Source of the DNA: Candidatus Saccharimonadales bacterium
GTDB taxonomy: Bacteria; Patescibacteriota; Saccharimonadia; Saccharimonadales; JAYRRP01
Assembly (NCBI GenBank): GCA_041910055.1
Contig: JAYRRP010000003.1
Location: 301,973 to 365,972 of the forward strand
Reading direction: 5' to 3'
Length of the DNA stretch: 64,000 bases
Part shown: positions 1 to 64,000 of the stretch, in pieces
Position numbering within the stretch: the first letter of the stretch is position 1
Layout of the letters: the number at the start of each line of letters is the position of its first letter
The notes under the pieces: generated by a model
The model's input: only the letters and a program-made list of their open reading frames with translations
Databases searched by the model: none
Told to the model about the DNA's origin: nothing
Position numbers and translations under genes: made by a program

Positions 1-173
1 CGCTAGAAGTGACGTATACAGAGGCAGCCGTGAAGGGTGATACTACCAGCAGCGTCATGAAAGATGCAACGCTGGAAACAGGCATTACGATTAAAGTACC
101 CGCATTTATCCAACAAGGCGATCTGGTGAGCGTAGACACGACAACTGGTGCTTATCGGGAACGCGTAAAGTGA
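1..173 (+). CDS. efp: Elongation factor P, C-terminal fragment (5' end off-window)
   Basis: Frame-3 translation [56 protein letters not shown] matches the conserved EF-P C-terminal OB domain. Stop TGA at 171-173. Absent from the ORF track because there is no start codon in the window. Confidence 0.85.
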
Positions 174-174
174 C

Positions 175-642
175 ATGCAGGGATCTGAACGGTTATATCT
201 GGCATACCTCACTGAGAATTGGTCAGTAGGGACAAACGGGCCGCGTAACCCTCAGCATCTTACATTAGTACCACCGTTTCAAGCCTCACCGAAGGCTGCT
301 GTAGAAGTTGCTTCTTCTGCGGCCCATGAGTTTTCGCCGTTTACGGTGCAAGTTAGTCGGCGAAGTCACTTGGGCCGGAGCCGATCGATACCAGTTTTTC
401 TCATTGAACCAAACCAAGCGTTAATCGATTTGCATACGAGTCTGATAAGGTTGGTGGCGGCTATAGGCGTTGATGTTGAAAGCCTTAGCCATACAAAGAC
501 TAATTATCGCCCTCATATTACTCTCAGGCTTTCTCAACAGACCGATCTACAAGTGGGACAGACCTTACTCATTGATCATATTGCAGTTATCCAGAAGGTG
601 AAGGAGCAACGGACAGTAATTGCGAAAGAATATCTTCAATGA
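175..642 (+). CDS. 2H phosphoesterase superfamily protein (LigT / 2'-5' RNA ligase-like)
   Basis: Two H-x-T-x motifs (HLTLVPPF and HITLRL) spaced about 90 aa apart in a 155-aa protein, as is typical of the 2H family. Confidence 0.6.
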   Translation: MQGSERLYLAYLTENWSVGTNGPRNPQHLTLVPPFQASPKAAVEVASSAAHEFSPFTVQVSRRSHLGRSRSIPVFLIEPNQALIDLHTSLIRLVAAIGVDVESLSHTKTNYRPHITLRLSQQTDLQVGQTLLIDHIAVIQKVKEQRTVIAKEYLQ

Positions 643-1370
643 CGCCAAAGAAAAGACTTGATGCGGCATTGGTGGCCTACGGGCAAGCGGCGACACGGTC
701 ACAAGCCGCTAATTTGATCCAGCTTGGTATGGTGAAAGTGAATGGTAAGATTGCTTCCAAACCCGGACAGTTAGTCAGCCAGGATGCACGCATTGAAGTG
801 GAAAAGGGTCCCCGTTATGTTTCGCGGGCTGCCTATAAACTTGAATCGGTAGCAGGTAGTTTGGGAATAAATTTTCATGGTAAGACAGTGCTAGATGTGG
901 GATCAAGCACTGGAGGGTTTACTGATTATGCTTTGCAACACGGGGCAAAAAAGGTGGTCGGCGTTGACGTGGGGAGTGACCAGTTACACCCGCGCCTGCG
1001 GACTGATGAAAGGGTTGAACTACATGAACAGACGGATATACGTGATTTTGTCCCGAAACAAGTAGTTGATATAGTGACCATTGACGTGTCATTTATTAGC
1101 CTGCGGCAAATTCTGCCGTATCTTGCTCAGTCATTAGTAATCACTGACTGCATTGTCGCCCTATTCAAGCCGCAGTTTGAGGCTGGTGATGTGTTGAAAC
1201 ATAAGGGGGTAGTGAAAAATGAAAAAGTGCGGCGCCAATTGCTCCGTGATTTCGAGGCATGGGTTAAACGTTATTTTGTAATCTCAGGCAAAATGGATTC
1301 TGCCGTAAAAGGGGCACAAGGCAATCAGGAACGGTTTTATTTATTGCGTAAGTTAAAAAGAGTAGATTAG
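639..1370 (+). CDS. tlyA: TlyA-family rRNA 2'-O-methyltransferase (S4 domain + FtsJ-like MTase)
   Basis: N-terminal S4-like RLDAALV..RSQAANLIQLGMVKVNG, then YVSRAAYKLE and the SAM motif LDVGSSTGGFTDYAL. 4-nt overlap with the upstream gene. Confidence 0.85.
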   Translation: MTPKKRLDAALVAYGQAATRSQAANLIQLGMVKVNGKIASKPGQLVSQDARIEVEKGPRYVSRAAYKLESVAGSLGINFHGKTVLDVGSSTGGFTDYALQHGAKKVVGVDVGSDQLHPRLRTDERVELHEQTDIRDFVPKQVVDIVTIDVSFISLRQILPYLAQSLVITDCIVALFKPQFEAGDVLKHKGVVKNEKVRRQLLRDFEAWVKRYFVISGKMDSAVKGAQGNQERFYLLRKLKRVD

Positions 1371-1380
1371 ACTGGTACAT

Positions 1381-2040
1381 ATGTATTTAAAAAGCCGGGT
1401 ATCAGCAGGCAAACAGTTAGCGAGTAGACTCAAACACTACAAAGGCCAACCGAGCGTGGTGGTAGCGTTGTCAGACGGCGGGGTAGTGGTGGGGGCACAA
1501 ATCGCTAAGTCACTTAAGTGTGCTATGACCATGTTGCTGATTGAACCAATTAAGGTTCCTGGTGAACCCGAGGCAATTGCTGTCATCAATCAAGATGGTC
1601 AATATACCTATAACCGAATGTATTCAACTGGACAGCTCGAAGCATTCGATATGGAATATCACGGCTATATTGAACAAGCCAAGCTACAAAAGATGCACAA
1701 GATGCACCGAGCCTATGGCATTAGTGGGCTAATCGATAAGAGCCTCCTTCGGGATCGGAACATAATTTTAGTATCTGATGGTCTTAGTAATGCCTTTTCC
1801 TTAGATGCGGCCATTGAGTACCTGAAGCCTGTGTCTATAAGACGGCTAATTATTGCCACGCCTTTAGCTACCATTAATGCTACCGACCGGATGCACGTAG
1901 AAACAGATGAAATCCAATGTCTAAGTGTGGTTAACAACTATATTTCAACTGATCACTATTATGATGACAACAAAATACCTTCTCACATGAAAATAGTTCG
2001 CTATATCCAAAATTTCATGGCCTCAAAAACAGAAAAATAA
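1381..2040 (+). CDS. Phosphoribosyltransferase-domain protein
   Basis: AGKQLASRL...VVVALSDGGVVVGAQIA and the PRPP-loop-like ILVSDGLSNAFSL; architecture of the predicted-PRTase family. Confidence 0.6.
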   Translation: MYLKSRVSAGKQLASRLKHYKGQPSVVVALSDGGVVVGAQIAKSLKCAMTMLLIEPIKVPGEPEAIAVINQDGQYTYNRMYSTGQLEAFDMEYHGYIEQAKLQKMHKMHRAYGISGLIDKSLLRDRNIILVSDGLSNAFSLDAAIEYLKPVSIRRLIIATPLATINATDRMHVETDEIQCLSVVNNYISTDHYYDDNKIPSHMKIVRYIQNFMASKTEK

Positions 2041-2109
2041 ACAACATAATATTGACAAAACAGCCCAATATATGGTATATATTTATTTGTTAGTTCAATA
2101 AAATAAAAA

Positions 2110-3855
2110 ATGTCCAAACTTATTACCACCCTGGTGGGTCCCCTCACCGGTAGGGTTACTATTACCAAACTTCAGATATTGACACGGGTGTTCACTCTCG
2201 GTGGTGAACTCGCGAAAGTGCTGATTGTCAGTTTCGGTTTGCTCACGTTTGTACAGTTAATATATCCGCCACAATTGGCACGGCCATTTGCTATTTCCTC
2301 TTATGGTCGAGTAGGGTTCAAGACTCGCCAATCAGTTGTAAACCAAATACACAAGCTTAATTCCACTCCAGTGGTCATAAAGCTAGAAAACCTTACCTAT
2401 ACCGAACAACCTTCTAGAATTGGAATTAGCGTGGAACCGCAAAAGGCAGCGAACCAGGCAGTAAACTATGGCTTAATGGAGCGGCTAAAGCCGTTCAGCC
2501 TGTTTAACCGTCGCGATTTGTATTTCGATAAGGAAATCGATAGCCATAAGCTTGATGAATTTGTGCAAAAAGCAATTGAAGAGAATAAACGGCCAGCGAA
2601 AAATGCAAAGCTAAGCCAAGATGCCAACGGTAATTACCGGGTGCAGAGCGGGGAAGTAGGCACTGAGTATCACTCTCAAGAATTGAAAGAGGCTATTGTG
2701 GCGATGGCTTTCGGTAAAAATGTCCAGGTTGCAATAAAGGGTTCACCAGTCGATCCTCCAATTACTGAACAGGAATTGAAAGCAGTAGTGGTCAAAGCTG
2801 ATGCGGCAGCACGTCTGGGCATGGTAGTTATCTTGGGCGGTGAAAGTCATTCTATTCCTAGTAATTTATTGAAGGATTGGGTACATGTGTCAGCTAATGA
2901 GGCGAATGGCACCGTAAGCCTAAGTTACGATAGAAAATCGATAGCCACTTGGGTGCAAAGCAAGTCCTCTCATTATTATCTATCGGCTACACCGACGGTC
3001 ACAAAACTAGTTGATGGCAAAACGGTGGAAACTCGACCGGGTAAAGCTGGGCAGCAGGTTGATATCGAACAGTCTGTAAAAGCAATTACCGATTCACTTG
3101 ATAAAGGTTCTTTTCTTGCGCAGGGAGTAATAAAACCAGTTTCGCCAAGTGCACAAATCTCACGTGGTTATTCGGCTACTAGCTATGGCCTTCAATTACT
3201 TATTAATGACTGGGCACATGAACAGGGCCGAGTACAGGTCGGTGTGGTGTTGCGCGAAATGGGCGGCCAGGGACGGCAGGCTTCTATCAATGCAGGACAG
3301 AGTTTTTTCACGGCTAGTTTTTATAAGCTCTTTGTAGCCCACTATTTGCTCTCTAAGATTATGAGTGGCCAACTCAATCCTAATACTCAGCTACAAGGGG
3401 GTAGAAGTATCATTACATGCGCAGAAGTAATGATTGTAAACTCCGATAATCCTTGTCCGGAAGCCGCGGCTGCGGTGTTTGGCTGGAGTCAGTTGCATGC
3501 GTTTGCCCGCGCAGCAGGCTTTGGTTCTACGACGCTTGCCGCTGGTAATATTCGTACCACTGCGGCGGACACTGCAGATTACATGACCCGGCTCTACCAA
3601 GGTAGTTTATTGGGTAGTTACACTGGTACTATGCAAGGATGGATGCAGCGCCAAATCTACCGTTCTGCTATCCCAGCTGGCGCGAAGGGGAGTACTGTGG
3701 CAGATAAAGTTGGCTTCTATAACGGTTCGTGGCACGATGCGGCAATTGTATCGGGCCCGAAAACTACTTATGTTTTGGTAGTCATGACAGAGGGTGTTGG
3801 CCCTGGTCCTATCGCTACCTTGACGCAGCGGATTCAGGCTACCTTTGGACAATAA
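2110..3855 (+). CDS. Membrane-anchored serine hydrolase (class A beta-lactamase / PBP-like C-terminal domain)
   Basis: N-terminal TM helix. The C-terminal domain has SxxK (SFYK), SDN (NSDN) and a KTG-like motif (DKVG), followed by YVLVVMT. Confidence 0.55.
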   Translation: MSKLITTLVGPLTGRVTITKLQILTRVFTLGGELAKVLIVSFGLLTFVQLIYPPQLARPFAISSYGRVGFKTRQSVVNQIHKLNSTPVVIKLENLTYTEQPSRIGISVEPQKAANQAVNYGLMERLKPFSLFNRRDLYFDKEIDSHKLDEFVQKAIEENKRPAKNAKLSQDANGNYRVQSGEVGTEYHSQELKEAIVAMAFGKNVQVAIKGSPVDPPITEQELKAVVVKADAAARLGMVVILGGESHSIPSNLLKDWVHVSANEANGTVSLSYDRKSIATWVQSKSSHYYLSATPTVTKLVDGKTVETRPGKAGQQVDIEQSVKAITDSLDKGSFLAQGVIKPVSPSAQISRGYSATSYGLQLLINDWAHEQGRVQVGVVLREMGGQGRQASINAGQSFFTASFYKLFVAHYLLSKIMSGQLNPNTQLQGGRSIITCAEVMIVNSDNPCPEAAAAVFGWSQLHAFARAAGFGSTTLAAGNIRTTAADTADYMTRLYQGSLLGSYTGTMQGWMQRQIYRSAIPAGAKGSTVADKVGFYNGSWHDAAIVSGPKTTYVLVVMTEGVGPGPIATLTQRIQATFGQ

Positions 3856-3857
3856 AC

Positions 3858-4928
3858 TTACACGTTAAATCGAAATTCCACAACGTCGTCTGGTTTGAGC
3901 ACGTAATTTTTACCTTCAGTGCGGACCTTGCCGGCGGCTTTAGCGGCAGCAACTGAACCGGTAGCAATCATATCAGCATAGCTAACGACTTCGGCGGCGA
4001 TGAAACCTCGCTCAAAATCAGTATGGATAACGCCGGCAGCTTGTGGGGCAGTGGATCCTTTGGGAATTGTCCAAGCCCGTACTTCTTTTGGTCCGGCCGT
4101 CAAAAAGCTTTGCAAACCGAGCATGTCATAAGCAGCATGAATTAGTTGGTTCAGTCCTGATTCCTGCTGACCGTAGCTCGCAAGTAGTTCCATAGTTTCC
4201 GCTTCGTCCAACCCACGTAGCTCACTTTCAAGTTTGGCGCATAAAAAAAGGGCTTGGGCTGGTGCGACCATACTACTGAGTTCAACCCGTTTTGCTTCAT
4301 TCCCAAGTGCTTCTTCATCGACATTAAAGATATAAATGACCGGTTTCGCGGTGATTAGATGCAAATCAGCTATATATGTCGGGTCGACACCTGCTTCACT
4401 GGCGAGTTTTCCTTCATCTAAATAACGCTCAACAGCCTGATAGGCCTCTAGGATGGGTTGGAGCTTAGGGTTGGCGCGCACTTCCTTCTCGAATCGTACG
4501 AGACGTTTTTGGACAGTATGTAGATCTGCTAACACTAATTCGGTTTGAATAGTTTGGATATCTTTTTTGGGGTTAGGCGCAGCATCAACGTGAACAACAT
4601 TTGTGTCCGAAAAGGTGCGGACGACGTGAGCTAAGACCTGGCATGAGCGAATATGACTCAAGAACTGATTGCCCAGGCCTTCTCCCTGGCTTGCGCCTGC
4701 TACAAGGCCGGCAATATCCACGAATGTAATAGTGGCTGGAATAATCCGATCCGTCTTATAAAGTGCCGCCAATTTTTCCAATCGGGGGTCGGGGATTGGC
4801 ACGGTTCCGGTGTTAGGTTCAATCGTTGCGAAAGGGTAATTCGCCGCCAGTATATTATTGTCGGTGAGTGCGTTGAATAAGGTCGACTTTCCTACGTTCG
4901 GCAGCCCAACAATCCCTATGCTCAGCAT
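3858..4928 (-). CDS. ychF: Redox-regulated ribosome-binding ATPase YchF
   Basis: MLSIGIVGLPNVGKSTLFNALT P-loop, an internal coiled-coil insert, and a C-terminal TGS-like ...EGKNYVLKPDDVVEFRFNV. Confidence 0.95.
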   Translation of the reverse strand: MLSIGIVGLPNVGKSTLFNALTDNNILAANYPFATIEPNTGTVPIPDPRLEKLAALYKTDRIIPATITFVDIAGLVAGASQGEGLGNQFLSHIRSCQVLAHVVRTFSDTNVVHVDAAPNPKKDIQTIQTELVLADLHTVQKRLVRFEKEVRANPKLQPILEAYQAVERYLDEGKLASEAGVDPTYIADLHLITAKPVIYIFNVDEEALGNEAKRVELSSMVAPAQALFLCAKLESELRGLDEAETMELLASYGQQESGLNQLIHAAYDMLGLQSFLTAGPKEVRAWTIPKGSTAPQAAGVIHTDFERGFIAAEVVSYADMIATGSVAAAKAAGKVRTEGKNYVLKPDDVVEFRFNV

Positions 4929-5098
4929 GTAGCCCAGCTTATTTTATTCATCTGTTAATTCTAACAACTAACTATTTTTTCGCATATAGCTGAGTACATG
5001 ATATTACTCGTTGTAGCTCAATTTCACTTGTGCTTGACAACAATAGATAAATGGATAGATACTAAGGTATACATCAAGGGTGGGAAAAAGGAGGTTCT

Positions 5099-5503
5099 AT
5101 GGCTGTACAAAATAACACTCCCACCGGTTGGGTCGGTTGGGCATATTTCGCGAGTTTTATGATGATTTTCCTTGGCTCGTTCAAGGCTATCGCGGGTCTT
5201 GCAGGTATCTTCAGGGATAATTTTTACGTGGTTACAGAAAACCATTTGTTAGCGTTCAATTACAAAACATGGGGATGGATCTATCTAATTCTGGGTATTG
5301 TAATCTTCATGGCTGGACTTGAGCTCTTGCGTGGGGCAGTTTGGGCGAGAATAGTTGCCATTACACTTGCCATAATAAGTTTGGTGGCAAATGCGGCATT
5401 TCTAAAGGCATATCCGTTCTGGACCATAACAATGATGGTTGTCGATGTACTTGTTATCTATGCCCTGACAGTACATGGCGCAGAACTCAAACAACGCGAC
5501 TAA
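5099..5503 (+). CDS. Small integral membrane protein (4 TM, function unknown)
   Basis: 134-aa ORF with hydrophobic helices, preceded by the SD ggaaaaaggagg. No motif recognised. Confidence 0.6.
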   Translation: MAVQNNTPTGWVGWAYFASFMMIFLGSFKAIAGLAGIFRDNFYVVTENHLLAFNYKTWGWIYLILGIVIFMAGLELLRGAVWARIVAITLAIISLVANAAFLKAYPFWTITMMVVDVLVIYALTVHGAELKQRD

Positions 5504-5548
5504 GTATTTCTACAAGCTTGGATATTTCTTGATATAAGCCTTCTGGCC

Positions 5549-5720
5549 TCATTGCTGCGAGAGGGCATCTCGGAGAGCGTAGAAGGCTGGCTTTGGTCGG
5601 TAGGATTTGTCAAATGGCAAGGGGCGTGGATCTTTTAAGCCGAGGTGGTTATACCATGTTTCCTTGTCCGTGATGCCGAGTAGGGCAAAGCAAAATACTT
5701 GCAAATGAGATAATTCACAG
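5549..5720 (-). pseudogene. Relic C-terminus of a GH10-type glycoside hydrolase (xylanase-like)
   Basis: Minus-frame translation ...VFCFALLGITDKETWYNHLGLKDPRPLPFDKSYRPKPAFYALRDALSQQ* (stop at 5551-5549). It matches the GH10 C-terminal signature (WG[IV]xDxxSW...PLLFDxNYxPKPA[FY]xAxxxAL). No start codon and no upstream remainder. It overlaps the promoter of the next gene. Confidence 0.5.
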
Positions 5721-5721
5721 A

Positions 5722-5750
5722 TTGACTTTTCACACTTATTTTGCTACAAT
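5722..5750 (+). promoter_or_regulatory. Sigma70-type promoter of the 5791 gene
   Basis: TTGACT (5722-5727), 17-nt spacer, TACAAT (5745-5750), about 40 nt upstream of the ATG. Confidence 0.6.
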
Positions 5751-5790
5751 TTGGACAGTTAAGCAAAAATAAAAACTTATAATACTATTT

Positions 5791-7488
5791 ATGGAAATTA
5801 CTCCAAAATCACCTCAGGAATTGGTCGCCCAGGCGAAGGACGCATATCCGTATTTTGGCGGTCTTTCTATGCCTGAAGACGAGGTGACGCGTTTGGACAA
5901 TCATGCCAGTGAATTAAAAGAAGACATTGAAGAGCTCACGCCCTATACGCTACCAGACCAAGAACTGGCATCAAAGTTGGCAGAAGTACAGCAAAGAGCA
6001 GTCGAAAGTGGGGTGTGGCGGGCTGATAAAGGTGAAGGGTCAGAAAAACGGCTTACTTTTGCTACTCGCAAAAGACAAGAGTGGGGTTATAACCAAGAAG
6101 AAGCAGCCACAGAGGCAGCTAAAGATTTACAGAGAAATGGCTATTTAGAGGCTATTAGGGATCAGCGAAAAGAGAAGGAGCGTCTATTTAGAAATCCGAT
6201 CAATGAGTACATTGGTCGCCATCAAATAAATGCAGAAACGGAAATACAAGAAATGAACAGTTTACTAGGGCGAACTGTTGATATTGCGACCCTAACCGAA
6301 ATAGAACGCACCAGGTTAGCTGGTGATTTTCCTTCAGGTAATTTTTTGTACCATGGCACTGGCACTGAACAGCTCGTGAAAGTATTAGATTCAGGTGTAT
6401 TGGCGAGCGGCCAGGCGTTACATACACGTGAGGCACGGGCTGCGGAAGCTGAGAGCCGCGATCCTGAGTTTATCCGTCGCAACTCAGGTTTTGAGGGTGT
6501 GTCGTGGAGCATGAACGGCATTGATGCGCTACCCGGTGACCGCTACCACTTAGCCGGTTTTGTTGCTGCTCCAGAGAGGGTACTGACTAGTAAGCAACAG
6601 CTAGCGGTGCCATCGCGGCCTGCACCAAATGAGGTTTTGCAGATTTCTGATGAAATTGAAGCGAATGAGTTTTATGATGCCAAAACACAATTTGAACTGT
6701 ACGGTAGCGTAGGCATGTTTGGTGAGACAAACTCTGTCTATAACAATCTCTTGGCTGCTAGTAAGTGGAAGGCAGAAGGACAATCAAAACCAAGCGAAGA
6801 ACCGATGCTGTATAGGGCCCGGCGTGGTGTATTGAGTCAAAAAAACTATAGAGAAAAGCTTCGCGAATTATTTAGCGTTGATGATAATGGCGTAATTCAG
6901 CTCGACCCGGATTTACTCCAACAGGTAGATGATGAAATTCCTGTTGCTGCTGTATGGTTGCAGGCAGCCATCGACACTGGGCGGCTTAAGGATACTGAGT
7001 TTACAAGTAAAGACGTGCTGACTATTATAGGGCAGCTTGATGAAGAGAATGTAAAGGAGCTTCTGCGAATCAGTCATCAGGACAAGCAAAAATATGAAGA
7101 AATAATTGATGAGAACGAATCTCATGCCGAGAACATAGAAGTTCCAGTGGAAAGTATGTATTTTGTGGCACCACGAAAGGACGCAGAAGCGTGGCTCAAA
7201 GTGATTGCTCGCAGTGACCATAAGCCAGCCGGTATCCTACTTTATGATGATAAAAAAGTTCGTTTGGAAAACTTTGCATCGTCACATAGGGGCGACCACG
7301 TAGAACTTACCGAGGAACTTCGCTCCGCAATTGAACCTGGCGAAGGCTATATCGATTACTCACAAGTGCTTGGTTCTGAGATGCGTGATGATATGCGAGC
7401 AGGCTACAAGCATCATGTGATTGGCGATAAACACTTACAAAATCGCCGATCTATCAAGAAAGCTGGAGATGAGTTAGTCATCACGTAG
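5791..7488 (+). CDS. Hypothetical cytoplasmic protein, 565 aa (orphan)
   Basis: Long ORF with its own promoter, no signal peptide or TM, acidic and coiled-coil rich. The only motif noted is FLYHGTG...GVSWSMNG (weakly ART/Tpt1-like). Confidence 0.7.
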   Translation: MEITPKSPQELVAQAKDAYPYFGGLSMPEDEVTRLDNHASELKEDIEELTPYTLPDQELASKLAEVQQRAVESGVWRADKGEGSEKRLTFATRKRQEWGYNQEEAATEAAKDLQRNGYLEAIRDQRKEKERLFRNPINEYIGRHQINAETEIQEMNSLLGRTVDIATLTEIERTRLAGDFPSGNFLYHGTGTEQLVKVLDSGVLASGQALHTREARAAEAESRDPEFIRRNSGFEGVSWSMNGIDALPGDRYHLAGFVAAPERVLTSKQQLAVPSRPAPNEVLQISDEIEANEFYDAKTQFELYGSVGMFGETNSVYNNLLAASKWKAEGQSKPSEEPMLYRARRGVLSQKNYREKLRELFSVDDNGVIQLDPDLLQQVDDEIPVAAVWLQAAIDTGRLKDTEFTSKDVLTIIGQLDEENVKELLRISHQDKQKYEEIIDENESHAENIEVPVESMYFVAPRKDAEAWLKVIARSDHKPAGILLYDDKKVRLENFASSHRGDHVELTEELRSAIEPGEGYIDYSQVLGSEMRDDMRAGYKHHVIGDKHLQNRRSIKKAGDELVIT

Positions 7489-7528
7489 ACAAATTCTTAA
7501 GTTAAAGACAATATCGCTTGAAAGTTTC

Positions 7529-7537
7529 TGGTATAAT
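7529..7537 (+). promoter_or_regulatory. Extended -10 promoter (TGgTATAAT), cassette 1
   Basis: tggtataat. The same element recurs at 10550 and 13743. Confidence 0.55.
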
Positions 7538-7584
7538 CGAAACCATAAACACTTTTTGGTGGGCAGTATTACTGTAAATAATCA

Positions 7585-7899
7585 ATGTTCAATATAAAAA
7601 AACCTTCTGGAGATCATCTTGCTCATCGAGTTGAGCTGTTGGGGCGCGTGGATAATGTTCAAAATCCTTCCAAGAAGAAAACAATCTTGCTTATTACAGC
7701 GGTAGCGTTATTGATCACAGTAGGAGTAAGTATATTTTTAATACAGAAAAATCATAAACCATCCGGCTCCAAACCAGCGGGTGCCGGTCAAGATAATCAG
7801 CAATATACCAATGGTAACTCTGATAAGCTCAAGCAAAAGCTTGACCAAGAAATTCAGCAAAAAGGTGAAAAACAAAGAGGAGAAGCCAAGAGTGAGTAA
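7585..7899 (+). CDS. Small single-pass membrane protein, cassette 1 (paralog of 10602..11129)
   Basis: MFNIKKPSGDHLAHRVELLGRV + TM helix. The first ~66 nt are nearly identical to 10602-10667. Confidence 0.75.
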   Translation: MFNIKKPSGDHLAHRVELLGRVDNVQNPSKKKTILLITAVALLITVGVSIFLIQKNHKPSGSKPAGAGQDNQQYTNGNSDKLKQKLDQEIQQKGEKQRGEAKSE

Positions 7900-10498
7900 T
7901 AGCATACCAGCCCGGCTGCTTATCCGTATTCCACGCAAGTGGTTGCTAGTAGGTCTTACAATCACCGCTTTGCTATTTATTATTCCGGGCAAAGCTCATG
8001 CGGCCGTGTCTGCGCCCGGTGGACCCGGTGGGCCGCCTTCTCCGGTCAATACTGCTTATTTTGATGGGAGTGTTGCTTTAGGGAATGCTATTGCCTGTGG
8101 CGATGGAACGTATACACGTTATCTCAAACATTTTTCCGCGCCGGAGCTTGACGATGCCGGGTCATATTATGTTTCCCATCAAAAGATAGTTAATTTGACA
8201 GGATGGTCGGGCTACTATGTATGTCCAGGGACAAATTATCGCTATAATTCGAGCCAGCACATTGTTTTTGCTATAGCTCCCGGCATGAAAACAAAAGCGG
8301 ACATGGCGGCTGCCGGAGGATGGGATCGAGGCACACAGGTGCTTGGAGGAACAGTCAACAGCGGCAGTGGTTCTTGGTGGCTTCAGTGGGGTATTGGCCC
8401 CACAAACTTGGCGCCAGGTTGGAATACTATATCGCTTAATTTTCAACCCGACAGCTGTACAACTCTCTCATCAGGTATTTGTAGTCCAATAGCTTCAATT
8501 TCACCGATTATAAGTTATATCTATTACAATCCAGGCGTACAAGATGCTGCTAACTGTAATGCTATTTCGGGCTGGGCCTTTGACTCGGACAACTGGTGGA
8601 CATCTATAAATGTAGATATGTATGATGGGCAGGCTGGAGCCGGAGGCACGCCTATAGGTAGATATCCTACTAATGTGCTTAGAAATGACGTAAACGCATT
8701 ATTCGGCATATCCGGTAATCACGGCTATTCTATCGCCACGCCTGCTGTGCTTAAGGACGGCAATGTGCATCAAATATATATGTATGCCATAGGTGTCGAT
8801 GGAGCAGGCAACATAGACGGCGGTAACTGGATGTTAGCAAACTCCCCAATTACAATAGGTCCGTGTGCCAAAAAACCTGTAGGCACAATAGATACTGCTG
8901 ATTGTGCGTCTATTACTGGTTGGGTGTATGATCCGGATAATACGAGTAAGTCGTTGGATATTAATATCTGGAATGGTCCTCCTGGATCTCCTTCGACTCT
9001 TCTCCAGACGCTCAGCGCAAACGTTCCCAGACCGGATGTTAATACCGCATTTGGTATATCGGGTAACCATGGCTTTAATATTGATCCTAGAACAATACCA
9101 GGCGTAGATCTTAGCCGGACAAATACTATATATATTGCGGCATATGGCGTGGATTCAGCTGGGAATAGGGATGGCTCAGATGCAATATTGGGTAAAGGAG
9201 CCCAACTGGCCCAATCAATCGGTCCGTGCGGTACCACCTCTGCCAATTTCACTCTCTCGCCAACCGCCCAGCTCCCAGTCCTGGATAATGACGAAGCTCC
9301 TAGTGTTATACAGTTTAATACCAGCTATGTAACCGGTACCGGCATACCGGCCGCTGGCGTCCAAGCAACCGCAACTCGCACCTACTTCTGGAAAAGGGGC
9401 GGGGTACGCCAAGTACCAGACATGCGTCCAGCAGCTGCCACTACTCAAAAGTTCACGAACGCGCAATTTACCTTTGCTGATCCGCCACTTAACGTACCGC
9501 CTCCGAACTTACAGGCAGGAGATGAAGTCTGCATAGGCCTTACGATTAACCCAGGCGGCGGTAGCGTTGATGGCGCTGGCAACGTAACCAGTCCCACACC
9601 GGCAAAATACTCTGAAGCTTGTGTTCGGCTTGCCAATAAACCCTACGTCTCTTTCTTTGGCAATGATGTCTTTACCGGCGCCCGCTTTGCCGGCCCTAGC
9701 GGCTGTAGTGGTGCGGTGCCTTCCAGTAACATTAAAGCCTTCAACCGTGGAGGGGCAGGCAGCCCTGGCTCTGGTAACCAACTGGGTGTCTTTGCCGTCG
9801 GCTCAATTGACCAGTTTGCCTCCGCCGCTCTACGAACGACTGCACCTACTCCCGCCACTGGTCTAACCTTCGCCAACTCGCCCCCTAGTTCCTGGGGTGG
9901 CAACTTCGGTGCCTCCACTTGTTTGCCAGATTACTTTGCCAGTGCCACCAGTCCCCAACCAAACAACTACCGAGTCTCTCCGGCAGCTAAAACAGTCATG
10001 GCCAACCCGGCTGGCAACCCAGAAATTATCTACGTCAACGGTGATGCTATCATTGACAACAATATTGTCTATGCAAACGCTGGTACCTGGAGCGCCCAAA
10101 ACCAGATCCCTAGTTTCTACCTCATCGTCAAAGGCAATATCTATATTAGCCAAAACGTGAGCCAACTAGACGGCGTCTACATTGCCCAACCTACTGGTAG
10201 TTCGAATACCGGCCAGATATATACCTGCGCCAACACACTTGCCAAGTCACTCTATCCAATGAGCCAGCTCTATACCCTCTGCAACAGACAACTGACCGTC
10301 AACGGCTCCTTCATCGCTTCCCAGGTCAAGCTGCTCCGGACTTTTGGCAGCTTGCGTGACTCTGTCACCCCTCCCGGCCGACCCGCTGAAGTTTTCCGCT
10401 TTAGCCCCGAAACCTACCTGACCTCAGGCCCCGTTCCTACTGGCACTACCTCGATTAAGAAGTACGACTACGTCACTTCATTGCCACCGGTGTTGTAG
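7892..10498 (+). CDS. Large secreted protein, cassette 1 (paralog of 11113..13707); putative surface/pilus-associated adhesin
   Basis: GTG start 8 nt after the SD agaggag, overlapping the upstream stop (GTGAGTAA). Signal peptide ...LLFIIPGKAHA|A. Two copies of a GWxxDxD...RPDVN..FGISGNHGF...GVDxxGNxDG domain. The C-terminus is conserved with the paralog (GNIYISxxVxQLDGVYIAQP ... LPPVL*). Confidence 0.75.
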   Translation: MSNSIPARLLIRIPRKWLLVGLTITALLFIIPGKAHAAVSAPGGPGGPPSPVNTAYFDGSVALGNAIACGDGTYTRYLKHFSAPELDDAGSYYVSHQKIVNLTGWSGYYVCPGTNYRYNSSQHIVFAIAPGMKTKADMAAAGGWDRGTQVLGGTVNSGSGSWWLQWGIGPTNLAPGWNTISLNFQPDSCTTLSSGICSPIASISPIISYIYYNPGVQDAANCNAISGWAFDSDNWWTSINVDMYDGQAGAGGTPIGRYPTNVLRNDVNALFGISGNHGYSIATPAVLKDGNVHQIYMYAIGVDGAGNIDGGNWMLANSPITIGPCAKKPVGTIDTADCASITGWVYDPDNTSKSLDINIWNGPPGSPSTLLQTLSANVPRPDVNTAFGISGNHGFNIDPRTIPGVDLSRTNTIYIAAYGVDSAGNRDGSDAILGKGAQLAQSIGPCGTTSANFTLSPTAQLPVLDNDEAPSVIQFNTSYVTGTGIPAAGVQATATRTYFWKRGGVRQVPDMRPAAATTQKFTNAQFTFADPPLNVPPPNLQAGDEVCIGLTINPGGGSVDGAGNVTSPTPAKYSEACVRLANKPYVSFFGNDVFTGARFAGPSGCSGAVPSSNIKAFNRGGAGSPGSGNQLGVFAVGSIDQFASAALRTTAPTPATGLTFANSPPSSWGGNFGASTCLPDYFASATSPQPNNYRVSPAAKTVMANPAGNPEIIYVNGDAIIDNNIVYANAGTWSAQNQIPSFYLIVKGNIYISQNVSQLDGVYIAQPTGSSNTGQIYTCANTLAKSLYPMSQLYTLCNRQLTVNGSFIASQVKLLRTFGSLRDSVTPPGRPAEVFRFSPETYLTSGPVPTGTTSIKKYDYVTSLPPVL

Positions 10499-10549
10499 AT
10501 AAGATTAGGTAAGTTCTTTATATAAACTTAGTAGGTATTTGAAGCCTTT

Positions 10550-10558
10550 TGGTATAAT
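10550..10558 (+). promoter_or_regulatory. Extended -10 promoter (TGgTATAAT), cassette 2
   Basis: ttttggtataatc, about 45 nt upstream of the 10602 ATG. Confidence 0.55.
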
Positions 10559-10601
10559 CAAGCGTAAGTAGTATTGGCGAGTAATCGTACGCAGATAATT
10601 T

Positions 10602-11129
10602 ATGTTCAATATAAAAAAACCTTCCGGAGATCATCTTACCCATAAAGTTGAGCTGTCTGGGCGCGTTACTACAGTCCAAAAACCTCATAATAAGAAGCTC
10701 ATCTTACTTGTAGTGGTATTTTTAATCCTCCTCGCCGCAGCCGGCTACTTCTGGTACACCAAACAACAATCAGCCAAGACCGCCAAGAACCCAGTCTGCG
10801 CAGAAGATCTTCTCCATCAAGCGGAACCACTGCTCGACAGCTCCAAGCGAGAACAGCTAAAACCCCTGGTTGACAACATCAAAAGCAAGAAGAACTATGA
10901 CAAAGACGCCAACTGTCTCTACATAGTAGTGACGTACCACGTCAACATGGCCGAAGGGAAGAACGCCCGTAAGTACTTTGAGCAATTGAAACAGATTTAT
11001 GATCCGAACAAACGGTTCAGCTTAACCGTTGGCAAACATGGTGGGATTGAAGATTTACAACTTCAAGTAGAGTACGCAGAAGCAAGAGAAAAGATAAAGG
11101 TAACGCCACGCTATGCCCCAAGTCACTAA
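10602..11129 (+). CDS. Small single-pass membrane protein, cassette 2
   Basis: MFNIKKPSGDHLTHKVELSGRV + TM helix. The ectodomain is longer (175 aa) than in the cassette-1 paralog. Confidence 0.75.
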   Translation: MFNIKKPSGDHLTHKVELSGRVTTVQKPHNKKLILLVVVFLILLAAAGYFWYTKQQSAKTAKNPVCAEDLLHQAEPLLDSSKREQLKPLVDNIKSKKNYDKDANCLYIVVTYHVNMAEGKNARKYFEQLKQIYDPNKRFSLTVGKHGGIEDLQLQVEYAEAREKIKVTPRYAPSH

Positions 11130-13707
11130 TCATATAAGCATTACCGGTGCGCAGCCCAGGCTACAGAAGGTATTTTTGTTTAGCCTTAAGCTTGCGGTCT
11201 TAAGTGCAATGGTGATGGTAGGAATGAGTATATTCAAGCCCAAGCCGGCCGCCGCATTAACCCCTAGAGATATCCCCGCAGATATTAGAGCAGCTATCGC
11301 TACCTACGAAGGTGGGTGTGCGGGTATGGCAGAAAAATATTTTTTGGTAGATTGGATATCGCCTCGTGGTGACTCAACCAACCGTGGCCCTGTAAACGTG
11401 AGCCCAGGTACGTCAGTAGTGCCTTTGCAGATCAACTATCTTATCTTTGTCTGTCATGACCAAACAAACTACTCCGGGGGTACGTGGGGTTACTTGGGTG
11501 ACGTTGGCTTACCAGATGATTTGCAAACACCGAGTGCAAGTCTTACACAAGACTATCGCTGGAAGAGCAATAGTTGGGCAACACCAGATGGAGTTGTATC
11601 GCCCAATCTTATTGGTGACGCCTACAATGTGGGTATCGGCAAAGATGCGAATAGTCGTTATTGGTTTGGCTATCAGTTTTTTGACTACGTCTCTCCATCG
11701 CCGATGTATAGATCAAAGAATATCACCGTGAATCTTACTGTGCACGAGTGGCTGACCTACCACAACGACTGGGGAAACACATGGTGCGCCATGCCGCCTG
11801 GCCAGACACAGCGGATTAGCGGAGGTGCTGCACCGTTTGGCTGTCCGGGTGGAAATGTCACGTATCCAATGCTGATTAATGTTACTGGGTGGGGTGCACT
11901 TGGCGTGCTCGATAAAATAGATTGTCCTCTTGGTTTTAAGGGCTGGGCCTTAGATATGGACAGCCCTAGTACCAGTATCGCAGTTCATATATATGCCGAT
12001 GCACCGGCAGGGTCTCCTGGAGCAAAGTTTGTCGGCGCCTATATGGCAGATCAGCCACGTCCGGATGTGAACGCTGTACTGGGGGTTACCGGCAACCATG
12101 GATTTGTAATTCCGCCGGGCAGCATACCGGCTCAGTTCAAAACAGGAGCAAGAACATTCTATTTATATGCCATTGGTGTAGATGGTAGCGGAAATATTGA
12201 TGGCCTGAACCCGCAAATTGCGACTCAAACGACAAACTTTACCGTTTGTGGCGGAGGGACCTCCACTTCCTTCACATTAACACCTGTTGCCCAGACACCT
12301 ACCAGTGAAGATGATGAAAGCGTGGGTGGGCAAACCTATCATAGTTATGTAACTGGAAGCACAGGAATACCTTCGGCAGGTGTCCAAGCCACAGTTACCC
12401 GAACAATAACTTATCACCGAGGGAGTTCATCTACTCCGTATATCAATTTAATTCCGCCTATCACAGAGACTCGTCGCTTTGGTTCTGGCCAAACGCCGAA
12501 CCCGCCCTATGAGGACTTTACTTATGCGGCTCCGCCTGGCGGCTGGCAAGCTGGTGACCAGTACTGTGTATTAATGACGGTATCCCCGGCGGCTGGCAAT
12601 ATAGATGGGTCAGGGAATGTCACGGCAGTGACAACTCCTTCGGCGGCTTCCGGGACGCCAGCTGGAACACCAACTTGTGCAAGAGTGTCAAACAAACCCT
12701 ACGTGCAGTTTTACGGTAACGATGTGCGATCTGGCGCAGGATTTATAAAGAGCGATGGAACTTGCGACCAAAGTACTGGCAATATCAAGACTTTTAATAA
12801 AGTCTGGGTCGATGTCGGTTGGATAGGATCAGGCGTCCAATTTGCCGCTTTTGCCCGTGGTGCTATAGATGGATTTATGACAGTGTCAGTTCGTAACCCT
12901 TCACTAGTTGATCCCCTAGCGCCAGTGGGATTATCCTTTGCGAATAATAATGTAGGGAATGTTCATACCGATTTGGCTGGGAATTTCGGGGCGAATTCTT
13001 GTCTGCCAGACTATTTTTCAGGAAAACCAACCACACCCCCTGGTAACACTGATGTGTATACAATTCCAACTACAGCCACACAGGAAAGTATTTATATTAA
13101 GCCGTCTGCACCCTATACGACAACTTTGGGTCTGCTAGGTGGTAGTTATGGCCCCGGTGCACGCAAAGCACTCTATGTGGACGGCGATGTGTTTATCCTA
13201 GGGAATATTACTTATAGCGGTACTTGGACTAAACGAGAAGATATACCCGCCATTTACATTATTGCGAAAGGGAATATATATATAAGTAAGGACGTTACCC
13301 AACTAGATGGTGTCTATATCGCCCAGCCTGATCCTGCTAAACCGGCCAGCGGTACGCTTAATACGTGTGTTGCCGATACCAGCAGGATACGATTATTACC
13401 AGCGCCAACAACCTATCATTCACCTACCCAAATGACTATGATTGATCTAATGACTGCCGGACAATGGAATTGTCTTAAAAAACTTACCTTTAATGGTGCC
13501 GTAATTGCAAAGCAGGTTAAATTACTGCGTACCTACAGCAGTTTACGTAACGCAGCTCTTCGCGAGCCATCCGCCACCAGCCAAGCCGCTGAGGTGTTTA
13601 ATTTTAGCCCAGAAGTATATTTAACAAATGATTTACCATTACCACTTACTGGGGGAGCCAATAAAGGAAAATATGGTAGCGCAACTACGTTGCCGCCTGT
13701 ATTATAG
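11113..13707 (+). CDS. Large secreted protein, cassette 2
   Basis: 864 aa with an N-terminal hydrophobic signal/anchor, one GWALDMD...RPDVNAVLGVTGNHGF...GVDGSGNIDG domain, and a C-terminal region collinear with 7892..10498, ending TTLPPVL*. Confidence 0.75.
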   Translation: MPQVTNHISITGAQPRLQKVFLFSLKLAVLSAMVMVGMSIFKPKPAAALTPRDIPADIRAAIATYEGGCAGMAEKYFLVDWISPRGDSTNRGPVNVSPGTSVVPLQINYLIFVCHDQTNYSGGTWGYLGDVGLPDDLQTPSASLTQDYRWKSNSWATPDGVVSPNLIGDAYNVGIGKDANSRYWFGYQFFDYVSPSPMYRSKNITVNLTVHEWLTYHNDWGNTWCAMPPGQTQRISGGAAPFGCPGGNVTYPMLINVTGWGALGVLDKIDCPLGFKGWALDMDSPSTSIAVHIYADAPAGSPGAKFVGAYMADQPRPDVNAVLGVTGNHGFVIPPGSIPAQFKTGARTFYLYAIGVDGSGNIDGLNPQIATQTTNFTVCGGGTSTSFTLTPVAQTPTSEDDESVGGQTYHSYVTGSTGIPSAGVQATVTRTITYHRGSSSTPYINLIPPITETRRFGSGQTPNPPYEDFTYAAPPGGWQAGDQYCVLMTVSPAAGNIDGSGNVTAVTTPSAASGTPAGTPTCARVSNKPYVQFYGNDVRSGAGFIKSDGTCDQSTGNIKTFNKVWVDVGWIGSGVQFAAFARGAIDGFMTVSVRNPSLVDPLAPVGLSFANNNVGNVHTDLAGNFGANSCLPDYFSGKPTTPPGNTDVYTIPTTATQESIYIKPSAPYTTTLGLLGGSYGPGARKALYVDGDVFILGNITYSGTWTKREDIPAIYIIAKGNIYISKDVTQLDGVYIAQPDPAKPASGTLNTCVADTSRIRLLPAPTTYHSPTQMTMIDLMTAGQWNCLKKLTFNGAVIAKQVKLLRTYSSLRNAALREPSATSQAAEVFNFSPEVYLTNDLPLPLTGGANKGKYGSATTLPPVL

Positions 13708-13742
13708 AGGGGTGAAAACAGTGCAAAAACAAATAACGCTTA

Positions 13743-13751
13743 TGGTATAAT
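13743..13751 (+). promoter_or_regulatory. Extended -10 promoter of the pil operon
   Basis: tggtataat ends 9 nt before the pilM ATG (13761), implying a leaderless or near-leaderless mRNA. Confidence 0.5.
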
Positions 13752-13760
13752 CGGGTCAAC

Positions 13761-14801
13761 ATGAGCTTACTGAGTGGGGTATCTGACTTTTTTGGACTCG
13801 ACATCGGCACTTCGGCTATCCGTTTAGTGCAATTGCAGGGTAGCGGACGGAGTAAATCGTTAATTCGCTACGCCCACGTACCAATTGATAGTAAGGTTGC
13901 GATGAGTGATTCGAAGGCTGACCAACAAAAGCTGGTGCAGGCTATCCATGACTTGCTTTTGCAAGCAAGGGTTACTTCTCACCACGTGGCAGTAGGCATA
14001 CCGTCTCAACGTGTTTTTACTACAATTGTTGATATTGACCGGATGTCTCCGAGTGAGATCGCACATTCTATCGAACTTCAAGCTGATTCGCTTATTCCTA
14101 CCCCTATCGCTGAATCTAAGCTTGATTGGGCAGTCTTAGGTGATTCGCCCAAAGACAAAAACAAAGTTGAGGTGCTACTCAGCAGTGTGACCAATGAATA
14201 TATAGAATCGCGTTTGGATATGCTGGAATCTATTGGCTTGAACGTGATTGCCTTTGAACCGGATATGATGGCGCTGACCCGAGCGGTTATTCCAGCTGAT
14301 GCGACCACACCGCAAATGGTAGTCGATCTTGGCTTTAAGGCAACTGATATCGTGGTTTCGTATAACGGTACTCCTCGCTTGGCTCGGACTATTCCCACCG
14401 GCATGGAGGCTATCATCAAATCTGCCGCCCAAAACCTGAATATTGACGATAAACAAGCTAACCAGTTTGTGAACAAATTTGGCCTGGGCAAAGACAAGCT
14501 AGAAGGCCAGATCTATAATGCGATTAGCGGCACGGTTGAGATTTTGGTCAGTGAAATCGAGAAATCTATCAAGTTTTTCCAGAGTCGCTATACGTCTGTA
14601 AGGATTGACCGCATTATTGTGACGGGTAGTGCTTCATCATTGCCCGAATTTCCACTATTTATTGCGAATAAATTTGGCTTAAACGTAGAAATTGGTAATG
14701 CGTGGCGAAATGTCGCGTTTCCGGCTGATAGGCAAAATGAATTACTGGCAGCGGCCAGCCAGTTTGGCGTGGCGGCAGGCCTGGCGGAGCGAACAGAATG
14801 A
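13761..14801 (+). CDS. pilM: Type IV pilus assembly protein PilM (actin-like ATPase fold)
   Basis: FFGLDIGTSAIRLVQL... N-terminus, ~346 aa, and position ahead of the pilN/O-like genes. Confidence 0.85.
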   Translation: MSLLSGVSDFFGLDIGTSAIRLVQLQGSGRSKSLIRYAHVPIDSKVAMSDSKADQQKLVQAIHDLLLQARVTSHHVAVGIPSQRVFTTIVDIDRMSPSEIAHSIELQADSLIPTPIAESKLDWAVLGDSPKDKNKVEVLLSSVTNEYIESRLDMLESIGLNVIAFEPDMMALTRAVIPADATTPQMVVDLGFKATDIVVSYNGTPRLARTIPTGMEAIIKSAAQNLNIDDKQANQFVNKFGLGKDKLEGQIYNAISGTVEILVSEIEKSIKFFQSRYTSVRIDRIIVTGSASSLPEFPLFIANKFGLNVEIGNAWRNVAFPADRQNELLAAASQFGVAAGLAERTE

Positions 14802-15511
14802 TACAGTTTAACCTTCTCCCAGACGTAAAGTTGCAATATATTCGGGCCCGCCGGCTCAAGCAGACTATGATTACTGTTAGTGGTGTAGTCATTATTGCCA
14901 GCTTGGCAGTGACTATATTTCTTTTTATGGCTGTCCAAGTGTTCCAGAAAGAGCACATCAGTCATATCAATAAAGACATTAAGGAGTCAACTGACAAACT
15001 GCAAGGCACGAAAGATCTGGATAAGCTTTTGACAATCCAAAACCAACTGTCTAGCCTCTCCAGCTTGCATGACAGCAAGAAGGTCGGCTCACGGACATTT
15101 GGCTACCTTGCCCAGGTTACCCCCAAAGACGTGACTATTTCAAATCTTGAGGTTGACTTTGACGCTGGTACGATGAAGATTACCGGTGGCGCAAAAGAGC
15201 TAAGTGCTGCGAACCAATACGTGGATACTCTCAAGTTCACTACCTACACCTATCCAGAAACGAAACCAGACGGCGGCACCGAAAATAAAACAGGTAACGC
15301 CTTTACAAATGTTGTGCTGAGCAGCTGGTCCCGGAATGACAAAGAAACGACCTATACGATTGATCTTAGATTTGATCCGGCTATTTTTGATGTCCAGAAG
15401 CAAACTTCTCTCGTTGTTCCCAACCAGATCACAACCCGATCTTCCACTGAAAAACCAAGCAGTGACTCCGATATTTTCAAGCAACCGCAAACTAATAATC
15501 CAAAACAATAA
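14798..15511 (+). CDS. pilN: PilN-like pilus assembly protein
   Basis: MIQFNLLPDVKLQYIRARR + single TM (the PilN signature N-terminus). 4-nt overlap with pilM. Confidence 0.7.
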   Translation: MIQFNLLPDVKLQYIRARRLKQTMITVSGVVIIASLAVTIFLFMAVQVFQKEHISHINKDIKESTDKLQGTKDLDKLLTIQNQLSSLSSLHDSKKVGSRTFGYLAQVTPKDVTISNLEVDFDAGTMKITGGAKELSAANQYVDTLKFTTYTYPETKPDGGTENKTGNAFTNVVLSSWSRNDKETTYTIDLRFDPAIFDVQKQTSLVVPNQITTRSSTEKPSSDSDIFKQPQTNNPKQ

Positions 15512-15523
15512 GGTGTAAGTAGT

Positions 15524-16201
15524 ATGCCAAAACTTCAATTTTCATCCAAAAGGCTACAAATAGATCGGGCGAATGCGACAATGATTATATTTATTGCGGC
15601 CGCTGTGTTTGTGCTTATATTTTCGATAGTGGCGGTTAAGGCATTGTGGAGCCAGCGCGGCTACCAGGCCAGGGTGATTAAAAGCAAAGAAGAGGCTCGG
15701 GATCAATTGAAGAAGAATATTGACACGGTTGGTAAACTGGCCCAATCTTATCAGCAGTTTGTGACTGCTCCAGAAAATGTACTGGGTGGTAGCTCTACCG
15801 GTGGAAGTGAAAAAGATGGCGATAATGCCAAGATTGTGCTCGATGCACTGCCTAGTAAGTATGATTATCCGGCCCTTACCAGTAGTGTAGAAAAAATCCT
15901 TACCGACAAAGGCTTTAAAATCAATTCTATAACTGGTACTGATGATGAAGCCAATCAGACGAACAAAGATGAGAACCAAAAACCTGAAAAAGTTGAAATG
16001 CCTGTCAGTTTTAGTGTTACCGGTTCGTACCGATCCATTCAGGACCTGGTGCCAGTGTTCGAGCTTTCTATACGTCCGTTCCTCCTCAAGAAGATAACTT
16101 TGAGTGCCCAGGACAAAGACAAGCTGGATCTTAAAATGGACTTAAGTACCTACTACCAACCGAAGAAAAACCTCCAAATTACTACAAAGGAAGTGAAATG
16201 A
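15524..16201 (+). CDS. pilO: PilO-like pilus assembly protein
   Basis: Single TM followed by a coiled coil and a ferredoxin-like C-terminus, in the expected position after pilN. Sequence-level recognition is weak. Confidence 0.5.
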   Translation: MPKLQFSSKRLQIDRANATMIIFIAAAVFVLIFSIVAVKALWSQRGYQARVIKSKEEARDQLKKNIDTVGKLAQSYQQFVTAPENVLGGSSTGGSEKDGDNAKIVLDALPSKYDYPALTSSVEKILTDKGFKINSITGTDDEANQTNKDENQKPEKVEMPVSFSVTGSYRSIQDLVPVFELSIRPFLLKKITLSAQDKDKLDLKMDLSTYYQPKKNLQITTKEVK

Positions 16202-16446
16202 AACAAAAAGACATCATCTTACTTATCGTTGTTGCTTTTATAAGCGGTGTGCTGGCAATCTTAGCTACCAAATTCTTCATTGCGCCGCCCAAAAAACGTC
16301 AACAAAAAGTTGAAGTAGTAGAGGCTATTAATGCTGACTTCAAAGAACCAGATAAGAAATATTTCAATCCATCTGCTATCAACCCGACCAAAGTGATCCA
16401 GATAGGCCCTAGCGATAATCAAGACCCGATAAATAAGCAACAATAG
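16198..16446 (+). CDS. Small single-pass membrane protein of the pilus operon
   Basis: 82 aa with an N-terminal TM helix. Translationally coupled (ATGA overlap) to the pilO-like gene. Confidence 0.55.
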   Translation: MKQKDIILLIVVAFISGVLAILATKFFIAPPKKRQQKVEVVEAINADFKEPDKKYFNPSAINPTKVIQIGPSDNQDPINKQQ

Positions 16447-16458
16447 GGAAGCGCCACC

Positions 16459-18258
16459 ATGAGCGTTTTATCCGCATCTACCCAAAAACAGGTCGAGGAT
16501 GAATTGGTGAGCCAAGGCTTGTTGAGTGAAGAACGACTTAAGGAGTTAAAGACGCAGTCAGAGCGCGAAAATACCCCTTTTTTGGGTCTAGTTGTAAGCA
16601 GTGGCTATGTATCTGAAGAAGATTTAACTAAATCTATTTCTAAGGTCACCCGTGTCCCGTATGTGAACTTAAGCAATGCGCACATTGACCCGGAAGTGCT
16701 GACGCTGTTGCCGCAGGAAATAGCCGAGCGTTATATGGCTGTACCTTTGGGTGAAATGCAACATCGCCTGGTGGTGGCCATGCTCGATGCCGACAACGTG
16801 CAGGCAGCGGATTTTCTTTCTAACAAGATTGGCCGCCCTCTGAAAGTGTATGCCGCCAGCGAAATGGGCATTAAACGTGTCCTCAAGCAATATCAGGGCA
16901 GGATAGACAGTAAGATTGCCGGTGATCTTGAATCGGTGGGGAAAGAAGTGCTTGCCAACACGAACCTGGCCAAAGAAACCATGGCTGGGAACCACAGCAA
17001 TATCCGAACTATTGTGCAGGATTCGCCGATCAGTAAGGCACTGACCACTATTCTTGAATATGCTGCCAAAAACCGTGCCAGTGATGTCCATATTGAACCC
17101 CTTGAGAAGTCCTTAAAGATTCGAGCCCGGGTGGACGGGGTGTTGCGCGAAATCATGAAGTTACCCAAAAGTACCGAGGCGCCGTTGGTGTCCCGTATAA
17201 AGATTTTATCCAATCTTAAGATTGACGAACACCGTATTCCACAAGATGGGCAATTTACTATTGCCGTTGATAGTCGGCCGATTGACTTACGTATTGCAAT
17301 TTCACCGGTGGTGTGGGGAGAGCAGGTGGTCATACGTTTGCTAGACAAATCTGGTACAAGCTTACACCTTGAGGATATGGGATATCATGGGCGGGCTCTG
17401 CGGGCGATTCGTAAAGGTCTTGAGCAGCCGCACGGCATGATTCTCACCAGTGGCCCGACCGGCTCGGGCAAAACCACCTCTATGTACGCGCTTTTGCAGG
17501 AGATTAAGAAAGATACTATCAATATTGTTACTCTGGAAGATCCAGTTGAGTACAAAATGCCTGGCGTCAACCAGATACAAGTTAATACCGAAGTTGGGCT
17601 GACTTTTGCCACTGGTCTTCGCTCCATCTTGCGGCAGGACCCTGACGTGGTGATGGTCGGTGAGATTCGCGATAAAGAAACAGCCAACCTGGCAGTCCAG
17701 GCGGCCCTGACCGGGCATCTTGTATTCTCAACCTTGCACACAAATTCGGCCTCTGGTATTCTGCCGCGACTGCTCGATATGGGGGTTGAGCCATTTTTGA
17801 TTGCCAGTACAGTGCACACTGTCATCGGTCAGCGTCTGGTGCGGCGCATTAGCAAGGAAAACTCTTCTTATCAGTCGGACAAGGCCGAAACCGAAGCTAT
17901 TCGCCAAACCCTGGGCAAATTATTACCAGCTACGGATGCTGAGAAGGCCAGCGTGGGGGAAGATCTGGGCTATGAGAGCTTGCCACTGCGGGGGCAAAAC
18001 GCTTATACTTTATTTAAGGGCAAAGATAATCCCGATACTCCAGGAGGCTTCAAAGGTCGTATGGGCTTGTACGAAGTGTTTGAGATAACAGAAAAAATCC
18101 AAGACCTTATCCTAAAGCGGTCAACGAGCAATGAAATCCAAAAGGCTGCTCAAGAGGAAGGCATGGTAACTATGCGTGAAGATGGCTATCTCAAAGCATT
18201 GGCTGGCTATACAACCTTGGCAGAAGTGAACCGCGTGGCGGCGATGGAGAGCGCGTAA
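16459..18258 (+). CDS. pilB: Type IV pilus extension ATPase PilB (GspE family)
   Basis: GspE-N domains, Walker A LTSGPTGSGKTT, Asp box, Walker B DPDVVMVGEIRD, His box FSTLHTN. Confidence 0.92.
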   Translation: MSVLSASTQKQVEDELVSQGLLSEERLKELKTQSERENTPFLGLVVSSGYVSEEDLTKSISKVTRVPYVNLSNAHIDPEVLTLLPQEIAERYMAVPLGEMQHRLVVAMLDADNVQAADFLSNKIGRPLKVYAASEMGIKRVLKQYQGRIDSKIAGDLESVGKEVLANTNLAKETMAGNHSNIRTIVQDSPISKALTTILEYAAKNRASDVHIEPLEKSLKIRARVDGVLREIMKLPKSTEAPLVSRIKILSNLKIDEHRIPQDGQFTIAVDSRPIDLRIAISPVVWGEQVVIRLLDKSGTSLHLEDMGYHGRALRAIRKGLEQPHGMILTSGPTGSGKTTSMYALLQEIKKDTINIVTLEDPVEYKMPGVNQIQVNTEVGLTFATGLRSILRQDPDVVMVGEIRDKETANLAVQAALTGHLVFSTLHTNSASGILPRLLDMGVEPFLIASTVHTVIGQRLVRRISKENSSYQSDKAETEAIRQTLGKLLPATDAEKASVGEDLGYESLPLRGQNAYTLFKGKDNPDTPGGFKGRMGLYEVFEITEKIQDLILKRSTSNEIQKAAQEEGMVTMREDGYLKALAGYTTLAEVNRVAAMESA

Positions 18259-18302
18259 GTTATGGGAATTATTCAGACAGAAAGTTTGCAAAGGGGGTGG
18301 AA

Positions 18303-19367
18303 ATGCCGCAAATACGAATAGAATTACTACTCGAAGAAGTGATTAAAAAGAAGGCTTCTGACCTTCACCTTCAGGTTGGTTTGCCGCCAATGCTCAGGGT
18401 AGATGGGGCACTTACACCGGTAGCTAACGCCGATGTGCTAAACGAAGAAGCGGTAGAATCTCTTACCTTTGCCATACTCGATGAAGATCAAAAACAGATC
18501 TTACTTAAAGATAAAGAGTTTGACTTCAGCTTCGCTTTTGGTGACCTTGGCCGATTTCGGGTCAATGCCTTCCACGAACGCGGTAACCTGGCAGCCGCTT
18601 TCCGGCTTATTCCCACTGAAATTTTAAGCGTAGAGCAGCTTGGTTTGCCACAAATAGTCAATAGGTTTGCTGATTATCCACGTGGACTCGTACTCTTTAC
18701 TGGTCCGACTGGTTCGGGCAAGTCAACTTCTTTGGCAGCGATTATCAAGAAGATTAACAACGAACGCGCAGCTCACATAATTACTATCGAAGATCCAATT
18801 GAATACACCCATAAGTCCAAGAGATCAGTCATTGTTCAGCGCGAAGTGCACTACGACACCTATTCGTTCTCAGCGGCGCTGCGCTCCAGCTTGCGCGAAG
18901 ACCCTGATGTAGTACTAATCGGTGAAATGCGTGACCTTGAGACAATTTCTTCAGCAATTACTATTGCTGAAACCGGACACTTAGTGTTAGCGACATTGCA
19001 CACTAACTCTGCCGCTCAGAGTATTGACCGTATGATTGACGTATTCCCGCCACACCAGCAGCCACAAATCCGAGCCCAGCTTGCAAACATGTTGATGGCA
19101 ATTTGTTCGCAGCGTTTGATCCCAGCTATTGGTGGTGGGCGGATTGCTGCTGCCGAAATTCTCATCGCCACACCTGCAGTGCGCAATATTATTCGTGAAG
19201 GCAAGAGCCACCAGCTCGAAGCAGTTATTCAAACTGGGGCAGAGCACGGCATGCAGTCGATGGATAAGACACTCGTGAACCTCATTCATAGCGGTACTAT
19301 CACCTATGATGAGGCTCGTAACTTTGCCGTTGACCTTGATGAACTCGACAGGATGATGAGGGGATAA
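18303..19367 (+). CDS. pilT: Type IV pilus retraction ATPase PilT
   Basis: ASDLHLQVGLPP..., FTGPTGSGKST, DPDVVLIGEMRD, ATLHTNSAAQSIDR, AIRNxIRE-like AVRNIIREGK. ATG at 18303 preferred over GTG at 18297 because of SD GGGGG spacing. Confidence 0.92.
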   Translation: MPQIRIELLLEEVIKKKASDLHLQVGLPPMLRVDGALTPVANADVLNEEAVESLTFAILDEDQKQILLKDKEFDFSFAFGDLGRFRVNAFHERGNLAAAFRLIPTEILSVEQLGLPQIVNRFADYPRGLVLFTGPTGSGKSTSLAAIIKKINNERAAHIITIEDPIEYTHKSKRSVIVQREVHYDTYSFSAALRSSLREDPDVVLIGEMRDLETISSAITIAETGHLVLATLHTNSAAQSIDRMIDVFPPHQQPQIRAQLANMLMAICSQRLIPAIGGGRIAAAEILIATPAVRNIIREGKSHQLEAVIQTGAEHGMQSMDKTLVNLIHSGTITYDEARNFAVDLDELDRMMRG

Positions 19368-19374
19368 TCACGTC

Positions 19375-20592
19375 ATGCTCACCTTTGAGTACACTGCCCG
19401 TGACCCTAAAACCGGTCAGAAAATTAAGGCACAGGTGCAGGCTGAGAACCAGCAAGCGGCTGCCAAGCTGATCCACGAGGAGGGTTTAAGCCCAATAGAT
19501 ATTAGGGCTATGAATGTCTCCAGCAGAGGCCTGGGACGGATTTTTAATCACATTAGCACCAAAGACAAGGTATTGTTCTCTCGCCAGCTGGCGACACTTA
19601 TTAACGCTGGGCTGCCACTGGTGCAGAGTTTACAGAACGTCAGCGGCCAGACCCAAAATAAGATGTTCAAGGTTATTATCAATCAGGTTATTACCGATGT
19701 AGAAGGCGGAACTTCATTCTCTGCAGCACTGGCTCAACATCCAACGGTTTTTAACCGCGTTTTTATTAGCATGATTGCCGCCGGAGAGGCATCGGGCACT
19801 CTCGATAAAGCTCTGGAGCGCCTGGCCAACCAACAGGAACGTGATGCCGAAATCCTCAGCAAAGTCCGCGGTGCCATGATTTACCCAGCTGTGGTGCTAT
19901 TTGTGATGGTACTGGTGGTTGGATTTATGATAGTCAAGGTCTTACCGCAGGTTGAGGTGATGTACAAAGATTTGCCTGGGGCATCGCTGCCGCTTATTAC
20001 TAAAATATTGCTGGCAATATCCCACTTCATTATTAAGTTTTGGTGGGCAATTATTATAGGGCTAGGAATTGGCGGCTTTTTCTTTAGCCGCTGGGCGCGA
20101 ACTTTCGGCGGCAAGCGAGTTATAGACAAGGCCAAGATGCGCTGGTGGCCTATTGGTACATTGTTTATGAAGCTTTATATGGCTCGGTTTGCCCGTATTG
20201 GCGCCACGTTAATTGGTAGCGGTGTACCATTAATCCAAATGCTCGATATCTCTGCCGATTCAATTAACAACGTCCATATAGAGTCCTCTATTAAGAAAGC
20301 TATTGAGAAGGTGAAGGGGGGGAAAGCCCTATCTGACTCCCTCGAGGGTGATCCAAATGTCTTGCAGCTAGTGCCGAACATGCTGCGCATTGGCGAACAA
20401 TCCGGTGCCATGGAGGAAATGATGAACAAAGTGGCGGATTATTACGAAAAAGAGGTGGACACTGCTATTAAGAATGTCTCGACTATTATCGAGCCGGTTT
20501 TAATGATAGTACTCGGCGTGTTTGCTTTTATCATCGTGGCTGCGGTGTTATTGCCAATCTATAGCCTGGCCGGCAAAACAATCATTAAGTAG
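19375..20592 (+). CDS. pilC: Type IV pilus platform protein PilC (GspF family)
   Basis: 405 aa with duplicated GspF domains (FSRQLATLINAGLPL..., ARFARIGATLIGSGVPL...) and three TM segments. Confidence 0.9.
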   Translation: MLTFEYTARDPKTGQKIKAQVQAENQQAAAKLIHEEGLSPIDIRAMNVSSRGLGRIFNHISTKDKVLFSRQLATLINAGLPLVQSLQNVSGQTQNKMFKVIINQVITDVEGGTSFSAALAQHPTVFNRVFISMIAAGEASGTLDKALERLANQQERDAEILSKVRGAMIYPAVVLFVMVLVVGFMIVKVLPQVEVMYKDLPGASLPLITKILLAISHFIIKFWWAIIIGLGIGGFFFSRWARTFGGKRVIDKAKMRWWPIGTLFMKLYMARFARIGATLIGSGVPLIQMLDISADSINNVHIESSIKKAIEKVKGGKALSDSLEGDPNVLQLVPNMLRIGEQSGAMEEMMNKVADYYEKEVDTAIKNVSTIIEPVLMIVLGVFAFIIVAAVLLPIYSLAGKTIIK

Positions 20593-20694
20593 CTCTCAGG
20601 GGCCTGGGGAAAACCCCCTTGCTTTTTAAGCACAAGCACATTAATATGCTTGCATAAGCATAAACTATAAACAACCACAGGGGGGCATAAATCA

Positions 20695-21165
20695 ATGCTT
20701 AAAAATTTAAAAAAACGTTCACAAGGCTTCACTATTATCGAAGTCCTGATCGTGCTAGCTATTGCTGGCTTAATCATTCTGATCGTGTTCTTAGCAGTAC
20801 CAGCACTACAGAGGAATAACAGAAACACGCAAATAAGAAATAATGCTGGCTCAGTGCTTGGAGGAGTTAACGAATTTGTTTCTAACAATAACGGACAACT
20901 ACCAACTGGTATAGCTACGGCAGCTGATGGGACAGTTACAATTAGTGGTGGTGCTGGTACCTCAGCGGTAACCACAAAAATTAAAGCTGGCACCACGGCA
21001 ATAAATGGTACCGCAATGCCTGCTAACACCGGAAGCATTGTAGTTTACCTTGATCGTAAGTGTAATGGCAATGCATTTGCCGCTGCTGCTACACCTCGTG
21101 CGTATGCAGCTGGTTTCTTAGTAGAAAGTGGCGCAGGGACTCCTACGCAGTGTCAAGAAAGCTAA
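20695..21165 (+). CDS. Major type IV pilin (prepilin with class III signal peptide)
   Basis: MLKNLKKRSQG|FTIIEVLIVLAIAGLIILIV, with the G/F cleavage-methylation site and E5. Followed by a strong terminator. Confidence 0.9.
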   Translation: MLKNLKKRSQGFTIIEVLIVLAIAGLIILIVFLAVPALQRNNRNTQIRNNAGSVLGGVNEFVSNNNGQLPTGIATAADGTVTISGGAGTSAVTTKIKAGTTAINGTAMPANTGSIVVYLDRKCNGNAFAAAATPRAYAAGFLVESGAGTPTQCQES

Positions 21166-21185
21166 AAAGTTTAGCTCCAATGCAA

Positions 21186-21213
21186 AAAGAAGCCCACAAA
21201 GGGCTTCTTTTTC
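21186..21213 (+). terminator. Rho-independent terminator after the pilin gene
   Basis: gaagccc-acaaa-gggcttc followed by ttttt. Confidence 0.8.
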
Positions 21214-21265
21214 AATGGCTGCTTATTTGTAATATGATTCCTGCAATACTGATATATTAGAAGCA

Positions 21266-22096
21266 ATGATTACTATTGTTCTGTTGCTTTTAGGCCTGTG
21301 CTTTGGGAGCTTTGCGAATGCGGCAGTTTGGCGACTGTATAAGCAAGAGTCAGTTAAATCTAAGAAAGTAAAAAAGCAGTACTCAATTACGCAAGGGCGT
21401 TCAATGTGCCCGCACTGTCGGCACACACTGGGCTTGACGGATCTTATCCCAGTCATCAGCTGGCTGACACTCAAGGGCAAATGCCGCTACTGCAAAAAGC
21501 CGATATCTGCCCAGTATCCGGCTGTGGAGCTCACAACTGCCACACTTTTTATTACCTCTTACATATGGTGGCCGTATGGCTTTCATAATGGAGGGTTACT
21601 ACAGTTTGTACTGTGGCTGGTGTTTTTAGTAGGCTTTATGGTGCTTTTGGTGTATGACCTGCGCTGGTTTTTACTGCCGGATAGGGTAGTTTATCCATTG
21701 ATATGGCTGGCATTAGCTCAAGTTTTGGTTTTGGCAACAGTGTATGGCGGTGGCCTACACACGGTTACCACGGCTTTATGGGGTGTAGTGGTCGCCAGCG
21801 GGCTATTTTGGGCTTTATTTCAGATATCAGATGGCAAATGGATAGGTGGGGGAGACGTGAAGCTTGGGGTGGTGCTCGGGCTACTAGTGGGTGGTCCAGT
21901 GCCAAGTATGCTGATGATTTTTACTGCATCGCTGCTTGGGACAGTCTATGCCTTGCCACTCATGCTCATGGGTAGGGCCAAAGCCAGTAGCCGTGTACCA
22001 TTTGGACCCTTTATGATTATGGCCACGATAATTGTCTATTTATTTGGTAGCAGCCTCATCGCGTGGTTCAAACAGCACTTTTTAGTGGCCTATTAG
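21266..22096 (+). CDS. pilD: Prepilin peptidase / N-methyltransferase PilD (A24 family)
   Basis: Zn-binding CPHC...CRYC pairs, multi-TM, and the conserved GGGDVKL active-site aspartate motif. Confidence 0.9.
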   Translation: MITIVLLLLGLCFGSFANAAVWRLYKQESVKSKKVKKQYSITQGRSMCPHCRHTLGLTDLIPVISWLTLKGKCRYCKKPISAQYPAVELTTATLFITSYIWWPYGFHNGGLLQFVLWLVFLVGFMVLLVYDLRWFLLPDRVVYPLIWLALAQVLVLATVYGGGLHTVTTALWGVVVASGLFWALFQISDGKWIGGGDVKLGVVLGLLVGGPVPSMLMIFTASLLGTVYALPLMLMGRAKASSRVPFGPFMIMATIIVYLFGSSLIAWFKQHFLVAY

Positions 22097-22159
22097 TTTC
22101 ATAGACTTAAGAGGCTAGAGAAGTGTTGCACGAATATCGCTTATGCTATACTGAAGCGT

Positions 22160-22987
22160 ATGAAAACAGGGTGGAAAGCCCAAGGTTATACTATTGTCGA
22201 AGTAATGATATTTTTGGTGGTTTCGAGTGCTTTACTCATTAGTGCTTTCAACCTTATCGCTGGCCAGCAGCGTAAAACCGAGTTTGCTCAATCTATCCGT
22301 GACGTTGACCAGGTAATACAAGAGGTGATTAACAATGTGCAAACCGGGTATTATCCTAATACCGGCGGATTTTCATGTAGTGCCTCGGGGAGTGGCCCAT
22401 CTTTTACAGGAGCCAGTACAAGTCGAGGCGAGAATAAAGACTGTATATTCCTAGGCCGGGTTATGCAATTTGGTGTGCACGGAAGCCCGGATGATGTAAA
22501 TGTATTTTCAATTGTCGGCTTGAGGGAAACCGTTATTCCTCCCACACGACCTGTGAATTCATGGCAAGAAGCGAAAGCCCGACCGCTGGCACCAGGTTCC
22601 TCAGAAAGTACACCTGACGTTACAGAAGTGAAACAGCTAAAGTATGGCCTTGAAGCGGTTAAGATAGAAGCAGACGGTGTGCCAGTGGGTGCGGTGGGCT
22701 TTTTATCAAGTCCTAATGCGCAACAAACCCCTAGCGGTGGGTTGTTGTCAGGCAGTCTGGAAGCAAAATTGACCGCTTTCGGTTCACTTGACACAGATAA
22801 GCCGACGATGGTAGATGCGATTAAGAATAAGTTTGCGGCGGCAGATACCACAATTAACACCGCTACAATTTGCTTCAAAAGTGGCGGTACGGACCAATAC
22901 GGCATTGTTACCATTCATGGAGATCGTACAATTACCACACAAGTCACGATTAAATCAGCATCACCTGTGCCAGCGGAGTGTTCATGA
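22160..22987 (+). CDS. Minor pilin-like protein (prepilin-type N-terminus)
   Basis: MKTGWKAQG|YTIVEVMIFLVVSSALLI. Confidence 0.75.
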   Translation: MKTGWKAQGYTIVEVMIFLVVSSALLISAFNLIAGQQRKTEFAQSIRDVDQVIQEVINNVQTGYYPNTGGFSCSASGSGPSFTGASTSRGENKDCIFLGRVMQFGVHGSPDDVNVFSIVGLRETVIPPTRPVNSWQEAKARPLAPGSSESTPDVTEVKQLKYGLEAVKIEADGVPVGAVGFLSSPNAQQTPSGGLLSGSLEAKLTAFGSLDTDKPTMVDAIKNKFAAADTTINTATICFKSGGTDQYGIVTIHGDRTITTQVTIKSASPVPAECS

Positions 22988-23403
22988 AGTTAGGCAGTCG
23001 TGGTGACACTATAGTAGAGGTGTTAATCGCGGTGGCAGTAGTGGGAGTAGTTTTAACGGGTGCCTATGCAAGTGCCCGCAGTAGTCTTAACGCAGTGCGG
23101 GCTAGCCAGGAAAGGGCCGAAGCGCTTAAGATCGCCGAAGGTCAACTGGAGATGCTCAAATATTACGCAGCTGCGAACCCGAGTGCTGTCTATCCCCCTT
23201 CATTCTGTGTGTATGTATCCGGTGCAACAGTAGCAACAATAACAAGCGCTGATATCACACATTGTAAAAACCAAGGGCCTGGAACACGGTACAACATTGC
23301 CATTACAAAAGATGCGGCAAACCTTTTTACTCTTTCTACCACTTGGCCCCAGATAAACGGTGGCACTGGACAACTAAGTATCGCGTATAGGCCGACAATA
23401 TGA
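22978..23403 (+). CDS. Minor pilin-like protein
   Basis: ...GSRG|DTIVEVLIAVAVVGVVL. Overlaps its neighbours. Confidence 0.75.
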   Translation: MFMKLGSRGDTIVEVLIAVAVVGVVLTGAYASARSSLNAVRASQERAEALKIAEGQLEMLKYYAAANPSAVYPPSFCVYVSGATVATITSADITHCKNQGPGTRYNIAITKDAANLFTLSTTWPQINGGTGQLSIAYRPTI

Positions 23404-23987
23404 AGCATTATATTCGCCAATCTGGATTTACTATTATCGAACTAATGATTGCCACTACCGTGTTCTCGGTGATTTTACTGATTTGCTCCTACGCAATGCT
23501 TCAGATTGGACGCACATATTACAAAGGTATTACTCAATCTCGTACCCAAAACGTGGCCAGGGCAGTGCTAGATGATATTTCACAAAGTATTCAATTTAGC
23601 GGCGGCACAGTTACACCTCCGCCAGCTGGTCCGCCAACTACTGGTGTTTTCTGCGTTGACAACAAGGTTTATTACTATAAGCTCAACAATCCGGTGGGTC
23701 AAAATCCACCACCAAATGACTATGCCCTGAAACTCAATAAAGAGGCTTGTCCGGGAGGCGGTGTAAATGGCAAAGAACTCCTTGGACCTAATATGCGACT
23801 GGATGCTCTGCAGGTAACCGAATCTCCAGCGGGGAGCGGATTGTGGAGCGTGAAAGTAAGGATAGTGTACGGTGATGATACAGTTTTGAGCGGTTCGCCT
23901 GGTTCGTATCAGTGCAAAGAAAACCGGGCGGGCGGGCAATTTTGCGCCGTCTCCGAGTTAGCAACAGTAGTGCAAAAAAGAATATAA
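23400..23987 (+). CDS. Minor pilin-like protein (PilW-like)
   Basis: MKHYIRQSG|FTIIELMIATTVFSVILL. Confidence 0.75.
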   Translation: MKHYIRQSGFTIIELMIATTVFSVILLICSYAMLQIGRTYYKGITQSRTQNVARAVLDDISQSIQFSGGTVTPPPAGPPTTGVFCVDNKVYYYKLNNPVGQNPPPNDYALKLNKEACPGGGVNGKELLGPNMRLDALQVTESPAGSGLWSVKVRIVYGDDTVLSGSPGSYQCKENRAGGQFCAVSELATVVQKRI

Positions 23988-24014
23988 AGGTATATACTAG
24001 GGGTAAATAAGCAT

Positions 24015-25043
24015 ATGCGTGTCATAAAACTCCACCGCAATGAGTCAGGGCTGGTATCGATTATCGTTACCATGATTATTATGATTGTCCTGAGCATTAC
24101 GGTGATTGGTTTTGCCCAGATTGCTCGTCGCGAACAACGACAGACCCTTGACCGTCAGTTGAGCACCGGCGCGTACTACGCGGCAGAATCAGGCATTAAT
24201 GACGCTATTAAGAAGCTAAATGCTGATTCTACTTTTACGATCAATACCTGTGCCGAAACAGCAACGAAATTGCCGACTCTAGGCGCTTCTTCTCCCTCTT
24301 CTTATAGCTGCGTACTGGTTGGCCAGAGTCCGACAACACTTGAATATGGCGCTATTAGCACCGACAAGTCTCAGATAGTTAATATATCAACTGACGGCGG
24401 AGTCAATCTAGACACGCTTACTATCAGTTGGAATGACAAAGACGGTACGAGTACTAACTTTAATAATCCTTATCCTAATTTTCCTCCATACAGCTCTCCA
24501 GATTGGAAATCGGACACTGGTGTACTCGAGGTGAGCCTTACACCTACCACTGATACAACTGATTTTAGCAGGGCTAATTTAGTAGACAGGACATATACGG
24601 CTTATCTTTATCCGAGTAACGGGGGAAGTAATTCGACCAATTATAAACCCGGTGCGTCCAATCAGGGTGATATTGTAGAAGTAAAGTGCAACGGGGGTGG
24701 TACACCGAAGAAATGTACCGTAGATATAAATTTCCCCGCTCCCTATAACAATAAATCGAAGTACCTACTTCGGCTTAAACCAATATACAAGACTGCCTCG
24801 GTGACCGTATCAGGTAAAAACGGTTCCAACAACGTCAAGTTTGTAGGCTCCCAGGTCATTATAGATTCAACTGGCAAGGCGAACGATGTGTTGCGTCGTT
24901 TGCAGGTAAGGGTACCTATCGGCAAGGAGTTTAACTACCCTGAGTATGTGCTTGATAGCGCCGATTCAATTTGTAAGCGCCTGCAGGTTTATCCCGGCGG
25001 TGGCAGCACTGATTCCAGTGATCCAGCTTGTGCGATCAATTAG
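24015..25043 (+). CDS. PilX-like pilus protein (non-cleavable hydrophobic N-terminus)
   Basis: NESGLVSIIVTMIIMIVLSITVIGFAQIARREQRQTLDRQLSTGAYYAAESG (PilX_N-type) and a C-terminal ...GKANDVLRRLQVRVP. Confidence 0.65.
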   Translation: MRVIKLHRNESGLVSIIVTMIIMIVLSITVIGFAQIARREQRQTLDRQLSTGAYYAAESGINDAIKKLNADSTFTINTCAETATKLPTLGASSPSSYSCVLVGQSPTTLEYGAISTDKSQIVNISTDGGVNLDTLTISWNDKDGTSTNFNNPYPNFPPYSSPDWKSDTGVLEVSLTPTTDTTDFSRANLVDRTYTAYLYPSNGGSNSTNYKPGASNQGDIVEVKCNGGGTPKKCTVDINFPAPYNNKSKYLLRLKPIYKTASVTVSGKNGSNNVKFVGSQVIIDSTGKANDVLRRLQVRVPIGKEFNYPEYVLDSADSICKRLQVYPGGGSTDSSDPACAIN

Positions 25044-25074
25044 TTTATACAGTTTCTCTTTATAGGGTGTGAAA

Positions 25075-25989
25075 TTATTGGTGGGTGCCGTGGAACTTTT
25101 CGTGCACTGCTTTGAGGTGCGGATCGGTAATATGGGTGTAGATTTGGGTGGTAGAAATATTGCTGTGGCCCAGTAATGCCTGCACACTGCGAAGGTCGGC
25201 TCCATTCATTAGCAAATCCGTGGCAAATGAATGCCTGAGTGAGTGTGGCGACACATGCTTGGTGATGCCGGCCAATCGGGCATAACGACTTACCATGCGC
25301 TGGATACTGCGCGCGGTCAGGCGGTGGAAATTACCGCTTAGGTCTACCTTTTTGGTGCCGCTGTAGCGTATAAACAGGGGCCTGACATTGTCGGTTCGTT
25401 TGTCCAAATAACGTTCTAGCCACTCAGCCGCCGCTGGACTAATAAAGATCGGGCGATCCTTCTGGCCTTTGCCGCGAACCATAAATTCACGTCGCTTGAG
25501 ATTTATGTGGTCACGGTCCAGGCCAACAAGTTCGGATACCCTTAGCCCGCTCGAAAAGAGCAGCTCAAGGATGGCCCGGTCACGCAGCCCGGGCAATGTA
25601 TCGGTTTTTGGCTGGGAAAAGAGTCGCTGCAGCTCCTCGGTGGCCAAAAATGTCACTTGTTTGCGTTTAGTAGTCGCGAGTTCGACTTTATCGGCTGGCA
25701 TGGTGTTGATATCACGCTTCGCACAGTACTTTAGGAAGCTTCTGAGGGCGATAAGGTGGTAATTCTGCGTTGTCTTCTGCAGTTCATCCGAAACGTTTGT
25801 CCCAAGCCTGTTTAACCAGAGGCGCCACTTACGGATGAGTTCGGGGTTTATTTCGCTGACGTTTATGTCACCAGCATAATCGATTAAGCGAGTAAGGTAG
25901 TGGTCATAATTGGCAATAGTCTTTTGGGAACGGTTTTGCTCAATCTCAAGATGTTCCAAAAAGTCCGTTTTCGCCTTGCTAAACCGCAT
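25075..25989 (-). CDS. Tyrosine recombinase, XerC/XerD family
   Basis: N-terminal SAM-like core-binding domain (...YLTRLIDY...). The catalytic domain has R...HxLRHSFAT...LGHSNISTTQIYTH. Confidence 0.88.
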   Translation of the reverse strand: MRFSKAKTDFLEHLEIEQNRSQKTIANYDHYLTRLIDYAGDINVSEINPELIRKWRLWLNRLGTNVSDELQKTTQNYHLIALRSFLKYCAKRDINTMPADKVELATTKRKQVTFLATEELQRLFSQPKTDTLPGLRDRAILELLFSSGLRVSELVGLDRDHINLKRREFMVRGKGQKDRPIFISPAAAEWLERYLDKRTDNVRPLFIRYSGTKKVDLSGNFHRLTARSIQRMVSRYARLAGITKHVSPHSLRHSFATDLLMNGADLRSVQALLGHSNISTTQIYTHITDPHLKAVHEKFHGTHQ

Positions 25990-26051
25990 ATCTTTATTAT
26001 ATACGACAGACTCATCTGTTATAATGGGTCGAAATAATCAGAGGAAGATAA

Positions 26052-26567
26052 ATGGAACGAACCCTTATTGTTCTGAAACCCGATACTCTCAAGCGGGGTA
26101 TTGCCGGTGAAATACTCACTCGGTTCGAAAAGGCCGGCCTTAAAGTAGTGGGCATTAAGATGTTGGCTCCCGATTATGACCACTATTTTAAACATTACGA
26201 AAGCATCGGCCAGATGGTGTCAAGACGCGGCCAAGAAGCGTTTGACGTCACACTGGAGTTCATGCAGGAAGGCCCTGTTATTGCGATAGTATTGGAAGGC
26301 ATCGAGGCCGTCTCATTGGTCCGCAAGATGGTCGGCACCACTGAGCCAAAATCCGCCTTGCCGGGTACCATCAGGGGTGATTATGCCCATATGAGCTTTG
26401 CCTACGCGAACAACGCTGGAGTTGGAATCCCCAACCTCATCCATGCCTCTGGTGACGTCAAAGAAGCGAAGAAAGAAATTGCCCATTGGTTCAGCGACAG
26501 CGAATTGTTTGAGTACAAGACGGTACACGAAGTCTACACGCAGGCCACCACCCCTAAAAAGCGCTGA
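26052..26567 (+). CDS. ndk: Nucleoside diphosphate kinase
   Basis: MERTLIVLKPDTLKRGIAGEILTRFEKAGLKVVGIKM, GTIRGDYA, and the active-site-histidine motif NLIHASGD. Confidence 0.92.
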   Translation: MERTLIVLKPDTLKRGIAGEILTRFEKAGLKVVGIKMLAPDYDHYFKHYESIGQMVSRRGQEAFDVTLEFMQEGPVIAIVLEGIEAVSLVRKMVGTTEPKSALPGTIRGDYAHMSFAYANNAGVGIPNLIHASGDVKEAKKEIAHWFSDSELFEYKTVHEVYTQATTPKKR

Positions 26568-26595
26568 GTGAGCGGCTGTTATAATTGCAACGAGG

Positions 26596-26670
26596 GTCCC
26601 CATAGTTCAATGGATAGAATAACTCCGTCCTAAGGAGCAGATCCGTGTTCGAATCGCGGTGGGGACGCCA
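26596..26670 (+). tRNA. tRNA-Arg (anticodon CCT), CCA encoded
   Basis: Hand-folded cloverleaf. Acceptor GTCCCCA/TGGGGAC, anticodon loop gTCCTAa, T arm CCGTG-TTCGAAT-CGCGG. 75 nt. Confidence 0.9.
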
Positions 26671-26747
26671 GATTATTCATCTTTTTACAGTATAAGCTTG
26701 CAATTTGAGACGCATGTTTGTATATTGTGCTTATGCTATAAGGATAG

Positions 26748-27809
26748 GTGAAAGTGAAAAAGTCCTTGGGTAAAATTAAAAAGCTTAAAACTCCTCTCCG
26801 TTTCAACAAGATAACAATTGCTGCTATTGTAGTGGTCTTCGGTGTAATTGGTTATTTGGTTTTGCAGCGGTCTCTGGCAGCTGATTCGGTCGTTGATGTG
26901 CAAGGTGAAAGCCTGACTGCTGCCGGCGGAGCAGGCACCGGCAGCGATGCCAATGCCGCCGGTGGGCAATATTTCAAATTTGCGAGTGAAACTCCACCAC
27001 CACCTCCGCCGAGTAGCGGGGCAGACCCAATTTTACCGAGTGTGAGCGGCACCTGTCCGACGATCAAGAACGGTCAGGTCGCGTTCTCGCAGGACAGTGG
27101 TCGTGTAGTCCACTTCAGAATGGGTAGTAACGCGAGTGCCAAAAGCCCGCTAATCTTTTTATGGCACGGCGCAGAAACAGCTGACACTACAGATTCTGAT
27201 GCTAATGTCATAGCAAACAATCTGTTGCAAAGCTCTACTGTCACTAACTTAGTTAATTCCGGCGCTGTTTTAGCCATAATGAAGATGTATGCTCCAAGCA
27301 CTTGGGATAACGCGAATAGCTGGAGCACCAGTAATCGTGATTTGACTTTGGTTGATGCGGTAGCGGCCTGTGCCGTGAAACAGGGCATCACCGATCCAAA
27401 ACGGATTCATTCGACCGGTATGAGCTGGGGCGGTTTTCAAACCTCTCATTTAGCCTACTTGCGATCAAACTACATTGCCAGTGCGGTGGCGATGTCAGGC
27501 GGCTTTACTGGCAGTGCGCCAAGTAATGCTATACAGCGGCCAACTAATAAGTTTGCTACGATTACTACCTTGGGTTCAACATCTGCAGGTGAGCTAAAAA
27601 CGGTGGTAGCTCCATTACAGGGCTACCGTGATTTCGCCAAATCGAACGGCCAATTCGTGGTCTACTGTCAGCATACTGGCGGACATATTCCAATACCTAA
27701 CGGCGGGCCAATGCAGCAAACATTCTTCCAGGACCACCCTTACGGTGTTGCCAAAGCCTATTCGACTCTTCCAGCCCCACCGTTCTTAAGTTCGTGTTCG
27801 ATATATTAA
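26748..27809 (+). CDS. Secreted alpha/beta-hydrolase esterase (PHB-depolymerase/CE1-like family)
   Basis: Signal anchor, proline linker (PPPPPPP), oxyanion LIFLWHG, and nucleophile elbow GMSWGG. Confidence 0.6.
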   Translation: MKVKKSLGKIKKLKTPLRFNKITIAAIVVVFGVIGYLVLQRSLAADSVVDVQGESLTAAGGAGTGSDANAAGGQYFKFASETPPPPPPSSGADPILPSVSGTCPTIKNGQVAFSQDSGRVVHFRMGSNASAKSPLIFLWHGAETADTTDSDANVIANNLLQSSTVTNLVNSGAVLAIMKMYAPSTWDNANSWSTSNRDLTLVDAVAACAVKQGITDPKRIHSTGMSWGGFQTSHLAYLRSNYIASAVAMSGGFTGSAPSNAIQRPTNKFATITTLGSTSAGELKTVVAPLQGYRDFAKSNGQFVVYCQHTGGHIPIPNGGPMQQTFFQDHPYGVAKAYSTLPAPPFLSSCSIY

Positions 27810-27822
27810 TTAAGAGAAAATT

Positions 27823-29991
27823 ATGTACAAAGAATATAAACTCAACCACATCTCCCAAAAAATACTTCTGGTAGGTGCTGGGGCGGTTTTGTTGGCAGCG
27901 ATGGCGGTAATTGGTCTCAAGTTTTCAAAGGCCCACGCTGCTTGTGCTGGCTCTCAATATGGGAGCGGCAGTCGAAATATAAATGTTGCTAGCAGCGGTA
28001 CGCACCGTGTCTGGGTACGGGTTATGCCAGCAACCTCAACTAATAATTCGTTCTATCTGCAGGTTGATAGTGGCTCTTGCGTCGATGTTGGCACGACTGG
28101 CACCGTAAGTGCAAACCAATGGACATGGGTGGACTACAAGAATGGCAACCAGTCTACGAAGAACGACGTCTCCTTAACTGCTGGCAACCACACTTTAAGC
28201 GTCTATGGCAAAGCAGCTGACCTTAAGATAGATAGAATTATACTGACCACAAACACTTCTTGCGTGCCTTCTGACAAGGGTGACAATTGTGCAACTGTCG
28301 CCACACCTCCCCCTAGCGGTGGTGGATCGTCTAGCGCGGAGGCCATGAAAGGTGTCTGGGCAATTAAGCAGTTTAGCCAACAGACTGGTGGTGGCGGAAC
28401 CTTCGACAGCAACACCATGAATGCTGATATTGCCGGTTTTTCAGCTCGGATGCCATGGAAATTGGTTCAAACCGGGCAAACTAACTTCAACTGGACGGCC
28501 TTTGATGCTCTAGTTAACAGCGCCAAAGCAAAAGGAAAGAAAGTACGTCTATCGGTCATGGCTGGCGTGAATGCACCACCTCAGGGTAGCTGGGTATCCT
28601 ACCAGTATCCATGGTTCGTAGGCAGCGATGACAGTCAGTGCGATTCTGCAAAAGCGAACATGCCAGTACCTTGGGATTCTGGTCTGCTCAGTGCTCAAAC
28701 GACCCTGATCAATGAAATGGCGCGCAAGTGGAAGACCGATTGGGGTACTACCGTCGCGGCTCTGCAGGTGACTGGCCCGTCAGCCCGCTGGGAAGAGCTT
28801 TGTCTACCAAATAATACAGTGAGCCAACCAGGCTATTCTTACAATAGCCGAACCGATAACATTATTCGTAAAACCTGGTCTGACACCATGGATAAATGGA
28901 ATACGGCCCTTAATGCCCAAGGAATCGGCTCCAATCGGATGTTTATATCAGTTTCCGCGCCGCCGCCGTTTTACCCTGGTCTCAGTGATGATGTGGGGAA
29001 TGATGCGGTTGCTAAATTTGGCTCGAGAGTATCACTACAGTGGCACTTCTTGGATACTGGATTTGCAAGCTCCGTGAGTAGTGTATCGAGTACATGGAAA
29101 AGCAAGGCAATGGTAGCTTGGCAGGAATGGGGTGCCACAGCCTTTAAAGACCGATTGATGGGTGCTGGTAAAGGAGCGGCTTGTGGGACTGGTACAGTAG
29201 CAGACTGCGATATTACCACTGCATCAAATCAAGACGTCACAGCGCTTAATGCCAGCCTCAATCTGGCAAAAGATTCAGGGGCCTCATACATGGAGGTCTA
29301 TGATGAAGATCTGAAATTCCCGTTACTCTCGGCCGCTGCTGCCACCATACATAATCAGATGAAGGGTGGCACTACGGTAAATAATGATACTACACCACCA
29401 GATGTGTCATTATCAGCTTCACCTGCAACAGTTACGGCTGGTTCACCTGTTAATCTGGTAGCCGCTGCATCTGACAACTTTGGAGTAACAAAGGTTGAAT
29501 TTTACGAAGGCAGCAAGCTACTCGGTAGCGACCAGACCTCTCCTTATGGCATGAATTGGACCACCACAGGAGTTTCGGCCGGTACGCATAACTTAACTGC
29601 CAAGGCATATGATGCCGCAGGCAATAGTCGAACTAGTAGTGAAGTGCCAGTAGACGTCCAGACCTCTACGCCTACTACTACTGTTGGTACGCCCAATAAT
29701 CTCTCGGTGATTGCTCGGAATTTTGTGACCACCCTTGGCTTCAATCTCCAGTGGGATAAAGTGAATAACGCCAGTGGCTACAAGTTGTATCGCAATAGTA
29801 CTTTGGTGCCGAATGCCATCATTGCTACCAATGCACAGGGCAAGATAACTGCGACAGACTCGGCAGGTGTTCGGGGCTTCACTGGTTATAACTATACTGT
29901 GACCGCGGTGGGCGACAACGGAAGAGAATCGTCCCAGTCGAAGAGCACATACGGGCGCTGTGACTGGTTTATCTGGTGGTTCTGCAAGTAA
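27823..29991 (+). CDS. Secreted multidomain protein: CBM-like N-domain, TIM-barrel glycoside-hydrolase-like core, Ig-like and FN3-like C-terminal domains
   Basis: Signal peptide. THRVWVRV...FYLQVD...LTAGNHTL...IDRIIL (CBM-like). W..V..G..NFNWTAFDALVNSAKAKGKKVRLSV (GH-like). DTTPPDVSLSASP...VTKVEFYEGSKLLG...YDAAGN (Ig-like). Confidence 0.55.
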   Translation: MYKEYKLNHISQKILLVGAGAVLLAAMAVIGLKFSKAHAACAGSQYGSGSRNINVASSGTHRVWVRVMPATSTNNSFYLQVDSGSCVDVGTTGTVSANQWTWVDYKNGNQSTKNDVSLTAGNHTLSVYGKAADLKIDRIILTTNTSCVPSDKGDNCATVATPPPSGGGSSSAEAMKGVWAIKQFSQQTGGGGTFDSNTMNADIAGFSARMPWKLVQTGQTNFNWTAFDALVNSAKAKGKKVRLSVMAGVNAPPQGSWVSYQYPWFVGSDDSQCDSAKANMPVPWDSGLLSAQTTLINEMARKWKTDWGTTVAALQVTGPSARWEELCLPNNTVSQPGYSYNSRTDNIIRKTWSDTMDKWNTALNAQGIGSNRMFISVSAPPPFYPGLSDDVGNDAVAKFGSRVSLQWHFLDTGFASSVSSVSSTWKSKAMVAWQEWGATAFKDRLMGAGKGAACGTGTVADCDITTASNQDVTALNASLNLAKDSGASYMEVYDEDLKFPLLSAAAATIHNQMKGGTTVNNDTTPPDVSLSASPATVTAGSPVNLVAAASDNFGVTKVEFYEGSKLLGSDQTSPYGMNWTTTGVSAGTHNLTAKAYDAAGNSRTSSEVPVDVQTSTPTTTVGTPNNLSVIARNFVTTLGFNLQWDKVNNASGYKLYRNSTLVPNAIIATNAQGKITATDSAGVRGFTGYNYTVTAVGDNGRESSQSKSTYGRCDWFIWWFCK

Positions 29992-30048
29992 ATCCTCTTT
30001 TGAGATATAGACGACGCAGCTCAGGGGTTTGTCTGATAAAATAGGCTT

Positions 30049-30609
30049 ATGGCTAAAAAAGCCTCTGACAAAGCGTTCGAGGACCAATTTGACGACGAAG
30101 AAGTACTATTTGTCTTTCGCAAGCACCCGATTGTGATGCGTAAAGGTTTAATTGTGGCTATGTTGGCAATTTTGTTGGGGACAGTCCCAGCGCTGATTAA
30201 GCCTGAGATGTCTTATTTTTTTGGAGGTTTAGCCGCTGGATTTGCGCTTGCTGCTTTGCTATTCTCACCTTCGTGGATTAGTTGGTATTACAGCGTATAT
30301 ATCGTTACTGATCAACGGCTGATACAGATTATCCAGAAAGGCTTATTCCATCGCAGCGTGGTGGATTTGAGCCTAAGCCAAATCCAGATGGTTAATTATG
30401 AAATTGCCGGTCTTCAGCAAACACTGCTTGGTTTTGGTACAATAATGATGCAAACATACGTGGGGGATCTGATTGTCCACGATGTGCACCATCCCGCTAA
30501 GATTCAGAAGAAAATTCTTAACGTTTTACGTGAACAGGGAATTGTGACAAAAAATTATCCGGCCGAAAAGGAGTCGGCTCCCTTAGAGAATGAAGAAGAA
30601 ACTGCATAA
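30049..30609 (+). CDS. Membrane protein with bacterial PH (bPH/YdbT-like) domain
   Basis: EEVLFVFRKHPIVM, then two TM helices, then YIVTDQRLIQI.... Confidence 0.5.
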   Translation: MAKKASDKAFEDQFDDEEVLFVFRKHPIVMRKGLIVAMLAILLGTVPALIKPEMSYFFGGLAAGFALAALLFSPSWISWYYSVYIVTDQRLIQIIQKGLFHRSVVDLSLSQIQMVNYEIAGLQQTLLGFGTIMMQTYVGDLIVHDVHHPAKIQKKILNVLREQGIVTKNYPAEKESAPLENEEETA

Positions 30610-31657
30610 GCTTATCAGAAGAGGTAAAAAAGCCCCTCTCAAGGCTCCTGAAAACGGTAGCGAGACAACCAAAGAGCCCGTTCCGCGTATTACCAACGAA
30701 ACCGTTGCCGCTCACCGTGAAGAGGTGCTTTCAACGGCTCGCAAGTATATATACCCCTTACAACACTCCAAGCACAAGATCGTGCTTATTACCACCACTC
30801 TATTTATTGCGGCAACTATCGGCTTCTTCAGCTATTGCATTGTTGCATTATACCGGCTCAAAAGTACTTCTAGCTTTATCTACGCCGTCACCCAAGTAGT
30901 ACCGTTCCCGGTGGTGAAAACAGGACCGCACTTCGTTGCCTATGAGAATTACCTGTTTGAGTTGCGCCGCTATATCCATTACTACCATAACCAGCAGAAG
31001 GTAGATTTTAACGATCAATCTGGCAAGGAACAGCTCAACAGCTTTCGCAAAAGGGCCATCGACAAGATAATTAATGATGCCTATGTCAAAGATATTGCCG
31101 GTCAGCACAAAATCTCGGTAAGTAATCAGGAAGTTGATGATGAAATCCGCTTAGTGCAGGCCCAAAACCGTCTGGGCGGGAGCGATAAGGTCTTTGAGGA
31201 TGTATTGAAGGAATATTGGGGCTGGTCTGTATCTGACCTCAAGCGTAGTTTGCGCCAACAACTACTGGCTCAGAAAGTTGTAGCTACACTCGATACTGCT
31301 ACGAAGGCTAAAGCCGAGGCTGCTTACAGCGAACTACAGGGCGGGGCAGATTTTGCCGCGATAGCCAAGAAATACTCTGACGATCCGACGGCAAAAGATA
31401 ATGGTGGCGAGTTTAACTTTATCGATCGTACTAACCGGGAAGTCGATGCCCGGACAGTCGATACGCTTTTTTCACTCAAGCCTGGCGAATACTCCAAACC
31501 GATTAATACTGGCTATAGTCTTGAGATTGTGAAAGCAATTGAAAAACAGGGCGATAAAGTTCGCGGGGCTCGGATTGTACTTAATTACAAAGACATTAGC
31601 AGCTACGTGAATCAGGAAAAAGATAAACAAAAAACCAGGGTCTTCATCAAGCTTTAG
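30590..31657 (+). CDS. Membrane-anchored peptidyl-prolyl isomerase (parvulin/PrsA-SurA-like)
   Basis: TM anchor, SurA-N-like region, and PpiC domain FAAIAKKYSDDPTAKDNGGEFNFIDR...GYSLEIVK. Confidence 0.75.
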   Translation: MKKKLHKLIRRGKKAPLKAPENGSETTKEPVPRITNETVAAHREEVLSTARKYIYPLQHSKHKIVLITTTLFIAATIGFFSYCIVALYRLKSTSSFIYAVTQVVPFPVVKTGPHFVAYENYLFELRRYIHYYHNQQKVDFNDQSGKEQLNSFRKRAIDKIINDAYVKDIAGQHKISVSNQEVDDEIRLVQAQNRLGGSDKVFEDVLKEYWGWSVSDLKRSLRQQLLAQKVVATLDTATKAKAEAAYSELQGGADFAAIAKKYSDDPTAKDNGGEFNFIDRTNREVDARTVDTLFSLKPGEYSKPINTGYSLEIVKAIEKQGDKVRGARIVLNYKDISSYVNQEKDKQKTRVFIKL

Positions 31658-31716
31658 AGTAACTTGAACACAATAAGTACTCAGAATAAACAGGGGTAGT
31701 AATTCGTATTTTGCTG

Positions 31717-31850
31717 TGGTGCGGGTAGAGAATAAACCTTCGGCTTGCGCTCTGCAGTCGTGCTCGAAGCAAGCTTCTGTGCGCGACTTTGATCTTCGAA
31801 CTCCTTTTGCTTTCGCAAAAGACGTTCGCTTCTCGACCACCATGCAGAAT
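31717..31850 (-). repeat. Degenerate partial copy of the tRNA-Gly 3' portion plus structured spacer
   Basis: 31717-31731 (tggtgcgggtagaga) is identical to 31885-31899, the 3' end of tRNA-Gly. On the minus strand the region reads hairpin cttttgcGAAAgcaaaag, then ggagttcga, ~60 nt, then attctctacccgcacca. Confidence 0.7.
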
Positions 31851-31852
31851 TA

Positions 31853-31873
31853 TAAAAACCACCTCGTGGTGGC
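31853..31873 (-). terminator. Rho-independent terminator after tRNA-Gly
   Basis: Minus strand: ccacc-acga-ggtgg followed by ttttt. Confidence 0.65.
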
Positions 31874-31884
31874 TTCCATAATTC

Positions 31885-31959
31885 TGGTGCGGGTAGAGAG
31901 AATCGAACTCTCCTCTCAACCTTGGGAAGGTTGCATATTAGCCACTATACGATACCCGC
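31885..31959 (-). tRNA. tRNA-Gly (anticodon CCC), CCA encoded
   Basis: GCGGGTA acceptor, anticodon arm CAACC-TTCCCAA-GGTTG, T arm GAGAG-TTCGATT-CTCTC. 75 nt. Confidence 0.92.
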
Positions 31960-32108
31960 ATTTTGTTAATGAAAAGAAGCGAGGCAACCCAAGGAGTAGA
32001 TTCATTCTACTCAACTGATTGTCGAGCTGAAGGAGGAGACGCGAAGATTGCGAGTGTCACGCTAACAAAACTTAGTGTGACAGAGAGCGATCGTAGCACT
32101 CTCCGACG

Positions 32109-32185
32109 TGGAGCCACCTCGGGGACTCGAACCCCGGACCTCCACTTTACGAAAGTGGCGCTCTAGCCAGCTGAGCTAAGATGGC
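32109..32185 (-). tRNA. tRNA-Thr (anticodon CGT), CCA encoded
   Basis: GCCATCT acceptor, TAGCTCAGCTGGCTAGAGC D arm, anticodon arm CCACT-TTCGTAA-AGTGG, T arm CCGGGGTTCGAGTCCCCG. 77 nt. Confidence 0.92.
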
Positions 32186-32420
32186 AGGCAATTGAAGCAG
32201 TGCGTATTATAACAGATAGGCGATTGCTTTTTGAGGGGTAAATTGCTATCATCACACCTGTTCTTAGAGGTTTGTTTCTAGAGATTTATAAAAATCTTCA
32301 AACCAAGCCGATAAGGATGTTTGAAGATTTAAGAGGAGGCGCCGCGAGAGAGTAGTGCCAGCCATAAGCATAAATTTATTTTCGCTCATGGCTGGCACAT
32401 ATTACAGCGAGCGCCGACGA

Positions 32421-32498
32421 GGGCTCGTAGTGAAGCTGGCCTATCACGCCTCCCTGTCACGGAGGAGATCGCCGGTTCGAATCCGGTCGGGCCCGCCA
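32421..32498 (+). tRNA. tRNA-Asp (anticodon GTC), CCA encoded
   Basis: GGGCTCG acceptor, anticodon arm CCTCC-CTGTCAC-GGAGG, T arm GCCGG-TTCGAAT-CCGGT. 78 nt. Confidence 0.92.
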
Positions 32499-32507
32499 AT
32501 GAAATCG

Positions 32508-32530
32508 CCCCACCTTGTGTGGGGTGTTTT
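32508..32530 (+). terminator. Rho-independent terminator after tRNA-Asp
   Basis: ccccac-cttgt-gtgggg followed by tgtttt. Confidence 0.7.
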
Positions 32531-32574
32531 CATTAGTTAGTTCCAGTGATTTGAACCGGATACTGCGAAGCAGT

Positions 32575-32681
32575 CGGTTCGGCGATGCGAAAACGCTCGC
32601 AGGAGCTTGCTCCGAGAACGTTTGAGTGAAGAAGCGACGAGCCGAAAGGCGAGGGAAGCGCTACCCGGTCGGCCCCGCCAA
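32575..32681 (+). repeat. tRNA-Asp 3'-portion-like element B with ~79-nt insert at T-loop position
   Basis: gtCGGTTCG + GC/purine-rich insert (gcgatgcgaa...ggaagcgc) + tacCCGGTCGGcCCCGCCAA. Compare the tRNA-Asp sequence GCCGGTTCGAATCCGGTCGGGCCCGCCAA. Confidence 0.65.
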
Positions 32682-32708
32682 ACATAAACGATTTGATATA
32701 CTGAGCGA

Positions 32709-32963
32709 ATGAGAAAAATGCGGTATTTCTACGTAACAGCTCTCACCGCAAGCTTGGCCTTTATTATATTTGCACAAACTGAAGATAATCCAGATGCTTG
32801 GGCACCACCAGGGCTTGACATCATTAGTTTGATTAAAGCGTTACTCGCAATATCGATCCCAACTCTTTTAGTGTTGTGGTACCTTGATGAGCGGAGATAC
32901 AAAAAAGCTCAGCTTTTGAGGGGGAGTCAACCTAAAGTGATTCCCAAATCTAAGCCGAAATAA
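32709..32963 (+). CDS. Small membrane protein (84 aa), hypothetical
   Basis: Two hydrophobic helices, followed by a T-rich hairpin. Flanked by elements B and C. Confidence 0.45.
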   Translation: MRKMRYFYVTALTASLAFIIFAQTEDNPDAWAPPGLDIISLIKALLAISIPTLLVLWYLDERRYKKAQLLRGSQPKVIPKSKPK

Positions 32964-33083
32964 ACCACGGCTTCTACAGTTATGGCTCCCACAAAAGAAA
33001 GTCACTTGGTGGCTCTTTTTTCATGCTGTGGATGGTTGTATTTGAACAAGGCGATGCAGATTTGCCAATAGGCAAAGATGCGA

Positions 33084-33176
33084 ATCGCCGGTTCGGCGTA
33101 GCGAAGCCACGCGCAGATGCTCGCATCGAGCATGGCTGAACGGAGGAGCGCAGTGCTAGCCGGTGGGCCCATCAAT
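33084..33176 (+). repeat. tRNA-Asp 3'-portion-like element C with 61-nt insert at T-loop position
   Basis: ATCGCCGGTTCG is a 12/12 match to the tRNA-Asp T arm. It is followed by a 61-nt insert (gcgtagcgaagcc...ggaggagcgcagtgc) and then tAGCCGGTGGGCCCaTCAAT (16/20 match to the tRNA-Asp 3' end). Confidence 0.7.
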
Positions 33177-33211
33177 AGACAAAAATTACGAAACGTGGTA
33201 TAAACAATTTT

Positions 33212-33652
33212 GTGATATCAAAACAAAATCCAATTTTACTTTACAGGGGCGTACCTGAACACAGTGATGAAAAAGAAAGAGTAGGTCGCTGGTGGTCGAC
33301 TGACCCCTATTATGCTTATCATTATTCGAGTGGCGGCAATGGTAGATTATTTGTTGCACAAGTACAGCCAGAGGTTTTGAGTGAACTTGCAAAAGATGTC
33401 TCTATAGACGAAGGGTATGAAAATTACCTGTTTCCCGATGAAGATCCGGCTGGTGCTCGTACGGCCAGTGAGGAAGAAATTGTAGCGCTGCGATCAGCAA
33501 CAATGATAGTTGAACATGACGACATACCAGGTGGTTCTATGATTCAACGTCCACATAATGCAGTTGAGATCGGTTACGAAATATTCGGGCAAAAAGATAT
33601 TGGAGCAGCGGCACTATCTGAAACTGCTAGAGTACGAGAACTCGAGAGATAG
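33212..33652 (+). CDS. Hypothetical protein, 146 aa
   Basis: ORF only. Motifs LLYRG ... WWSTDP ... EGYENYLF give a weak resemblance to the R-S-E ADP-ribosyltransferase triad. Confidence 0.5.
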   Translation: MISKQNPILLYRGVPEHSDEKERVGRWWSTDPYYAYHYSSGGNGRLFVAQVQPEVLSELAKDVSIDEGYENYLFPDEDPAGARTASEEEIVALRSATMIVEHDDIPGGSMIQRPHNAVEIGYEIFGQKDIGAAALSETARVRELER

Positions 33653-33732
33653 TTCCACATTTTCACCGCTAGAGCCTGCATTTCACAGAGGAGCACGCTT
33701 GCAAAAACACAAAAAAATGCTAATGTATATCT

Positions 33733-34230
33733 ATGGAATCCCCTCAATCTAAACAAAAATTAGAACTAGATCTATCAACGGATGAATGGACAGAACGCCT
33801 TGCAGTCGCTCCTGTTTACGTCAAGAAAGCTAAGGTACAGGCTCGCCAAGTGGCAGAACGCCAAGAAGTGCGTACAACCCTAGCAGATGGTACAGAAGAG
33901 ACGGTAAACATTGCAGAAGCTGGCGACGTGATTGTCACTAACCCTGGCGGTGAAAAGTACGTCTTAAAGCCTGACAATTTTGCCAAACGTTATGAAGCCA
34001 CCGAAGAAGTTGGTGTATTTCGTGCCAAAGGTATGGCCCGCGCTGTAGATAATCCAACTGGCAGCGAGATTGAAATCATGGCTCCCTGGGGCGAAAAGCA
34101 ATTTGGGGGTATGGACTGTTTAATTGCCACTGTCTTTGATCCTGAACAGCCTGATGTGATTGGCGCTGATCGTTATATTATTGGCCGCCAAGAGTTTGAA
34201 TTTACTTACACTCCTTACACAAGAGAGTAG
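33733..34230 (+). CDS. Hypothetical protein, 165 aa (possibly PGDYG-like domain)
   Basis: AGDVIVTNPGGEKYVLKPDNFAKRYE resembles the PGDYG-family motif. Recognition is weak. Confidence 0.5.
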   Translation: MESPQSKQKLELDLSTDEWTERLAVAPVYVKKAKVQARQVAERQEVRTTLADGTEETVNIAEAGDVIVTNPGGEKYVLKPDNFAKRYEATEEVGVFRAKGMARAVDNPTGSEIEIMAPWGEKQFGGMDCLIATVFDPEQPDVIGADRYIIGRQEFEFTYTPYTRE

Positions 34231-34316
34231 GACGGCCCCCAATCAGAGAACAGTGCGGGTACTAGAGACAATATTTTGCTTCTCTAAAGTGAGGGATACA
34301 GTGTAAAATTAAACCA

Positions 34317-34673
34317 ATGCACACACCGAAGAATTATTTGCATGATCGGTTGGTTCTTTTGTTGCTCAGCATCGCGGCGTTTTTGACCGTCGCCGGTAGC
34401 ATCTTTATTCTTTTGCGAATTGATAGCAGTAAAAGTGAAGGTTATATTGTCCAATATCGTGCGAATTTAGGTATTAGTGCATTTAAAGCTGGCCGCTCCA
34501 TAGATCTTTTAGCGTTCATCGTTTTCTTATTCCTCACATTTGGGATACACACTGTGCTCAGTGTACGGTCCTACCGTCCCAATCGGCATATATCGCTGGT
34601 GATACTTGCTTTAGGTATTCTGCTGTTACTGATGGCTATAATTGCGAGCAATGCTCTACTAGTATTGCGTTAA
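34317..34673 (+). CDS. Small integral membrane protein (3-4 TM)
   Basis: 118-aa hydrophobic ORF immediately upstream of the GT2 gene. Confidence 0.55.
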   Translation: MHTPKNYLHDRLVLLLLSIAAFLTVAGSIFILLRIDSSKSEGYIVQYRANLGISAFKAGRSIDLLAFIVFLFLTFGIHTVLSVRSYRPNRHISLVILALGILLLLMAIIASNALLVLR

Positions 34674-34680
34674 GCTACCC

Positions 34681-36291
34681 ATGAAAACCACAGATATTGA
34701 GATTCCGTACCAAGGGCAACGGAGTCGCCGTTACCGATTTTTCGAAATGGTGCCTGGCTTGATTAGCTGGTCACTCTTGCTATTACCATTCGCACTGAGT
34801 CTTATTAATCCTCGTTTAACGGTGCTCTTCATCATTGCTTATTTGCTGCTCTGGTTTGTGAAATCTGTCGGTATGAGTGTGCGAGCGCTGCAGGGTTTTA
34901 ACAGGTTAACTCGTTACCAGAAGTTGCCTTGGCGTGACATGACGGATGACCTGCAAAAGGGTGAAGTCTCGGTGACTAGCGCCCCTGAGTGGCACGCTGA
35001 GAATATTAAACGGCTCAAGGCCAAGCAACCAGTTGTTAGGCCGGCTGATATAGTCCATGCGGTGATTATTGCCACTTACCAGGAGAGTCGGGAAGTACTG
35101 GAACCAACCATTCGGGCCTTGATGAATTCAGACTATGAAGTAAAGAAGGTGCTATTGGTGATTGCGTATGAAGAACGTGGCGGTAAAGAAGTAGCCGAAA
35201 GGGCAGAAGCGTTGGTAAGTGAATATAAAGAAAAGTTTATGGATGCATTGGCAATTGGACACCCGGCCGATATTCCGAATGAGGTTATTGGTAAGGGAGG
35301 CAACATTACCTACGCAGGCCGTAAGGTTGAAGCATATGTCCGGGAGAAATCACTTGATCCTCTGAACGTCATTGTGACTACCCTGGACTCCGACAACCGT
35401 CCACACCGTAATTATCTGGCAGCCCTGACGTATACATATTGTGCCTGTCCGGACCCACGATACGCCTCATTCCAGCCCATACCGCTTTTCACGAATAATA
35501 TTTGGGATGCGCCGGCACCGATGCGCGTCGTCGCCACAGGGAATTCTTTTTGGCAGACAATTGTTGCGCTCAGGCCACATATGCTCCGTAACTTCAGTTC
35601 ACATGCCCAAAGTCTGCAGGCACTCATTGACACAGATTTCTGGAGTGTGCGTACCATTGTAGAAGATGGGCACCAATTTTGGCGCACATACTTTCGGTAT
35701 GACGGTAAGCACGAGGTCTATCCAGTCTTTGTGCCTATCTATCAGGACGCGGTGTTTGCAGGGGGCTACATTAAAACGCTGAAAGCCCAGTTTGTCCAGA
35801 TGCGGCGATGGGCGTGGGGAGCATCAGATATAGCTTATGTAGCTGACACAGGCTTCTTTAAGCCAAATAATGTGAGTAAGTTCGATCTGTGGGCAAAGTT
35901 GCTGCGTTTGATAGAGGGACACATCAGTTGGGCGACTTCAGCCTTAATGATTACGTTTTCGGCGTTCATTCCGCTTTTATTCAATTCAAATGATTACGGC
36001 GCCAATCAATTGCCCTTGGTAGCCAGTCGCTTGCAGACGCTCGCTATGGCGGGTATTATCATCTCGCTCTTCTTTAGCTTGAAAACCTTGCCCCCGAAGC
36101 CTGCCCGTTACAAAGCTCACCGGACATTTTTTATGATTATCCAATGGGTATATCTGCCGGTTACGACAATCATTTATGGGAGCTTCTCGGCTCTTTATTC
36201 GCAAACCCGATTACTACTTGGCAAATACCTAGGCAAATTTGATGTGACTGAAAAGGCAGTTGTCACCAAAGACAATAAGAGGGTGCTTTAG
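34681..36291 (+). CDS. Membrane-embedded family 2 glycosyltransferase (processive, cellulose/PNAG-synthase-like)
   Basis: N- and C-terminal TM clusters. VIIATYQESREVL (GT-A start), TLDSDNRP (DxD), and the Q-x-x-R-W-type motif QMRRWAWG. Confidence 0.8.
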   Translation: MKTTDIEIPYQGQRSRRYRFFEMVPGLISWSLLLLPFALSLINPRLTVLFIIAYLLLWFVKSVGMSVRALQGFNRLTRYQKLPWRDMTDDLQKGEVSVTSAPEWHAENIKRLKAKQPVVRPADIVHAVIIATYQESREVLEPTIRALMNSDYEVKKVLLVIAYEERGGKEVAERAEALVSEYKEKFMDALAIGHPADIPNEVIGKGGNITYAGRKVEAYVREKSLDPLNVIVTTLDSDNRPHRNYLAALTYTYCACPDPRYASFQPIPLFTNNIWDAPAPMRVVATGNSFWQTIVALRPHMLRNFSSHAQSLQALIDTDFWSVRTIVEDGHQFWRTYFRYDGKHEVYPVFVPIYQDAVFAGGYIKTLKAQFVQMRRWAWGASDIAYVADTGFFKPNNVSKFDLWAKLLRLIEGHISWATSALMITFSAFIPLLFNSNDYGANQLPLVASRLQTLAMAGIIISLFFSLKTLPPKPARYKAHRTFFMIIQWVYLPVTTIIYGSFSALYSQTRLLLGKYLGKFDVTEKAVVTKDNKRVL

Positions 36292-36302
36292 CGGGTCTCG
36301 GG

Positions 36303-36704
36303 CTACAGGGGATGATAGGCGGCATATTGGACTGCCGCAGCTTGGTCATAATTGCGTAAAGTAGCAGTGGCACAGTTGATAAGATGAGACCTCTCTACTA
36401 AAGGAGTTTTAAGTTGTTTTTGCAGTTTTGCCAAGGTATTACGGGTCAGGTAACGGGCAGATGAAACTGCATCTGAGCGGTGTTTGCAGCATTCATATAA
36501 ACTCACGAACAATGTGTCTTCGGAAAAGGGTCGCTCGGCGGTTTTACCCCGATAGAGTAAGGTGGTCGTAAAATCAGCGGATTCTACAGAGGTAATAGTT
36601 ATCTTGCAGCGGCGACACTGCCGCCGTCGCCACACTGAATTTGTACGCTTCTGAGGGCGAGAATTAGTGACTAAGGTAGGAGAATGGCAATATGGACAAA
36701 CCAT
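36303..36704 (-). CDS. nrdR: NrdR-like transcriptional repressor (zinc ribbon + ATP-cone)
   Basis: MVCPYCHSPTLVTNSRPQKRTNSVWRRRQCRRCKITITSVE matches the NrdR N-terminus, and there is a C-terminal ATP-cone-like ...AAAVQYAAYH. Start moved to the internal ATG at 36704. Confidence 0.7.
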   Translation of the reverse strand: MVCPYCHSPTLVTNSRPQKRTNSVWRRRQCRRCKITITSVESADFTTTLLYRGKTAERPFSEDTLFVSLYECCKHRSDAVSSARYLTRNTLAKLQKQLKTPLVERSHLINCATATLRNYDQAAAVQYAAYHPL

Positions 36705-36756
36705 GTCAGCATATTGACATAAGCCTAATAAATAATCCAGTGGAAAAAACGTGTAC

Positions 36757-36784
36757 AAATAAAAACCCCAGGATGTTCCTGGGG
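36757..36784 (-). terminator. Rho-independent terminator located upstream of nrdR (minus strand)
   Basis: Minus strand: ccccagg-aacat-cctgggg followed by tttttattt. It lies between a candidate minus-strand promoter (~36950) and the nrdR start. Confidence 0.65.
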
Positions 36785-37048
36785 TTGTCCAAGGGCTGTA
36801 GCTACTTTAGAGGGTAGTGGGCCGTGGACGTCGGATTCTGCTTGATGGCTTTGCGGAAGCTAATTCTTCATAGAAAAGCTTAAAGCTCTCAAGCGAACTT
36901 GGCTTGATCTTCAAAACGAAAAACACCTCGTTTAACCTGCTTATGTTAACACAAAAGAAGAAAAAAGTCAACATCAGTAGAGAAGCTGCTAGTTGCTTTT
37001 ACCGGTGTTAATTTGCTATTATCACTCTGTCTCATAGAGATTGTTTGA

Positions 37049-37125
37049 GGGCTCTTAGCTCAGTTGGCTAGAGCGCTTCCTTGACGTGGAAGAGGTCAGA
37101 GGTTCGAGTCCTCTAGAGCCCACCA
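37049..37125 (+). tRNA. tRNA-Val (anticodon GAC), CCA encoded
   Basis: GGGCTCT acceptor, anticodon arm CTTCC-TTGACGT-GGAAG, T arm AGAGG-TTCGAGT-CCTCT. 77 nt. Confidence 0.92.
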
Positions 37126-37216
37126 ATTTATCTTTAGTACACAATCTCTAAGAATATAGATACCTTGGACTACACAGATTACGTACTTCTAAGCGTGAGC
37201 GGTATAATGGGTGCAA

Positions 37217-38089
37217 ATGAACATCAAAAAAACGAATTCCGGTGGCGTGTATGCCCATTTGCTTCTGTTTTTGAAGCCTAGATACAAGAAGTTCGTTTTA
37301 ATATTTTCTCTGCTGGGTACGCTGATATTTGTAGGGGTAGCCGGTGCAGCAGCAATATCATATGGCTACAAAACCACAGATAAAATCTCGTATGGCGCAC
37401 TCGTAAGTACAGTTGAAGATAACCCAAGTATAGTAAAGCTGGCTACCAAAGAAGATGCCAGGTTATTGCTTGGCATCGCCGTCAAATCTGATGATTCGTT
37501 GCTTTCACTCTCAAACGGTACCACAGATGTGGAGGTGGCAGTTGAAGGGGCAACGGTTGCCCTCGTTTCGGACATCAACGGCAGCATTAAAGCTGGGGAC
37601 CCTATTACCATTTCACCTATGAAAGGTGTAGGGATGAAATCACCAAACGCGACTAAAATTGTTGGTGTTGCGCAACAGCCATTTGATAAAAACACGCCGG
37701 GAGCTGCTAGGCAGAAGATTACCAACAAAGAGGGCAAAGTTATAGAGGTAGCAATCGGCAAGATACCTCTCAATGTCAAAGTCGAGACCTATAATGGGAA
37801 TGCCCAAAGTACCACCAATGCAATCCTCCAGGCTATCCAAAATGCCGTTAGTTTTATTGCGGGAAGACAGGTCCCCATAGCACGGGCGCTCGTAGCAGTA
37901 GGTATTGTGATGGCCTCGCTGTTGATTAGTTCAATTATTGTGTACACCTCAGTACGTACGAGTTTTATATCGGTTGGCCGCAATCCACTTGCTCAGAGCT
38001 TTATCCGTAAAAACCTCTATGTGGTACTGTTGACGGTCGTTTCAATCTTAGGCGCTGCATTCTTGGCTGCCTATCTGGTAATTAAGTAA
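37217..38089 (+). CDS. Secreted/membrane protein, N- and C-terminal TM helices, hypothetical
   Basis: ATG at 37217 lies 9 nt after TATAAT (37203-37208), so the mRNA is probably leaderless. Signal-anchor and C-terminal double TM. Confidence 0.65.
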   Translation: MNIKKTNSGGVYAHLLLFLKPRYKKFVLIFSLLGTLIFVGVAGAAAISYGYKTTDKISYGALVSTVEDNPSIVKLATKEDARLLLGIAVKSDDSLLSLSNGTTDVEVAVEGATVALVSDINGSIKAGDPITISPMKGVGMKSPNATKIVGVAQQPFDKNTPGAARQKITNKEGKVIEVAIGKIPLNVKVETYNGNAQSTTNAILQAIQNAVSFIAGRQVPIARALVAVGIVMASLLISSIIVYTSVRTSFISVGRNPLAQSFIRKNLYVVLLTVVSILGAAFLAAYLVIK

Positions 38090-38196
38090 AATTTAGCCCC
38101 AAAAAAGCTTGACCTTAACAGATTACTGCCTCTATAATGTTTATGTACAAATCTTAAATAAAAAATACTAAAACAAAAGATGCGGGGCGGTCACGC

Positions 38197-41124
38197 GTGA
38201 ACCCCTTACAAACAAATCCTTCGACTGATGCCACCAAAGTGGCGCAAGAACCGCTGGTAGAGGCGGCTTCGTTGGAGGCACCTGAGACGCCAGAAGTGGC
38301 CCCTGCCCAAACTGGACAAACGCCGGCTATTCCACCGAAGAAACCTGGTGCTTTCTTGCTGCTCAAAAAGATTTTTGGCAATAAATTTTTACGATTTGGT
38401 CTGGTGACAGTGGTGATTATCACTGTTATTTTACTTTTGCTGTCAATGTGGTGGTCAAAACGGCACAACGTGGGTCCAAACGACCAAGCAGTAAACGACC
38501 AATTCTCAACAACTACGGTGCCGCTCAATGTGGGCAGTGACGGATCAGCTGAAATTAACCAAAAGAAGGTGTCCGTAAACGGTAACGTGAAGATCTTAGG
38601 TGCTTATACGTTGGTGCCAAGTGAGCGACCAAATAACCCGGTGCCTGGCCAGCAATATATCGACAATAAAGATTTTCGTTTATACGTGTTCAACGGTAGT
38701 GAATGGATTTCGCAACTTAATGTGGCCGACCTGAACAGCTTAAATGTAAGCATTGCGAACAATTTGCAAGCGGCCAATGCCCAGATAACAAACTTGCAGG
38801 CACAAACTGCCACCATTGGAAATGTGGCGACCCAGGCAGCAGAGACGCCGCCATTTACGTTGCCGGGTGAAACAACCCTCCAAGGCAATACCTTCAACGG
38901 GGCAAGCCAACTAGTACAGCTCACTGGCGGTGGTTTACTTCCAGCATTAGACGCGTCCAATCTCCTCAATCTAAATGCAAGTAATATTTCTAGTGGTACT
39001 CTTTCAGATGCCAGGTTATCTACGAACGTAACCCTCCAAGGCAATACCTTCAACGGGGCAAGCCAACTAGTACAGCTCACTGGCGGTGGTTTACTTCCAG
39101 CATTAGACGCGTCCAATCTCCTCAATCTAAATGCGAGCAACATAACCACTGGTACATTAGCGGATGGCAGGCTGTCAGCAAATGTCGCTTTGCTTGATCG
39201 AGCAGGCCAAATCTTTACCGGAGATGGACAGATATTTAAGGGCTCCAGTTCTTCGGCTTTTCAGCTACAAAATTCACTGGGAAGTGCATACTTCTTCGGT
39301 GATAGTAGTGGGTCAACGATTGGGGTGGGGGCATTAGGTGCAGATGTCAAACTCAACATCGAGACAAGTGATAATATTGCTCTGCGCGCCAACCAAACGG
39401 GCAGTGATGACTTAGTGCAGCTGGCATCAGGTGGCACAAATGTCATCACCATAAGTAGTACGGGTGCAAGTTTGTTTAAGAATACCGCTAACAGTACTTC
39501 TGCCTTTTCGGTGCAAACTTCGGGCGGCGGTACCGCGCTTAACGTTGATACCACAAATAGCCGGGTGAGCGTCAATAAATCCAGCGCTGCCTACCCTCTT
39601 GAAGTTGGAGGTAGTGTGGGTATAGACAATACGGGTGATGCTTCTGGTATTGGTTTGTATATAGGCGGGACGCAAGTTTGTAATGTTGCCGGCTGTATCT
39701 CAGCGTCAGGGGGCGGAGGAGGCATAAATAACAGCACTACCTTACAATTGAGCGCGAATTTCGCGATTCAGGGGACTGTACTAGATACCACGAACCCGAC
39801 TGCCCGGATACGCCAATACAATGGCCAAACAACCTCGCTTTTACAGGTAGAGAATTCCAGCGGCGGTAAGATCGCCAGCGTCAATTCAAATGGGATAACT
39901 CTTGGCGCAAAGCCTGATAGTACCGATTCGTCATTTACCAAAATAACGCCATTTGTGCAACAGGGTATACCATATGTGGCCGAAGGCAGTTATCTAGGTG
40001 ATGGAACAAATAATCGTATTGTGCCTCTTTCTGGGGGTTTTGGTACGCCAAAGCTTGTGATGATAACTGAAGGTACGGTTGGCAACAACCCAGTCTCTCC
40101 GCCATTACTCAGGATTGATGGCATGCAAAGTGGGACGTGTAATGCGAGTAACCCGAACAACTGTTTGGCTCGTGGGTTTAACGACGGCAGTACCAGCACG
40201 ACTGCGAATAGTATTAGTGCGTTTGAGATTGACCAATTTAGAGTGGGAGTAAGTACTGCTGGCATAGCGAGCAGCAATACTTTAAACAAAACATATCATT
40301 ATTTGGCGGTGTCAGCTGCGAGCAATGCGGTAACTTCGGGAAATAGTACGGCTGATAATTATATGGCTTACGGGACGTACAGCGGCAATGGTATAGCTGG
40401 CCGCAATATTAGCTTTACCCCACCATCTGGTAGCTGGACACCTGACATGGTGATAGTTTCTCGCTACTCCGGTGGAGGGAGCACTGGTGCCTACCCTGTC
40501 TTTACCACAAGTAGTATGCCCGCTAGCCATACTGTACCCTTTACAGCTGCCAATTTCGGTGTCTATGGTAACGCCATTACTGCGCTAGGCAGCAACGGCT
40601 TTACGTTAGGGAGTGATAGTTATGTAAATCAAAATGGGATCAGTTATGCATGGTTTGCTATTAAGAAAGCTCCCAATTTATTTGATACAAACACCTATGG
40701 TGGTACTGGTACGACAGCGACACATAACTTTGCATCTGGTTACACGGCCCAGCCGGACTGGGTGACTACTAAAGTAGATAATTGGAATAATCCCCCTGCG
40801 AGCGGTTCGCCCCAAAGTTATACCAATATTAAATCCAGCTCTATGTCAGGCAACCGTTCTTATTCATCACTGAATGGTGAGAAAACCACGGCGATCACGG
40901 CCTTGAACCAAGGGATACCTTCTTCGTTTACAGTGGGCAGTGAAGCGACAGCCAACGCTATGGATGGTGCGCCGCCTGGTACCACCTATTGTGGAACAAC
41001 CTGTACATACTATTGGTTTGGGTTCAGCAAAAACCTACCGAATTTTAATGATGATTTTATCGGCGGGGGGCAACCTACAAGGGCAAATTGTATGCTTCTC
41101 TTAGCTATGAAAATGGTTGTGTAG
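38197..41124 (+). CDS. Giant surface protein, N-terminal part (TM anchor, tail-fibre-like repeats); reading frame ends just after a G6 tract
   Basis: TM FLRFGLVTVVIITVILLLLSMWW. Duplicated 52-aa unit TLQGNTFNGASQLVQLTGGGLLPALDASNLLNLNASN.... Frame 1 terminates 52 nt after gggggg (41065-41070). Confidence 0.75.
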   Translation: MNPLQTNPSTDATKVAQEPLVEAASLEAPETPEVAPAQTGQTPAIPPKKPGAFLLLKKIFGNKFLRFGLVTVVIITVILLLLSMWWSKRHNVGPNDQAVNDQFSTTTVPLNVGSDGSAEINQKKVSVNGNVKILGAYTLVPSERPNNPVPGQQYIDNKDFRLYVFNGSEWISQLNVADLNSLNVSIANNLQAANAQITNLQAQTATIGNVATQAAETPPFTLPGETTLQGNTFNGASQLVQLTGGGLLPALDASNLLNLNASNISSGTLSDARLSTNVTLQGNTFNGASQLVQLTGGGLLPALDASNLLNLNASNITTGTLADGRLSANVALLDRAGQIFTGDGQIFKGSSSSAFQLQNSLGSAYFFGDSSGSTIGVGALGADVKLNIETSDNIALRANQTGSDDLVQLASGGTNVITISSTGASLFKNTANSTSAFSVQTSGGGTALNVDTTNSRVSVNKSSAAYPLEVGGSVGIDNTGDASGIGLYIGGTQVCNVAGCISASGGGGGINNSTTLQLSANFAIQGTVLDTTNPTARIRQYNGQTTSLLQVENSSGGKIASVNSNGITLGAKPDSTDSSFTKITPFVQQGIPYVAEGSYLGDGTNNRIVPLSGGFGTPKLVMITEGTVGNNPVSPPLLRIDGMQSGTCNASNPNNCLARGFNDGSTSTTANSISAFEIDQFRVGVSTAGIASSNTLNKTYHYLAVSAASNAVTSGNSTADNYMAYGTYSGNGIAGRNISFTPPSGSWTPDMVIVSRYSGGGSTGAYPVFTTSSMPASHTVPFTAANFGVYGNAITALGSNGFTLGSDSYVNQNGISYAWFAIKKAPNLFDTNTYGGTGTTATHNFASGYTAQPDWVTTKVDNWNNPPASGSPQSYTNIKSSSMSGNRSYSSLNGEKTTAITALNQGIPSSFTVGSEATANAMDGAPPGTTYCGTTCTYYWFGFSKNLPNFNDDFIGGGQPTRANCMLLLAMKMVV
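38874..39185 (+). repeat. Tandem 2 x 156-bp in-frame repeat (first 105 bp of each unit identical)
   Basis: 38874-38978 is identical to 39030-39134. The remaining 51 bp of each unit is diverged but homologous. Confidence 0.9.
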
Positions 41125-43178
41125 TCTATAGGTATGACGGCAATGGCGCGTGGACGGCGCTCAATTCTGAAGGTATTCTCATTCCTCCAACAAGTGTTTC
41201 AACACCCGAGTCCACTCCTTTTATTGACTCGATATCAGTCATGAAAGTGTTTGATGGCAAGCTGTTTGTCGGCACGAGAACGAATACAGGCGAAGGGGCT
41301 GTCTATACCTATAACCCTAGTCAAAGTACTGATAGAGGTTGGACACGTTTGAATGCCACGCTTGGAACGTTTGGTTCTACAACAGGGGTAGATGGAGTCG
41401 CTTCTATGGCGGTTGTCAATGGCACGCTCTTTATTGGTACGCGCAAAACGAACGACGCTGAGGTGTATAGGTATGAAGGAGGGACTACGCTTACGCTCAC
41501 AAACGGGTCGAGTACGGGAGGGCTCAGCACAGTCGATCCAAGCGGCGACGTGATAGATGCGATTAATCTTGTCAACTACGGTGGACGGTTGTTTGCAGGC
41601 CTGGAAACTGGTACCGATAGTGCTGCGAGGGTATACCGCTGGGGTGGGGCAGATTGGTTTATGCTCAATACTACGGCCGGCAGGTTTGAGACCACAACCG
41701 GAATTAATGATGTTACCTCACTTATCACGTATAATGGTTCTCTGTTCATAGGGGTAGCAGACGGTGCAGATTCGGCAGAGATTTATCGTTACAACGGCAA
41801 TCCGGATAGTGGCTCGCATACCAGCGTGGCCTTTACCCGCGTTTCGGGTTCCACGCCGGGTATTCTGGCCACTTCAACGGATGTAGTAGACAGTATTCGG
41901 ACCTTTACTGTATACAACGGGCGACTCTACGCTGGTACAGACACAGGAAGCGGTACTAACAAAGGAGCTATCTATGAATTTGATGGGGTAAGTAGCTGGT
42001 CTGTACTTAATCCAAGCGGCGAAGGTAATTTTGGTGAGAATAGTATAGACGGGGTTTCTTTACTATTGCCGGTCAATGATTCGTTGTATGTGGGTACGGT
42101 GGAACCAGCAGCAAGTACAACGACCAATGTCTATTACTTTAAGAAGACATCCAGTAACAGTTATGCACTGCAGTTTACCGCGGATGGTGATGGCTCATTT
42201 GATAATATTGGATCAATTAGCTTTATGGCAGGCGACCAGTCGAGCAGTACATTTGCCAACCAGGGGCAATTCTTGGTGTCTCACTCATTTAGTTTTACCG
42301 CGGCAGCTTATGACATTGCCGAAGATTACGCCACGCTTGATGACGAAGTTGAATCCGGCAGTGTAGTGGCGATTGATCCTGAAAACCCTGGTGGGTATGT
42401 ACGGGCTGCCAATATTAATAAGGGTGATGGACTGCGTCTGCTCGGCATAGTCTCCACAAAACCTGCACTTAGGTTGTCGCAGAAACTTGATTATGACCCT
42501 ATATCGGGTAGCCGTACTCTACCAGTTGCTCTGGCAGGTCGCGTACCCGTAAAAGTAGATCCTGAGTCAGAGGATATCAAACCTGGTGACTTCTTAACCG
42601 CCAGCACTACGCGTCCAGGCTATGCCACGAAAGCCGACAACGGTTTTGTGATAGCCAAAGCGCTTGAATCCTGGAATAAAGGCAGCGATAAAACTTTGGA
42701 CGTGTTTGTGACGAACGCCTTCGCGGCCACTGGACAGATAGCTGGCATGAGCCCAGCAGAATCGCGCACGCTCACAGATGGGCAGGTATCCGTTCTTGAT
42801 GCCTTTGCTTTCACGGTTGACGGTGGGTTAAGGATGTTGAAAGACATAAACTTTATTGGCAAAGTCTTCTTTGAAAACGAAGTTACTTTCAAAGATCGGG
42901 TCTTCTATGGGGATAAGGACTTTGCTGGTTATGCAGCCATTGAAGCCGGCGATAAGGAAGTAAGGATAAAATACAAGAAACCGTATGCCGAAAAGCCGAT
43001 TGTGTCTGTGTCGCCTAAGAGCCTGGTGCAATACCACATAGAAGACGAGACTCCAGAAGGATTTGTTATAAAAATCGACCAGCCTTCGGATAAACAAATC
43101 CAATTCAGCTGGATCGCACTCCAAGTTAAGGATTCCGCCACGTATAATAGTAAAGACGTGACGAGTGCATCGAACTAA
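41088..43178 (+). CDS. Giant surface protein, C-terminal part (beta-propeller-like repeats + C-terminal domain); probably one gene with 38197..41124
   Basis: At least 6 repeats of the type [FY]xG[KRS]L[FY][VA]G...[VI]Y[RT][YW]...W..LN. The frame is open back to 41055, and the first repeat (TYKGKLYASLSYENGCVVYRYDGNGAWTALN) starts upstream of any start codon. Confidence 0.75.
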   Translation: MYASLSYENGCVVYRYDGNGAWTALNSEGILIPPTSVSTPESTPFIDSISVMKVFDGKLFVGTRTNTGEGAVYTYNPSQSTDRGWTRLNATLGTFGSTTGVDGVASMAVVNGTLFIGTRKTNDAEVYRYEGGTTLTLTNGSSTGGLSTVDPSGDVIDAINLVNYGGRLFAGLETGTDSAARVYRWGGADWFMLNTTAGRFETTTGINDVTSLITYNGSLFIGVADGADSAEIYRYNGNPDSGSHTSVAFTRVSGSTPGILATSTDVVDSIRTFTVYNGRLYAGTDTGSGTNKGAIYEFDGVSSWSVLNPSGEGNFGENSIDGVSLLLPVNDSLYVGTVEPAASTTTNVYYFKKTSSNSYALQFTADGDGSFDNIGSISFMAGDQSSSTFANQGQFLVSHSFSFTAAAYDIAEDYATLDDEVESGSVVAIDPENPGGYVRAANINKGDGLRLLGIVSTKPALRLSQKLDYDPISGSRTLPVALAGRVPVKVDPESEDIKPGDFLTASTTRPGYATKADNGFVIAKALESWNKGSDKTLDVFVTNAFAATGQIAGMSPAESRTLTDGQVSVLDAFAFTVDGGLRMLKDINFIGKVFFENEVTFKDRVFYGDKDFAGYAAIEAGDKEVRIKYKKPYAEKPIVSVSPKSLVQYHIEDETPEGFVIKIDQPSDKQIQFSWIALQVKDSATYNSKDVTSASN

Positions 43179-43198
43179 AGAACAGGGAAAAGAAAGTA

Positions 43199-43642
43199 AT
43201 GAAAAAAGCGACATCATTGTTGCGCAAAGCTGATTTGGGGGTAAGGTCTTCTGCTAAACGCAGTTGGCGTCAGGTGATGACAAACCGCAAGCTTCGCCTT
43301 GTCTTATTGGGGGTGGTAGCAGTGATAATCATTGTGGTAGTGGTTAATTTTTTCCGACTGCAGCGTAAGAATCATTTGCTTAAAACGAACCCCAGGGCAG
43401 TGCAACAAGATGAAGAAAAGAAGTATGTTTCGCAGTTACGACACCTGACCTACCCACCCGAAAAAGAAACACCGACAATAGCGATTATCACCGATGCGGA
43501 TAAGGCCCGCCAGCAAAATAGCGGATTCTACAAGCAGGCTAAGAATGGCGACGTGGTCGTGAAATATAAGTCTATTGCTTACATTCTTGATGCCAAAAAC
43601 GACAAATTAGTCAATATTGCGCCTGTGTACGACGAGCAATAA
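43199..43642 (+). CDS. Single-pass membrane protein, hypothetical
   Basis: 147 aa with TM LRLVLLGVVAVIIIVVVVNFF. Confidence 0.55.
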   Translation: MKKATSLLRKADLGVRSSAKRSWRQVMTNRKLRLVLLGVVAVIIIVVVVNFFRLQRKNHLLKTNPRAVQQDEEKKYVSQLRHLTYPPEKETPTIAIITDADKARQQNSGFYKQAKNGDVVVKYKSIAYILDAKNDKLVNIAPVYDEQ

Positions 43643-43658
43643 AGGAACCTAGCTGGCT

Positions 43659-43973
43659 CTATAAGTCGCGTAGGCCTCTGGGGCCCATATATTGTTGGAT
43701 CTTATTGTCAGTATCGGGATTCAAGTAGTAGTCTATTGAGCCATAGTGGAGGGCATCTCTACCTAAAAGGTCGGCCACAATCTGTAACCGGTGTTTTTCT
43801 GATGAATCGAGTTCCTCGACAGGATTGCAGAACATGTCCACTTTTTCCAGTATTTCATCCCTCTCTTCTTTAGAAAGTAGAGGCAATAGGTGCCTGGATG
43901 GGGAGCTTATGCCGCCGTTTTCAATAATGTAGTTATCGTAAATCTCGGATGCGAGTTCTCTTGAGTTTTCCAT
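43659..43973 (-). CDS. Hypothetical protein, 104 aa
   Basis: ORF only, acidic, no motif recognised. Confidence 0.45.
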   Translation of the reverse strand: MENSRELASEIYDNYIIENGGISSPSRHLLPLLSKEERDEILEKVDMFCNPVEELDSSEKHRLQIVADLLGRDALHYGSIDYYLNPDTDNKIQQYMGPRGLRDL

Positions 43974-44199
43974 GGTTAACTATTCCTTCGTTTGGGAAAG
44001 TTATAATAGTAAAAAAGAGAGCAAGTGTCAAATAAAATTACCAATGTAACTCTGTGATAGGTAAATAATATATCATAGGCGATATATAACTTATACCCAG
44101 GTTCTTTGTGTAAAAAACAATATTTAAGTACTAGCCATATGTTACCAATATTGTTATGATGGTTCTTGTCAGGTGAGTTTTGCGAGCTGTTTGCTCGAT

Positions 44200-44246
44200 A
44201 AGCTGGTTAAACATCATGCGAGAGTGTTTAACCAGCTTTTATTTTG
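44200..44246 (+). promoter_or_regulatory. Terminator-like hairpin in the thrS 5' leader (possible attenuator)
   Basis: 13-bp stem aagctggttaaac/gtttaaccagctt followed by ttatttt, 62 nt upstream of the thrS ATG. Confidence 0.5.
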
Positions 44247-44307
44247 CGACTTTCATATGGGTAGTGTCCTTTGGCCTCCAAAGTGGGGAGTGATATGATG
44301 GGAAGCA

Positions 44308-46170
44308 ATGGGAATAGAGGATACTTCATTACAAGACAATCTCCATGCGATGCGTCATAGTGCGGCGCATGTTTTGGCGTCGGCTGTGCAAACACTGTGG
44401 CCAGAGGCAAAATTTGGGGTGGGGCCGGTAGTGGAGAATGGATTTTATTATGATATAGACTTGGGTGATCAAAGTGTATCTGAGGAGGATTTTGGCCGGC
44501 TAGAGGCTGAAATGAAACGAATTATCTCTGAGGATCAGCCATTTATCCGTAGTGAGAAGCCTATTGATGAAGCAATTGCCTGGGCGAATTCAAGTGAGCA
44601 ACAGTACAAACTAGAACTTCTGCACGACCTTAAGCGGGCTGGCACGACGCTTGAGAAGGATCTCGACCCCGAGGAACTTGGCACCATTACCGGGGAAGAT
44701 AGCGCTGTCGATACCGTCTCTTTTTATCAAAATGGTGATTTTACTGACCTGTGTCGCGGGCCGCATGTAGAATCAACCGGTAAAATTGGAGCCTTCAAGC
44801 TTATTCGTATCTCTGGTGCTTATTGGCGCGGCAACGAAAAGAAACCGCAGCTGCAGCGGGTATATGGCGTGGCTTTTGAGACCAAAGAAGAGCTTCAGGA
44901 ATACTTGAAGCAGGTGGATGAGGCAAAGGCCAGGGATCACCGCAAACTTGGTCAGGATCTGGACTTGTTTACATTTTCTGATCTTGTCGGTGCCGGTTTG
45001 CCGCTTTACACCCCCAGAGGAACAGTCCTAATTGAGCAGATAAAAGCAGCGCTGAGTGACATTAGCCGCCGCTATGACATGCAGCCGGTTTCTATTCCGC
45101 ACCTTGCGAAACTCGACCTCTATAAGCTCTCTGGGCATGCCGAAAAGTTTGAGGCTGAACTTTTCAGGGTAACCAGCCATTATGGACAGGAATTTGTACT
45201 TAAGCCAGTCAACTGCCCGCACCATACGCAGATCTATGCCTCCCGACAGCGGAGCTACCGGGATTTACCACTTCGTTATATAGAGCAGACGATGCAGTAT
45301 CGTGATGAGAAGCCTGGACAGATTGGTGGATTGCAGCGAACACGCGGCTTTACCGTTGATGATGGCCATACTTTTTGCCGCGTCGACCAGATTGAAAAAG
45401 AAGCGACAACGATTGTGCAAATTATCCAAGAGTTCTATGAAAAGCTAGGCCTATGGGGTCAACACTGGGTATCACTCTCAGTCCGTGATCCAAGCGCACC
45501 AGAAAAGTACATTGGTGAGCCGGATGACTGGGATGAAGCCGAGTCCATGCTCAAGGATGTATCTGACAAATTGGGACTTCAGGCAAAGCGTATGGAGGGT
45601 GAAGCGGCATTGTATGGTCCAAAGCTGGACTTTATGTTTAAGGATGCACTAGGCCGGGAAACACAGTTAGCGACCATACAGATAGATTTTGCGATGCCCA
45701 AACGATTTGGCCTAAGCTACACTGCTCAAGACGGAAGTGAGCAGGTACCAGTGATAATTCACCGGGCTATCCTCGGCTCATTTGAGAGGTTTATTATGCT
45801 TTTAATAGAGCATTTTGCTGGCCGTTTCCCGGTTTGGCTGGCGCCGGAGCAGGTTCGGGTAGCCACCTTGAACCAAGAAGATAAGATTGTGAACTATGCG
45901 AATGAAGTGTTAGCTAACGCGAAAGCTTTGGGGCTAAGGGTTACGCTCGACAATGCCAGTGAATCTGTAGGGAAGAAAATCCGTAATGCCGAGCTTATGA
46001 AAGTACCTTACACGCTAGTCATAGGTGGCAAAGAAGTGGAAACTGGCCAGGTGACACCGCGAGTGCGCACTGACTTAGGTGGGGCGACCTCCCAAACGCT
46101 TTCGCTTGAATCATTTCTTCAGAAGATCGCCGCCGAAGCGCAGCAACGCCTGACTAAATCATCTCTCTAG
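44308..46170 (+). CDS. thrS: Threonyl-tRNA synthetase (lacks N-terminal TGS domain)
   Basis: MRHSAAHVLASAV (editing-domain HxxxH), ARDHRKLGQDLDLF, class II motifs (FRVTSHYGQEF..., RGFTVDDGHTF), and a C-terminal anticodon-binding domain. Confidence 0.93.
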   Translation: MGIEDTSLQDNLHAMRHSAAHVLASAVQTLWPEAKFGVGPVVENGFYYDIDLGDQSVSEEDFGRLEAEMKRIISEDQPFIRSEKPIDEAIAWANSSEQQYKLELLHDLKRAGTTLEKDLDPEELGTITGEDSAVDTVSFYQNGDFTDLCRGPHVESTGKIGAFKLIRISGAYWRGNEKKPQLQRVYGVAFETKEELQEYLKQVDEAKARDHRKLGQDLDLFTFSDLVGAGLPLYTPRGTVLIEQIKAALSDISRRYDMQPVSIPHLAKLDLYKLSGHAEKFEAELFRVTSHYGQEFVLKPVNCPHHTQIYASRQRSYRDLPLRYIEQTMQYRDEKPGQIGGLQRTRGFTVDDGHTFCRVDQIEKEATTIVQIIQEFYEKLGLWGQHWVSLSVRDPSAPEKYIGEPDDWDEAESMLKDVSDKLGLQAKRMEGEAALYGPKLDFMFKDALGRETQLATIQIDFAMPKRFGLSYTAQDGSEQVPVIIHRAILGSFERFIMLLIEHFAGRFPVWLAPEQVRVATLNQEDKIVNYANEVLANAKALGLRVTLDNASESVGKKIRNAELMKVPYTLVIGGKEVETGQVTPRVRTDLGGATSQTLSLESFLQKIAAEAQQRLTKSSL

Positions 46171-46173
46171 CAC

Positions 46174-46488
46174 ATGAAGCAATCACAAGACAATTTTCGA
46201 GCGTTGGTATATGAAGTGGTTGCTCAGATTCCACGAGGCCGAGTAATGACGTATGGCCAAATTGCTACTTTGTGCGGAAGGCCGCGGGCGGCACGGATTG
46301 TGGGTGGTATTGCTCACTGGGGTGATCCTCAGCTACCTTGGCAGAGAGTTGTCAAAAAGACCGGCCATTTGGCTGAGGGTTACCCAGGCGGAGTGACTGG
46401 GCATGCTGAGGCGCTTCGATCAGAAGGTATAGACGTCCTGGCAGACTACACAGTTGATGTTCAAGGATTACTGTGGGAACCAAATTAA
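46174..46488 (+). CDS. Alkyltransferase-like (ATL) protein, MGMT DNA-binding domain without the active-site Cys
   Basis: IPRGRVMTYGQIATLCG..., with PWQRV in place of the PCHRV active site (Cys replaced by Trp, as in ATL proteins). Confidence 0.75.
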   Translation: MKQSQDNFRALVYEVVAQIPRGRVMTYGQIATLCGRPRAARIVGGIAHWGDPQLPWQRVVKKTGHLAEGYPGGVTGHAEALRSEGIDVLADYTVDVQGLLWEPN

Positions 46489-47249
46489 CCCCTCTAGTTA
46501 CTGTGGTGGGGCCAACTGCTTCGGGCAAGACAGCGCTCGCTATTGAACTTGCCGAGAAGTTTCAGGGTGAAATAATATGTGCGGACTCGCGGACTGTCTA
46601 CAAAGGCATGGATATTGGCACCGCCAAACCTTCTCATGAGGAACGAAAGCGTATACCTCATCATCTGCTTGATGTAGTGCAACCAGACCAAGAGTTCAAT
46701 GTAGCTGATTTTAAACGGCTGGCTGAAGCTTCAATAAGTGATATACAGGCAAGCGGGAAATTACCGATTATGGTAGGAGGTAGTGGCCTCTACATTGACT
46801 CGGTGTTGTTTGATTATAAGTTTGCTGCCAAAGATGCGCCTCGTGACACACAAAACCCCAGGCACTTAAGCAAGGAAGTACATCAGCAAAAGAGCAGCCT
46901 TAGGCCGCAAACCCTTATTATCGGGCTTGATGTTAATAGGAACGAGCTTAAAACCAGGATTGAAAAGCGGGTTGACGTCATGGTTCAAGCAGGCCTAGTT
47001 GAGGAAGTGGAGCAGTTGCTTGCGACTTATCCTCATAGCAAAGCACTCCTGGCGCCTGGCTATAAAGCATTTGCGGAATTCGTACAGGGCCGTTTGAGCT
47101 TGGATGAGGCAAAAGCTTTGTTCATTCAGAATGATAGGCAACTCGCTAAAAGACAACGCACCTGGTTTAAGCGGAACAAAAGTATTCACTGGCTGAGTGA
47201 CCCCAAGGAATCTGTAGCTATAGTCACAACATTTTTGAACAATTTATAG
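46473..47249 (+). CDS. miaA: tRNA dimethylallyltransferase
   Basis: VVGPTASGKTALAIELA..., ICADSRTVYKGMDIGTAKP..., IPHHLLD. GTG start overlapping the previous gene. Confidence 0.9.
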   Translation: MGTKLTPLVTVVGPTASGKTALAIELAEKFQGEIICADSRTVYKGMDIGTAKPSHEERKRIPHHLLDVVQPDQEFNVADFKRLAEASISDIQASGKLPIMVGGSGLYIDSVLFDYKFAAKDAPRDTQNPRHLSKEVHQQKSSLRPQTLIIGLDVNRNELKTRIEKRVDVMVQAGLVEEVEQLLATYPHSKALLAPGYKAFAEFVQGRLSLDEAKALFIQNDRQLAKRQRTWFKRNKSIHWLSDPKESVAIVTTFLNNL

Positions 47250-47284
47250 AGATAACCACTCCCATTGTCTGTTACAATACAAAT

Positions 47285-47896
47285 ATGATTGAGCAATTGT
47301 TTGGGTCAAAAACTCGGGTGAAACTACTACAGCTTTTTTATACGAATCCCAACCGTTCATTTTATGTACGGGAAATTACTCGCAAAATCGGGGAACAGAT
47401 TAACTCCGTGCGACGCGAACTTGCCAACCTCTTGAGCATAGGGATTATCTCTTCTGATACCAATAACAACCGGCTTTATTACGAAGTAAACCAACAGTAT
47501 GAATTTTACGGATCTTTGTCTGAGATTTTTGGCAGCGGCAAACCGGCCACGAAATCCAAGAAAACCACACTCCCCACTCAACCCGGTGAGGAGATCAGTA
47601 GTATTGGTAATATCGACCTGGCACTTTATACCGGTCAATTTACCAGAGATGAGAGCAGCGGTATTGACCTGCTGGTCGCTGGCGACATTAACTCAACCAA
47701 ATTAGCTAAGTTCGTGCGCGAACTTGAATCTAAAGAAGGCAAAGAGATCCGTTATACAGTCATGACGAGAGGTGAATTTGAATATCGCCAGCAAGTAAAG
47801 GATAAGTTCCTCACTAAGGTACTGGCTTCTAAGAAGCAGGTATTAGTTGATAAGCGCCGTTTATTAGAAACGTCAGCGAAAAGTAAAGGAAAATAA
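47285..47896 (+). CDS. Winged-helix (ArsR-like) transcriptional regulator with C-terminal domain
   Basis: LFGSKTRVKLLQLFYTNPNRSFYVREITRKIGEQINSVRRELANLLSIGII. Confidence 0.6.
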   Translation: MIEQLFGSKTRVKLLQLFYTNPNRSFYVREITRKIGEQINSVRRELANLLSIGIISSDTNNNRLYYEVNQQYEFYGSLSEIFGSGKPATKSKKTTLPTQPGEEISSIGNIDLALYTGQFTRDESSGIDLLVAGDINSTKLAKFVRELESKEGKEIRYTVMTRGEFEYRQQVKDKFLTKVLASKKQVLVDKRRLLETSAKSKGK

Positions 47897-47899
47897 CCT

Positions 47900-48529
47900 A
47901 TGGAAGTGCAGTATTACGGGGGAAACTGTGTTCGGATTACAACCAAAAAAGCATCAGTAATAGTAGATGATAACCTTGAGGAATTAGGGCGGTCAGCACA
48001 AGTTAAAAAGGATGAAATTGCAATTTACACCGGGCCTCATGCATTGCCCAAAGCCCCAGTTAAATTGATTATTGATCAGCCCGGTGAGTATGAGATATCT
48101 GATGTGTCGGTCCAAGGTATCGCTGCGCGGGCTCATATTGATGAGCCTGGCCAGAAATCCGCTACCATGTATCGCTTGATTGCTGATGATATCCGTATAG
48201 GCCTTATAGGGCATATTTACCCTGAGTTGAGTGAAGCTCAACTTGAATCGCTAGGAACAATTGATTTGCTGTTTGTGCCAGTAGGCGGGAGCGGATTTAC
48301 GCTTGATGCGGTCGGGGCGCTTCAGGTAATTAAAAAGGTTGAGCCAAAAATTATCATCCCAACTTACTATGCGGATAGTCAGCTCCGTTATCCTGTTCCA
48401 CCGGTGGCACTGCCAGCGGCCCTAAAGGAAATGTCTATGGAGCCAAAAGAAACAGTCGGAAAATTAAAGATGAAAGCAGTTGACTTAATAGGTGATACCA
48501 CGCAGATGGTGGTAATAGAGCGTCAGTAG
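47900..48529 (+). CDS. Metallo-beta-lactamase-fold (UPF0173-like) hydrolase
   Basis: 209 aa, MEVQYYGGNCVRITTKKASVIVDD..., PVGGSGFTLD. Family-level resemblance only. Confidence 0.5.
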   Translation: MEVQYYGGNCVRITTKKASVIVDDNLEELGRSAQVKKDEIAIYTGPHALPKAPVKLIIDQPGEYEISDVSVQGIAARAHIDEPGQKSATMYRLIADDIRIGLIGHIYPELSEAQLESLGTIDLLFVPVGGSGFTLDAVGALQVIKKVEPKIIIPTYYADSQLRYPVPPVALPAALKEMSMEPKETVGKLKMKAVDLIGDTTQMVVIERQ

Positions 48530-48554
48530 GGTTATTGATTGAAGTAGCTGGGTG

Positions 48555-48773
48555 CTACTTGCTTTTCTGTGCGGGCGTAGTAGAGCTCAGGAGGTTCTTT
48601 TTCTTGAGGGTGCGCAAAGCTTGGGTGCTGACTTTCATCCGCACTTTTTGGCCATCAATAGTGAGGGTCTTCATCTGTAAATTTGGCTTCCAAACTTTTT
48701 TGGTATGGCGCTGCGAAAAACTGACATTATGGCCATACTGCTTTCCTTTGCCGGTGAGTTCACATCGTTGCAT
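48555..48773 (-). CDS. rpmB: 50S ribosomal protein L28
   Basis: MQRCELTGKGKQYGHNVSFSQRHTKKVWKPNLQ.... Confidence 0.92.
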   Translation of the reverse strand: MQRCELTGKGKQYGHNVSFSQRHTKKVWKPNLQMKTLTIDGQKVRMKVSTQALRTLKKKNLLSSTTPAQKSK

Positions 48774-48886
48774 TAGAGGTTTTCCTTTAGATTCAAGGTG
48801 TAATTTTACCCGATAATCTATTAGAGGTCAATCACCTTAGAGAGAATTTATCTCGAGGATATAGGGACTGCTATACTACTTGAGGT

Positions 48887-49516
48887 ATGCTACTTGATTT
48901 ACGGCCCGGTGACTTACTGATAGTTTTTATCACGATACTCCTATCTATGGCTATCCATGAGGCAATGCACGCTTTTGTTGCCCATTCTCTAGGGGATACT
49001 ACTGCCCGCGAAGAAGGCAGACTTACTTTAAACCCCCTGAAACATGTCGATCTCTATACCACGGTACTGTTGCCAATTGTGCTGATATTGTTGAGATTGC
49101 CACCGTTTTTTGTTGCAAAACCAGTGCCTTTCAATCCTACGCGTGTGCGCTATGGAGAATTTGGTGCAGCTTTGATTGGTATCGCTGGACCGCTGACCAA
49201 CTTAGCTTTAGCTGCTTTTGCAGCTGCTATTGTGAGGGTAGGTGGGATTGCGGTTGGGACCAGCACGTACAACATCTTTAGCATTTTCATTCTTATTAAC
49301 CTGGCATTTTTTGCTTTTAATATGATCCCGTTTCCGCCGCTGGATGGTTCACGCTTGCTTTATGCGTTTGCACCGGAACCATTGCAACGGATAATGCTTC
49401 AAATTGAATCAGCCGGCTTCCTGACCATAATCATATTCATGCTGATACTATTTCCCTTTGGCGCTCCCTTACTCAGTAACACGATTGAAATTTTATATAG
49501 ATTTTTGCTGGGATAA
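48887..49516 (+). CDS. Site-2 protease family (peptidase M50) membrane metalloprotease
   Basis: HEAMHAF (HExxH) in TM1, NLAFFAFNMIPFPPLDGSRL (the NxxPxxxLDG motif), multi-TM. Confidence 0.8.
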   Translation: MLLDLRPGDLLIVFITILLSMAIHEAMHAFVAHSLGDTTAREEGRLTLNPLKHVDLYTTVLLPIVLILLRLPPFFVAKPVPFNPTRVRYGEFGAALIGIAGPLTNLALAAFAAAIVRVGGIAVGTSTYNIFSIFILINLAFFAFNMIPFPPLDGSRLLYAFAPEPLQRIMLQIESAGFLTIIIFMLILFPFGAPLLSNTIEILYRFLLG

Positions 49517-49757
49517 CGGTAGATTTAGGGCGTATAATAATTAGTGGCTGGAACACACCAACGCCATGATTATCTGAATGATTAACAAAAGGGAGTCCAA
49601 TATTTTTAGCAGCTGAGGCTGCTATGTGAGGACACCCATCTGCCTTTGGCAGATTAATCATGTTGGTAATCCAGCTGCTAAGGCACTCTTTACGGAGTGC
49701 CTTTTTAAAGGCCGTTCTAAAAATCTCATCTTAATCTTTGGTATAGTAAAGAAGTTC

Positions 49758-49981
49758 CGGGGTGTGGCGCAGTTGGCTAGCGCGCATTACCCCATAAGAA
49801 CTTTAAAAACGACAGGGTGTAGCTTAGTTGGTAAAGCGCTGGGCTGGGGGTCCAGAGAGCGGAGGTTCAAGTCCTCTCACCCTGACCAAAGTTCTTATGG
49901 GGACCCCGTTTACGGCTGGGGGCCGTGAGGTCGCAGGTTAGCTCCGCGCGAAGCCGGAGCGCTGTCCTGTCACCCCGACCA
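49758..49981 (+). ncRNA. Interrupted tRNA-Pro(GGG)-like gene hosting a complete tRNA-Pro
   Basis: 5' CGGGGTG-TG-GCGC-AGTTGGCTA-GCGC-G (acceptor + D arm), then a 126-nt insert. After it come the anticodon arm TACGG-CTGGGGG-CCGTG, variable AGGTC, and T stem GCAGG/CCTGT enclosing TTAG + a 21-nt insert + TGT. The 3' end is CACCCCG-A-CCA, complementary to the 5' acceptor. A TGgTATAGT promoter sits at 49738-49746. Confidence 0.6.
49813..49888 (+). tRNA. tRNA-Pro (anticodon GGG), CCA encoded, nested in 49758..49981
   Basis: CAGGGTG acceptor, D arm GCTT-AGTTGGTA-AAGC, anticodon arm CTGGG-CTGGGGG-TCCAG, T arm GGAGG-TTCAAGT-CCTCT. 76 nt. Bracketed by the 15-bp inverted repeat ccccataagaacttt (49790-49804) / aaagttcttatgggg (49888-49902). 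Confidence 0.88.
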
Positions 49982-50067
49982 ATTTATATTTGACGAACAC
50001 TCAAGTGCTGATCCATTCCATGATGCCTCTGCTTTGAATTGCTGAGAATTCTTTATACACTAAACAA

Positions 50068-51213
50068 ATGGAACAGCCGCTGGTTCGAGAACATATCCAG
50101 GACGTGAATATTGAGCTTGGCGATGATGTCTCACGTATGCTCTATGAGGCTTCAAAGTTAACGCACGCCAATAGGCCAGGGCTTTTAGTAGAGTTTCATG
50201 AGTCATTCTCTGGGTTTCGGGCTATACCAGGTACGATGCTCAAAGATATTGGCAATTTGTATATGAACTTGGCTTTTGACGGAGTAGGTACAAAAGTTGA
50301 AGTGGCCGAACGTCTTGATGATCATTCAACGGTAGCTCATGATTTATTCGCGATGGTCTGTGATGATGCGGTTGTCCGGGGCGCAGAACCAGTTGCCATT
50401 GGGTCAATCCTTGACGTCAGGCAGTTGAATGACACGTCGCATACCCGCGAGGCTATCCAGCAACTCGCGCATGGCTATGTAGAGGCCGCAAAAGCTGCCG
50501 GTGTGGTTGTGGTCAATGGCGAAGTTGCAGAACTGGGCGATCGCGTCGGCGGGTATGGTGATTTTAACTATAACTGGGGTGCGACTGTGTTGTGGCTGGC
50601 TCACAAAGAACGAATTCTGACTGGCCATCAGATACAACCAGGAGATGTGCTCGTGGGTCTGGCAGAGCATGGTTTCCGGTCTAATGGTGTCACGGACGTT
50701 AGGAAGGCTATGGTCGAGCACTATGGTCCTCAGTGGCAGAACGAGGTAGTAGATAATCTTGGAAAGCTCTCCTTGGGACGTTTAGTGCAAAAACCATCTA
50801 TCATTTATTCACGTTTCGTGTCAGATCTGACAGGCGGTTACGATATTGAAAAAGAAGTAAAAGCAAAAGTCACTGGTGTTGCTCATATAACGGGCGGCGG
50901 ACAGCCTAGTAAGTTAAGGCGCATGCTCGAACCGTCAGGTCTCGGGGTAACCATAGATGATCCGATAGCACCTCCTCAGATTATGTTAGAAGTACAAAGA
51001 CTGAGAGGGTTCACTGATGAAAAAGCTTATGGAAAGTGGCACATGGGGCCTGGTATGGTTATCGCTACCCCTGAGCCAGAGAATGTATTGAACGAAGCAG
51101 AAACCCATGGGATCACTGCAAAAGAGATAGGCGCAGTAACTGATGCGCCAGAAATAAAAATCCGCAATCAAGGTGCTCAGCAACAGGAGGAATGGCTAAC
51201 CTTCCCTCAGTGA
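50068..51213 (+). CDS. purM: AIR synthase (PurM)-family protein
   Basis: FDGVGTKVEVAERL..., HDLFAMVCDDAVVRGAEPVAI, NGEVAEL, and HITGGG are collinear with PurM. No other pur genes lie nearby. Confidence 0.7.
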   Translation: MEQPLVREHIQDVNIELGDDVSRMLYEASKLTHANRPGLLVEFHESFSGFRAIPGTMLKDIGNLYMNLAFDGVGTKVEVAERLDDHSTVAHDLFAMVCDDAVVRGAEPVAIGSILDVRQLNDTSHTREAIQQLAHGYVEAAKAAGVVVVNGEVAELGDRVGGYGDFNYNWGATVLWLAHKERILTGHQIQPGDVLVGLAEHGFRSNGVTDVRKAMVEHYGPQWQNEVVDNLGKLSLGRLVQKPSIIYSRFVSDLTGGYDIEKEVKAKVTGVAHITGGGQPSKLRRMLEPSGLGVTIDDPIAPPQIMLEVQRLRGFTDEKAYGKWHMGPGMVIATPEPENVLNEAETHGITAKEIGAVTDAPEIKIRNQGAQQQEEWLTFPQ

Positions 51214-51289
51214 AATTCCTAGGTACCATGGTTTTAGCTCATCTGCTCGATATAAAAGTTAAGAACCTGTTTGTGTTACGCTTCTATAT

Positions 51290-52099
51290 ATGAAAACACT
51301 CAAAATTGACCATGAATCCGCCCAACTAATTGTAGGTGGCCAAAAAACTACTACCTGGCGAGTGAATGACGATAAAGACCTGCATGTGAATGACGTAGTG
51401 CTGATAATAGACAAAGTAAAACCAGTAGAGCCGGATAGCTGGCAGGTAATCGGTGAGGCGCTTCTGAACGAAGTGCTAGAAAAAAGGATTGGTGATATCA
51501 CGCCTGACGACTTAACTGGACATAAAGAGTACTCAACCAAGGAAAGCATACTCCAGGCCAGCCGGAATTTTTATGGTCCAAGTGTTGATGAGCATACGCC
51601 CATCAAATTCCTTTCGTTTGCATTCACACCCCAGCAACAGAGGTCACTGGCGAAAGCAGATGTAAAAAAGTCAACAATAATGGTTGAAGCAAAGTTGTAT
51701 GCAGATGGGGGCTCGCGCGGTAATCCGGGTCCCTCGGCAAGTGGCTATGTCCTAATGGACATGAATGATACCGTTATCGTTGAGAATGGCCTATTCTTAG
51801 GTGTTACCACCAATAATCAAGCTGAGTACAACGCGCTCAAAATCGGCGTGGAAGAGGCACTGAAAAGAGGTGTACAGGTATTGCATGTCTATATGGATAG
51901 CCTGTTGGTCGTCAACCAGATGAAATCCGTTTACAAAGTGAAAAATCGTGATCTTCTGCCAGTGCATGATAGTATCCGAAAACTTCTTCCACATTTGAGG
52001 AAGGTGACATTTACCCATGTGCCGCGCGAACTCAACAAATTAGCTGATGGGGTAGTCAATAATATCCTTGATACCGCTGCCTTAGAAGAAGAGGTATAA
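51290..52099 (+). CDS. rnhA: ASCH-like domain fused to ribonuclease HI
   Basis: The C-terminal half has LYADGGSRGNPGPSASGYVL...NNQAEYNALKIGVEEAL...MDSLLVVNQM...NKLAD (the RNase H DEDD residues). The N-terminal ~110 aa form a beta-barrel-like (ASCH/PUA-like) region. Confidence 0.75.
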   Translation: MKTLKIDHESAQLIVGGQKTTTWRVNDDKDLHVNDVVLIIDKVKPVEPDSWQVIGEALLNEVLEKRIGDITPDDLTGHKEYSTKESILQASRNFYGPSVDEHTPIKFLSFAFTPQQQRSLAKADVKKSTIMVEAKLYADGGSRGNPGPSASGYVLMDMNDTVIVENGLFLGVTTNNQAEYNALKIGVEEALKRGVQVLHVYMDSLLVVNQMKSVYKVKNRDLLPVHDSIRKLLPHLRKVTFTHVPRELNKLADGVVNNILDTAALEEEV

Positions 52100-52106
52100 T
52101 AGTAGG

Positions 52107-52483
52107 GCCAGATTGTTGGCTGGCCGCCCTATGTTTCGGCGTAGGGAGGAAAGTCCGGGCAGCATAGGGAGAGGCAGTTGCTAACGGCAACCGGAGGAAA
52201 CTCCAGGGAAAGTGCCACAGAAACTAAACCGCCCTTCATTTGAGGGGCAAGGGTGAAAAGAGCGGGGTAAGAGCCCGCAGTTATGTGCGGTGACGTACGT
52301 AAGAGGTAAACCCTGTCTGCTGCAAGGAGATCGGCCCGTTAGTGACCTTAAGGTTGCGGTTTCCCGCCAGGGCTGGTCATATATCCGCTCGATCCAGATG
52401 GTGACATTTGGACAAGATAGATGGTCAGCGCGTTTTCGTACTTGTACGAGAGCAAACAGAACCCGGCTTATAGATTTTCTGGC
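52107..52483 (+). ncRNA. rnpB: RNase P RNA (bacterial type A)
   Basis: GGAGGAAAGTCCGGGC (P4 5' strand), GGTAAGAGCCC, ACAGAACCCGGCTTA (P4 3' strand), and P1 pairing gccaga/tctggc. TATAAT at 52095-52100. Confidence 0.92.
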
Positions 52484-52484
52484 A

Positions 52485-52516
52485 TAAAAAACCACCGAAG
52501 TCTTCGGTGGTTTTTG
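52485..52516. terminator. Bidirectional rho-independent terminator (rnpB / rplT)
   Basis: aaaaa-accaccgaag-t-cttcggtggt-ttttt. Confidence 0.85.
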
Positions 52517-52530
52517 TCTTTCGCTATCGT

Positions 52531-52875
52531 TTACTTGCTTGCAGCTTTGACTACAGCCTCGAAAGCCTTTGGCTCGTTGACAGCGAGCTCACTCAAAACC
52601 TTGCGGTCAAGTGTGATTTTGTTACGCTTTAAGCCAGCAATCAGCTTACTGTAGGTTGTGTCGTGTTCCCGTGCGGCTGCGTTAATTCGAGTGTTCCATA
52701 AGGCTCGAAAGGTACGCTTTCGGTTACGTCGATCACGATAGGCATACTGCAGTGCTTTAGTGACTGCTTGCTTGCCTCGCTTGACACTTGAGCGGTGCGC
52801 TCGAGTCATACCTTTGGTCGCTCGGCGTACTTTCTGGTGTCTCTTGTGGCTGGTGACGCCTCGTTTTACGCGCAT
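52531..52875 (-). CDS. rplT: 50S ribosomal protein L20
   Basis: [29 protein letters not shown]...[11 protein letters not shown]. Confidence 0.95.
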
Positions 52876-52876
52876 A

Positions 52877-53071
52877 CTACATCCCTAACTTCAGTTTAAT
52901 ATTCTTCTTGGCCTTACCTTCGATCTTATGAGTACCTGCGAGCTCTCGCTTACGTGAGGCACTTTTTTTCTGAAGGAAGTGATTGCCCATAGAATGACGT
53001 CGTAGGACTTTACCATTCTTGGTAACCCTGACTCGGTTTTTAGTGCCGCTATGCGTTTTTAGCTTTGGCAT
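52877..53071 (-). CDS. rpmI: 50S ribosomal protein L35
   Basis: [27 protein letters not shown].... Confidence 0.93.
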
Positions 53072-53570
53072 TCGTGTTACTCCTCATCGTAAAACTTAGT
53101 TGCTTGCCGGCAAGTTGTGGGGATTGTTCGACTACTACGCTATCTCCAAACCCCTTAATAATCTTATCGGCTAGGGCAAAGCCGAGATCTTTATGAGCCA
53201 GCTCACGTCCTCGGTAGAAAACAGTAAGCTTGACTTTGTGGCCTGCCTCCAGAAAATTGGTGACTTTGCGCAGCTTTACTTCCATGTCATGCTGGCTTAT
53301 TTTTAGGCCAAACCTCATTTGTTTTAACTCCATCGCTTTTGCGTTGCGCTTGTTCTTTTGCAACTGCTTTGTGCGCTGGTAGTTGTATTTGCCCCAGTCA
53401 ATTATTTTGGCAACCGGTGGGTTCGCATCAGGTGATATCTCTACCAGATCCAATCCCTGTTCTTCGGCAGCTTGTAATGCTTCAGACCGTGTGAGTATGC
53501 CAAGTTGCTTTCCTTCTTGATCAATTACTCGCAACTGTGGTGCCCGAATCATTCCATTCAGGCGAGTCAT
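53049..53570 (-). CDS. infC: Translation initiation factor IF-3
   Basis: IRAPQLRVIDQEGKQLGILTRSEALQAAEEQGLDLVEISPDANPPVAKIIDWGKYNYQ.... The 3' end overlaps rpmI by 23 nt. Confidence 0.93.
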   Translation of the reverse strand: MTRLNGMIRAPQLRVIDQEGKQLGILTRSEALQAAEEQGLDLVEISPDANPPVAKIIDWGKYNYQRTKQLQKNKRNAKAMELKQMRFGLKISQHDMEVKLRKVTNFLEAGHKVKLTVFYRGRELAHKDLGFALADKIIKGFGDSVVVEQSPQLAGKQLSFTMRSNTNAKAKNA

Positions 53571-53640
53571 CTTAGCGATTACTTTTACTCCTTAATAACT
53601 GTTAGGCTACCTATGAGTGTAGCAAAACTTGGAACAGGGG

Positions 53641-55176
53641 TCAATAAGTGAGAGTGGCAGTTTGGGTCTGCGGGCGATATTGTATTGCCTCACCTATGTG
53701 TTTATCTTCGATTTGCTGCTTCCCCTCAAGGTCAGCAATAGTACGTGCGACTTTAATAGTTCGCATATAACTGCGGGCAGAGATCTGCAGTTGTTGGGCT
53801 GCCTGGTTCAAAAGTGTTTCGGCTTGAGAGGTGAGCTGACAGAGGCTCTTCATATCTTTATTACTCATCTCAGCGTTACTTTTAAGCCGACTGCCAAATC
53901 GTTTATTTTGTAGCTCACGAGCTTGCCACACTCTGGAGGAAACTGCACTGCTGGCTTCTTCGAATTTCTCGGTGTGCAACAGGCGTTCATGGGCAATTTC
54001 GTTCACCTGCACGTGTATATCTATCCTATCTATGATTGGTCCTGAGAGTTTATGATGATATTTGTTGATCTGGTAAGGCGAGCACTCACATGTCTTATCG
54101 GTGCCGTAAAATCCGCAAGGACAGGGGTTTGCGGTAGCAATTAACATAAAGTGCGCAGGATAAGTAATGCTTTGTTTGGCGCGTGATATCGTGATAAGCC
54201 TATCTTCGAGTGGTTGGCGCAAGGCTTCAATGGTAGCTCTCCCAAATTCTGGCAACTCGTCTAAAAACAGTACACCATGATGGCTGAGGCTTACTTCGCC
54301 GGGCCGGGCGTGCTGTCCACCACCTACAATGGCAGTGTGACTGGAAGAGTGGTGTGGAGCCCGAAAAGGGCGGACGCTATGAATAGTACTATAGTCGGGC
54401 GAAGTAAGGCTGTGGATTTGACTTACCTCAAGCATTTCTTCTTCATCCATCGGCGGCAATATAGATGAAACTGCTTTGGCGAGCATACTTTTACCGGTTC
54501 CTGGTGGACCACTCATCAATACGTTATGGCGACCAGCGGCTGCAATTTCAAGTGCCCGTTTTGCCATACGTTGGCCTGAAATATCACGAAAATCGAGCTC
54601 AGGCTTGGTAGGTAATCCTTCTGCTATGGAATTTTTGCCTGATTTCTGGCTGTGTAGACGCACTGTGGAGGTTAAGTGGAGGTAAAGGTCTCGTAAATGT
54701 CGTACTGGCGTAATAGTAAGGCCGGGTACCAACTGAGCTTGCTGGAGGTTTTCTGCAGGCACGTAAAAGTGAGTGAAACCTAATTCCTTGGCGGCAATTA
54801 GTTTGCCAATCAGTCCTCTGACGGGGCGGACATTACCATCCAAAGCTAGTTCTCCAATGAAGATGGGGTGGTTATCGAGTGATTGCATGGGAATTTGGCG
54901 GTTCGCCAGCAGGATAGCGACACAGATAGCAAGGTCAAAACTGGTGCTATCTTTTGGCAAGTCTGCCGGCGCCAGGTTAATAGTGATGCGTTGGCGGGGA
55001 AGTGAAAGCTTAGAATTTGTAAAGGCACCGCGGATTCGCTCCTTGGCCTCGTCGACCGCTTTATTCGCAAAACCAACAATGATAATCGAAGGTAGACTTT
55101 TTGATATGTGGCATTCCACATCAACCACTAAGCCTTTCATCGCGAAATTAGTGATAGTCTGCACCCTACCCGACAT
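53641..55176 (-). CDS. comM: YifB/ComM-family Mg-chelatase-like AAA+ ATPase
   Basis: Lon-protease-like N-domain (VECHISKSLPSIIIVGFANKAV), Walker A LMSGPPGTGKSMLA, Walker B VLFLDELPEF, and C-terminal ARSYMRTIKVARTIADLE. Confidence 0.9.
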   Translation of the reverse strand: MSGRVQTITNFAMKGLVVDVECHISKSLPSIIIVGFANKAVDEAKERIRGAFTNSKLSLPRQRITINLAPADLPKDSTSFDLAICVAILLANRQIPMQSLDNHPIFIGELALDGNVRPVRGLIGKLIAAKELGFTHFYVPAENLQQAQLVPGLTITPVRHLRDLYLHLTSTVRLHSQKSGKNSIAEGLPTKPELDFRDISGQRMAKRALEIAAAGRHNVLMSGPPGTGKSMLAKAVSSILPPMDEEEMLEVSQIHSLTSPDYSTIHSVRPFRAPHHSSSHTAIVGGGQHARPGEVSLSHHGVLFLDELPEFGRATIEALRQPLEDRLITISRAKQSITYPAHFMLIATANPCPCGFYGTDKTCECSPYQINKYHHKLSGPIIDRIDIHVQVNEIAHERLLHTEKFEEASSAVSSRVWQARELQNKRFGSRLKSNAEMSNKDMKSLCQLTSQAETLLNQAAQQLQISARSYMRTIKVARTIADLEGKQQIEDKHIGEAIQYRPQTQTATLTY

Positions 55177-56046
55177 AGTATTTAGTTGTATACTCCAAAC
55201 CCGTCAAGATTCAAAGCATAAGCAAATAACAAAATCCCGCCTTCAGGTGTGGGCGGGATTTTGTTGGTGTTTTTGGTTTAAGGTTTTGGTGTTAGGAGCT
55301 TTTCATGGAACAACGGCTTGCGAGAAGCCGTTGTTTTTGTTCTTTTTGTTTTTGAGCACTTTTTTTATTCAGTGCTGATCCTATCTTATAAAGCGCCTTT
55401 TTTTCTGTCAACACGTTTATGGCAAAAAGTTTTCTAACCTGTGTATAACTTTCTCCAAATATGTGGGAAATAAAGAGCATCTTCTATTCACATAATAGAT
55501 TGGATGAGGTCAGTGGAGTAGCAATTATCTCACAAGCAACCTCACACACGTTTTTAAATTTTCATTACCAATGCTATCCATGCATACACTGCAGATAAAT
55601 AATTTTGGGGGGCAATATGGGCGCTTTTGTTGGGTTTTCATAATACTGGGTTGCTCCAATCTCTATTTCAATGTTTTCTAGTTCATTAGTTGTGGTATAA
55701 CTTTCAGATTTTTTAAAGGCATTTAGTCGCAAGACGTACGTTATTGAGGTTTTAGTTAAAAATGTACAGATTTTTGCGGCTTAACAAACAAATGGTCGTA
55801 AATCATACAAAGCAGCAGGCGGTTAGAGTGGGTACTCATTTATCAGGGTTACTAAATCATTCAATCACTTTTTTATCCAGAAAAGTGGTTTTGTGTGGAT
55901 GTTTTATTGCTGTGTCGTGCAGAATAAATAACAACAATATATAATTAGTTCCGTTCTTCATGAGTCATGCTATGAAAAGAGTAACATTGCATAATAAACA
56001 ACAAAAAACTATTGACATACTGTATTCATAGTAGTATGGTTTTATT

Positions 56047-56188
56047 GGAAGTGATAAAACAAACATTCACTTTTATATAAATATTTCGCTCTTTGTTCGC
56101 CTAGCGGCGAAAAGAGCGGTCAGTCACAGCTCGGACGGTAAGCGCTAACAATTACAAAAGGGCGGATTTACCGTCCAGCTTCTTTTTT
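56047..56188 (+). ncRNA. Candidate small RNA or cis-regulatory leader (promoter- and terminator-bounded)
   Basis: TTGACA (56012-56017), 17 nt, TATGGT (56035-56040). Long hairpin cgctctttgttcgcc/ggcgaaaagagcg. Terminator ggacggtaa...ttaccgtcc + cttctttttt ending about 56188, 55 nt before the 56244 ORF. No known RNA family recognised. Confidence 0.35.
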
Positions 56189-56243
56189 GGGACTATTTAA
56201 GTCATACTAATCTCAAATGGGAATAATTAAGTAATTCTATCTG

Positions 56244-56600
56244 ATGAGTAATTGGAAAAAGTTTGGTTTACTCCTTATCCTTTACGGGGGGTTTATAGTA
56301 TTCTTGCTTACTACCAATCCTGCTTCACTACCTCTTCCTCTGTTAATATTGCCGTTTGCTTGGCTTTACCTCTGTTTGTTGGTGGCTGCCTACTATTTCT
56401 TAAAAACTATCAAAAGAATAATGGGAAGGAAATCCGCGGGCCGTAGCCGTACAATAATATTTGCCTCGCTTATTGCCTTGGTCCCAGCTAGTCTTTTGGT
56501 GTTGCAATCTATTGATCAGCTGAGCACAAAAGATGTCTTATTGATGGGTGTATTTGTCTTGCTTTTATCATTTTACCTAAGCCGGGTAAGAGTTTCTTAG
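56244..56600 (+). CDS. Small integral membrane protein (4 TM), hypothetical
   Basis: 118-aa hydrophobic ORF, first gene of the plus-strand cluster 56244-60141. Confidence 0.55.
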   Translation: MSNWKKFGLLLILYGGFIVFLLTTNPASLPLPLLILPFAWLYLCLLVAAYYFLKTIKRIMGRKSAGRSRTIIFASLIALVPASLLVLQSIDQLSTKDVLLMGVFVLLLSFYLSRVRVS

Positions 56601-56662
56601 AGTAAAGCTAGGCACGGGTGTTTACGTATACCTTAAAGCGCTTCTGATATAATGAAACAGAG

Positions 56663-57106
56663 ATGAGCATAGATTCTTTACCGTCCAAGTCACATATGGA
56701 GTTGCCTCCTCCTGACGTACCGGAAATGCTTCCCCCAGAGTCAGTTAGTACCCCGGAGGAAGAGCCAAGGTATGAAGCGGAAAAGGCGGGGCAAGCTGTT
56801 GAGTTGGCACCACTTGATCCGAGCCGAGCTAATTCTAATGCCAGCACAAAGGCTGCACCAGCCCTTCCTCCACTAATGCCGCCACCGGTCAGTACGCCGA
56901 CTACCACAGATGTTACTGATAAGGATTTACCTTCTGTTGCTGAAGATGCTGATGTAATTGAGAAGCAGTGGGTGATTAAGGCAAAAGAGCTAGTTGATGC
57001 GACAAAAGATGACCCTCACCGCCAAAATAAGGAAATAAATAAGTTTAAAGCTGCCTATATAAAGAAACGTTATGACAAAGAAATAAAGGTGAGTAAAGAA
57101 GGTTAA
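56663..57106 (+). CDS. Proline/acidic-rich hypothetical protein with basic helical C-terminus
   Basis: 147 aa. PPPDVPEMLPPESVSTPEEEP... low complexity, then EKQWVIKAKELVDATKDDPHRQNKEINKFKAAYIKKRY. Confidence 0.55.
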   Translation: MSIDSLPSKSHMELPPPDVPEMLPPESVSTPEEEPRYEAEKAGQAVELAPLDPSRANSNASTKAAPALPPLMPPPVSTPTTTDVTDKDLPSVAEDADVIEKQWVIKAKELVDATKDDPHRQNKEINKFKAAYIKKRYDKEIKVSKEG

Positions 57107-57111
57107 CGACC

Positions 57112-60100
57112 ATGCCGTTTTTCTTGTCTGTTATCGTAATTCTTCTTGTGCTGGCAGCGGCAACTGGTATCGTGCTCTATTTCCAATCAAGGAAATTACT
57201 GCGCGAACAAAAGAATTTTGAGCGGGGCCTCAAAATGGTACCACTCTTGATCCACCTGCCACCTATTAGTGAAGATACAGAGGAGAGTGGCCGCGACGTT
57301 CGTGACGTGATAGACGAAAATATCTCTAAAGCACAAGTGCTTTATAGTATTATTGCCAGTACTCTTAAGAAAGGCTTTAAGAATAAGTTCTATGGCCAGC
57401 GCCATTTTGCATTTGAAATCATTGGCGAGAAGGGATTTGTCCATTTTTATGCCGCTGTTCCGGTAGCTATGGTAGATGTGGTCAAACAAGCAGTAGTAAG
57501 TGCATATCCTGCTGCCCAGCTCGAAGAAGCGCCAGAACATAATCTTTTTAGTCCTACAGGACGCATCAGCGGTACATTAGGTGGCGAGCTGACCCTCAAA
57601 GAGAACTATGCTTATCCAATTGCTACTTATCAGGAGATAAAACGGGATGCAATTCAAGCGATTTTGAGTGCACTTTCATCTTTGGATAAAGAAGATGGCG
57701 CAGGCATACAAATTCTGCTTCGACCTGCTGATCCTTCTTGGCGGAAAAATGCACAGTCGGTCGCAAGCCAAAAACGAAAAGGATCTGGTAATGGAGGAGA
57801 AAGCAGCGGTGCTTTAAACTGGATGCGTCAATTAGGCGTGGCAGTAGTTAAGCCACCTGAACCAAAAGCTGGTGGTGATTCTCCATCTAAGCCTGAGCTC
57901 TCTAGCCTCGACCAAGCTATTGTGGATGCGATTGATGACAAAACCCGATATCCAGCCTATGAAGTGCTTATTAGAGTCATCGCATCGTCGAATGTTGCAC
58001 AACGTTCACAGGCAATTCTGAGCAATATAGTTGCTGCTTTTTCATTATTTGATGCACCGGGTAAGAATGGCTTTAAATATACTGAATCAAAGGATATAGA
58101 GAACTTTGTCACCGCATTTATACTACGATTCTTTCCTCAGGAAAGTAACAAAAGCGTATTAAATGCAGTCGAATTAGCAACACTATTCCATTTTCCAGAC
58201 CAACGAAATATTCCTACTTCGCAAGTTGAAAGACAAGGTTCAAAGCAGGTTGATGGTCCGCGTAATATGCCAGAAGACGGACTACTGCTTGGCTATAACA
58301 TTTTTCGTGGTACCAAAAAACCAGTTCGTTTAGGCCAGGAAGATCGCCGGCGGCATATGTATGTAGTGGGACAAACTGGAGTAGGAAAATCTGTATTTTT
58401 AGAAAATCTGGCGCTCCAGGATATGGTAGAGGGCCGCGGCTTTGCTTTTGTGGATCCTCATGGTGAGAGCGCTGAAAGACTTATGGGTATGGTTCCCAAA
58501 GAGCGTACGGAAGACGTTATCTATTTCTCCCCGGGTGAAACAGATTTTCCTCTCGGTCTTAACTTGTTTGAATTCCATAATCCAGACCAGAAGGATTTTA
58601 TTATTCAAGAGGCTATTAATATGTTGGAGAAGCTGTATGACCCTAACCACCAAGGGATTGTGGGCCCTCGTTACCATCATCTCTTCCGTAACGCAGCTCT
58701 CACTGTCATGGCTGACCCAGTCGGAGGCACCTTCGTGGATATTCCTAAACTGTTCTCTGACCAGGCTTATGTACGCCATAAATTGCAGTATGTCACCGAT
58801 CGGTCAGTGATTGATTTTTGGACCAAAGAAGTGCCCGGGTCAGAACGATCGAGTGAGTTCGGGGAAGTTAAAAGTTGGTTTGTGAGTAAATTTGGCGCTT
58901 TCTTAAGTAATTCGATGATGCGGAACATTATCGGACAGTCAAAGAGTGCCTTCAATCTCCGCGATGTTATGGACAACAATAAGTTGTTATTTGTGAACCT
59001 GAGTAAAGGAAGGACAGGGGAACTAAACTCGAAACTGTTGGGTATGATATTCGTGATGAAGTTCCAGGCAGCTGCCATGAGCCGGGCAGATATCCCTGAG
59101 GACAAGCGGAATGATTTCTGTCTCTATGTTGATGAGTTCCAAAACTTCTCAACCGATTCATTTGCTACTATTCTCTCGGAAGCTCGGAAATATCGATTAA
59201 ATCTGATAGTTGCTAACCAGTTTACGACCCAATTGACTGATGAGATTCGGGATGCGGTGTTCGGGAACGTCGGTTCGATTACTGCTTTTCGAGTGGGCGC
59301 AGATGCAGATGCCGATGCGTTAAGCCGGAAGTTCCAACCAGTTTTTGACAGAGAAGATATCTTGAGATTGCCCAACTACAATACTATTACGCAGATTTTA
59401 ATTGGTGGGGTACCCACACAGCCTTTCAGTATGGCAACAGTGCCGCATATGGGGTCAGAGAATCCAGAGCTTGCCAAAGCCCTCAAACAGCTCTCTGCTG
59501 CAAAATATGGCCGACCAAGAGCTGTAGTCGAAAAGGAAGTAACAAACCGGCTATATGGTAACTCTGCACCTCAAACGCCAGCTGCAAATGCATTGGGTGG
59601 TGATGGAAGCAGACCAGGTGCATCGTCAAGCCGCCAAATGCCTAATTCTTTTGCGCAAGCCCCAGCACCAAGCACCAATAAACCACAGACGGGTTCGTCT
59701 TTCTTGGACGAATGGTTGGCGAAGAGACGCCAGACTCCTGGTAATAACCCAGTTGCAGGCAAGTCTTCTGTGACTGGTTCAGGATCAGCAGCTCCTACTA
59801 TGGCGACTACCGCTAGTCCCTCGACCTCCTTTGAGCCGCTTACCACTCATAAGACTGCTCAAGGGCAGTCACCTAGCGTGGGTCAGCCAAATAAGCCACC
59901 GCACCATCACGCAGGAGACCATCATCAATCGAGTCACCATCATCAGCAATCGTCATCCTCACACTCGCCGTCGCACCATGTTCATCCAGAGCCAAACATG
60001 AACCCCTCGGAAACTGATAGCAATCCTGTCTCTCAATCAGAGATAAAGACTGAGCCGGCAGACAATCCCCACGAGTTCCATATTAAAACGCACCATCCTT

Positions 60101-60141
60101 CAGCAAACAACGAACACACCATATACATCGATAAAGATTAA
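57112..60141 (+). CDS. Membrane-anchored P-loop NTPase, TraD/VirD4-like (type IV coupling protein / HerA-FtsK superfamily) with His-rich disordered tail
   Basis: N-terminal TM. Walker A VVGQTGVGKSVF, Walker B FCLYVDEFQNF, RKYRLNLIVANQFTTQL. The C-terminal ~200 aa are low complexity, ending HHHAGDHHQSSHHHQQSSSSHSPSHHVH. Confidence 0.6.
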   Translation: MPFFLSVIVILLVLAAATGIVLYFQSRKLLREQKNFERGLKMVPLLIHLPPISEDTEESGRDVRDVIDENISKAQVLYSIIASTLKKGFKNKFYGQRHFAFEIIGEKGFVHFYAAVPVAMVDVVKQAVVSAYPAAQLEEAPEHNLFSPTGRISGTLGGELTLKENYAYPIATYQEIKRDAIQAILSALSSLDKEDGAGIQILLRPADPSWRKNAQSVASQKRKGSGNGGESSGALNWMRQLGVAVVKPPEPKAGGDSPSKPELSSLDQAIVDAIDDKTRYPAYEVLIRVIASSNVAQRSQAILSNIVAAFSLFDAPGKNGFKYTESKDIENFVTAFILRFFPQESNKSVLNAVELATLFHFPDQRNIPTSQVERQGSKQVDGPRNMPEDGLLLGYNIFRGTKKPVRLGQEDRRRHMYVVGQTGVGKSVFLENLALQDMVEGRGFAFVDPHGESAERLMGMVPKERTEDVIYFSPGETDFPLGLNLFEFHNPDQKDFIIQEAINMLEKLYDPNHQGIVGPRYHHLFRNAALTVMADPVGGTFVDIPKLFSDQAYVRHKLQYVTDRSVIDFWTKEVPGSERSSEFGEVKSWFVSKFGAFLSNSMMRNIIGQSKSAFNLRDVMDNNKLLFVNLSKGRTGELNSKLLGMIFVMKFQAAAMSRADIPEDKRNDFCLYVDEFQNFSTDSFATILSEARKYRLNLIVANQFTTQLTDEIRDAVFGNVGSITAFRVGADADADALSRKFQPVFDREDILRLPNYNTITQILIGGVPTQPFSMATVPHMGSENPELAKALKQLSAAKYGRPRAVVEKEVTNRLYGNSAPQTPAANALGGDGSRPGASSSRQMPNSFAQAPAPSTNKPQTGSSFLDEWLAKRRQTPGNNPVAGKSSVTGSGSAAPTMATTASPSTSFEPLTTHKTAQGQSPSVGQPNKPPHHHAGDHHQSSHHHQQSSSSHSPSHHVHPEPNMNPSETDSNPVSQSEIKTEPADNPHEFHIKTHHPSANNEHTIYIDKD

Positions 60142-60158
60142 CTGTGGTTAAACAGCAA

Positions 60159-60746
60159 TCAGGTATTTACTTTTTGCCGCCGGGTTAATCGGGTAAATAT
60201 TTCGATCAGACAGCCAACTATATAACCACCTGCCATTAGTAGGATGACTATTAGCCAGTTGTAAGGAATGCCGTAACGTTTTGCCAAGTAAAGGAAAAGA
60301 CTGGTGCCCACAAAGGCGCAGATCCCTCCGCTTAGTAGACCCAAAGGCCGGGCAACTGTTTTTGCCCCAGCCGCACTTAGCTTATCTATGGCTGGTTGAT
60401 GAATAACCTTACTCAATACTCGTTCTGGTGGGGCTAACTGCTTCCGTGTTTTAACCATTGTACGTGCAAGCATGTGCCTTTTTAGTTCGGTACCAGCTGC
60501 AGTTGAGTGATGACTGGATTCCTCATTGTGATTATCAGGGTTGAGCTCTTTGGCAGCTGAGGCGATGCTTTCGGCTCGTTGTTTTAGTTCACCCACAGGC
60601 AATGTTTCATTGGCTTTCGACTGCTTCTCGTGCTTAGAATGAGGGGCTGTCTCACGGCGGGTAGTAGCTAAGTTCTCTAGTGATTCCTTTTCTCGTGTTT
60701 GTTCACTTGTTTTTTCCCCGTGATGAGAAGTTAATCGTTCAGACAT
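60159..60746 (-). CDS. Hypothetical membrane protein (charged N-terminal region, two C-terminal TM helices)
   Basis: Start reassigned to ATG at 60746 (SD caggaggg 7 nt upstream), 1 nt after the stop of 60748..62055, so the two are probably co-transcribed. Confidence 0.6.
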   Translation of the reverse strand: MSERLTSHHGEKTSEQTREKESLENLATTRRETAPHSKHEKQSKANETLPVGELKQRAESIASAAKELNPDNHNEESSHHSTAAGTELKRHMLARTMVKTRKQLAPPERVLSKVIHQPAIDKLSAAGAKTVARPLGLLSGGICAFVGTSLFLYLAKRYGIPYNWLIVILLMAGGYIVGCLIEIFTRLTRRQKVNT

Positions 60747-60747
60747 C

Positions 60748-62055
60748 TTAAAACCCTCCTGCGTGGTAGTCATTCTTTATGATTGTGAGTTCTTTCGCGA
60801 TTAACCGGCTACGGGCAAAGAAGTAGCCAGCGCCAGCTGTAATAATGAAACCAATCAGCAAACTTGTACCTGGACCAGTATTTGGCAACGATTTTGTTAC
60901 TTGTTCCGTAGTCTTTATCACTGTAGGTGGCAACTTAATGTTAATCACGTTTCCATAGACATTCGTCATGTTGAGATCAAAGGTCCCAGGGTTTGAGGTT
61001 GAAGCAGGGGTTTGAGGAATGGGGTCTTTTACTTTCACAGTGAGGACTTTCTTAATAGTTTCCCCTGGCTTAATGTCGGTGGCTGGCCAGCGCACGATGT
61101 GTTCACTGTCCAAGGTTCCTCCATGTAGGTTCACTATATCGGCATAATCCAATACATCAGTGATGTTTTCTTCCACAACAAAAGCTTTTACTGTTCCTTT
61201 ACCGGTATTTTGGGCACTCAAATTGTATTGGATAGTATCCCCGGCTTTCGCAGTAGTGTTATTCGCATCCTTGCCGTTCTCGGTGACGTTTTGAGCGCTC
61301 TTGCTTAGGATAATACAAGCAATGTTATCGTTTGTACTTTGGCTCTTGTCACATGGCTTACAGGCAGGATTGTCCTTAAGAATATGAGGGTTATAGGGGC
61401 AAGGAGTACAACGCGCGTCTTTTTGCAGGATCTTTGCATCAAGTGGACAGACTGGCTCTGGAGTGGGTGGCGGCGGAGGTGGGGGTGGCGGCTGCGGTAG
61501 CCCGACAGTGACGAGATTGCCACAGCTGAATAAAAGCATAAAGACCATTCCGCTTTCTGTTCTACCAGTCAGGGCAGTGTAGGTCGAGTAAGCCCCGCTG
61601 TCCCACGACCATAGAGGCCGCATATAGAACATTCCTACTCCGGCAACTGGCACCTCTGTTTCGCCGGTTTTGCCGTATGGTAACCTTCCCATGGAGTAGA
61701 GGGCGCGGTTGTAATCAGTTGAACGGATTGAACCGACCTGCCCATTGGCAACCTGACCACAGTTAATCCCAAAATTACGAAGTATCTCACCGAGGCGGTA
61801 GGCATTTGTATTACAATATTCAACTAGTTGCTCCTTGGAGCTAACTCCTCCGGGGATAAGATCGTTCCCTGAACGCGCCATAGTAGGCTCTGGTGGTGCC
61901 ATAAAAGCCACAAGTTGTACGATCATGCTCAGAGCGATAAAGAGGAAACCGAGCCGACGTAGACTTGCTTCCTGTCGAATCCTTCGGGCATAGAACGAAA
62001 CCTGTCCAATGAGACTGGGGTTAAAGGGTAAGTTTGAGATAAGTTTATTAAACAT
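60748..62055 (-). CDS. LPxTG-type cell-wall-anchored surface protein with poly-proline linker and DUF11-like repeat domain
   Basis: N-terminal TM/signal, PQPPPPPPPPPTPEP, AKAGDTIQYNLSAQNTGKGTVKAFVVEENITDVLDYA (DUF11-like), and the sorting signal LPNTG + hydrophobic stretch + RSR. Confidence 0.75.
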   Translation of the reverse strand: MFNKLISNLPFNPSLIGQVSFYARRIRQEASLRRLGFLFIALSMIVQLVAFMAPPEPTMARSGNDLIPGGVSSKEQLVEYCNTNAYRLGEILRNFGINCGQVANGQVGSIRSTDYNRALYSMGRLPYGKTGETEVPVAGVGMFYMRPLWSWDSGAYSTYTALTGRTESGMVFMLLFSCGNLVTVGLPQPPPPPPPPPTPEPVCPLDAKILQKDARCTPCPYNPHILKDNPACKPCDKSQSTNDNIACIILSKSAQNVTENGKDANNTTAKAGDTIQYNLSAQNTGKGTVKAFVVEENITDVLDYADIVNLHGGTLDSEHIVRWPATDIKPGETIKKVLTVKVKDPIPQTPASTSNPGTFDLNMTNVYGNVINIKLPPTVIKTTEQVTKSLPNTGPGTSLLIGFIITAGAGYFFARSRLIAKELTIIKNDYHAGGF

Positions 62056-62189
62056 TTTTGTACTTAAAAGCTTATGAATTATTGAACCACAAAACTATCG
62101 GTAGAAGCAAGTGCTGGTATTTGCCCAAAATGGCAATTTCGTCTAAAATATATATCAAGTGTGGACAAACAACGTAATTCTTTAGTTAA

Positions 62190-64000
<1,811 letters not shown>

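Follow-up and report, generated by a model that had tools for sequence, protein, structure and literature searches.

Two tandem cassettes, S1+L1 (7585-10498) and S2+L2 (10602-13707), lie next to a type IV pilus operon in the 64-kb window analyzed here, that is, the whole stretch of Saccharibacteria DNA under study. In each, a TGGTATAAT box precedes the gene of a small membrane protein with a single TM pass, which overlaps the gene of a Sec-secreted protein of ~865 aa. Directly downstream are pilMNO-pilB-pilT-pilC, and the original prediction of paired small and large genes adjoining the pilus operon was confirmed in every detail that was checked. The pilM gene (13761-14801) starts 54 bp past the L2 stop codon and is followed by pilN (14798-15511) and pilO (15524-16201), recognized by Pfam matches to PilM_2, PilN, and PilO, respectively. 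An 82-aa TM ORF (16198-16446), pilB (16459-18258), pilT (18297-19367), and pilC (19375-20592) complete the pilus core (13761..20592), the gene order of which matches the annotation in the related loci L002-L004, with T2SSE and T2SSF matches there. Pfam matches further identify a 156-aa pilin, the prepilin peptidase PilD, three more N_methyl pilins, and a PilX_N protein at 20695..25043. Cassettes and pilus genes are all on the plus strand. Also in the cassette region are the decayed remains of a GH10 gene and an unrelated gene coding for 565 aa; Rfam and tRNA scans of 7.4-14 kb returned no RNA element.

The TGGTATAAT box, a promoter-like extended -10 element, is present in exactly three copies in the window, upstream of S1 (7529..7537), S2 (10550..10558), and pilM (13743..13751, 9 nt before the pilM ATG), against a chance expectation of 0.52 copies; three copies were reached in 4 of 100 shuffles. 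The cassette-1 box sits inside a 21-nt direct repeat, the second copy of which occupies 10539-10559. A TGgTATAAT promoter had been proposed for each cassette, and the boxes found before S1 and S2 may act as promoters. The three boxes were passed over by a sigma-70 scan because they lack a -35 element.

S1 (7585..7899) is a 104-aa bitopic protein in which a single TM helix connects a cytoplasmic tail with a K/Q/E-rich tail. In S2 (10602..11129), a 175-aa bitopic partner, the cytoplasmic tail and TM helix are followed by an ectodomain that is helical, has two Cys, and is related to the TPR partners in other genomes. S2 aligns with the partner family across this ectodomain and falls into partner class 1 together with the partners of L001, L016, L057, L076, and others; its own TPR signal is sub-threshold (best Pfam match ARM_TT21_N, E 0.077). 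S1, at 104 aa versus a median of 183 aa for partners in relatives, is a truncated partner devoid of the TPR-like ectodomain, and Pfam and NCBIfam searches found no TPR or other family match in it. The two proteins have a common N-terminus, MFNIKKPSGDHL(A/T)H(R/K)VEL.GRV, where 24 of 32 residues are identical in BLASTP (75%, E 5e-15), with no similarity detected past residue 32. At the DNA level, a recount of the first 66 nt gave exactly the 58 identities previously estimated, and the identity is 78% over 115 nt (7578-7692 versus 10595-10709). The small genes overlap the large ones, as predicted, by 8 nt in S1/L1 (GTGAGTAA) and by 17 nt in S2/L2. Gene conversion and strong constraint had been offered as alternative causes of the shared 5′ ends. 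Since the S2 orthologue in a close relative has an N-terminal tail unrelated to that of S2, gene conversion is favoured as the origin of the matching S1 and S2 5′ ends.

The L1 gene (7892..10498), with a GTG start and AGAGGAG 10 nt upstream, encodes an 868-aa secreted protein; the product of L2 (11113..13707) is likewise secreted and has 864 aa. In L1, the signal peptide (7892-8002) and a distinct N-terminal region are followed by two GW modules, a middle beta-sandwich, and, at the C-terminus, a beta-solenoid-like domain with an LPPVL tail. L2 consists of a signal peptide (residues 1-48), an N-terminal 'WISPRG' domain (residues ~50-250, modelled poorly), a single GW module, a middle beta-sandwich domain (FTLTPVAQTP...QAGD..C, 12259..12672, pLDDT about 85-93), the C-terminal domain, and the tail. 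By eye, the signal peptides are Sec-like, with cleavage between AHA and A in L1 and between AAA and L in L2. L1 and L2 are 39% identical over 626 aa (E 2e-102), and the alignment ends at LPPVL. The expected common GW..D.D...RPDVN...GNHGF module was found once in L2 (11902..12249), where it is modelled as an Ig/FN3-like beta-sandwich, and twice in L1 (8534..9175, namely 8534-8866 and 8882-9175); with the L2 module as the tblastn query, the L1 modules, of the form GW..D.D..RPDVN..GNHGF, are 44% and 42% identical (E 4e-20 and 1e-19). The module also recurs, as repeats, in GH25, CHAP, PG_binding_1, and subtilase proteins. The paralogous large proteins are mosaics, and the tandem copies recombine with each other.

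Sequence and profile searches of Pfam, NCBIfam, and PDB gave nothing meaningful for L1, L2, S1, or S2. None of the four matches N_methyl (PF07963), which the five downstream pilins do match. L1 and L2 have no match to PilY1/PilC (PF05567) at E<=1 in Pfam, to Secretin (PF00263, N0/N1) or another pilus-machine family, or to Pfam DUF3494. Assignment to an enzyme family, which would have told against the original prediction, was obtained for neither large protein in homology and structure searches. Foldseek with the full-length L2 model returned generic tandem Ig/FN3 matches only (RbmA, arrestin, C3), and the BFVD viral structure library returned no match.

The C-terminal domain spans 9620..10495 in L1, including the LPPVL tail, and 12670..13647 in L2, where AlphaFold gives a confident model (~330 aa, pTM 0.84) with short stacked strands. 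It is followed in L2 by the disordered tail ...ATTLPPVL-COOH (13648..13704, residues 846-864, pLDDT <50). The collinearity of the C-terminal ~350 aa up to LPPVL, noted earlier, holds in the L1/L2 alignment and in the family motifs: both proteins carry the Cys pair, GNIYI..V.QLDG.YIAQ, LTVNG.FIA..V.L.RT, and a terminal LPP[VI]L, and the terminal motif of family members is [IV][TS]xLPP[VI]L. The stacked-strand model agrees with the suggested beta-helix-like C-terminus, and beta-solenoids make up all of its best fold matches, which are weak. The best PDB match, the competence pilin ComZ of Thermus thermophilus (6qvi), is not significant (E 0.075, prob 0.47, TM 0.29/0.22), nor are the second-best matches, DUF3494 ice-binding-like beta-solenoids (6eio, 3wp9; E 0.4-4, TM 0.35-0.38 on the target side). 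In a 150-sequence alignment, C752, C787, G795, R806, and E827 of L2 are invariant and the conserved columns are chiefly Gly, Cys, Pro, and hydrophobic residues, as is typical of a scaffold. The tail, which combines strong conservation with disorder in the monomer model, has the appearance of a docking motif. C-terminal tails are recognized elsewhere by PEX5, which binds PTS1, and by Hop, which binds EEVD. Binding of LPPVL-COOH by the TPR ectodomain of the partner was considered and is weakened by short family members that have no partner and keep the tail, and by S1 and the L033 partner, which lack TPRs.

A profile search found the C-terminal domain in 6014 cluster representatives (>6000 clusters at 50% identity), always at the C-terminus. 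This LPPxL-tail family is unnamed, and neither Pfam nor NCBIfam has an entry for it. Its defining unit is the C-terminal domain alone, since short members consist of a signal peptide and that domain. These members have neither the N-terminal 'head' nor a partner, so the conserved domain must do something alone. Self-anchoring of short members by an uncleaved TM helix was dropped as a candidate: their N-termini look like cleavable signal peptides that end in AxA-type sites just before the KPY motif. The N-terminal additions differ greatly among members and reach ~1000 aa; they form a few conserved classes, with a median identity of ~30% versus ~40% for the C-terminal domain, and, unlike many host-range determinants, they are not hypervariable.

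Related loci were sought with a 4-sequence alignment as the query, and 78 species-representative loci were compared, nearly all titled Saccharibacteria or Patescibacteria. Linkage with pil genes, the other check set for the original prediction, proved very strong in these relatives: in 69 of the 78 loci, a family gene lies directly before pilM, which starts 43-267 bp past the last of 1-3 tandem copies, and in two further loci pilM is within 1.4 kb of a family gene. The last family gene and pilM are on the same strand, the PilM proteins of these species being just 58-75% identical. The arrangement is the same in L002 and L004. L033 has a further cassette at the distal end of its type IV pilus cluster, past the minor pilins and xerC, and some cassettes, those of L009 and L041, are away from pil genes. 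S. epibionticum has no family gene between ychF and pilM, which are directly adjacent, and its type IV pilus genes are essential (PMC10633639, Table S1); this suggests that the family gene is an accessory rather than a core part of the machine. The synteny fits a place on the pilus and co-regulation with the pilus alike, and cannot separate them.

A dedicated membrane partner had been proposed, and indeed a bitopic protein is encoded immediately upstream of 54 of 66 large genes, with a 4-nt overlap in 27, as a conserved, translationally coupled component. The window has the same layout: each partner gene overlaps its large gene, and <300 bp separate the last large gene from pilM, which has the same orientation. 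Most partners are TPR proteins of ~180 aa, and some are SurA-N-like or form one polypeptide with the large protein. TPR_1/2/8 is above the Pfam threshold in the partners of L008, L020, L018, L025, L007, L041, L014, L044, and L017, and the large proteins of L065 and L011 carry a SurA_N_3 domain fused at their N-terminus (33.6 and 39.2 bits, cut-off 27.2); the ~300-aa partner of L036 matches this domain weakly. The L033 partner (85 aa) has no TPR ectodomain, nor has S1, so a chaperone domain is not always needed. The partner class follows the N-terminal class of the large protein, which is uninformative alone, because adjacent genes are inherited together.

Taken together, the cassettes are probably a previously undescribed accessory of the Saccharibacteria type IV pilus. 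Our preferred reading, at a probability of about 40%, is that they encode a surface or adhesin protein that is linked to the pilus without being a pilin and is laid out like PilY1, together with a membrane-anchored chaperone or tether. It draws on the pre-pilM synteny and the distal cassette site of L033; on the Sec signal, variable N-terminus, conserved C-terminal domain, and several paralogues; and on the ComZ solenoid as the best weak match, the conserved disordered tail, the coupled TPR/SurA-type partner, and the recurrence of the GW module. Against it are the insignificance of the ComZ match, the result of hhalign, where the C-domain profile has no similarity to the local PilX_N protein and 275-aa pilin, and the lack of hypervariability in the heads. 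In this scheme, the secreted protein and its helper would be made together via overlapping frames. The partner, with its cytoplasmic tail, TM helix, and TPR- or SurA-N-type ectodomain, would be a dedicated extracytoplasmic chaperone or tether that keeps the large protein at the membrane beside the pilus platform until it has folded or been picked up. The beta-solenoid-like domain and flexible LPPVL-COOH tail may couple the large protein to the pilus apparatus or filament, most likely by docking onto the minor-pilin tip complex, as PilY1/PilC does elsewhere. The modular N-terminal part (variable head, Ig-like GW repeats, and middle beta-sandwich) would then face outward and contact a host or substrate surface. 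Recombination among tandem copies would yield mosaic proteins and converted 5′ ends.

PilY1/PilC is a non-pilin, tip-associated adhesin of type IVa pili that docks on the minor-pilin tip complex. The family shares with it a Sec rather than a prepilin signal, a gene inside the pilus cluster, a conserved C-terminal domain behind a variable N-terminal region (adhesive in PilY1, variable or optional in the family), and several paralogues with different N-termini per genome, as in M. xanthus (PMC11525922). It differs in having a beta-solenoid in place of the C-terminal beta-propeller of seven blades, with no sequence similarity, in its position ahead of pilM and not among the minor pilins, and in its co-translated bitopic TPR-type partner. 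ComZ offers a beta-solenoid in a type IV pilus-related system, but it is a genuine pilin whose pilin fold carries the solenoid as an insertion, and neither L1 nor L2 has an N_methyl or prepilin motif. As for the partner, small TPR proteins dedicated to a large beta-rich envelope protein are known in pilus systems (PilF/PilW/Tgl, TadD). Those pilotins, however, are outer-membrane lipoproteins acting on secretins, whereas the partner here is bitopic in the cytoplasmic membrane of a lineage without PilQ, and TPRs are sub-threshold in S2 and missing from S1. The SurA_N_3 domain (PF13624) in L065, L011, and, weakly, the L036 partner recalls SurA/PrsA chaperones, but these partners have no PPIase domain. 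The general PrsA-like foldase of the window is a separate gene (30590-31657).

Tapirins of Caldicellulosiruptor, a bacterium without an outer membrane, are secreted beta-helix adhesins encoded beside the type IV pilus locus. The large proteins could in a similar way be cell-surface adhesins that are co-located and co-regulated with the pilus and no part of it, the partner anchoring them to the membrane or wall. We consider this rather unlikely, although the TGGTATAAT box of each cassette is separate from that of pilM, the cassettes of L009 and L041 away from pil genes would be expected, and the beta-solenoid and Ig-like modules are in agreement. Tapirin C-terminal domains (6n2b, 6n2c) are among the weak fold matches, but at noise level (E 5-9, prob 0.01), and tapirins have no known partner gene and no LPPVL tail. 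Moreover, the position before pilM in 69 of 78 species is tighter than simple co-regulation needs. Known wall-anchoring modules (LPXTG plus TM tail, SLH, CWB2) were not found in L1 and L2 by Pfam and NCBIfam searches; unlike sortase substrates, both end at LPPVL-COOH, with no hydrophobic helix and basic tail behind it, and a sortase gene is close to one locus only among those seen (L002).

The absence of PilQ from CPR bacteria (PMC6744442) raises another explanation, in which the large protein would be a wall-spanning collar or conduit replacing the missing secretin in monoderm-like cells, with the TPR partner acting as a pilotin. The fixed place beside pilMNO and the short members reduced to the conserved domain are compatible with such an envelope part, yet the model is a monomeric solenoid rather than a ring-forming fold, no Secretin or other machine family is matched, copy number varies from 1 to 3 with dissimilar N-terminal additions, and S. 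epibionticum makes functional, essential pili with no such gene at the site. We therefore regard it as improbable. Many right-handed beta-helices are glycan-degrading enzymes, and a polysaccharide lyase or hydrolase, targeted by N-terminal binding modules, might make an opening in the wall for the pilus or attack the envelope of the host. Elsewhere, GW modules occur together with wall hydrolases; R806 and E827 are both invariant; and low-ranking fold matches include PelI and a PL6 alginate lyase. The lyase matches, however, have prob <=0.15, neither sequence nor profile searches match any enzyme family, and the conservation is scaffold-like, which makes an enzyme quite improbable. It is very improbable that the cassettes are unrelated to pili and the ychF-pilM gap is merely a permissive site for fast-evolving surface-protein genes, for all their own promoter-like boxes, the GH10 remnant and 565-aa gene nearby, and the ychF-pilM junction of S. 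epibionticum, as strand and spacing before pilM are kept despite the divergence of PilM and a second cassette site lies at the opposite end of the pilus cluster.

Saccharibacteria and other ultrasmall epibionts locate their hosts and hold on to them by means of type IV pili, and most type IV pilus genes are essential in the one Saccharibacteria species with Tn-seq data (PMC10633639). The accounts of Saccharibacteria pili consulted name pilins and PilBCDMNOT, and the partner/large gene pair is not among them. A family of this size, which keeps its place at the head of the pilus locus in most of the species-representative genomes found, is a concrete, testable candidate and could be a missing host-recognition or pilus-accessory component; its apparent absence from the ychF-pilM site in an oral species offers a natural comparison. 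More tentatively, the LPPxL-tail family might be the Saccharibacteria-specific counterpart of PilY1, docked via solenoid and tail onto the minor-pilin tip complex, loaded into the machine by a co-translated TPR/SurA-like membrane tether, and bearing interchangeable heads that choose the host. If so, cassette copy number and mosaic recombination would constitute a host-range switchboard.

The two tandem cassettes originally described 5' of the type IV pilus operon, each pairing a small single-pass membrane protein (S1, S2) with a large secreted protein (L1, L2), were confirmed in their ORFs, overlaps and coordinates. According to the ORF list and the sequence, S1 (104 aa) lies at 7585-7899, S2 (175 aa) at 10602-11129 and L2 (864 aa) at 11113-13707; L1 (7892-10498, 868 aa) starts with GTG at 7892, with AGAGGAG 5' of the start. 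S1 and L1 overlap by 8 nt (GTGAGTAA), S2 and L2 by 17 nt. The TGgTATAAT promoter assigned to each cassette corresponds to the extended -10 box TGGTATAAT, a putative promoter that heads both. It occurs in three exact copies in the 64-kb window, 5' of S1, S2 and pilM, against a chance expectation of 0.52 per window; at least three copies arose in 4 of 100 shuffles. The third box (13743-13763 region) ends 9 nt 5' of the pilM ATG (13761), and therefore the pilM transcript may be leaderless or almost so. RNA family searches mapped nothing to the cassette region. The cassettes are followed by pilM, pilN, pilO, an 82-aa TM ORF, pilB, pilT, pilC, a pilin gene, pilD, three further pilin genes and a gene for a PilX_N protein. 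The TM ORF (16198-16446, plus strand; single TM helix, between pilO and pilB), a putative unnamed component of the pilus machine, is conserved in each of the four annotated Saccharibacteria loci with a length of 78-88 aa, and its positional counterpart SEML1_0107 is essential in S. epibionticum Tn-seq (PMC10633639).

The GW module (GW..D.D..RPDVN..GNHGF) and the collinear C-terminal part attributed to both large proteins were recovered in a 626-residue alignment with 39% identity (E 2e-102) that runs to the common LPPVL end, L1 carrying two copies of the module and L2 one. L1, L2, S1 and S2 gave no meaningful match in Pfam, NCBIfam or PDB sequences. Multiple alignment and an AlphaFold model (mean pLDDT 69.8) show how L2 is divided. 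Its N-terminal helix, with the site AAA|L, was judged by eye to be a Sec signal and precedes a poorly modelled domain (residues ~50-250); the GW module (~264-379) and a middle beta-sandwich (~383-520) follow, short stacked strands then make up the C-terminal domain (~521-845), and a disordered tail (846-864) ends in LPPVL. Modelled separately with 103 sequences, the C-terminal domain reached pTM 0.84. Foldseek matched this model to nothing in PDB at E<=1e-3; its top matches, all below significance, are all solenoids, led by the Thermus competence pilin ComZ (E 0.075, probability 0.47, TM 0.29) and followed by DUF3494 ice-binding proteins, the HpmA secretion domain, C-domains of tapirins (Caldicellulosiruptor adhesins) and a PL6 lyase. 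A BFVD fold search with the model was also negative, as was searching the PDB sequences with a profile of the domain. The predicted beta-helix-like C-terminus is supported as a fold class, a beta-solenoid; homology is not established.

A profile built from eight C-terminal domains (cut-off E<=1e-3) retrieved 6014 representatives of 50%-identity clusters, counted irrespective of taxon, with 2821 at E<=1e-30. Among the best 150 of these, protein length varies from ~270 to 1300 aa, and the match reaches the protein C-terminus or stops a few residues short of it in all except one, a C-terminally cut-off fragment. Of the 66 members that a word-indexed search yielded, not one has a Pfam domain, and the few named ones belong to Saccharibacteria. 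Since the short members consist of a signal peptide directly joined to the KPY...LPPxL domain, this domain is taken as the functional core of the family and the N-terminal parts as additions. The GW module, through which L2 is connected to otherwise unrelated proteins, is a travelling accessory repeat: proteins that have GH25 muramidase, CHAP, PG_binding_1 or subtilase domains also contain it, in one to five and mostly two or three copies. Judging from these companion domains, it may bind wall glycans. Its model is an Ig/FN3-like sandwich, and with the full-length L2 model Foldseek matched only tandem sandwiches, RbmA for example.

Linkage of the family to the pil genes proved strong. In all four contigs found by protein identity, a family gene lies directly 5' of pilM. 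When a single genome was scanned for each species, 78 loci were obtained (the set with taxonomic titles, nearly all Saccharibacteria, Saccharimonadales or Patescibacteria), in which pilM and family copies were mapped by tblastn with the Pil proteins and C-domains of the window. The pilM start is 43-267 bp 3' of the last family copy in 69 of the 78 loci, and pilM lies within 1.4 kb of it in two; in four the contig end cuts the locus or another cassette follows, and in three (L009, L033, L041) pilM is absent within 6 kb. Two or three tandem family copies are found in twelve loci. PilM shares 58-91% identity with the window protein in nearly all of these loci (44% in L061), and therefore the arrangement is old. 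The L033 cassette (4451-6915) is located exactly between xerC and ndk, directly after the minor pilins and hence at the distal end of the pilus genes; therefore either end of the cluster can host cassettes. In the window, this end is marked by an xerC-like integrase gene (minus strand) and ndk (25075-26567). In S. epibionticum, whose pilus genes are essential, ychF directly adjoins pilM (PMC10633639), and thus the family gene is missing at that site, absence from oral lineages resting on the gene table of this single genome.

A membrane partner is likewise common: where the sequence extends far enough upstream (66 large genes), a bitopic ORF immediately precedes the large gene in 54 cases, with a median length of 183 aa and a 4-nt overlap in 27. 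TPR repeats exceed Pfam thresholds in most partners; S2 belongs to a two-Cys subclass and its TPR signal is sub-threshold, while S1 and the 85-aa partner of L033 comprise a tail, a helix and a short polar stretch. In a ~300-aa partner class, SurA_N_3 was weakly detected in one of four members scanned (L036). Twelve large genes lack a separate partner: three short forms (~375-420 aa) and nine whose proteins are long (841-1569 aa), L062, L065 and L072 with their fused SurA_N being three of the nine. Large proteins that start with a TM helix and SurA_N_3 and have no cleavable signal occur at L065 (3760-7095), L011 (2650-6963), L062 and L072, the module scoring 33.6 and 39.2 bits in the first two (cut-off 27.2); this layout looks like a partner-large fusion. 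SurA_N_3, together with PPIC rotamase, also forms the PrsA-like foldase at 30590-31657 (plus strand), the general extracytoplasmic chaperone of the genome. A hydrophobic-V-x-G motif that may bind a cytoplasmic component lies 5-20 residues ahead of the TM helix in the cytoplasmic tail of roughly half of the partners; its form in S1 and S2 is VELxGRV (7585-7680 and 10602-10700).

Three cassettes are present in the closest relative, GCA_041906765.1, whose PilM is 91% identical. L2 is a mosaic: residues 1-400 match the first large protein of that genome at ~75-80% identity, and residues 386-864 match the third at 71%. The last ~250 residues of L1 share 70-84% identity with the C-terminus of the first. 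S1 and S2 have only their first 32 residues in common (24 identical, E 5e-15), and their DNA agrees at 58 of the first 66 nt, as originally counted, and at 78% over 115 nt. Over the ectodomain, S2 shares 83% identity with its orthologue, the first partner in the relative, but the N-terminal tail of that orthologue is unrelated. For this reason, of the two explanations proposed for the nearly identical 5' ends, recent conversion in this lineage is the best, although the weak family-wide tail motif leaves some room for constraint.

Several other features of the window stand out. Two short ORFs at 5549-5766 (minus strand) resemble what is left of the C-terminus of a GH10 xylanase, probably a decaying gene; in the close relative L001, the matching place holds two pieces of a GH10 gene (143 and 211 aa). 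A 565-aa protein without signal peptide or Pfam or NCBIfam match (5791-7488, plus strand) has a 75% identical copy in L001 at the same position 5' of the cassettes. A 581-aa protein with PG_binding_4 and class-A beta-lactamase-like domains (2110-3855, plus strand) has a positional counterpart in S. epibionticum, the 'serine hydrolase' SEML1_0101. Four large ORFs of 536-1009 aa (34681-36291, 38197-41124, 41088-43178 and 57112-60141) have no Pfam match, LPPxL domain or GW module.

In most species-representative genomes found, the pilus locus is thus headed by a gene for a secreted protein with a conserved solenoid end and a conserved flexible tail, which is produced jointly with a membrane-anchored partner of TPR/SurA type. 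Our leading reading, with a probability of roughly 0.4, is a pilus-linked surface protein: the C-terminal domain and tail would couple it to the pilus, most likely by docking at the tip as PilY1 does, the N-terminal modules would touch the target surface, and the small partner would act as a dedicated chaperone or tether. The Sec signal, variable N-terminus, conserved C-terminus and several paralogues of the family are in agreement with the layout of PilY1 (PMC11525922), but the fold of the LPPxL domain is not that of PilY1. A tapirin-like adhesin independent of the pilus is less likely. A part of a wall-spanning machine with a pilotin-like TPR helper is unlikely, since the copy number varies, the N-terminal additions are huge and the gene is absent in S. 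epibionticum. A solenoid enzyme seems slightly less probable still: in a 150-sequence alignment, C752, C787, G795, R806, E827 and P862 are invariant and the nearly invariant columns are mainly Gly, Pro, Cys and hydrophobic, so the domain looks more like a disulfide-bearing scaffold than an active site. Synteny by chance is very unlikely. Curated libraries hold no model for the LPPxL family, and the papers on Saccharibacteria pili consulted here do not mention the gene pair of partner and large protein. The family is new and very large, has an unusual co-translated partner and would fall within the known niche of non-pilin surface proteins encoded at the pilus locus.

Follow-up and report, generated by a model that had tools for sequence, protein, structure and literature searches.

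Structured non-coding units built from tRNA 3′ ends lie behind tRNA genes of Saccharibacteria and may serve as attachment sites of small gene cassettes

We analysed a 64,000-nt stretch of Saccharibacteria DNA (the window), in which an intact tRNA-Asp(GTC) gene (32421..32498; ARAGORN, Rfam) anchors an array with the order tRNA-Asp, unit B, an ORF of 84 aa (ORF84), unit C, an ORF of 146 aa (ORF146) and a PGDYG-domain gene, all on the plus strand. Nucleotides 58–76 of the tRNA, AATCCGGTCGGGCCCGCCA (DR0, 32480-32498), constitute the segment that the repeat search finds again downstream. Unit B starts immediately behind this segment with a bidirectional intrinsic terminator (32499..32534; stem 32506-32526 and T-tract, with the minus strand also scored). 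Its helix P1 (32551..32581), obtained by folding and common in layout across units, consists of (i) TTGAACCGG, antisense to T-loop and T-stem, (ii) an apical C(GAA)G hairpin and (iii) CGGTTCG, the sense T-stem 5′ strand with T-loop nucleotides 54–57. The tRNA-like part of the unit (32573-32680) runs from GTCGGTTCG (32573-32581) through an 80-nt insert (32582..32661), in which model and covariation delineate a type-1 module (core 32596-32625) next to further small hairpins, to TAC and CCGGTCGGCCCCGCCA (32662-32680). The terminal sequence repeat DR1, TACCCGGTCGGCCCCGCCA (32662..32680), is a displaced or duplicated tRNA-Asp 3′ end, its final 16 nt deviating from the tRNA-Asp 3′ end at one position. 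In strain L002, whose neighbouring PPIase is 99% identical, unit B ends with a perfect 19-nt copy of tRNA-Asp 58–76, again AATCCGGTCGGGCCCGCCA.

The orphan ORF84 (32709..32963), which has no family match and is found in L002 too, separates DR1 from the following segment (32981..33021), where sequence and terminator scan reveal a degenerate partial repeat DR1′, TATGGCTCCCACA (32981-32993), and then the terminator that opens unit C. The same succession of TAYGG, acceptor strand, CCA and terminator occurs in L054, L055, L330 and L262. Helix P1 of unit C (33040..33095; fold z = −2.8) comprises ATTTGAACAAGGCGAT, an apical hairpin and ATCGCCGGTTCG, in the layout of the L013 unit. The initial annotation had stated that this unit copies the start of the tRNA-Asp T-stem and loop, and ATCGCCGGTTCG (33084-33095) does so in 12 of 12 positions. 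Unit C (33084-33175) continues with a 61-nt insert (33096..33156), containing a type-1 module by model match and a small hairpin, and closes with TAG and CCGGTGGGCCCATCAA (33157-33175); the repeat DR2, TAGCCGGTGGGCCCATCAA (33157..33175), by sequence copies the tRNA-Asp 3′ end in degenerate form. Behind it follow ORF146, an orphan, and the PGDYG-domain ORF of 165 aa (33212..34230; ORF calls, Pfam). Sequence comparison further points, weakly, to GGACGGCCCCCAA (34230..34242) as what may be the oldest trace of a tRNA-Asp 3′ end, located where homology with the relative L006 restarts (ATCAGRGAAC...). Units B and C were at first described as tRNA 3′ fragments with a small insert; each is in fact complete and stereotyped, with a terminator and an antisense tRNA-half copy as additional parts.

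A third copy, unit A, lies on the minus strand behind tRNA-Gly(CCC) (31717..31884; repeat search, fold and both covariance models), has no counterpart in L006, and is composed of a terminator (31848-31884), an antisense/P1 region, a type-1 module (31747-31805) and a tRNA-Gly 3′-end direct repeat (31717-31732). A related case is the full-length but degenerate ‘outer’ tRNA-Pro(GGG) on the plus strand (49758..49981; ARAGORN, fold), which harbours a type-4 module (49940-49963) within the T-loop, ends with GTCCTGTCACCCCGACCA (49964-49981) and encloses a functional tRNA-Pro (49813-49888) between its D and anticodon arms. Its insert had been assigned to the same T-loop position as those of B and C; it is located ~2 nt earlier in the loop and is of a different module type. 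This module is homologous to a unit behind tRNA-Asp in L070, and in L335 the tRNA-Pro 3′ end is identical but preceded by a different module. Two motifs at 32020-32050 and 32330-32350, also proposed to be related, form another hairpin element (X1/X2) without a model match.

Units A, B and C share a hairpin module of ~40 nt with 11 covarying base pairs, laid out as outer stem, CNCGCA, inner stem with a CUYG loop, and GAGMA. In the initial alignment of nine sequences, 9 of the 11 pairs show two-sided changes and 95.8% of the pair cells are paired, compared to 25–45% in controls with the partners slid; the metagenome alignment (56 matches, 55 distinct sequences) yields 95.7% paired cells and two-sided changes in 10 of 11 pairs. 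Several unpaired nucleotides of the module are invariant. We trained an independent covariance model on metagenome sequences only and ran it against the 64,000-nt window, where it returns exactly three matches (E about 1e-12): C with 68 bits, A with 65 bits and B with 64 bits. The next best match reaches 9.6 bits (E about 2), and the first model had scored 66 bits for C (33087-33146) and 65 bits for B (32573-32632). The proposed homology between the inserts of two tRNA-Asp look-alikes is thereby confirmed far beyond chance. Neither of the two objections raised together with it holds: similarity at the level of composition background is incompatible with the E value of the independent model, and further copies exist, with 28 matches across the window and 81 Saccharibacteria loci (82 sources) and 56 in 100 metagenome loci. 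The data support the notion of a family of GC-rich structured elements whose position is bound to tRNA T-loops.

The hairpin loops of the units have a distinctive spectrum. Of 40 GNA triloops, where 2.3 are expected, 36 are C(GNA)G, next to two GNRA loops and no UNCG loop; the inner stem of the module is usually closed by a CUUG-type tetraloop. Spectra rich in C(GNA)G are typical of stable DNA minihairpins.

Covariance-model searches of Saccharibacteria loci and metagenome loci show that the family, made up of structured non-coding units of ~100–190 nt and apparently undescribed, is widespread in Saccharibacteria. The units reside 64–130 nt downstream of tRNA genes, always on the strand of the tRNA, and for 41 of the 56 metagenome matches a tRNA on the same strand lies no more than 130 nt upstream. 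Their occurrence is sporadic: the tRNA 3′ end is repeated downstream for 22 of 188 tRNAs (about 12%), and never in the upstream control. The length of exact repeats peaks at 18–19 nt, starting at nucleotide 58/59 and ending at CCA. From the tRNA CCA onwards, a unit is built of a bidirectional terminator, which follows the CCA directly in nearly all units, the tRNA 3′ half in degenerate antisense form, an apical hairpin, the sense T-stem with GGTTCG, the module, and the direct repeat of tRNA nucleotides 58/59–76; TGGnn, complementary to nnCCA, is found after the terminator. In 90% of 60 units the left part resembles the antisense of the cognate tRNA more closely than that of other tRNAs, and its long-range pairing with the repeat is weakly better for cognate (−13.3 kcal/mol) than for non-cognate combinations (−11.7 kcal/mol). 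The same module type serves tRNAs for at least 15 amino acids, each time with tRNA-specific flanks, and the junction of the module is fixed at T-loop nucleotide 57/58 for all tRNA identities. Different module types occupy this identical site.

Comparison of related genomes, which the initial annotation had suggested for the tRNA-Asp locus, identifies 32499-34242 as a variable array that differs in both L002 and L006. The more distant relative L006 (PPIase 85% identical) is devoid of A, B and C and carries other genes behind tRNA-Asp. Strain L002 lacks 33027-33718, corresponding to the core of unit C and ORF146; this indel is bounded by (A)TGCT microhomology instead of direct repeats. In a search for further strain-level presence/absence pairs, the window and L002 were the sole informative pair. 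Arrays with single-gene cargo are also present in L032, L317, L328, L330, L262 and L054, with cargo ranging from DHH, 2′-5′ RNA ligase, GNAT, methyltransferase, M23 peptidase and Panacea antitoxin to orphan ORFs. Cassettes of single ORFs in the same orientation with units between them characterize the window, L032, L317, L328 and L330; in L032, an ORF has a duplicate on either side of the same discrete core, which spans about 135 nt from P1 to the repeat. Tandem units occur in L326, where they are exact, and in L244 and L234. The tRNA-adjacent repeat is usually perfect despite decay of the partial repeat nearby, as in L330.

We searched for an enzyme and for free copies of the units. Clustering of 1470 neighbouring ORFs within 3.5 kb of units yielded no recurrent recombinase, integrase, transposase or reverse transcriptase, and Pfam analysis of the array ORFs revealed miscellaneous cargo only and no integrase. 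The sole recombinase in the window is an Xer-type gene (25075-25989), conserved in relatives and 6.5 kb from the array. No true match to a free, phage-borne or plasmid-borne unit was obtained from IMG/VR, INPHARED and PLSDB: on viral contigs, the loose type-1 pattern gave chance matches only, the specific type-1 pattern five matches of which the model upheld none, and the type-2 pattern 36 matches, all of them within coding sequence. Literature searches that combined Saccharibacteria or CPR with the topics of integrons, integrases, tRNA and T-loop insertion retrieved no description of such units.

We interpret A, B and C, with moderate confidence, as the attachment-site modules by which small cassettes are integrated, one after another, at the 3′ ends of Saccharibacteria tRNA genes. 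Among the three explanations put forward in the initial annotation, att-site scars from serial integration at tRNA-Asp fit best, a miniature element targeting the T-loop is weakened, and a tRNA-derived non-coding RNA gained no positive support. According to the attachment-site model, an incoming element would recombine with the tRNA 3′ end and bring a replacement 3′ end together with a terminator, so that the old 3′ end would be displaced downstream; repeated integration and recombination between repeats would then build and prune arrays. The unit itself would be the recombination site in the form of folded DNA, either single-stranded or as a cruciform, and its recombinase would be encoded elsewhere in the genome or provided in trans. 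The inverted tRNA 3′-half copy, the covarying module at 57/58 and the C(GNA)G loops make folded DNA the probable active form of the site, and action of the recombinase in trans is probable because none is encoded nearby. Several observations count against the attachment-site model: (i) no integrase or other recurrent enzyme lies within 3.5 kb, (ii) the searches retrieved no free, phage-borne or plasmid-borne copy, (iii) tRNAs of at least 15 identities share the same module type, and a classical attP would need to re-acquire its flanks for each of them, (iv) in a core site of the T-loop type, crossover would take place where the module interrupts the sequence, (v) the pairing between antisense arm and repeat is weakly cognate-specific, and (vi) the indel between the window and L002 is bounded by microhomology.

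Among the closest known counterparts are P4-type islands and the tycheposons of Prochlorococcus (bioRxiv 10.1101/2020.12.28.424599), integrative islands that target tRNA genes by means of tyrosine integrases. The units resemble such islands in their insertion at the 3′ part of the tRNA, flanked on one end by the intact tRNA and on the other by a partial copy, in the outward displacement of older elements by serial integration, which leaves additional partial tRNAs, and in their accessory cargo. For P4-type islands, tRNA 3′-end repeats of 16–20 bp are typical; the units are flanked by direct repeats of 18–19 nt (nucleotides 58/59–76) with the tRNA kept intact, and presence and absence alternate between relatives at the same tRNA (L006, L002). 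Unlike the islands, the units have no tyrosine or serine integrase of their own, either inside or near them, are just 100–190 nt long and non-coding, contain an antisense tRNA-half copy and a covarying hairpin module within a T-loop mimic, use one module type for at least 15 tRNA identities, and separate cargo that mostly consists of single genes.

It is conceivable, though not likely, that Saccharibacteria capture genes in the manner of integrons but with no dedicated integrase beside the array. Any tRNA 3′ end would then serve as anchor, and the ~135-nt core, consisting of the inverted tRNA-half repeat, the covarying module at 57/58 and the 18–19-nt tRNA-end repeat, would be a folded-DNA site recombined by a host enzyme, e.g. 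of the Xer type, to build arrays of insulated single genes; incoming single-stranded DNA could be the substrate, these bacteria being naturally competent. As in attC arrays, single-gene cassettes of the same orientation alternate with imperfectly palindromic sites that retain structure over sequence, some cassettes are ORF-less, the array grows from one anchor, and the site is a folded DNA, which is probable for the units. In contrast to integrons, the anchor is a tRNA 3′ end, IntI, attI and Pc are absent beside the array, and the R″/R′ boxes (RYYYAAC/GTTRRRY) are matched imperfectly, with two mismatches in TTTGAAC and one in GTTCGGC of unit B. Every unit moreover contains a terminator, and the cassettes are therefore transcriptionally insulated. 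The folded attP of CTX-phi may offer a further parallel, as two inverted target copies could fold in single-stranded DNA to mimic a duplex target, and as the recombinase is not borne by the element, an Xer-type recombinase being present in the genome. The target of the units is, however, a tRNA 3′ end and not dif, genes of single-stranded-DNA phages are missing, and the complementarity of the arms is partial. A link between the units and Xer is conjecture.

We consider it rather unlikely that the module moves independently as a miniature element of the IS200/IS605-PATE or REP type, which would insert via single-stranded DNA after TTCG in T-loop-like DNA and survive only in dispensable tRNA copies such as att remnants and pseudo-tRNAs. 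Such an element would account for the constant 57/58 junction across tRNA identities, the several module types at one site, the DNA-type hairpin loops, and the pseudo-tRNAs with a module in the T-loop beside an intact copy, i.e. the full-length pseudo-tRNA-Asp in L261 and the outer tRNA-Pro of the window. PATEs and REP elements likewise are short, GC-rich, imperfect DNA-type hairpins in AT-rich intergenic DNA, often beside terminators, and insert at a fixed point behind a short motif, here TTCG. They differ in that the units are strictly paired with the cognate tRNA and have tRNA-specific flanks and a direct repeat, and no Y1/HUH transposase, TnpA or RAYT was found among the unit neighbours. 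Furthermore, no type-1 unit with P1 and an uninterrupted T-loop was found in about 190 tRNA neighbourhoods and the arrays, which weakens this explanation. The origin of the host structure, with terminator, antisense half and sense half, would also be left unexplained.

We regard it as improbable that the unit encodes a structured non-coding RNA, namely a mimic of the tRNA 3′ half with an expanded T-loop that would act as decoy or regulator of factors binding tRNA 3′ ends. Strong covariation together with invariant unpaired nucleotides, the CUUG-type tetraloop on the inner stem, and the mostly perfect tRNA-adjacent repeat next to a decaying partial repeat (L330) are consistent with an RNA. Against it, a promoter scan of the units detected no sigma-70-like site, and each unit starts right behind a strong bidirectional terminator. 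We looked for the strand of action in the mismatches of the module pairs, and G.U (20) and A.C (16) are near equal, with no excess of G.U and no asymmetry. GNRA and UNCG loops are nearly absent while C(GNA)G triloops prevail, and the units are sporadic and lost between close relatives. No Rfam family matches A, B or C at gathering threshold or with a significant E value; at E up to 10, sar RNA touches unit B on the opposite strand (22.3 bits vs a gathering score of 43). ARAGORN calls none of the three as a tRNA. Homing RNA of CRISPR-associated transposons, bridge RNA and omega RNA were dropped, as the cognate proteins are absent and both tRNA-like parts are sense; so were T-box, for want of specifier or antiterminator logic, and tmRNA and split tRNA, for which the 5′ acceptor partner is missing.

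A derivation of the units by tRNA-primed reverse transcription is very improbable. The repeat would then represent the 18 nt of the primer tRNA up to the modified A58, in the style of LTR retroelements, and tandem units would result from strand transfer between terminal repeats. The repeat does comprise exactly nucleotides 58/59–76 and end at the mature CCA, the tRNA segment (nucleotides 59–76) is the same 18 nt as in an LTR primer-binding site, TGGnn after the terminator is complementary to nnCCA, exact tandem multimers occur, and the indel between the window and L002 has an A-rich right end and a 4–5-nt flanking repeat. The copy is, however, sense and beside the tRNA gene itself, no reverse transcriptase is linked to the units, and there are no LTRs. 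The units always adjoin the cognate tRNA gene in its orientation, as site-specific insertion at the DNA level predicts, and selection for an intact tRNA would account for the CCA boundary equally well. To our knowledge, no tRNA-primed retroelements exist in bacteria. Decayed ordinary tRNA pseudogene fragments or chance similarity without a shared element, with which the degenerate 3′ end of C and several degenerate distal repeats would agree, are refuted by the E value of about 1e-12 for A, B and C in the independent model, the dozens of further copies with compensatory changes and the stereotyped architecture.

At the very least, genome annotation pipelines should be able to recognise the tRNA-like fragments that stem from these units. 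The genomes of Saccharibacteria and other ultra-small episymbionts are tiny and contain few recognisable mobile elements, yet small groups of orphan genes distinguish one strain from another. The units mark entry points of such genes at the 3′ ends of many tRNA genes and provide a searchable handle on gene flux in the phylum. If the combination of a folded-DNA site and a host recombinase holds true, they would constitute a new platform for cassette capture, comparable to integrons, and possibly a tool for site-specific integration in organisms that are otherwise hard to engineer.

The window (GC content 46.6%) is bacterial, with a class A RNase P RNA at 52108-52486 and six tRNAs, and the source names of its PPIase homologues are Candidatus Saccharibacteria or Saccharimonadales. 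The region of the units has two minus-strand genes, tRNA-Gly(CCC) and tRNA-Thr(CGT), and a plus-strand tRNA-Asp(GTC), behind which small orphan ORFs lie. The plus-strand tRNA-Asp look-alikes B (32575-32681) and C (33084-33176) lie where the initial annotation had placed them: B consists of GTCGGTTCG, an 80-nt insert and TAC-CCGGTCGGCCCCGCCA, and C of ATCGCCGGTTCG (12/12 identities to tRNA-Asp), a 61-nt insert and TAG-CCGGTGGGCCCATCAA. In strain L002, whose PPIase shares 99% identity with that of the window, the 19 nt at the end of B copy tRNA-Asp nucleotides 58-76 perfectly. The third copy, A, on the minus strand behind tRNA-Gly, carries 15 nt identical to the 3′ end of tRNA-Gly (31717-31731), and one further, mismatched nucleotide extends this copy to 31732. 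Common to the three inserts is a hairpin module (type 1) composed of an outer stem, C-N-C-G-C-A, an inner stem usually closed by a CUUG loop, and G-A-G-M-A. In a nine-sequence alignment, 95.8% of pair cells are paired and 9/11 pairs show two-sided changes, compared to 26–36% pairing in a slid-partner control. The metagenome alignment (56 matches, 55 distinct sequences), which had been fitted to the model and whose initial search pattern fixed part of the inner stem, yields 95.7% paired cells, two-sided changes in 10/11 pairs and 123 double-change cells. A model derived only from metagenome sequences gives exactly three strong matches in the window, C with 68, A with 65 and B with 64 bits (E ~1e-12), the next match scoring 9.6 bits. 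Because of this covariation and these matches, the similarity of A, B and C is not compositional, and the homology first proposed for the B and C inserts stands above background.

We fetched 80 Saccharibacteria loci around PPIase homologues. At these loci, tRNA-Asp, Arg(CCT), Gly, Thr and Val have a copy of their own 3′ end recurring 100-190 nt downstream on the same strand; over 72 loci, such copies follow 22 of 188 tRNAs, with 0 in the upstream control. The first model detected 28 modules in 82 sources (window and 81 loci), and a metagenome scan with one specific pattern returned at least 120 loci, the first 100 of which hold 56 model-confirmed modules. A same-strand tRNA lies within 130 nt upstream of 41 of these 56, and another seven sit further along arrays. 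The suspected tRNA-associated family thus extends to dozens of copies, mostly directly downstream of same-strand tRNAs, with units carried by tRNA-Glu, Asn, Ser, Met, Gln, Asp, Pro, Leu, Arg, Ala, Lys, Gly, His, Thr and Val.

Units are non-coding, 100-190 nt long and conserved in structure. Their order is stereotyped: the tRNA CCA is followed by a bidirectional terminator, a degenerate antisense copy of the tRNA 3′ half, an apical hairpin, the sense 5′ strand of the T-stem with GGTTCG, the module and the direct repeat, often with a small GGAC-GAA-GUCC hairpin and GCTA between module and repeat. The terminator flanks pair back to the CCA end. In 90% of 60 units, the antisense part resembles the tRNA of its own unit more closely than it does non-cognate tRNAs on average. 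Exact repeats start at nucleotide 58/59, peak at 18-19 nt (17-19 nt in 24/35 units) and do not extend beyond CCA in 21/35 units. The same slot accommodates modules of type 2 (L012, L032, L080), type 3 (L060) and type 4 (L070), the last being homologous to the T-loop insert of the window's outer tRNA-Pro. Behind tRNA-Arg and tRNA-Asp, one genome (L060, 2061-2322 and 4215-4490) has two type 3 copies whose ends are highly similar and whose middles diverge more, and the repeat of the Arg copy stretches over ~60 nt, terminator included.

An insertion at tRNA-Asp had been suspected initially, and the array region there is indeed variable. L006 (PPIase 85% identical) lacks A, B and C, and its genes between tRNA-Asp and a conserved 118-aa ORF differ from those of the window; L002 contains A, B and the cargo gene ORF84 and lacks 33027-33718 (core of C and ORF146), this being the only close strain pair informative for strain-level presence or absence. 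The edges of the missing 692-bp segment carry a 4-5-nt repeat, (A)TGCT (window 33022-33031 and 33713-33722; L002 12280-12295), and it is rich in A at its right end (CAAAAACACAAAAAAA); the difference could reflect either deletion through microhomology or duplication of a target site. L335 (AIR synthase 96% identical) retains the 3′ repeat of tRNA-Pro, preceded by a different module type.

The window array starts with tRNA-Asp, a terminator, B, DR1, ORF84, DR1′, a terminator, C, DR2, ORF146 and PGDYG, where DR1, DR1′ and DR2 denote full or partial copies of the tRNA-Asp 3′ end. A degenerate partial repeat (TATGGCTCCCACA) precedes the terminator of ORF84, and C is therefore a complete unit. The stretch 34230-34242, where L006 homology resumes, is possibly a last remnant of the tRNA-Asp 3′ end. 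Single same-orientation genes separated by units also occur in L032, L317, L328, L330, L262 and L054; cargo at these loci includes DHH phosphoesterase, 2′-5′ RNA ligase, GNAT, methyltransferase, M23 peptidase, a HATPase/DUF4325 protein, Panacea antitoxin and orphans. Exact tandem copies of units occur, and in L032 a discrete ~135-nt core, from P1 (the helix of antisense and sense tRNA parts) to the repeat, stands on both sides of an ORF with unrelated flanks. An extended -10-like sequence (TGATATACT, 32690-32711) lies 9-11 nt upstream of the ORF84 start, which suggests, judged from sequence, that this cassette gene may have its own promoter and a near-leaderless mRNA. In L273, an exact copy of the last 25 nt of tRNA-Met (2242-2317) lies only 22 nt downstream with no unit between, and may be a minimal scar.

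Further structures occur at nearby tRNAs. A functional tRNA-Pro(GGG) (49813-49888) is inserted between the D and anticodon arms of a degenerate, full-length outer tRNA-Pro (49758-49981) whose T-loop holds a hairpin module; a 12-bp inverted repeat, CCCCATAAGAAC / GTTCTTATGGGG, flanks the insert, and the helix of this repeat could keep the outer halves paired if the inner tRNA were processed out. In L261, an X2-type leader persists on a full-length pseudo-tRNA-Asp (9135-9387) whose anticodon arm has decayed and whose T-loop holds a type-1 module; an intact tRNA-Asp follows directly. X2 itself (32330-32420), directly upstream of tRNA-Asp, consists of a long hairpin enclosed by a GC clamp, GGCGCCGCGAGAG...CAGCGAGCGCC (fold z = -6.7). 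L002, L006 and L261 all retain X2, the loop of its hairpin being variable, and it has the look of a conserved leader or regulatory structure of tRNA-Asp. X1, which X2 resembles, is a 149-nt insertion (31960-32108) between tRNA-Thr and tRNA-Gly, genes that abut in L002 and L006. The T-arm of the window tRNA-Thr differs completely from that in both loci, despite the 99% PPIase identity to L002, and a tRNA-Thr 3′ repeat is absent at X1.

The combination of repeats, intact tRNA, terminator right after CCA, strain-level gain and loss and serial arrays is the signature left by site-specific insertion at tRNA 3′ ends. P4-type islands show this signature, and so do tycheposons, in which partial tRNAs remain after successive integrations (bioRxiv 10.1101/2020.12.28.424599). 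Unusual here is the recurring entity, a non-coding unit of 100-190 nt conserved in structure. No recombinase was found among the ORFs neighbouring units, and the window itself has a single one, a conserved gene of Xer type. In the relative L338 (1-1364, 3832-5565), the AIR-synthase gene lies between the genes of a large serine recombinase and of a reverse transcriptase (RVT_1, 577 aa), which shows that this lineage has such enzymes, though not adjoining units.

A tRNA-primed retro-origin is suggested by the exact 18-19-nt segment, which ends at CCA, but no reverse transcriptase is linked to units, which always lie beside the cognate gene. That the module is a T-loop-specific mini-transposon would fit the junction fixed at 57/58 and the full-length pseudo-tRNAs with a T-loop module beside an intact copy (L261, outer tRNA-Pro); this explanation is weakened, as neither empty units nor a transposase were found. 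A function as ncRNA, with which covariation and invariant loop bases agree, is weakened by terminator context, loop spectrum and sporadic distribution. Units start directly after a strong bidirectional terminator and contain no promoter-like site, and G.U (20) and A.C (16) mismatches are about equally frequent. C(GNA)G, the loop that characterises DNA minihairpins of very high stability, d(GCGAAGC) among them, accounts for 36/40 perfect-stem GNA triloops (2.3 GNA triloops expected), and GNRA (2) and UNCG (0) loops are essentially absent. These observations favour a DNA-level hairpin over RNA. Chance similarity or plain pseudogenes are refuted by the metagenome covariation and the E value of the independent model.

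Based on the insertion signature and the observations favouring a DNA-level hairpin, our preferred reading, at about even odds, is that the units are attachment-site modules of small integrating cassettes, with the folded unit as the recombination site used in trans. Small cassettes would insert at tRNA 3′ ends, and a recombinase would act in trans on the folded unit; we infer the steps from unit to folded site and on to any particular enzyme. Units behave like the att ends of tRNA-integrating elements, and their arrays resemble integron cassette arrays, but units and arrays carry no element-borne integrase, intI and attI are absent, and the units do not conform to attC boxes. With these defining features failing, the units fall outside both families. 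No Rfam family and no entry of the phage and plasmid collections matches them, and we found no description within the literature searched. We rate the units as a form of tRNA-anchored integration in which the structured site is new and the arrays are organised much like those of integrons.

Follow-up and report, generated by a model that had tools for sequence, protein, structure and literature searches.

The two open reading frames that lie between positions 38197 and 43178 of the window, the 64,000-nt stretch of a Saccharimonadales bacterium analysed here, are, judged by homology, one conserved gene that has lost 1 nt from a run inferred to have been G7, because homologues align without gaps across the junction, the orthologue is a single ORF and the relatives examined are all unbroken. 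The best explanation is an ordinary strain-specific homopolymer frameshift, G7 to G6, in one surface-fibre gene, to which we assign a probability of roughly 55%. The features of the gene are these.

38109 to 38138, + strand: promoter-like site TTGACC-18-TATAAT just 5' of ORF1, the best in the region with 11 of 12 consensus matches, a match to the consensus only, the total number of such sites in the region being at the shuffle level
38197 to 41124, + strand: ORF1, GTG start, 975 aa, made up of 958 homologous residues and a 17-residue out-of-frame tail
38386 to 38454, + strand: single N-terminal hydrophobic segment FLRFGLVTVVIITVILLLLSMWW (residues 64-86), a predicted membrane anchor after a Pro/Ala-rich N-terminus
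38874 to 39185, + strand: tandem duplication of a tail-fibre-like repeat, TLQGNTFNGASQLVQL..., with a 156-nt (52-aa) unit and copies 88% identical
41055 to 43178, + strand: the whole downstream frame, 707 codons and a stop
41055 to 42179, + strand: predicted seven-bladed beta-propeller, residues 1-375 of the downstream frame (AF2 model, Foldseek)
41065 to 41070, + strand: G6 run, with an inferred intact state of G7, GGC GGG GGG GCA (G G G A)
41071 to 41124, + strand: out-of-frame tail of ORF1, QPTRANCMLLLAMKMVV and a stop, with a counterpart in no homologue
41088 to 41090, + strand: TTG, the annotated start of ORF2, located in strand B of blade 1 of the propeller, with only a weak AAGGG upstream
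42306 to 42719, + strand: most conserved domain of the family, from the AYDIAEDY motif, with a predicted fold like that of the phi29 gp12 C-terminal region and phage capsid decoration proteins (beta-tulip)
42924 to 43124, + strand: C-terminal beta-sandwich, H-lectin-like by Pfam H_lectin and fold comparison

The reading frame is broken on the + strand at GGGGGG (41065-41070), exactly where the original prediction had placed it, and this tract is the only homopolymer of at least 6 nt within the 4,982-nt gene; homology narrows the position of the frameshift to 41062-41070. ORF1 ends in ...DDFIGGGQPTRANCMLLLAMKMVV and a stop, and the stretch after the tract is, as had been proposed, an implausible tail, although it measures 54 nt (17 codons plus the stop) and not the 52 nt given at the time. 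The downstream frame reads FYRRGATYKGKLYASLSYENGCVVYRYDG... up to 43178 and, again as described beforehand, is open back to 41055, with three stop codons directly 5' of it (41046-41054) and TTG 41088 as its first start codon. No further stop or frame break was found in 41055-43178, and the addition of one G at the tract yields an uninterrupted protein of 1,660 aa, ...DDFIGGGATYKGKLY..., whose junction peptide is ...NFNDDFIGGGATYK... and which is colinear with its homologues, in agreement with the claim that one extra G would fuse the two ORFs. There is no site ahead of ORF2 comparable with the promoter-like site 5' of ORF1, and this single strong site suggests one transcription unit. Elsewhere in the window, the overlapping ORFs 7585 and 7781 were considered as a second split gene and rejected, the real start there probably being GTG 7892, with a GAGGAG Shine-Dalgarno sequence and then a signal peptide.

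Once one G has been added, nine full-length homologues of 1,483-2,050 aa can be aligned across the junction with no gap, as exemplified by DDFIGGGATYKGKLY against VDGIGASATYRGKLY of the homologue P0003. The positional orthologue, P0002 (JAYRIP010000008.1), is a single ORF of 1,650 aa with 51% identity to the fused protein over 98% of the latter, and the gene order around it is identical to that around the split gene, running from a 118-aa protein through a 536-aa glycosyltransferase, NrdR (opposite strand) and a 288-aa protein to the gene itself, followed by proteins of 142 aa and 109 aa (the latter on the opposite strand) and ThrRS. A frame break was found in 0 of 78 related loci from other species (L004-L082, genome contigs), and of the 82 loci searched just one, L003, is split, which belongs to the window's own strain. 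Comparison with orthologues had been set beforehand as a check, two separate genes with independent starts in the relatives being part of the outcome that would count against the proposal; what was found is one syntenic ORF and relatives that are not split. No homologue has a G run at the junction site, where S, A, P or G residues stand, and no paralogue of the gene was found within the 64-kb window.

The product of the intact gene would be a surface fibre of ~1,660 aa, in keeping with the earlier proposal that a single giant surface protein is split over the two ORFs, given that homology runs through the junction and that a predicted anchor lies near the N-terminus. The predicted order from N- to C-terminus is a short cytoplasmic N-terminus, the single anchor, a stalk of phage-tail-fibre-like repeats, a central region without a family match and a distal head. 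The maximum of the 19-residue Kyte-Doolittle mean is 2.76 at the anchor segment of ORF1 versus 0.94 at the N-terminus of ORF2, a value so low that the latter has neither a signal nor an anchor. The 52-aa tail-fibre-like repeat is the repeat type common to most database matches; its 156-nt duplication came from repeat finding, Tandem Repeats Finder giving nothing in the gene. Searches of Pfam, NCBIfam and PDB sequences returned no significant family for either half.

The distal head comprises a seven-bladed lectin-like propeller, the beta-tulip domain and the H-lectin-like domain, and on the predicted folds it is likely to be a binding head. The propeller is modelled by AF2 with 7 four-stranded blades, most 10-residue blocks having a pLDDT of 70-96, and with low-confidence loops at residues 44-50 and 378-382. 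Its blades correspond to the repeat unit noticed in the original prediction, and the first copy does begin upstream of the TTG, since the predicted structure places strand A of blade 1, at residues 2-8 of the 41055 frame, over the G tract. The invariant positions of the AYDIAEDY domain are D, A, E, G..S..P, L.G.V and GD, and an invariant D-x-A-E motif is present. The C-terminal beta-sandwich is H-lectin-like: it falls short of membership of Pfam H_lectin (PF09458; 14.7 bits for a cut-off of 24, E = 0.035), and its predicted fold matches that of Helix pomatia agglutinin with an E of about 6e-3. The protein as a whole looks like a trimeric phage-fibre-type assembly.

The annotation as it stands implies two truly separate genes with independent starts, since NCBI and the Logan annotation call both ORFs as proteins (P0001, 975 aa, NCBI; P0121, 696 aa), and a weak AAGGG does stand ahead of the TTG; but homology crosses the junction in a different frame and extends upstream of the TTG, an ORF2 protein would be without signal, anchor or strand A of blade 1, the tail of ORF1 has no homologue, the complete homologues inspected (P0123 and P0129) carry N-terminal parts ahead of the propeller, and the orthologue is one ORF, which together make this reading scarcely credible. 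Nearly as improbable is recoding, in which a G6 template would still give the full-length protein, either through programmed -1 frameshifting or through transcriptional slippage at the G run. A P-site tRNA-Gly(CCC), the gene for which is present in the window, would re-pair perfectly one base back on GGGGGG to give exactly ...GGGATYK..., yet the zero-frame sequence GGC GGG GGG CAA reads as C GGG GGG and not as an X XXY YYZ heptamer, the 100 nt downstream are no more stably folded than shuffles (region 41050-41170, -30.4 kcal/mol versus a shuffle mean of -30.3, z = -0.03, with 94 of 200 shuffles folding as well or better), and the two-frame layout is conserved in neither the orthologue nor any homologue. 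Transcriptional slippage, as known, needs longer A/T runs. The ribosomal slip suggested at the outset as another means of fusing the ORFs thus finds no backing. A better case can be made for a sequencing or consensus indel, in which the organism truly has G7 and the 1,660-aa gene is whole, one G having been dropped in the reads or the consensus, and we regard this as unlikely, if the least so of the alternatives. Homopolymer indels are the classic technical error, the break coincides exactly with the gene's only run of at least 6 nt and the frame downstream is perfectly intact. Logan contig L003 (run SRR26835473), which begins at 39105, inside copy 2 of the 156-nt duplication, and was the only contig returned by look-ups of two neighbouring genes, is the same as window positions 39105-49784 with 0 mismatches (100% over 10.7 kb) and has the same G6; an artefact of the assembler is unlikely because two independent assemblies, made with different assemblers, agree on G6, although both were probably built on reads from the same run. 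The data resemble accurate short reads, as suggested by the MEGAHIT-style k141_ contig names in sister MAGs (the platform being judged solely from this naming and the perfect Logan identity), and in such data a consensus indel at a run of 6-7 nt is rare. Moreover, the G7 run at 20316-20322 is in frame within an intact 405-aa T2SSF/PilC-like gene, which serves as an internal control, and no other split gene was found in the 64 kb. The technical indel first put forward as the trivial alternative is therefore weakened as an assembly error, while an error at the level of the reads keeps a minor share of the probability.

Evolved phase variation, the most far-reaching suggestion of the original prediction, would have a G7/G6 contingency tract toggle the fibre head ON and OFF through slipped-strand mispairing, with the sampled population mostly OFF. 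A change in length does switch the frame of a large surface protein here, G6 breaking it and G7 restoring the 1,660-aa ORF; the 2.1 kb downstream are free of lesions, as expected under regular re-expression, the break falls in a Gly linker between domains, which leaves the truncated product with whole domains, and G7 is near the lower limit for calling phase-variable tracts in other bacteria. Against this, the tract is short (6-7 nt). It is also neither longer nor commoner than composition or codon usage predicts: G runs of at least 6 number 5 in the window (the present tract, G7 at 20316-20322, and G6 at 20680-20685, 55607-55612 and 56286-56291) versus about 11 calculated from base composition, and when this Gly-rich gene is shuffled among synonymous codons, 45% of the shuffles contain a run of at least G7. 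Nor does the tract recur, being missing from all homologues, and no other member of the family is frame-broken. No length-variant allele was found in any collection searched: the exact pattern GATTTTATCGGC-N{5,10}-CAACCTACAAGG gave 0 matches in genome contigs and 0 in metagenome contigs, no relatives of a 346-aa junction peptide were found in JGI metagenomes, and no G7 allele was found in the protein database, this last being weak evidence because the searches there also missed proteins that were expected (P0001, P0121 and P0002-P0012), a 183-aa junction peptide returning nothing. In our literature search, no account of phase variation mediated by repeats came up for Saccharibacteria, and the papers that pair 'Saccharibacteria' and 'phase variation' deal with the host or with unrelated mechanisms. 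We therefore consider phase variation doubtful, and a little more doubtful the specific proposal that the run is a working contingency tract giving stochastic ON/OFF expression of the lectin-like head, for example for varied host attachment or evasion of phage or host. Were it true, it would, to our knowledge and going by this literature search, be the first case of phase variation by simple repeats to be described for the Candidate Phyla Radiation. As it stands, an evolved on/off switch is not supported by anything found here.

The ordinary frameshift that we favor would have arisen by a genuine slipped-strand deletion in the dominant genotype of the sampled population, with one G lost from a G7 run to leave the present G6. 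The run codes for a Gly-Gly-Gly linker that would open propeller blade 1, and the resulting product would be an anchored stalk in which 17 junk residues follow the 958 homologous ones and the putative binding head is missing. Useful expression of ORF2 is not expected, since signal and anchor are both missing, the TTG start is weak and the first blade is truncated. With no second lesion in the 2.1 kb of the downstream frame, the event is taken to be recent or still polymorphic, and that intact frame fits an error or a reversible switch equally well; a second strain of the species was not found, and G6 may be either fixed or polymorphic. Reversion by regaining a G would be mechanistically possible.

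These data indicate that the separate filings P0001 and P0121 should be merged into a single entry, a frameshifted gene or a pseudogene. Its family, uncharacterized and widespread in Patescibacteria, consists of giant fibres with a membrane anchor, phage-like modules and lectin-like heads, and such fibres are plausible candidates for the attachment of epibionts to their hosts. If the frameshift is real, the sampled population would have no distal head, through either loss or a temporary switch-off, providing a natural knockout that would be useful to tie the protein to host range. If it were also reversible, contingency-locus biology would be extended to the Candidate Phyla Radiation, a claim that the present evidence does not justify.

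With the poly-G contingency loci of Campylobacter jejuni and of Neisseria surface and LOS genes, the split gene shares a G run in the coding region at which a 1-nt change toggles the frame of a surface protein, slipped-strand mispairing being the presumed common mechanism; in contrast to those loci, the tract here is 6-7 nt long, neither enriched nor conserved, and no length heterogeneity was observed. The programmed -1 frameshift sites of dnaX and IS elements likewise have a downstream frame at -1 and a fusion product, whereas the in-phase heptamer, stimulatory structure and conservation of such sites are missing here. The closer likeness is to ordinary frameshifted genes or incipient pseudogenes in MAGs and isolates, which also show a 1-nt homopolymer indel, an intact syntenic orthologue and two annotated ORFs, although secondary decay is so far absent from this gene, and because it encodes a giant surface protein of the host-interaction type its loss may have phenotypic meaning.

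With respect to the head, the propeller resembles the seven-bladed Photorhabdus PLL/PHL lectins (PDB 5c9l, 6rg2 and 5mxf; Foldseek E about 1e-8, target-normalized TM-score 0.6-0.65), a likeness by fold with an identity of just 14-16%, and in the present protein the propeller forms a single module within a giant anchored fibre. The AYDIAEDY...ALAGRVPVK domain has a predicted fold similar to that of the phage phi29 gp12 pre-neck appendage (PDB 3suc) and of capsid decoration proteins (Foldseek E = 2e-4 to 1e-3), the match to 3suc having an E of 2e-4 over 180 alignment columns; this resemblance is by predicted fold, with no match to Pfam or PDB at the sequence level. As a candidate autocleaving C-terminal chaperone of the phi29 gp12 type (MEROPS G2), the domain may have a parallel to the D..E cleavage motif of gp12 in its invariant D-x-A-E motif. 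As a whole, the protein belongs with the P0002-like patescibacterial anchored surface fibres, a family that has no name and no Pfam entry and whose C-terminal domain recurs in many Patescibacteria MAGs, to which the fused protein is linked by both full-length colinear homology and positional orthology.

The reading frame 38197..41124 (ORF1; P0001) begins at a GTG and encodes 975 aa, running to ...NLPNFNDDFIGGG before a tail, QPTRANCMLLLAMKMVV, and a stop codon; no homologue has a counterpart of this tail. GGGGGG lies at exactly 41065-41070, where the original prediction had placed it, and ORF1 does continue past the tract, for 54 nt (17 codons and the stop) rather than the 52 nt first given. 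The downstream frame is open from 41055, as had been claimed, with three stop codons preceding it, and reads FYRRGATYKGKLYASLSYENGCVVYRYDGNGAWTALN... up to 43178, the earliest possible start being a TTG at 41088 (ORF2, 696 aa; P0121). Insertion of a single G does join the two ORFs, giving an uninterrupted 1,660-aa protein, ...DDFIGGGATYKGKLY.... By homologue alignment, residues of the ORF1 frame extend to Ile (41059-41061) and those of the downstream frame begin at Ala (41070-41072), so that the shift is confined to GGCGGGGGG; a +1 insertion matches the three-residue spacing of all homologues, and a -2 deletion would not.

A homology search with this fused protein recovered, besides the NCBI annotation of ORF1 (P0001, 975 aa), long single proteins, namely P0002 (1,650 aa, 51% identity, 98% of the query covered) and P0003-P0012 (1,483-2,050 aa). 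Nine long homologues align without gaps through the junction once one G is added (for example, window DDFIGGGATYKGKLYASL against VDGIGASATYRGKLYTSS in P0003 and VNGYSASAVYNGKLYVAT in P0004). P0002 is the positional orthologue of the split gene; its locus, JAYRIP010000008.1 of the MAG "Candidatus Saccharimonadales bacterium SZ_szas25bin.56", has the same neighbours as the window.

Shared upstream: 118-aa gene; 536-aa glycosyltransferase gene; NrdR gene (opposite strand); 288-aa gene
Shared downstream: 142-aa gene; 109-aa gene (opposite strand); ThrRS gene

In a tblastn survey for frame breaks across 82 loci, 79 of them family loci drawn from GTDB representatives (one genome per species), only the window's own strain showed one. 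In L026, the second-frame HSP is a separate gene downstream. The question of whether orthologues are single ORFs is thus answered by P0002, one 1,650-aa protein, and by the unbroken family loci of other species. Because orthologue and surveyed loci are unbroken and homology is continuous through the junction, the idea of two independent genes, each with its own start, is contradicted and hardly tenable. Elsewhere in the window, an AGGGG(G)-type motif, rich in purines and G, precedes the start of several genes by about 8-14 nt (e.g. 20674-20694, 19354-19374, 23994-24014), and in others a TATAAT-like box stands immediately before the start; these differing motifs suggest mixed initiation in this genome, Shine-Dalgarno together with leaderless or short-leader.

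Neither half of the split protein has a significant Pfam or NCBIfam match. The N-terminus contains one strongly hydrophobic segment (residues 64-86; 38386-38454), and the start of ORF2 has none. The roughly 500 residues that follow this anchor (the stalk) carry phage-tail-fibre-like repeats, to which most database matches are owed, some of the matching proteins having Peptidase_S74, collar or Kelch domains. Copy number of the stalk repeat is probably variable, since homologues have many more copies. AlphaFold2, run on the 707 aa encoded by the downstream frame with an alignment of 42 sequences (mean pLDDT 78.7), predicts a seven-bladed β-propeller in residues 1-375, with strand A of blade 1 (residues 2-8) on the G tract and the TTG (residue 12) inside strand B; its nearest fold is that of the seven-bladed Photorhabdus lectins PLL/PHL (Foldseek E about 1e-8). 

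38874-39185: tandem duplication of the tail-fibre-like repeat, unit 156 nt (52 aa), 88% identical
42306-42719: most conserved domain of the family, AYDIAEDY...LLGIVST.PA...VALAGRVPVKV...PGD

The last 312 residues, modelled separately (pLDDT 82.5), have two parts. The AYDIAEDY domain matches the fold of the C-terminal region of phi29 gp12 in its immature form (3suc; E = 2e-4) and likewise that of phage capsid decoration proteins, and its invariant D-x-A-E motif may mark an autocleavage site. The final β-sandwich matches the fold of Helix pomatia agglutinin, with a sub-threshold Pfam H_lectin hit (E = 0.035), and the C-terminal domain is present across many Patescibacteria lineages. The protein is probably a membrane-anchored, trimeric fibre, and it is a candidate adhesin because its distal head has lectin-like modules, surface location and binding both being predicted. 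Some homologues outside the window (P0123 and P0073-P0083) carry an N-terminal MerR/HTH_17 DNA-binding-type domain before the membrane anchor and extracellular propeller, an unexpected pairing in a surface fibre. Many third-party-assembled MAGs with a family gene (L013, L019, L027, L028, L031 and others) are titled "uncultured Gammaproteobacteria" or "Pseudomonadales"; on a Patescibacteria-type gene, such titles are probably mislabelled taxonomy.

Evidence on whether G6 is a sequencing or consensus error comes from a Logan contig, SRR26835473_755500 (10,680 bp), found via two neighbouring genes and the only one retrieved, which equals window 39105-49784 with zero mismatches, G6 included. Gene calling on this de Bruijn contig likewise splits the gene, into a partial ORF of 672 aa and an ORF of 696 aa, and the contig ends inside the 156-nt duplication, at 39105. 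The tract is therefore reproduced by an independently run assembler, and the perfect identity, together with the k141_ (MEGAHIT-style) names of sister-MAG contigs, points to accurate short reads. An internal control is also available.

20316-20322: G7, the longest G run of the window, in frame in an intact T2SSF/PilC-like gene (405 aa, ORF 19375-20592)

No other split gene was found within the 64-kb window. Of the trivial alternative raised at the outset, an assembler artefact is thus unlikely; a read-level artefact is improbable, although both assemblies probably derive from the same reads, and we consider an error of either kind unlikely overall. A 1-nt slip in the control G7 run (20316-20322) would likewise inactivate its T2SSF/PilC-like type IV pilus platform (surface-organelle) gene.

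Somewhat less probable again is an evolved phase-variable switch. The tract does toggle the frame of a surface protein, the 2.1 kb downstream is undamaged and the break falls where two domains meet, inside a Gly linker. However, G runs of at least 6 are rarer in the window than base composition predicts (5 observed, ~11 calculated), 45% of the sequences obtained by shuffling synonymous codons of this Gly-rich gene contain a run of at least G7, the tract is lineage-specific and no family member is broken outside the window's strain. No tract-length variants were found in the protein, genome-contig or metagenome collections searched, the protein negatives being weak in that P0121 was missing with the fused query, P0002-P0012 in a second search and P0001 and P0121 in a third, although all of these must match. 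Literature searches found no precedent for repeat-mediated phase variation in Saccharibacteria, and the proposed homopolymer-controlled ON/OFF switching is disfavoured. Production of the full-length protein from a G6 template by recoding is very improbable. The window encodes a tRNA-Gly(CCC), whose low-level spontaneous slippage would yield the correct fusion, but the codons of the zero frame set the tract as C GGG GGG rather than X XXY YYZ, the RNA downstream is no more stably folded than its shuffled versions (z = -0.03) and the two-frame arrangement is conserved in neither the orthologue, the homologues nor the surveyed loci; nothing suggests that such slippage is programmed.

A further G6 run (55607-55612) lies in about 1.07 kb of AT-rich sequence (55177-56243) that has no ORF >62 aa and no Rfam match, although genes are tightly packed in the rest of the genome. 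About 0.9 kb beyond it, at 57112-60141, is a gene for a VirD4/TraG-like coupling protein, and the AT-rich sequence may mark the edge of a mobile element. By greedy ORF tiling, 62056-63466 (about 1.4 kb) is a second long stretch without an ORF of at least 80 aa. A mechanical ORF at 52181-52495 is almost certainly spurious, lying opposite an RNA gene.

52108-52486: RNase P RNA, bacterial class A (248 bits)

The likeliest explanation, to which we assign a probability of about 0.55, is that a genuine slipped-strand event has recently shortened a G7 run by one G in the dominant genotype; this would truncate the fibre after the stalk and remove the head that is its putative binding part. If, by analogy with phage fibres, the C-terminal domain helps the fibre to fold as a chaperone, what remains of the protein may have no function at all. 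The split gene warrants an annotation correction and belongs to an uncharacterised, widespread family of Patescibacteria surface fibres. On present evidence there is no new mechanism here, and the splitting of a gene by a homopolymer frameshift is a familiar phenomenon.

Follow-up and report, generated by a model that had tools for sequence, protein, structure and literature searches.

A tRNA-Pro(GGG) gene nested in an isoacceptor gene of a Saccharibacteria genome: a probable tRNA gene replacement caught midway

Organization of the locus

The locus described here lies in a 64-kb stretch (64,000 nucleotides, referred to as the window) of the genome of a Saccharibacteria (Patescibacteria/CPR) bacterium, and 124 related loci were used for comparison. 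It comprises an outer tRNA-Pro(GGG) sequence (type A) that is interrupted twice, a complete inner tRNA-Pro(GGG) gene (type B) within the first interruption, a 15-bp inverted repeat and an extended -10 box upstream. This anatomy had been outlined in an earlier description made from the letters of the window (the sequence-only reading), whose quoted strings and coordinates were all confirmed, the sole mismatch being the spacing of the promoter, which is 10 nt to the outer 5' end and not about 12 nt. A search of related genomes, which had also been proposed there, recovered the nested layout in two further Saccharibacteria genomes, L104 (GCA_041906525.1) and L001 (GCA_041906765.1). The features of the window are as follows.

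49739 to 49747, plus strand: predicted extended -10 box TGGTATAGT of the original outer gene, likely the promoter of the whole unit
49758 to 49784, plus strand: outer type A nt 1-26 (acceptor 5' strand, D arm, G26), matching intact relatives; now probably the 5' leader of the inner tRNA
49785 to 49910, plus strand: 126-nt insertion between outer nt 26 and 27 (CATTA, left repeat arm, 8-nt spacer, inner tRNA, right arm, ACCCCGTT)
49790 to 49804, plus strand: left arm CCCCATAAGAACTTT of the perfect 15-bp inverted repeat, conserved in L104 and L001
49813 to 49888, plus strand: inner type B tRNA-Pro(GGG), 76 nt, CCA encoded, called by ARAGORN and Rfam; judged a functional gene
49888 to 49902, plus strand: right arm AAAGTTCTTATGGGG of the inverted repeat, its first A being the last A of the inner CCA; intact in L104
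49911 to 49939, plus strand: outer type A nt 27-55 (TACGG-CTGGGGG-CCGTG, variable loop AGGTC, T-stem 5' strand GCAGG, TT)
49940 to 49963, plus strand: T-loop lesion, 24 nt (AGCTCCGCGCGAAGCCGGAGCGCT) replacing CAA (nt 56-58), as compared with TTCAAGT of intact relatives
49964 to 49981, plus strand: outer type A 3' end (T-loop GT, T-stem CCTGT, acceptor CACCCCG, A73, CCA); now probably part of the trailer
52108 to 52486: RNase P RNA gene, class A

The outer sequence has its 5' acceptor strand CGGGGTG at 49758-49764, its anticodon arm TACGGCTGGGGGCCGTG at 49911-49927 and its 3' end CACCCCGACCA at 49971-49981. The 126-nt block is a clean insertion, the removal of which gives GCGCG|TACGG exactly as in intact relatives; the excision leaves no duplicated bases, i.e., no target-site duplication. 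It holds no gene but the tRNA, and the only direct repeats seen arise from the homology between the two tRNAs. The second block had been described as a 21-nt insert (49942-49962); it is present at these coordinates, but it is not a clean insertion, as CAA is replaced by 24 nt (net +21). The T loop of intact relatives reads TTCAAGT in almost all cases and TTCAATT in L103. A hairpin (GCTCCG/CGGAGC, 49941-49960) within the lesion forms in the minimum free energy (MFE) fold; it was considered as a repeated element and rejected, being unique within the window.

With both inserts removed, the outer sequence equals, apart from the T loop, the intact tRNA-Pro(GGG) that at least 12 relatives carry at this slot, and outside the two lesions the window shows zero substitutions relative to intact type A, with all stems intact. 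The two excisions as originally proposed yield a 77-nt tRNA-Pro(GGG) in ARAGORN (default settings), so that the predicted cloverleaf is indeed recovered, but the residual T loop (TTAGTGT) is without C56 and A58; the excised outer sequence is thus a cloverleaf, not a normal tRNA. In the native sequence the outer tRNA was called neither by ARAGORN (default, -i or -ps) nor by Rfam, both of which reported the inner gene only.

The inner tRNA-Pro(GGG) at 49813-49888 was called by both programs, with 66.4 bits against RF00005 (gathering score 29); at the gathering score Rfam found only this tRNA and the class A RNase P RNA, and relaxed scans added nothing relevant. The ten neighboring proteins that were scanned comprise neither a splicing endonuclease nor an RNA ligase. 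Features of tRNA-Pro are G35 G36, G37, A73, the pair C1-G72 and a canonical T loop. The ARAGORN drawing of the inner tRNA shows the loop CTGGGGG, the pair C1-G72, A73 and the T loop TTCAAGT. The inner type B gene is judged to be functional from its score, from its full conservation in the three nested genomes and because type B is the sole tRNA found at this slot in L087 and L095 (see below). A phage origin of type B was considered and dismissed, the best cultured-phage tRNA-Pro matches reaching at most 79% identity. One IMG/VR phage tRNA-Pro(TGG) shares the first 27 nt, which is suggestive and no evidence of origin.

Ahead of the outer gene, the motif TGNTATAGT is retained by the window, L104 and L001 alike, although the leader around it diverged. 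A consensus scan returned no -35/-10 pair, and inspection by eye of the 28 nt that separate the inner tRNA from the outer 5' fragment showed no convincing -10 box; stand-alone type B genes have a -10 box of their own 8-19 nt upstream. The kept motif and the lack of a convincing internal box (by eye) make a single transcript for both parts, as supposed by the sequence-only reading, plausible.

The inverted repeat is perfect and the longest of the region; the chance of a perfect 15-mer pair within about 230 nt is estimated to be of the order of 1e-5. Its arms sit 5 and 8 nt inside the ends of the insert. No further copies were detected in the 64-kb window with up to 3 mismatches (3-mismatch hits being at chance level) or, using BLAST, among the 124 related loci outside the nested locus. 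The right arm of L001 is reduced to AAAGT, with 10 of the 15 nt missing, which leaves a helix of 5 bp as compared with 15 bp in the window and L104.

The locus in related genomes

The junctions of the 126-nt insertion are the same in L104 and L001 as in the window, and the inner tRNA is identical in all 76 positions. An assembly chimera at the repeated tRNA segment, which the sequence-only reading had named as a risk, is very unlikely: several Logan contigs do end inside the 27-nt segment common to tRNA-Pro genes, but the layout is common to three different metagenome-assembled genomes (MAGs), with lineage-specific differences, and contig L120 (SRR14932692) crosses the junction between the outer 5' fragment and the inner gene in an L001-type genome. 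In addition, contig L124 (SRR26835473), an independent read assembly from the window's own sample, covers the whole structure with a sequence identical to the window and overlaps contig L121 across leader-specific bases. The junction sequences of the nested layout are GCGCGCATTACCCC and GGGGACCCCGTTTACGG.

The slot follows a gene for a site-2-protease-like protein and a conserved small RNA, and the intact type A of the relatives mentioned above identifies the outer sequence as the native tRNA-Pro(GGG) of the lineage. Informative relatives came via this upstream protease-like gene; synteny via the downstream AIR-synthase-like gene worked for L001 and L104 only, because that gene moves around. 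In L087 and L095 no tRNA other than type B was found at the slot (75 of 76 nt identical to the inner tRNA), and in L090 type B lies 2 kb away; in these three genomes it is without the inverted repeat and its flanks are unrelated. In the tree of the protease-like protein the holders of type B are scattered among those of type A, and the nearest outgroups of the nested clade (L108 and L112) have type A. Broken tRNA copies with an intact one alongside also occur for type A (L108-L111), for type B (L090) and for tRNA-Glu (L045); in L108 and L090 the 3' end of the relic is gone.

The outer gene differs in its state among the three nested genomes. Nucleotides 1-26 are unchanged in all of them and match those of intact type A genes in relatives; a tRNA-Pro(CGG) gene in L002 also has its first 27 nt, together with its last 11 nt, in common with the outer gene. 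The last 18 nt of the outer gene are likewise identical in the window, L104 and L001 despite divergent flanks on both sides. Within nt 27-54 the window has no substitutions, as compared with five substitutions in L104 and three changes in L001, an asymmetry that is mildly unexpected under equal rates (p about 0.02-0.08, a rough estimate). In L104 the change of TACGG to GACAG breaks the pairs 27-43 and 30-40, that of GCAGG to GGAGG breaks the pair 50-64, and the variable loop is altered; L001 has a 1-nt deletion in the anticodon loop and two substitutions. No compensatory changes were seen for the outer-stem changes of either genome. Between the window and L001, 1 of 55 nt differs across the outer 5' fragment, the left repeat arm and the spacer, whereas the adjoining small-RNA region, itself constrained, shows only 83% identity. 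The window and its nested sisters are co-occurring populations with signs of recombination (97% identity upstream versus 79.5% downstream). The outer acceptor 3' strand pairs with 49758-49764 in a 7-bp helix in the MFE folds of all three, and the fold of the window has z = -2.9 relative to shuffles.

At the very spot of the T-loop lesion of the window, the T loops of L104 and L001 carry a structured element of 87-88 nt (element E). It belongs to a family in which exactly two nucleotides are replaced in tRNA loops, with sites that include 37/38 and the T loop. In the window, covariance model R1 of the element gave no match (best 8.9 bits, E = 1.4). The 24-nt insert of the window starts with TTAG and E with TGAG at the same spot, so the former is possibly a deletion derivative of E. 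In viral contigs, three pattern scans for E yielded nothing beyond chance hits within coding DNA. A mirror-image integration, in which E would be the end of an integrative element with the 5' half of the tRNA as cargo, was rejected because the relics in L108 and L090 retain 8 tRNA nt immediately 3' of E. Tentatively, and with odds clearly below even, E in the sisters may represent a small, structured and as yet undescribed mobile element with tRNA loops as its insertion sites, where it replaces exactly two nucleotides, the nested gene then being the host's rescue. As a lead, the E family may outlast the nested gene itself in interest. Sites 37/38 and the T loop are where a survey of group I introns reports no bacterial case (PMC13011429).

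Probable replacement of the tRNA gene and competing explanations

The reading preferred here, to which a probability of roughly 0.75 is assigned on the basis of sequence comparison, is that of a tRNA gene replacement caught midway, in which the promoter of the relic drives the inner tRNA and ordinary processing releases it. The native type A gene has been broken twice, by the 126-nt insertion with a complete type B gene and by the T-loop lesion, and would have ceased to yield tRNA, mature type A being presumably absent. Its extended -10 promoter (49739-49747) would still fire, with the transcript passing through the outer 5' fragment into the inner gene; in line with general pre-tRNA processing, RNase P would cleave the inner tRNA at C1, and trimming from the 3' side would stop at the encoded CCA. 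The outer pieces would serve as leader and trailer only, and drift. The nesting itself probably reflects selection rather than targeting: given that the insert has no convincing -10 box (by eye), a copy landing behind the promoter of a dispensable or dead isoacceptor gene would have been expressed at once. The inverted repeat would have arisen incidentally, with the insertion or through template switching afterwards, and would not be a required processing signal, being dispensable as judged from the loss of 10 nt of the right arm in L001. What counts against this reading is that the relic of the window itself is free of substitutions, that both ends of the outer gene are unchanged in all three genomes, and that the outer 5' fragment, left arm and spacer differ so little between the window and L001. 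Among the options of the sequence-only reading, the comparative data thus favor its decaying pseudogene and, from another option, the core idea of a replacement tRNA brought by an insert into the gene of its own isoacceptor.

That latter option had been labelled MITE-like, which is taken here to mean a transposase-mobilized miniature element with 15-bp terminal inverted repeats and a tRNA-Pro(GGG) cargo that targets its own isoacceptor gene. A perfect repeat that brackets the inner tRNA, a small non-coding insert and its location inside an isoacceptor gene would agree with this label, which nevertheless appears quite unlikely: a target-site duplication is absent, the arms sit 5 and 8 nt short of the insert ends, other arm copies were found neither in the window (beyond the chance-level hits) nor among the related loci, type B occurs in L087, L090 and L095 with unrelated flanks, and one arm is truncated in L001. 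The same truncation speaks against a conserved RNase III processing stem, another earlier option, as the helix of 15 bp in the window and L104 is not conserved in L001.

The outer gene is most likely a decaying relic and not a new kind of spliced bacterial tRNA. For the window genome specifically, it could be argued that the outer tRNA is still functional: once RNase P and 3' processing have released the inner tRNA, the outer halves would be joined, or would stay annealed via the acceptor helix and the 14-15-bp stem to form a two-piece tRNA-Pro, a bacterial counterpart of archaeal split tRNAs in which a whole tRNA takes the part of the "intron"; the intact stems without any substitution, the cloverleaf recovered after two excisions and the complementary sequences on both sides of the first insert are what this would predict. 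Use of the outer halves at the RNA level would be a first for bacteria, and the present evidence makes it very unlikely. The T loop is without C56 and A58 and holds a hairpin, the stem is truncated in L001, and the product would duplicate the anticodon of the inner tRNA. Inspection of the sequence revealed no bulge-helix-bulge, defined as two 3-nt bulges with 4 bp between them (PMC4033280), at either junction of the 126-nt block; with the repeat stem taken as the intron helix, the central 4-nt strands ATTA and CCGT are non-complementary, and the 3' cut would have to be made at 49910|49911, which is not where the bulge lies. No group I core was detected (no Intron_gpI match at E<=10 in 49400-50100, none at E<=1 in L001 and L090), whereas bacterial tRNA introns are described as self-splicing and almost all located in the anticodon loop (PMC13011429, PMC4033280). 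The new split, nested or spliced architecture raised by the sequence-only reading is not supported by the sister copies, in which the anticodon- and T-stem breaks are uncompensated, an outcome that this reading had itself named as refuting, and the anticodon-loop deletion of L001 changes the frame.

It has also to be considered whether the outer gene, though dead as a tRNA, was exapted as a scaffold, its ends being kept since the acceptor helix closes the precursor and guides or protects the processing of the inner tRNA (and of E where present), with the 15-bp stem adding closure in some lineages, in the manner of rRNA-operon processing stems or a tRNA scaffold. Selection on the outer acceptor helix could account for ends (nt 1-26 and the last 18 nt, with both acceptor strands) that stay identical in three genomes while leader, middle and downstream flank diverge, and the 7-bp helix in all three MFE folds and the z-score of the window fit the same idea. 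The comparison comprises three sequences only, from co-occurring populations with signs of recombination, and the conserved ends are largely common to paralogous tRNA-Pro genes; gene conversion with such paralogs would therefore be an alternative that explains them equally well. Truncation of the 15-bp stem in L001, the missing 3' ends of the L108 and L090 relics and the existence of stand-alone type B genes, which need no scaffold, further make an exapted scaffold unlikely.

If the replacement reading holds, the locus offers a rare snapshot of a bacterium swapping a tRNA gene for one with the same anticodon: the replacement is lodged in the old gene, apparently borrowing its promoter, while the old halves decay around it. 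For annotation this means that halves resembling a tRNA on either side of a real one can be relics and not exons, and for the reduced genomes of Patescibacteria that a single tRNA slot can act as a hotspot where genes are disrupted and replaced.

Comparison with known systems

Literature searches on bacterial tRNA genes that are nested or have been replaced brought up no relevant paper and no nested case. [quoted passage not shown] The present locus resembles them in the phylum and in that intervening sequences in tRNA genes are missed by standard tools (PMC13011429). Group I introns differ in having a ribozyme core and an anticodon-loop site, whereas the inserts described here (126 and 24 nt) are located at nt 26/27 and in the T loop and match no group I model. 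With the split, multi-intron and permuted tRNAs of Archaea the locus has in common the non-canonical positions of the interruptions and the complementary sequences flanking an insert, but those tRNAs are processed at bulge-helix-bulge motifs (PMC4033280), which are absent here from the 126-nt junctions, and the interrupted gene decays in the sisters. Moreover, the host is a bacterium (RNase P of class A; Saccharibacteria).

Intervening sequences in bacterial 23S rRNA replace the loop of a helix and are cut out by RNase III without re-ligation. The T-loop lesion is similar in that it puts an extended hairpin into a hairpin loop (24 nt here, E in the sisters), and dissimilar in that its host is a tRNA relic, which in the sisters does not stay intact, and that excision is not implied. 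Polycistronic tRNA precursors of bacteria are resolved by RNase P and 3' trimming, which would be the most likely route for the release of the inner tRNA; the difference is that the inner tRNA has the two halves of a dead tRNA as its neighbors in place of genes.

Integrative elements in tRNA genes carry a copy of the tRNA segment that they displace, and Williams reportedly assigned the att sites of phages and islands in 2002 to the anticodon loop, the T loop or the 3' end of the tRNA gene. The likeness lies in foreign DNA within a tRNA gene, in an insert whose sequence keeps the function, and in a second lesion at the T loop, a classical sublocation. The 126-nt insert differs in that it has no integrase, supplies a whole tRNA of a different type and not a 3' segment, sits at nt 26/27 and is not accompanied by a direct repeat of a tRNA segment.

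Duplication, horizontal acquisition, pseudogenization and isoacceptor replacement are known modes of tRNA gene turnover in bacteria. The locus agrees with such turnover in that one isoacceptor dies and a gene with the same anticodon takes over, the two types being patchily distributed among relatives; it departs from it in that the replacement is located inside the body of the gene that it replaces, apparently on the promoter of the latter, so that an intermediate stage is visible.

Structure of the nested tRNA-Pro locus and its host

An inner tRNA-Pro(GGG) gene lies within an interrupted outer one (49758-49981), and the features listed by the sequence-only reading were all found in the window where it had placed them, except that the promoter box, which is present, lies 10 nt rather than about 12 nt from the outer 5' end.

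Features of the nested locus in the window, as read from the sequence
49739-49747 (+), extended -10 box TGGTATAGT
49758-49764 (+), outer 5' acceptor strand CGGGGTG, opposite CACCCCG-A-CCA at 49971-49981
directly after the 5' acceptor strand (+), canonical outer D arm
49790-49804 / 49888-49902, perfect 15-bp inverted repeat, the longest of the region
49813-49888, inner tRNA-Pro(GGG)
49911-49927 (+), outer anticodon arm TACGG-CTGGGGG-CCGTG

The inner gene was called as an intact tRNA by ARAGORN and by the Rfam tRNA model (66.4 bits), and neither called any other tRNA at the locus in the native sequence. After excision of both inserts, ARAGORN (default settings) calls a 77-nt tRNA-Pro(GGG), as had been predicted, but the cloverleaf is not the normal one expected, its residual T loop being TTAGTGT. 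Removal of 49785-49910 restores GCGCG-TACGG exactly as in the intact genes of relatives (type A, see below), and the 126-nt block is thus inserted cleanly between nt 26 and 27; comparison of its junctions with those relatives revealed no target duplication. In the outer T loop, TTCAAGT has become TT, 24 nt and GT, with loss of CAA, including C56 and A58. The predicted minimum free energy fold of 49754-49985 (-101.7 kcal/mol, z = -2.9 versus shuffles) contains the 15-bp stem and the T-loop hairpin as well as the outer acceptor helix.

The neighbouring genes (thrS, miaA, site-2-protease-like, AIR-synthase-like, RNase P RNA class A and infC), together with related loci in Saccharibacteria MAGs, assign the window to Saccharibacteria. 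Two sister MAGs share its nested layout, L001 (GCA_041906765.1; neighbouring proteins 56-94% identical to those of the window) and L104 (GCA_041906525.1; protease-like protein 99% identical). Among contigs from the independent Logan read assemblies, L124, from the window's own sample, covers the whole structure and is identical to the window, and L120 crosses the junction of outer 5' fragment and inner gene in its L001 form; other contigs end within 27 nt common to the outer gene and other tRNA-Pro genes, an ordinary repeat break. The sister genomes and these two contigs counter the possibility, raised earlier, of a chimeric assembly: the nested locus is real DNA.

The protease-like gene is separated from the tRNA-Pro slot by a conserved structured small RNA gene (window 49543-49673, +), which has its own TATAAT (49533-49538) and a terminator-like hairpin (49680-49706). 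Each of the 23 non-redundant relatives examined has this gene; for an alignment of 19 of them RNAalifold predicts 25 pairs, of which 13 show compensatory changes. Rfam gave no match for it at E<=10. Some relatives have no terminator here, and the tRNA comes immediately after the small RNA. The RNase P RNA measures 577 nt in L001 (L001:6043-6619), which carries two more insertions, about 25 and about 172 nt long, versus 379 nt in the window (52108-52486). The neighbourhood of the AIR-synthase-like gene (50068-51213, +) is conserved in L001 and L104 only, and its best relatives after Saccharibacteria are from DPANN archaea (50-56% amino-acid identity), which suggests a mobile or horizontally exchanged gene. 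L001 carries between the nested locus and this gene an additional 211-aa ORF (L001:3265-3900, +), absent from the window, whose N-terminus is prepilin-like by eye (MKKISKNGAGFSIIEILLIV...). A 72-aa ORF (window 48555-48773, -) is the counterpart of the ribosomal protein L28 gene (PF00830) of relatives, and the overlapping 93-aa plus-strand ORF (48535-48816) is probably spurious.

Two tRNA-Pro(GGG) types and element E

Relatives of the protease-like gene have, downstream of it and the small RNA gene, a single intact tRNA-Pro(GGG) of one of two sequence types. Type A, CGGGGTGTGGCGCAGTTGG(C)TAGCGCG[T/C]ACGGCTGGGGGCCGTGAGGTCGCAGGTTCAAGTCCTGTCACCCCGACCA, is present in at least 12 loci and equals the outer gene of the window; type B, CAGGGTGTAGCTTAGTTGGTAAAGCGC...CACCCTGACCA, is present in L087, L095 and L090 and matches the inner gene but for 1-3 differences. 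A rough neighbour-joining tree of the protease-like protein, taken as host tree, scatters the holders of type B among those of type A, and the nearest outgroups of the nested clade hold type A, so type A is regarded as native at the slot and type B as the incomer. A phage contig with a tRNA cluster (L117, IMG/VR UViG_3300001199_000012) encodes a tRNA-Pro(TGG) at L117:823-896 (- strand), the first 27 nt of which are identical to the inner gene; the tRNA-Pro genes of cultured phages are at most 79% identical to it.

At the T-loop spot both sister genomes carry an 87-88-nt element with three hairpins (element E, TGAG...GTGAC). A covariance model built from three copies finds more copies elsewhere.

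Copies of element E
L001:2983-3070, T loop of tRNA-Pro(GGG)
L104:2618-2704, T loop of tRNA-Pro(GGG)
L110:2182-2297 (same in L108), position 37/38 of a broken type A gene, followed by intact type A (L108-L111)
L090:5728-5899 (-), position 37/38 of a broken type B gene, followed by intact type B
L045:7351-7436 (-), D loop of a tRNA-Glu(CTC) fragment, followed by intact tRNA-Glu

The copies span 86-172 nt, and each substitutes for exactly two tRNA nucleotides. Three of the four contexts also have, 60-130 nt further downstream, an intact gene for the same tRNA that possesses a -10 box of its own. The first hairpin is paired in 6/6 modules, with three compensatory pairs, and the middle hairpin is exchanged between close relatives. 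Element E belongs to no Rfam family and has no match in IMG/VR. The model does not detect it in the window; the 24-nt insert there occupies the same spot and starts TTAG where element E starts TGAG, and may be a deletion remnant of it. Broken-plus-intact tRNA pairs thus recur around element E (L108-L111, L090, L045), and the window holds one version. The nearest type A relatives have additional, degenerate tRNA-like 5' pieces (L108:3175-3852, same in L110 and L111; L112:3127-3397), right behind the promoter CCGTATAATGTT and upstream of the E-broken copy, and dead tRNA-Pro genes of several generations seem to accumulate at the slot.

Fate of the outer gene and probable expression of the inner one

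In a three-way alignment of the window, L104 and L001, the 131 nt comprising outer 5' fragment, left repeat arm, spacer and inner gene are identical in the window and L104, with 1 difference in L001. The right repeat arm downstream of the inner gene lacks 10 of its 15 nt in L001, and the inverted repeat is therefore not required. In L104, outer nt 27-54 carry five substitutions, with pairs 27-43, 30-40 and 50-64 broken; the outer gene of L001 carries two substitutions and, in the anticodon loop, a 1-nt deletion. The alignment shows no compensation for any of these changes. A functional outer tRNA is thus contradicted by the kind of evidence that the sequence-only reading had itself named against it, and the outer gene is, from these comparisons, decaying in the sisters.

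The broken outer gene of the window has no substitution outside its two lesions, versus 5 in L104 and 3 in L001, and none of the three genomes shows a change in outer nt 1-26 or in the last 18 nt, the divergence lying in the middle segment and flanks. Between the window (49517-50067) and L104 (L104:2205-2811) identity is 97% upstream of the tRNA locus and 79.5% downstream, and the promoter-proximal leader is unalignable; run SRR26835457 yields both L104-type and L001-type contigs. The drop in identity points to a recombination breakpoint at this locus, with co-occurring strains recombining. The conserved outer ends could result from gene conversion with paralogous tRNA-Pro genes, which have those same ends, or could be kept by selection, the outer acceptor helix acting as a processing scaffold. 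Since the window's copy is unsubstituted and the ends are conserved, some weight stays on a functional role of the ends, to which a small probability is given.

The outer gene is broken, and the inner one is a canonical tRNA that is conserved. All three nested genomes keep the extended -10 box that precedes the outer gene, and no convincing -10 box was seen by eye in the 28 nt between outer fragment and inner gene; stand-alone type B genes have their own 8-19 nt upstream. Transcription would start near 49754 and continue through the outer 5' fragment; RNase P would free the inner tRNA at its 5' side, and trimming would take its 3' side back to the encoded CCA, the outer pieces serving as leader and trailer. 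The nesting would be an outcome of selection, because a tRNA fragment that lacks a promoter can be expressed only where it lands in dispensable DNA behind an active one, and a dying isoacceptor gene would offer just such a place.

Three known systems come close, namely integrative elements that interrupt a tRNA gene and restore it, archaeal split and multi-intron tRNAs, and patescibacterial group I tRNA introns; the hallmarks of each were looked for at the nested locus and were not found. The junctions of the 126-nt block allow no bulge-helix-bulge motif (as defined in PMC4033280), and group I intron models gave no match at the locus. A survey of bacterial tRNA introns lists group I introns in the anticodon loop only (PMC13011429). 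On present evidence the locus does not represent a new way of expressing tRNAs; as a curiosity it is clean and reproducible, it is useful for annotation, and the leads that it opens are element E and the hotspot behaviour of the tRNA-Pro slot. Bacterial tRNA gene turnover is likewise among the closest known phenomena, and the nested locus is best classed with tRNA gene replacement, as a variant in which the intermediate is preserved.
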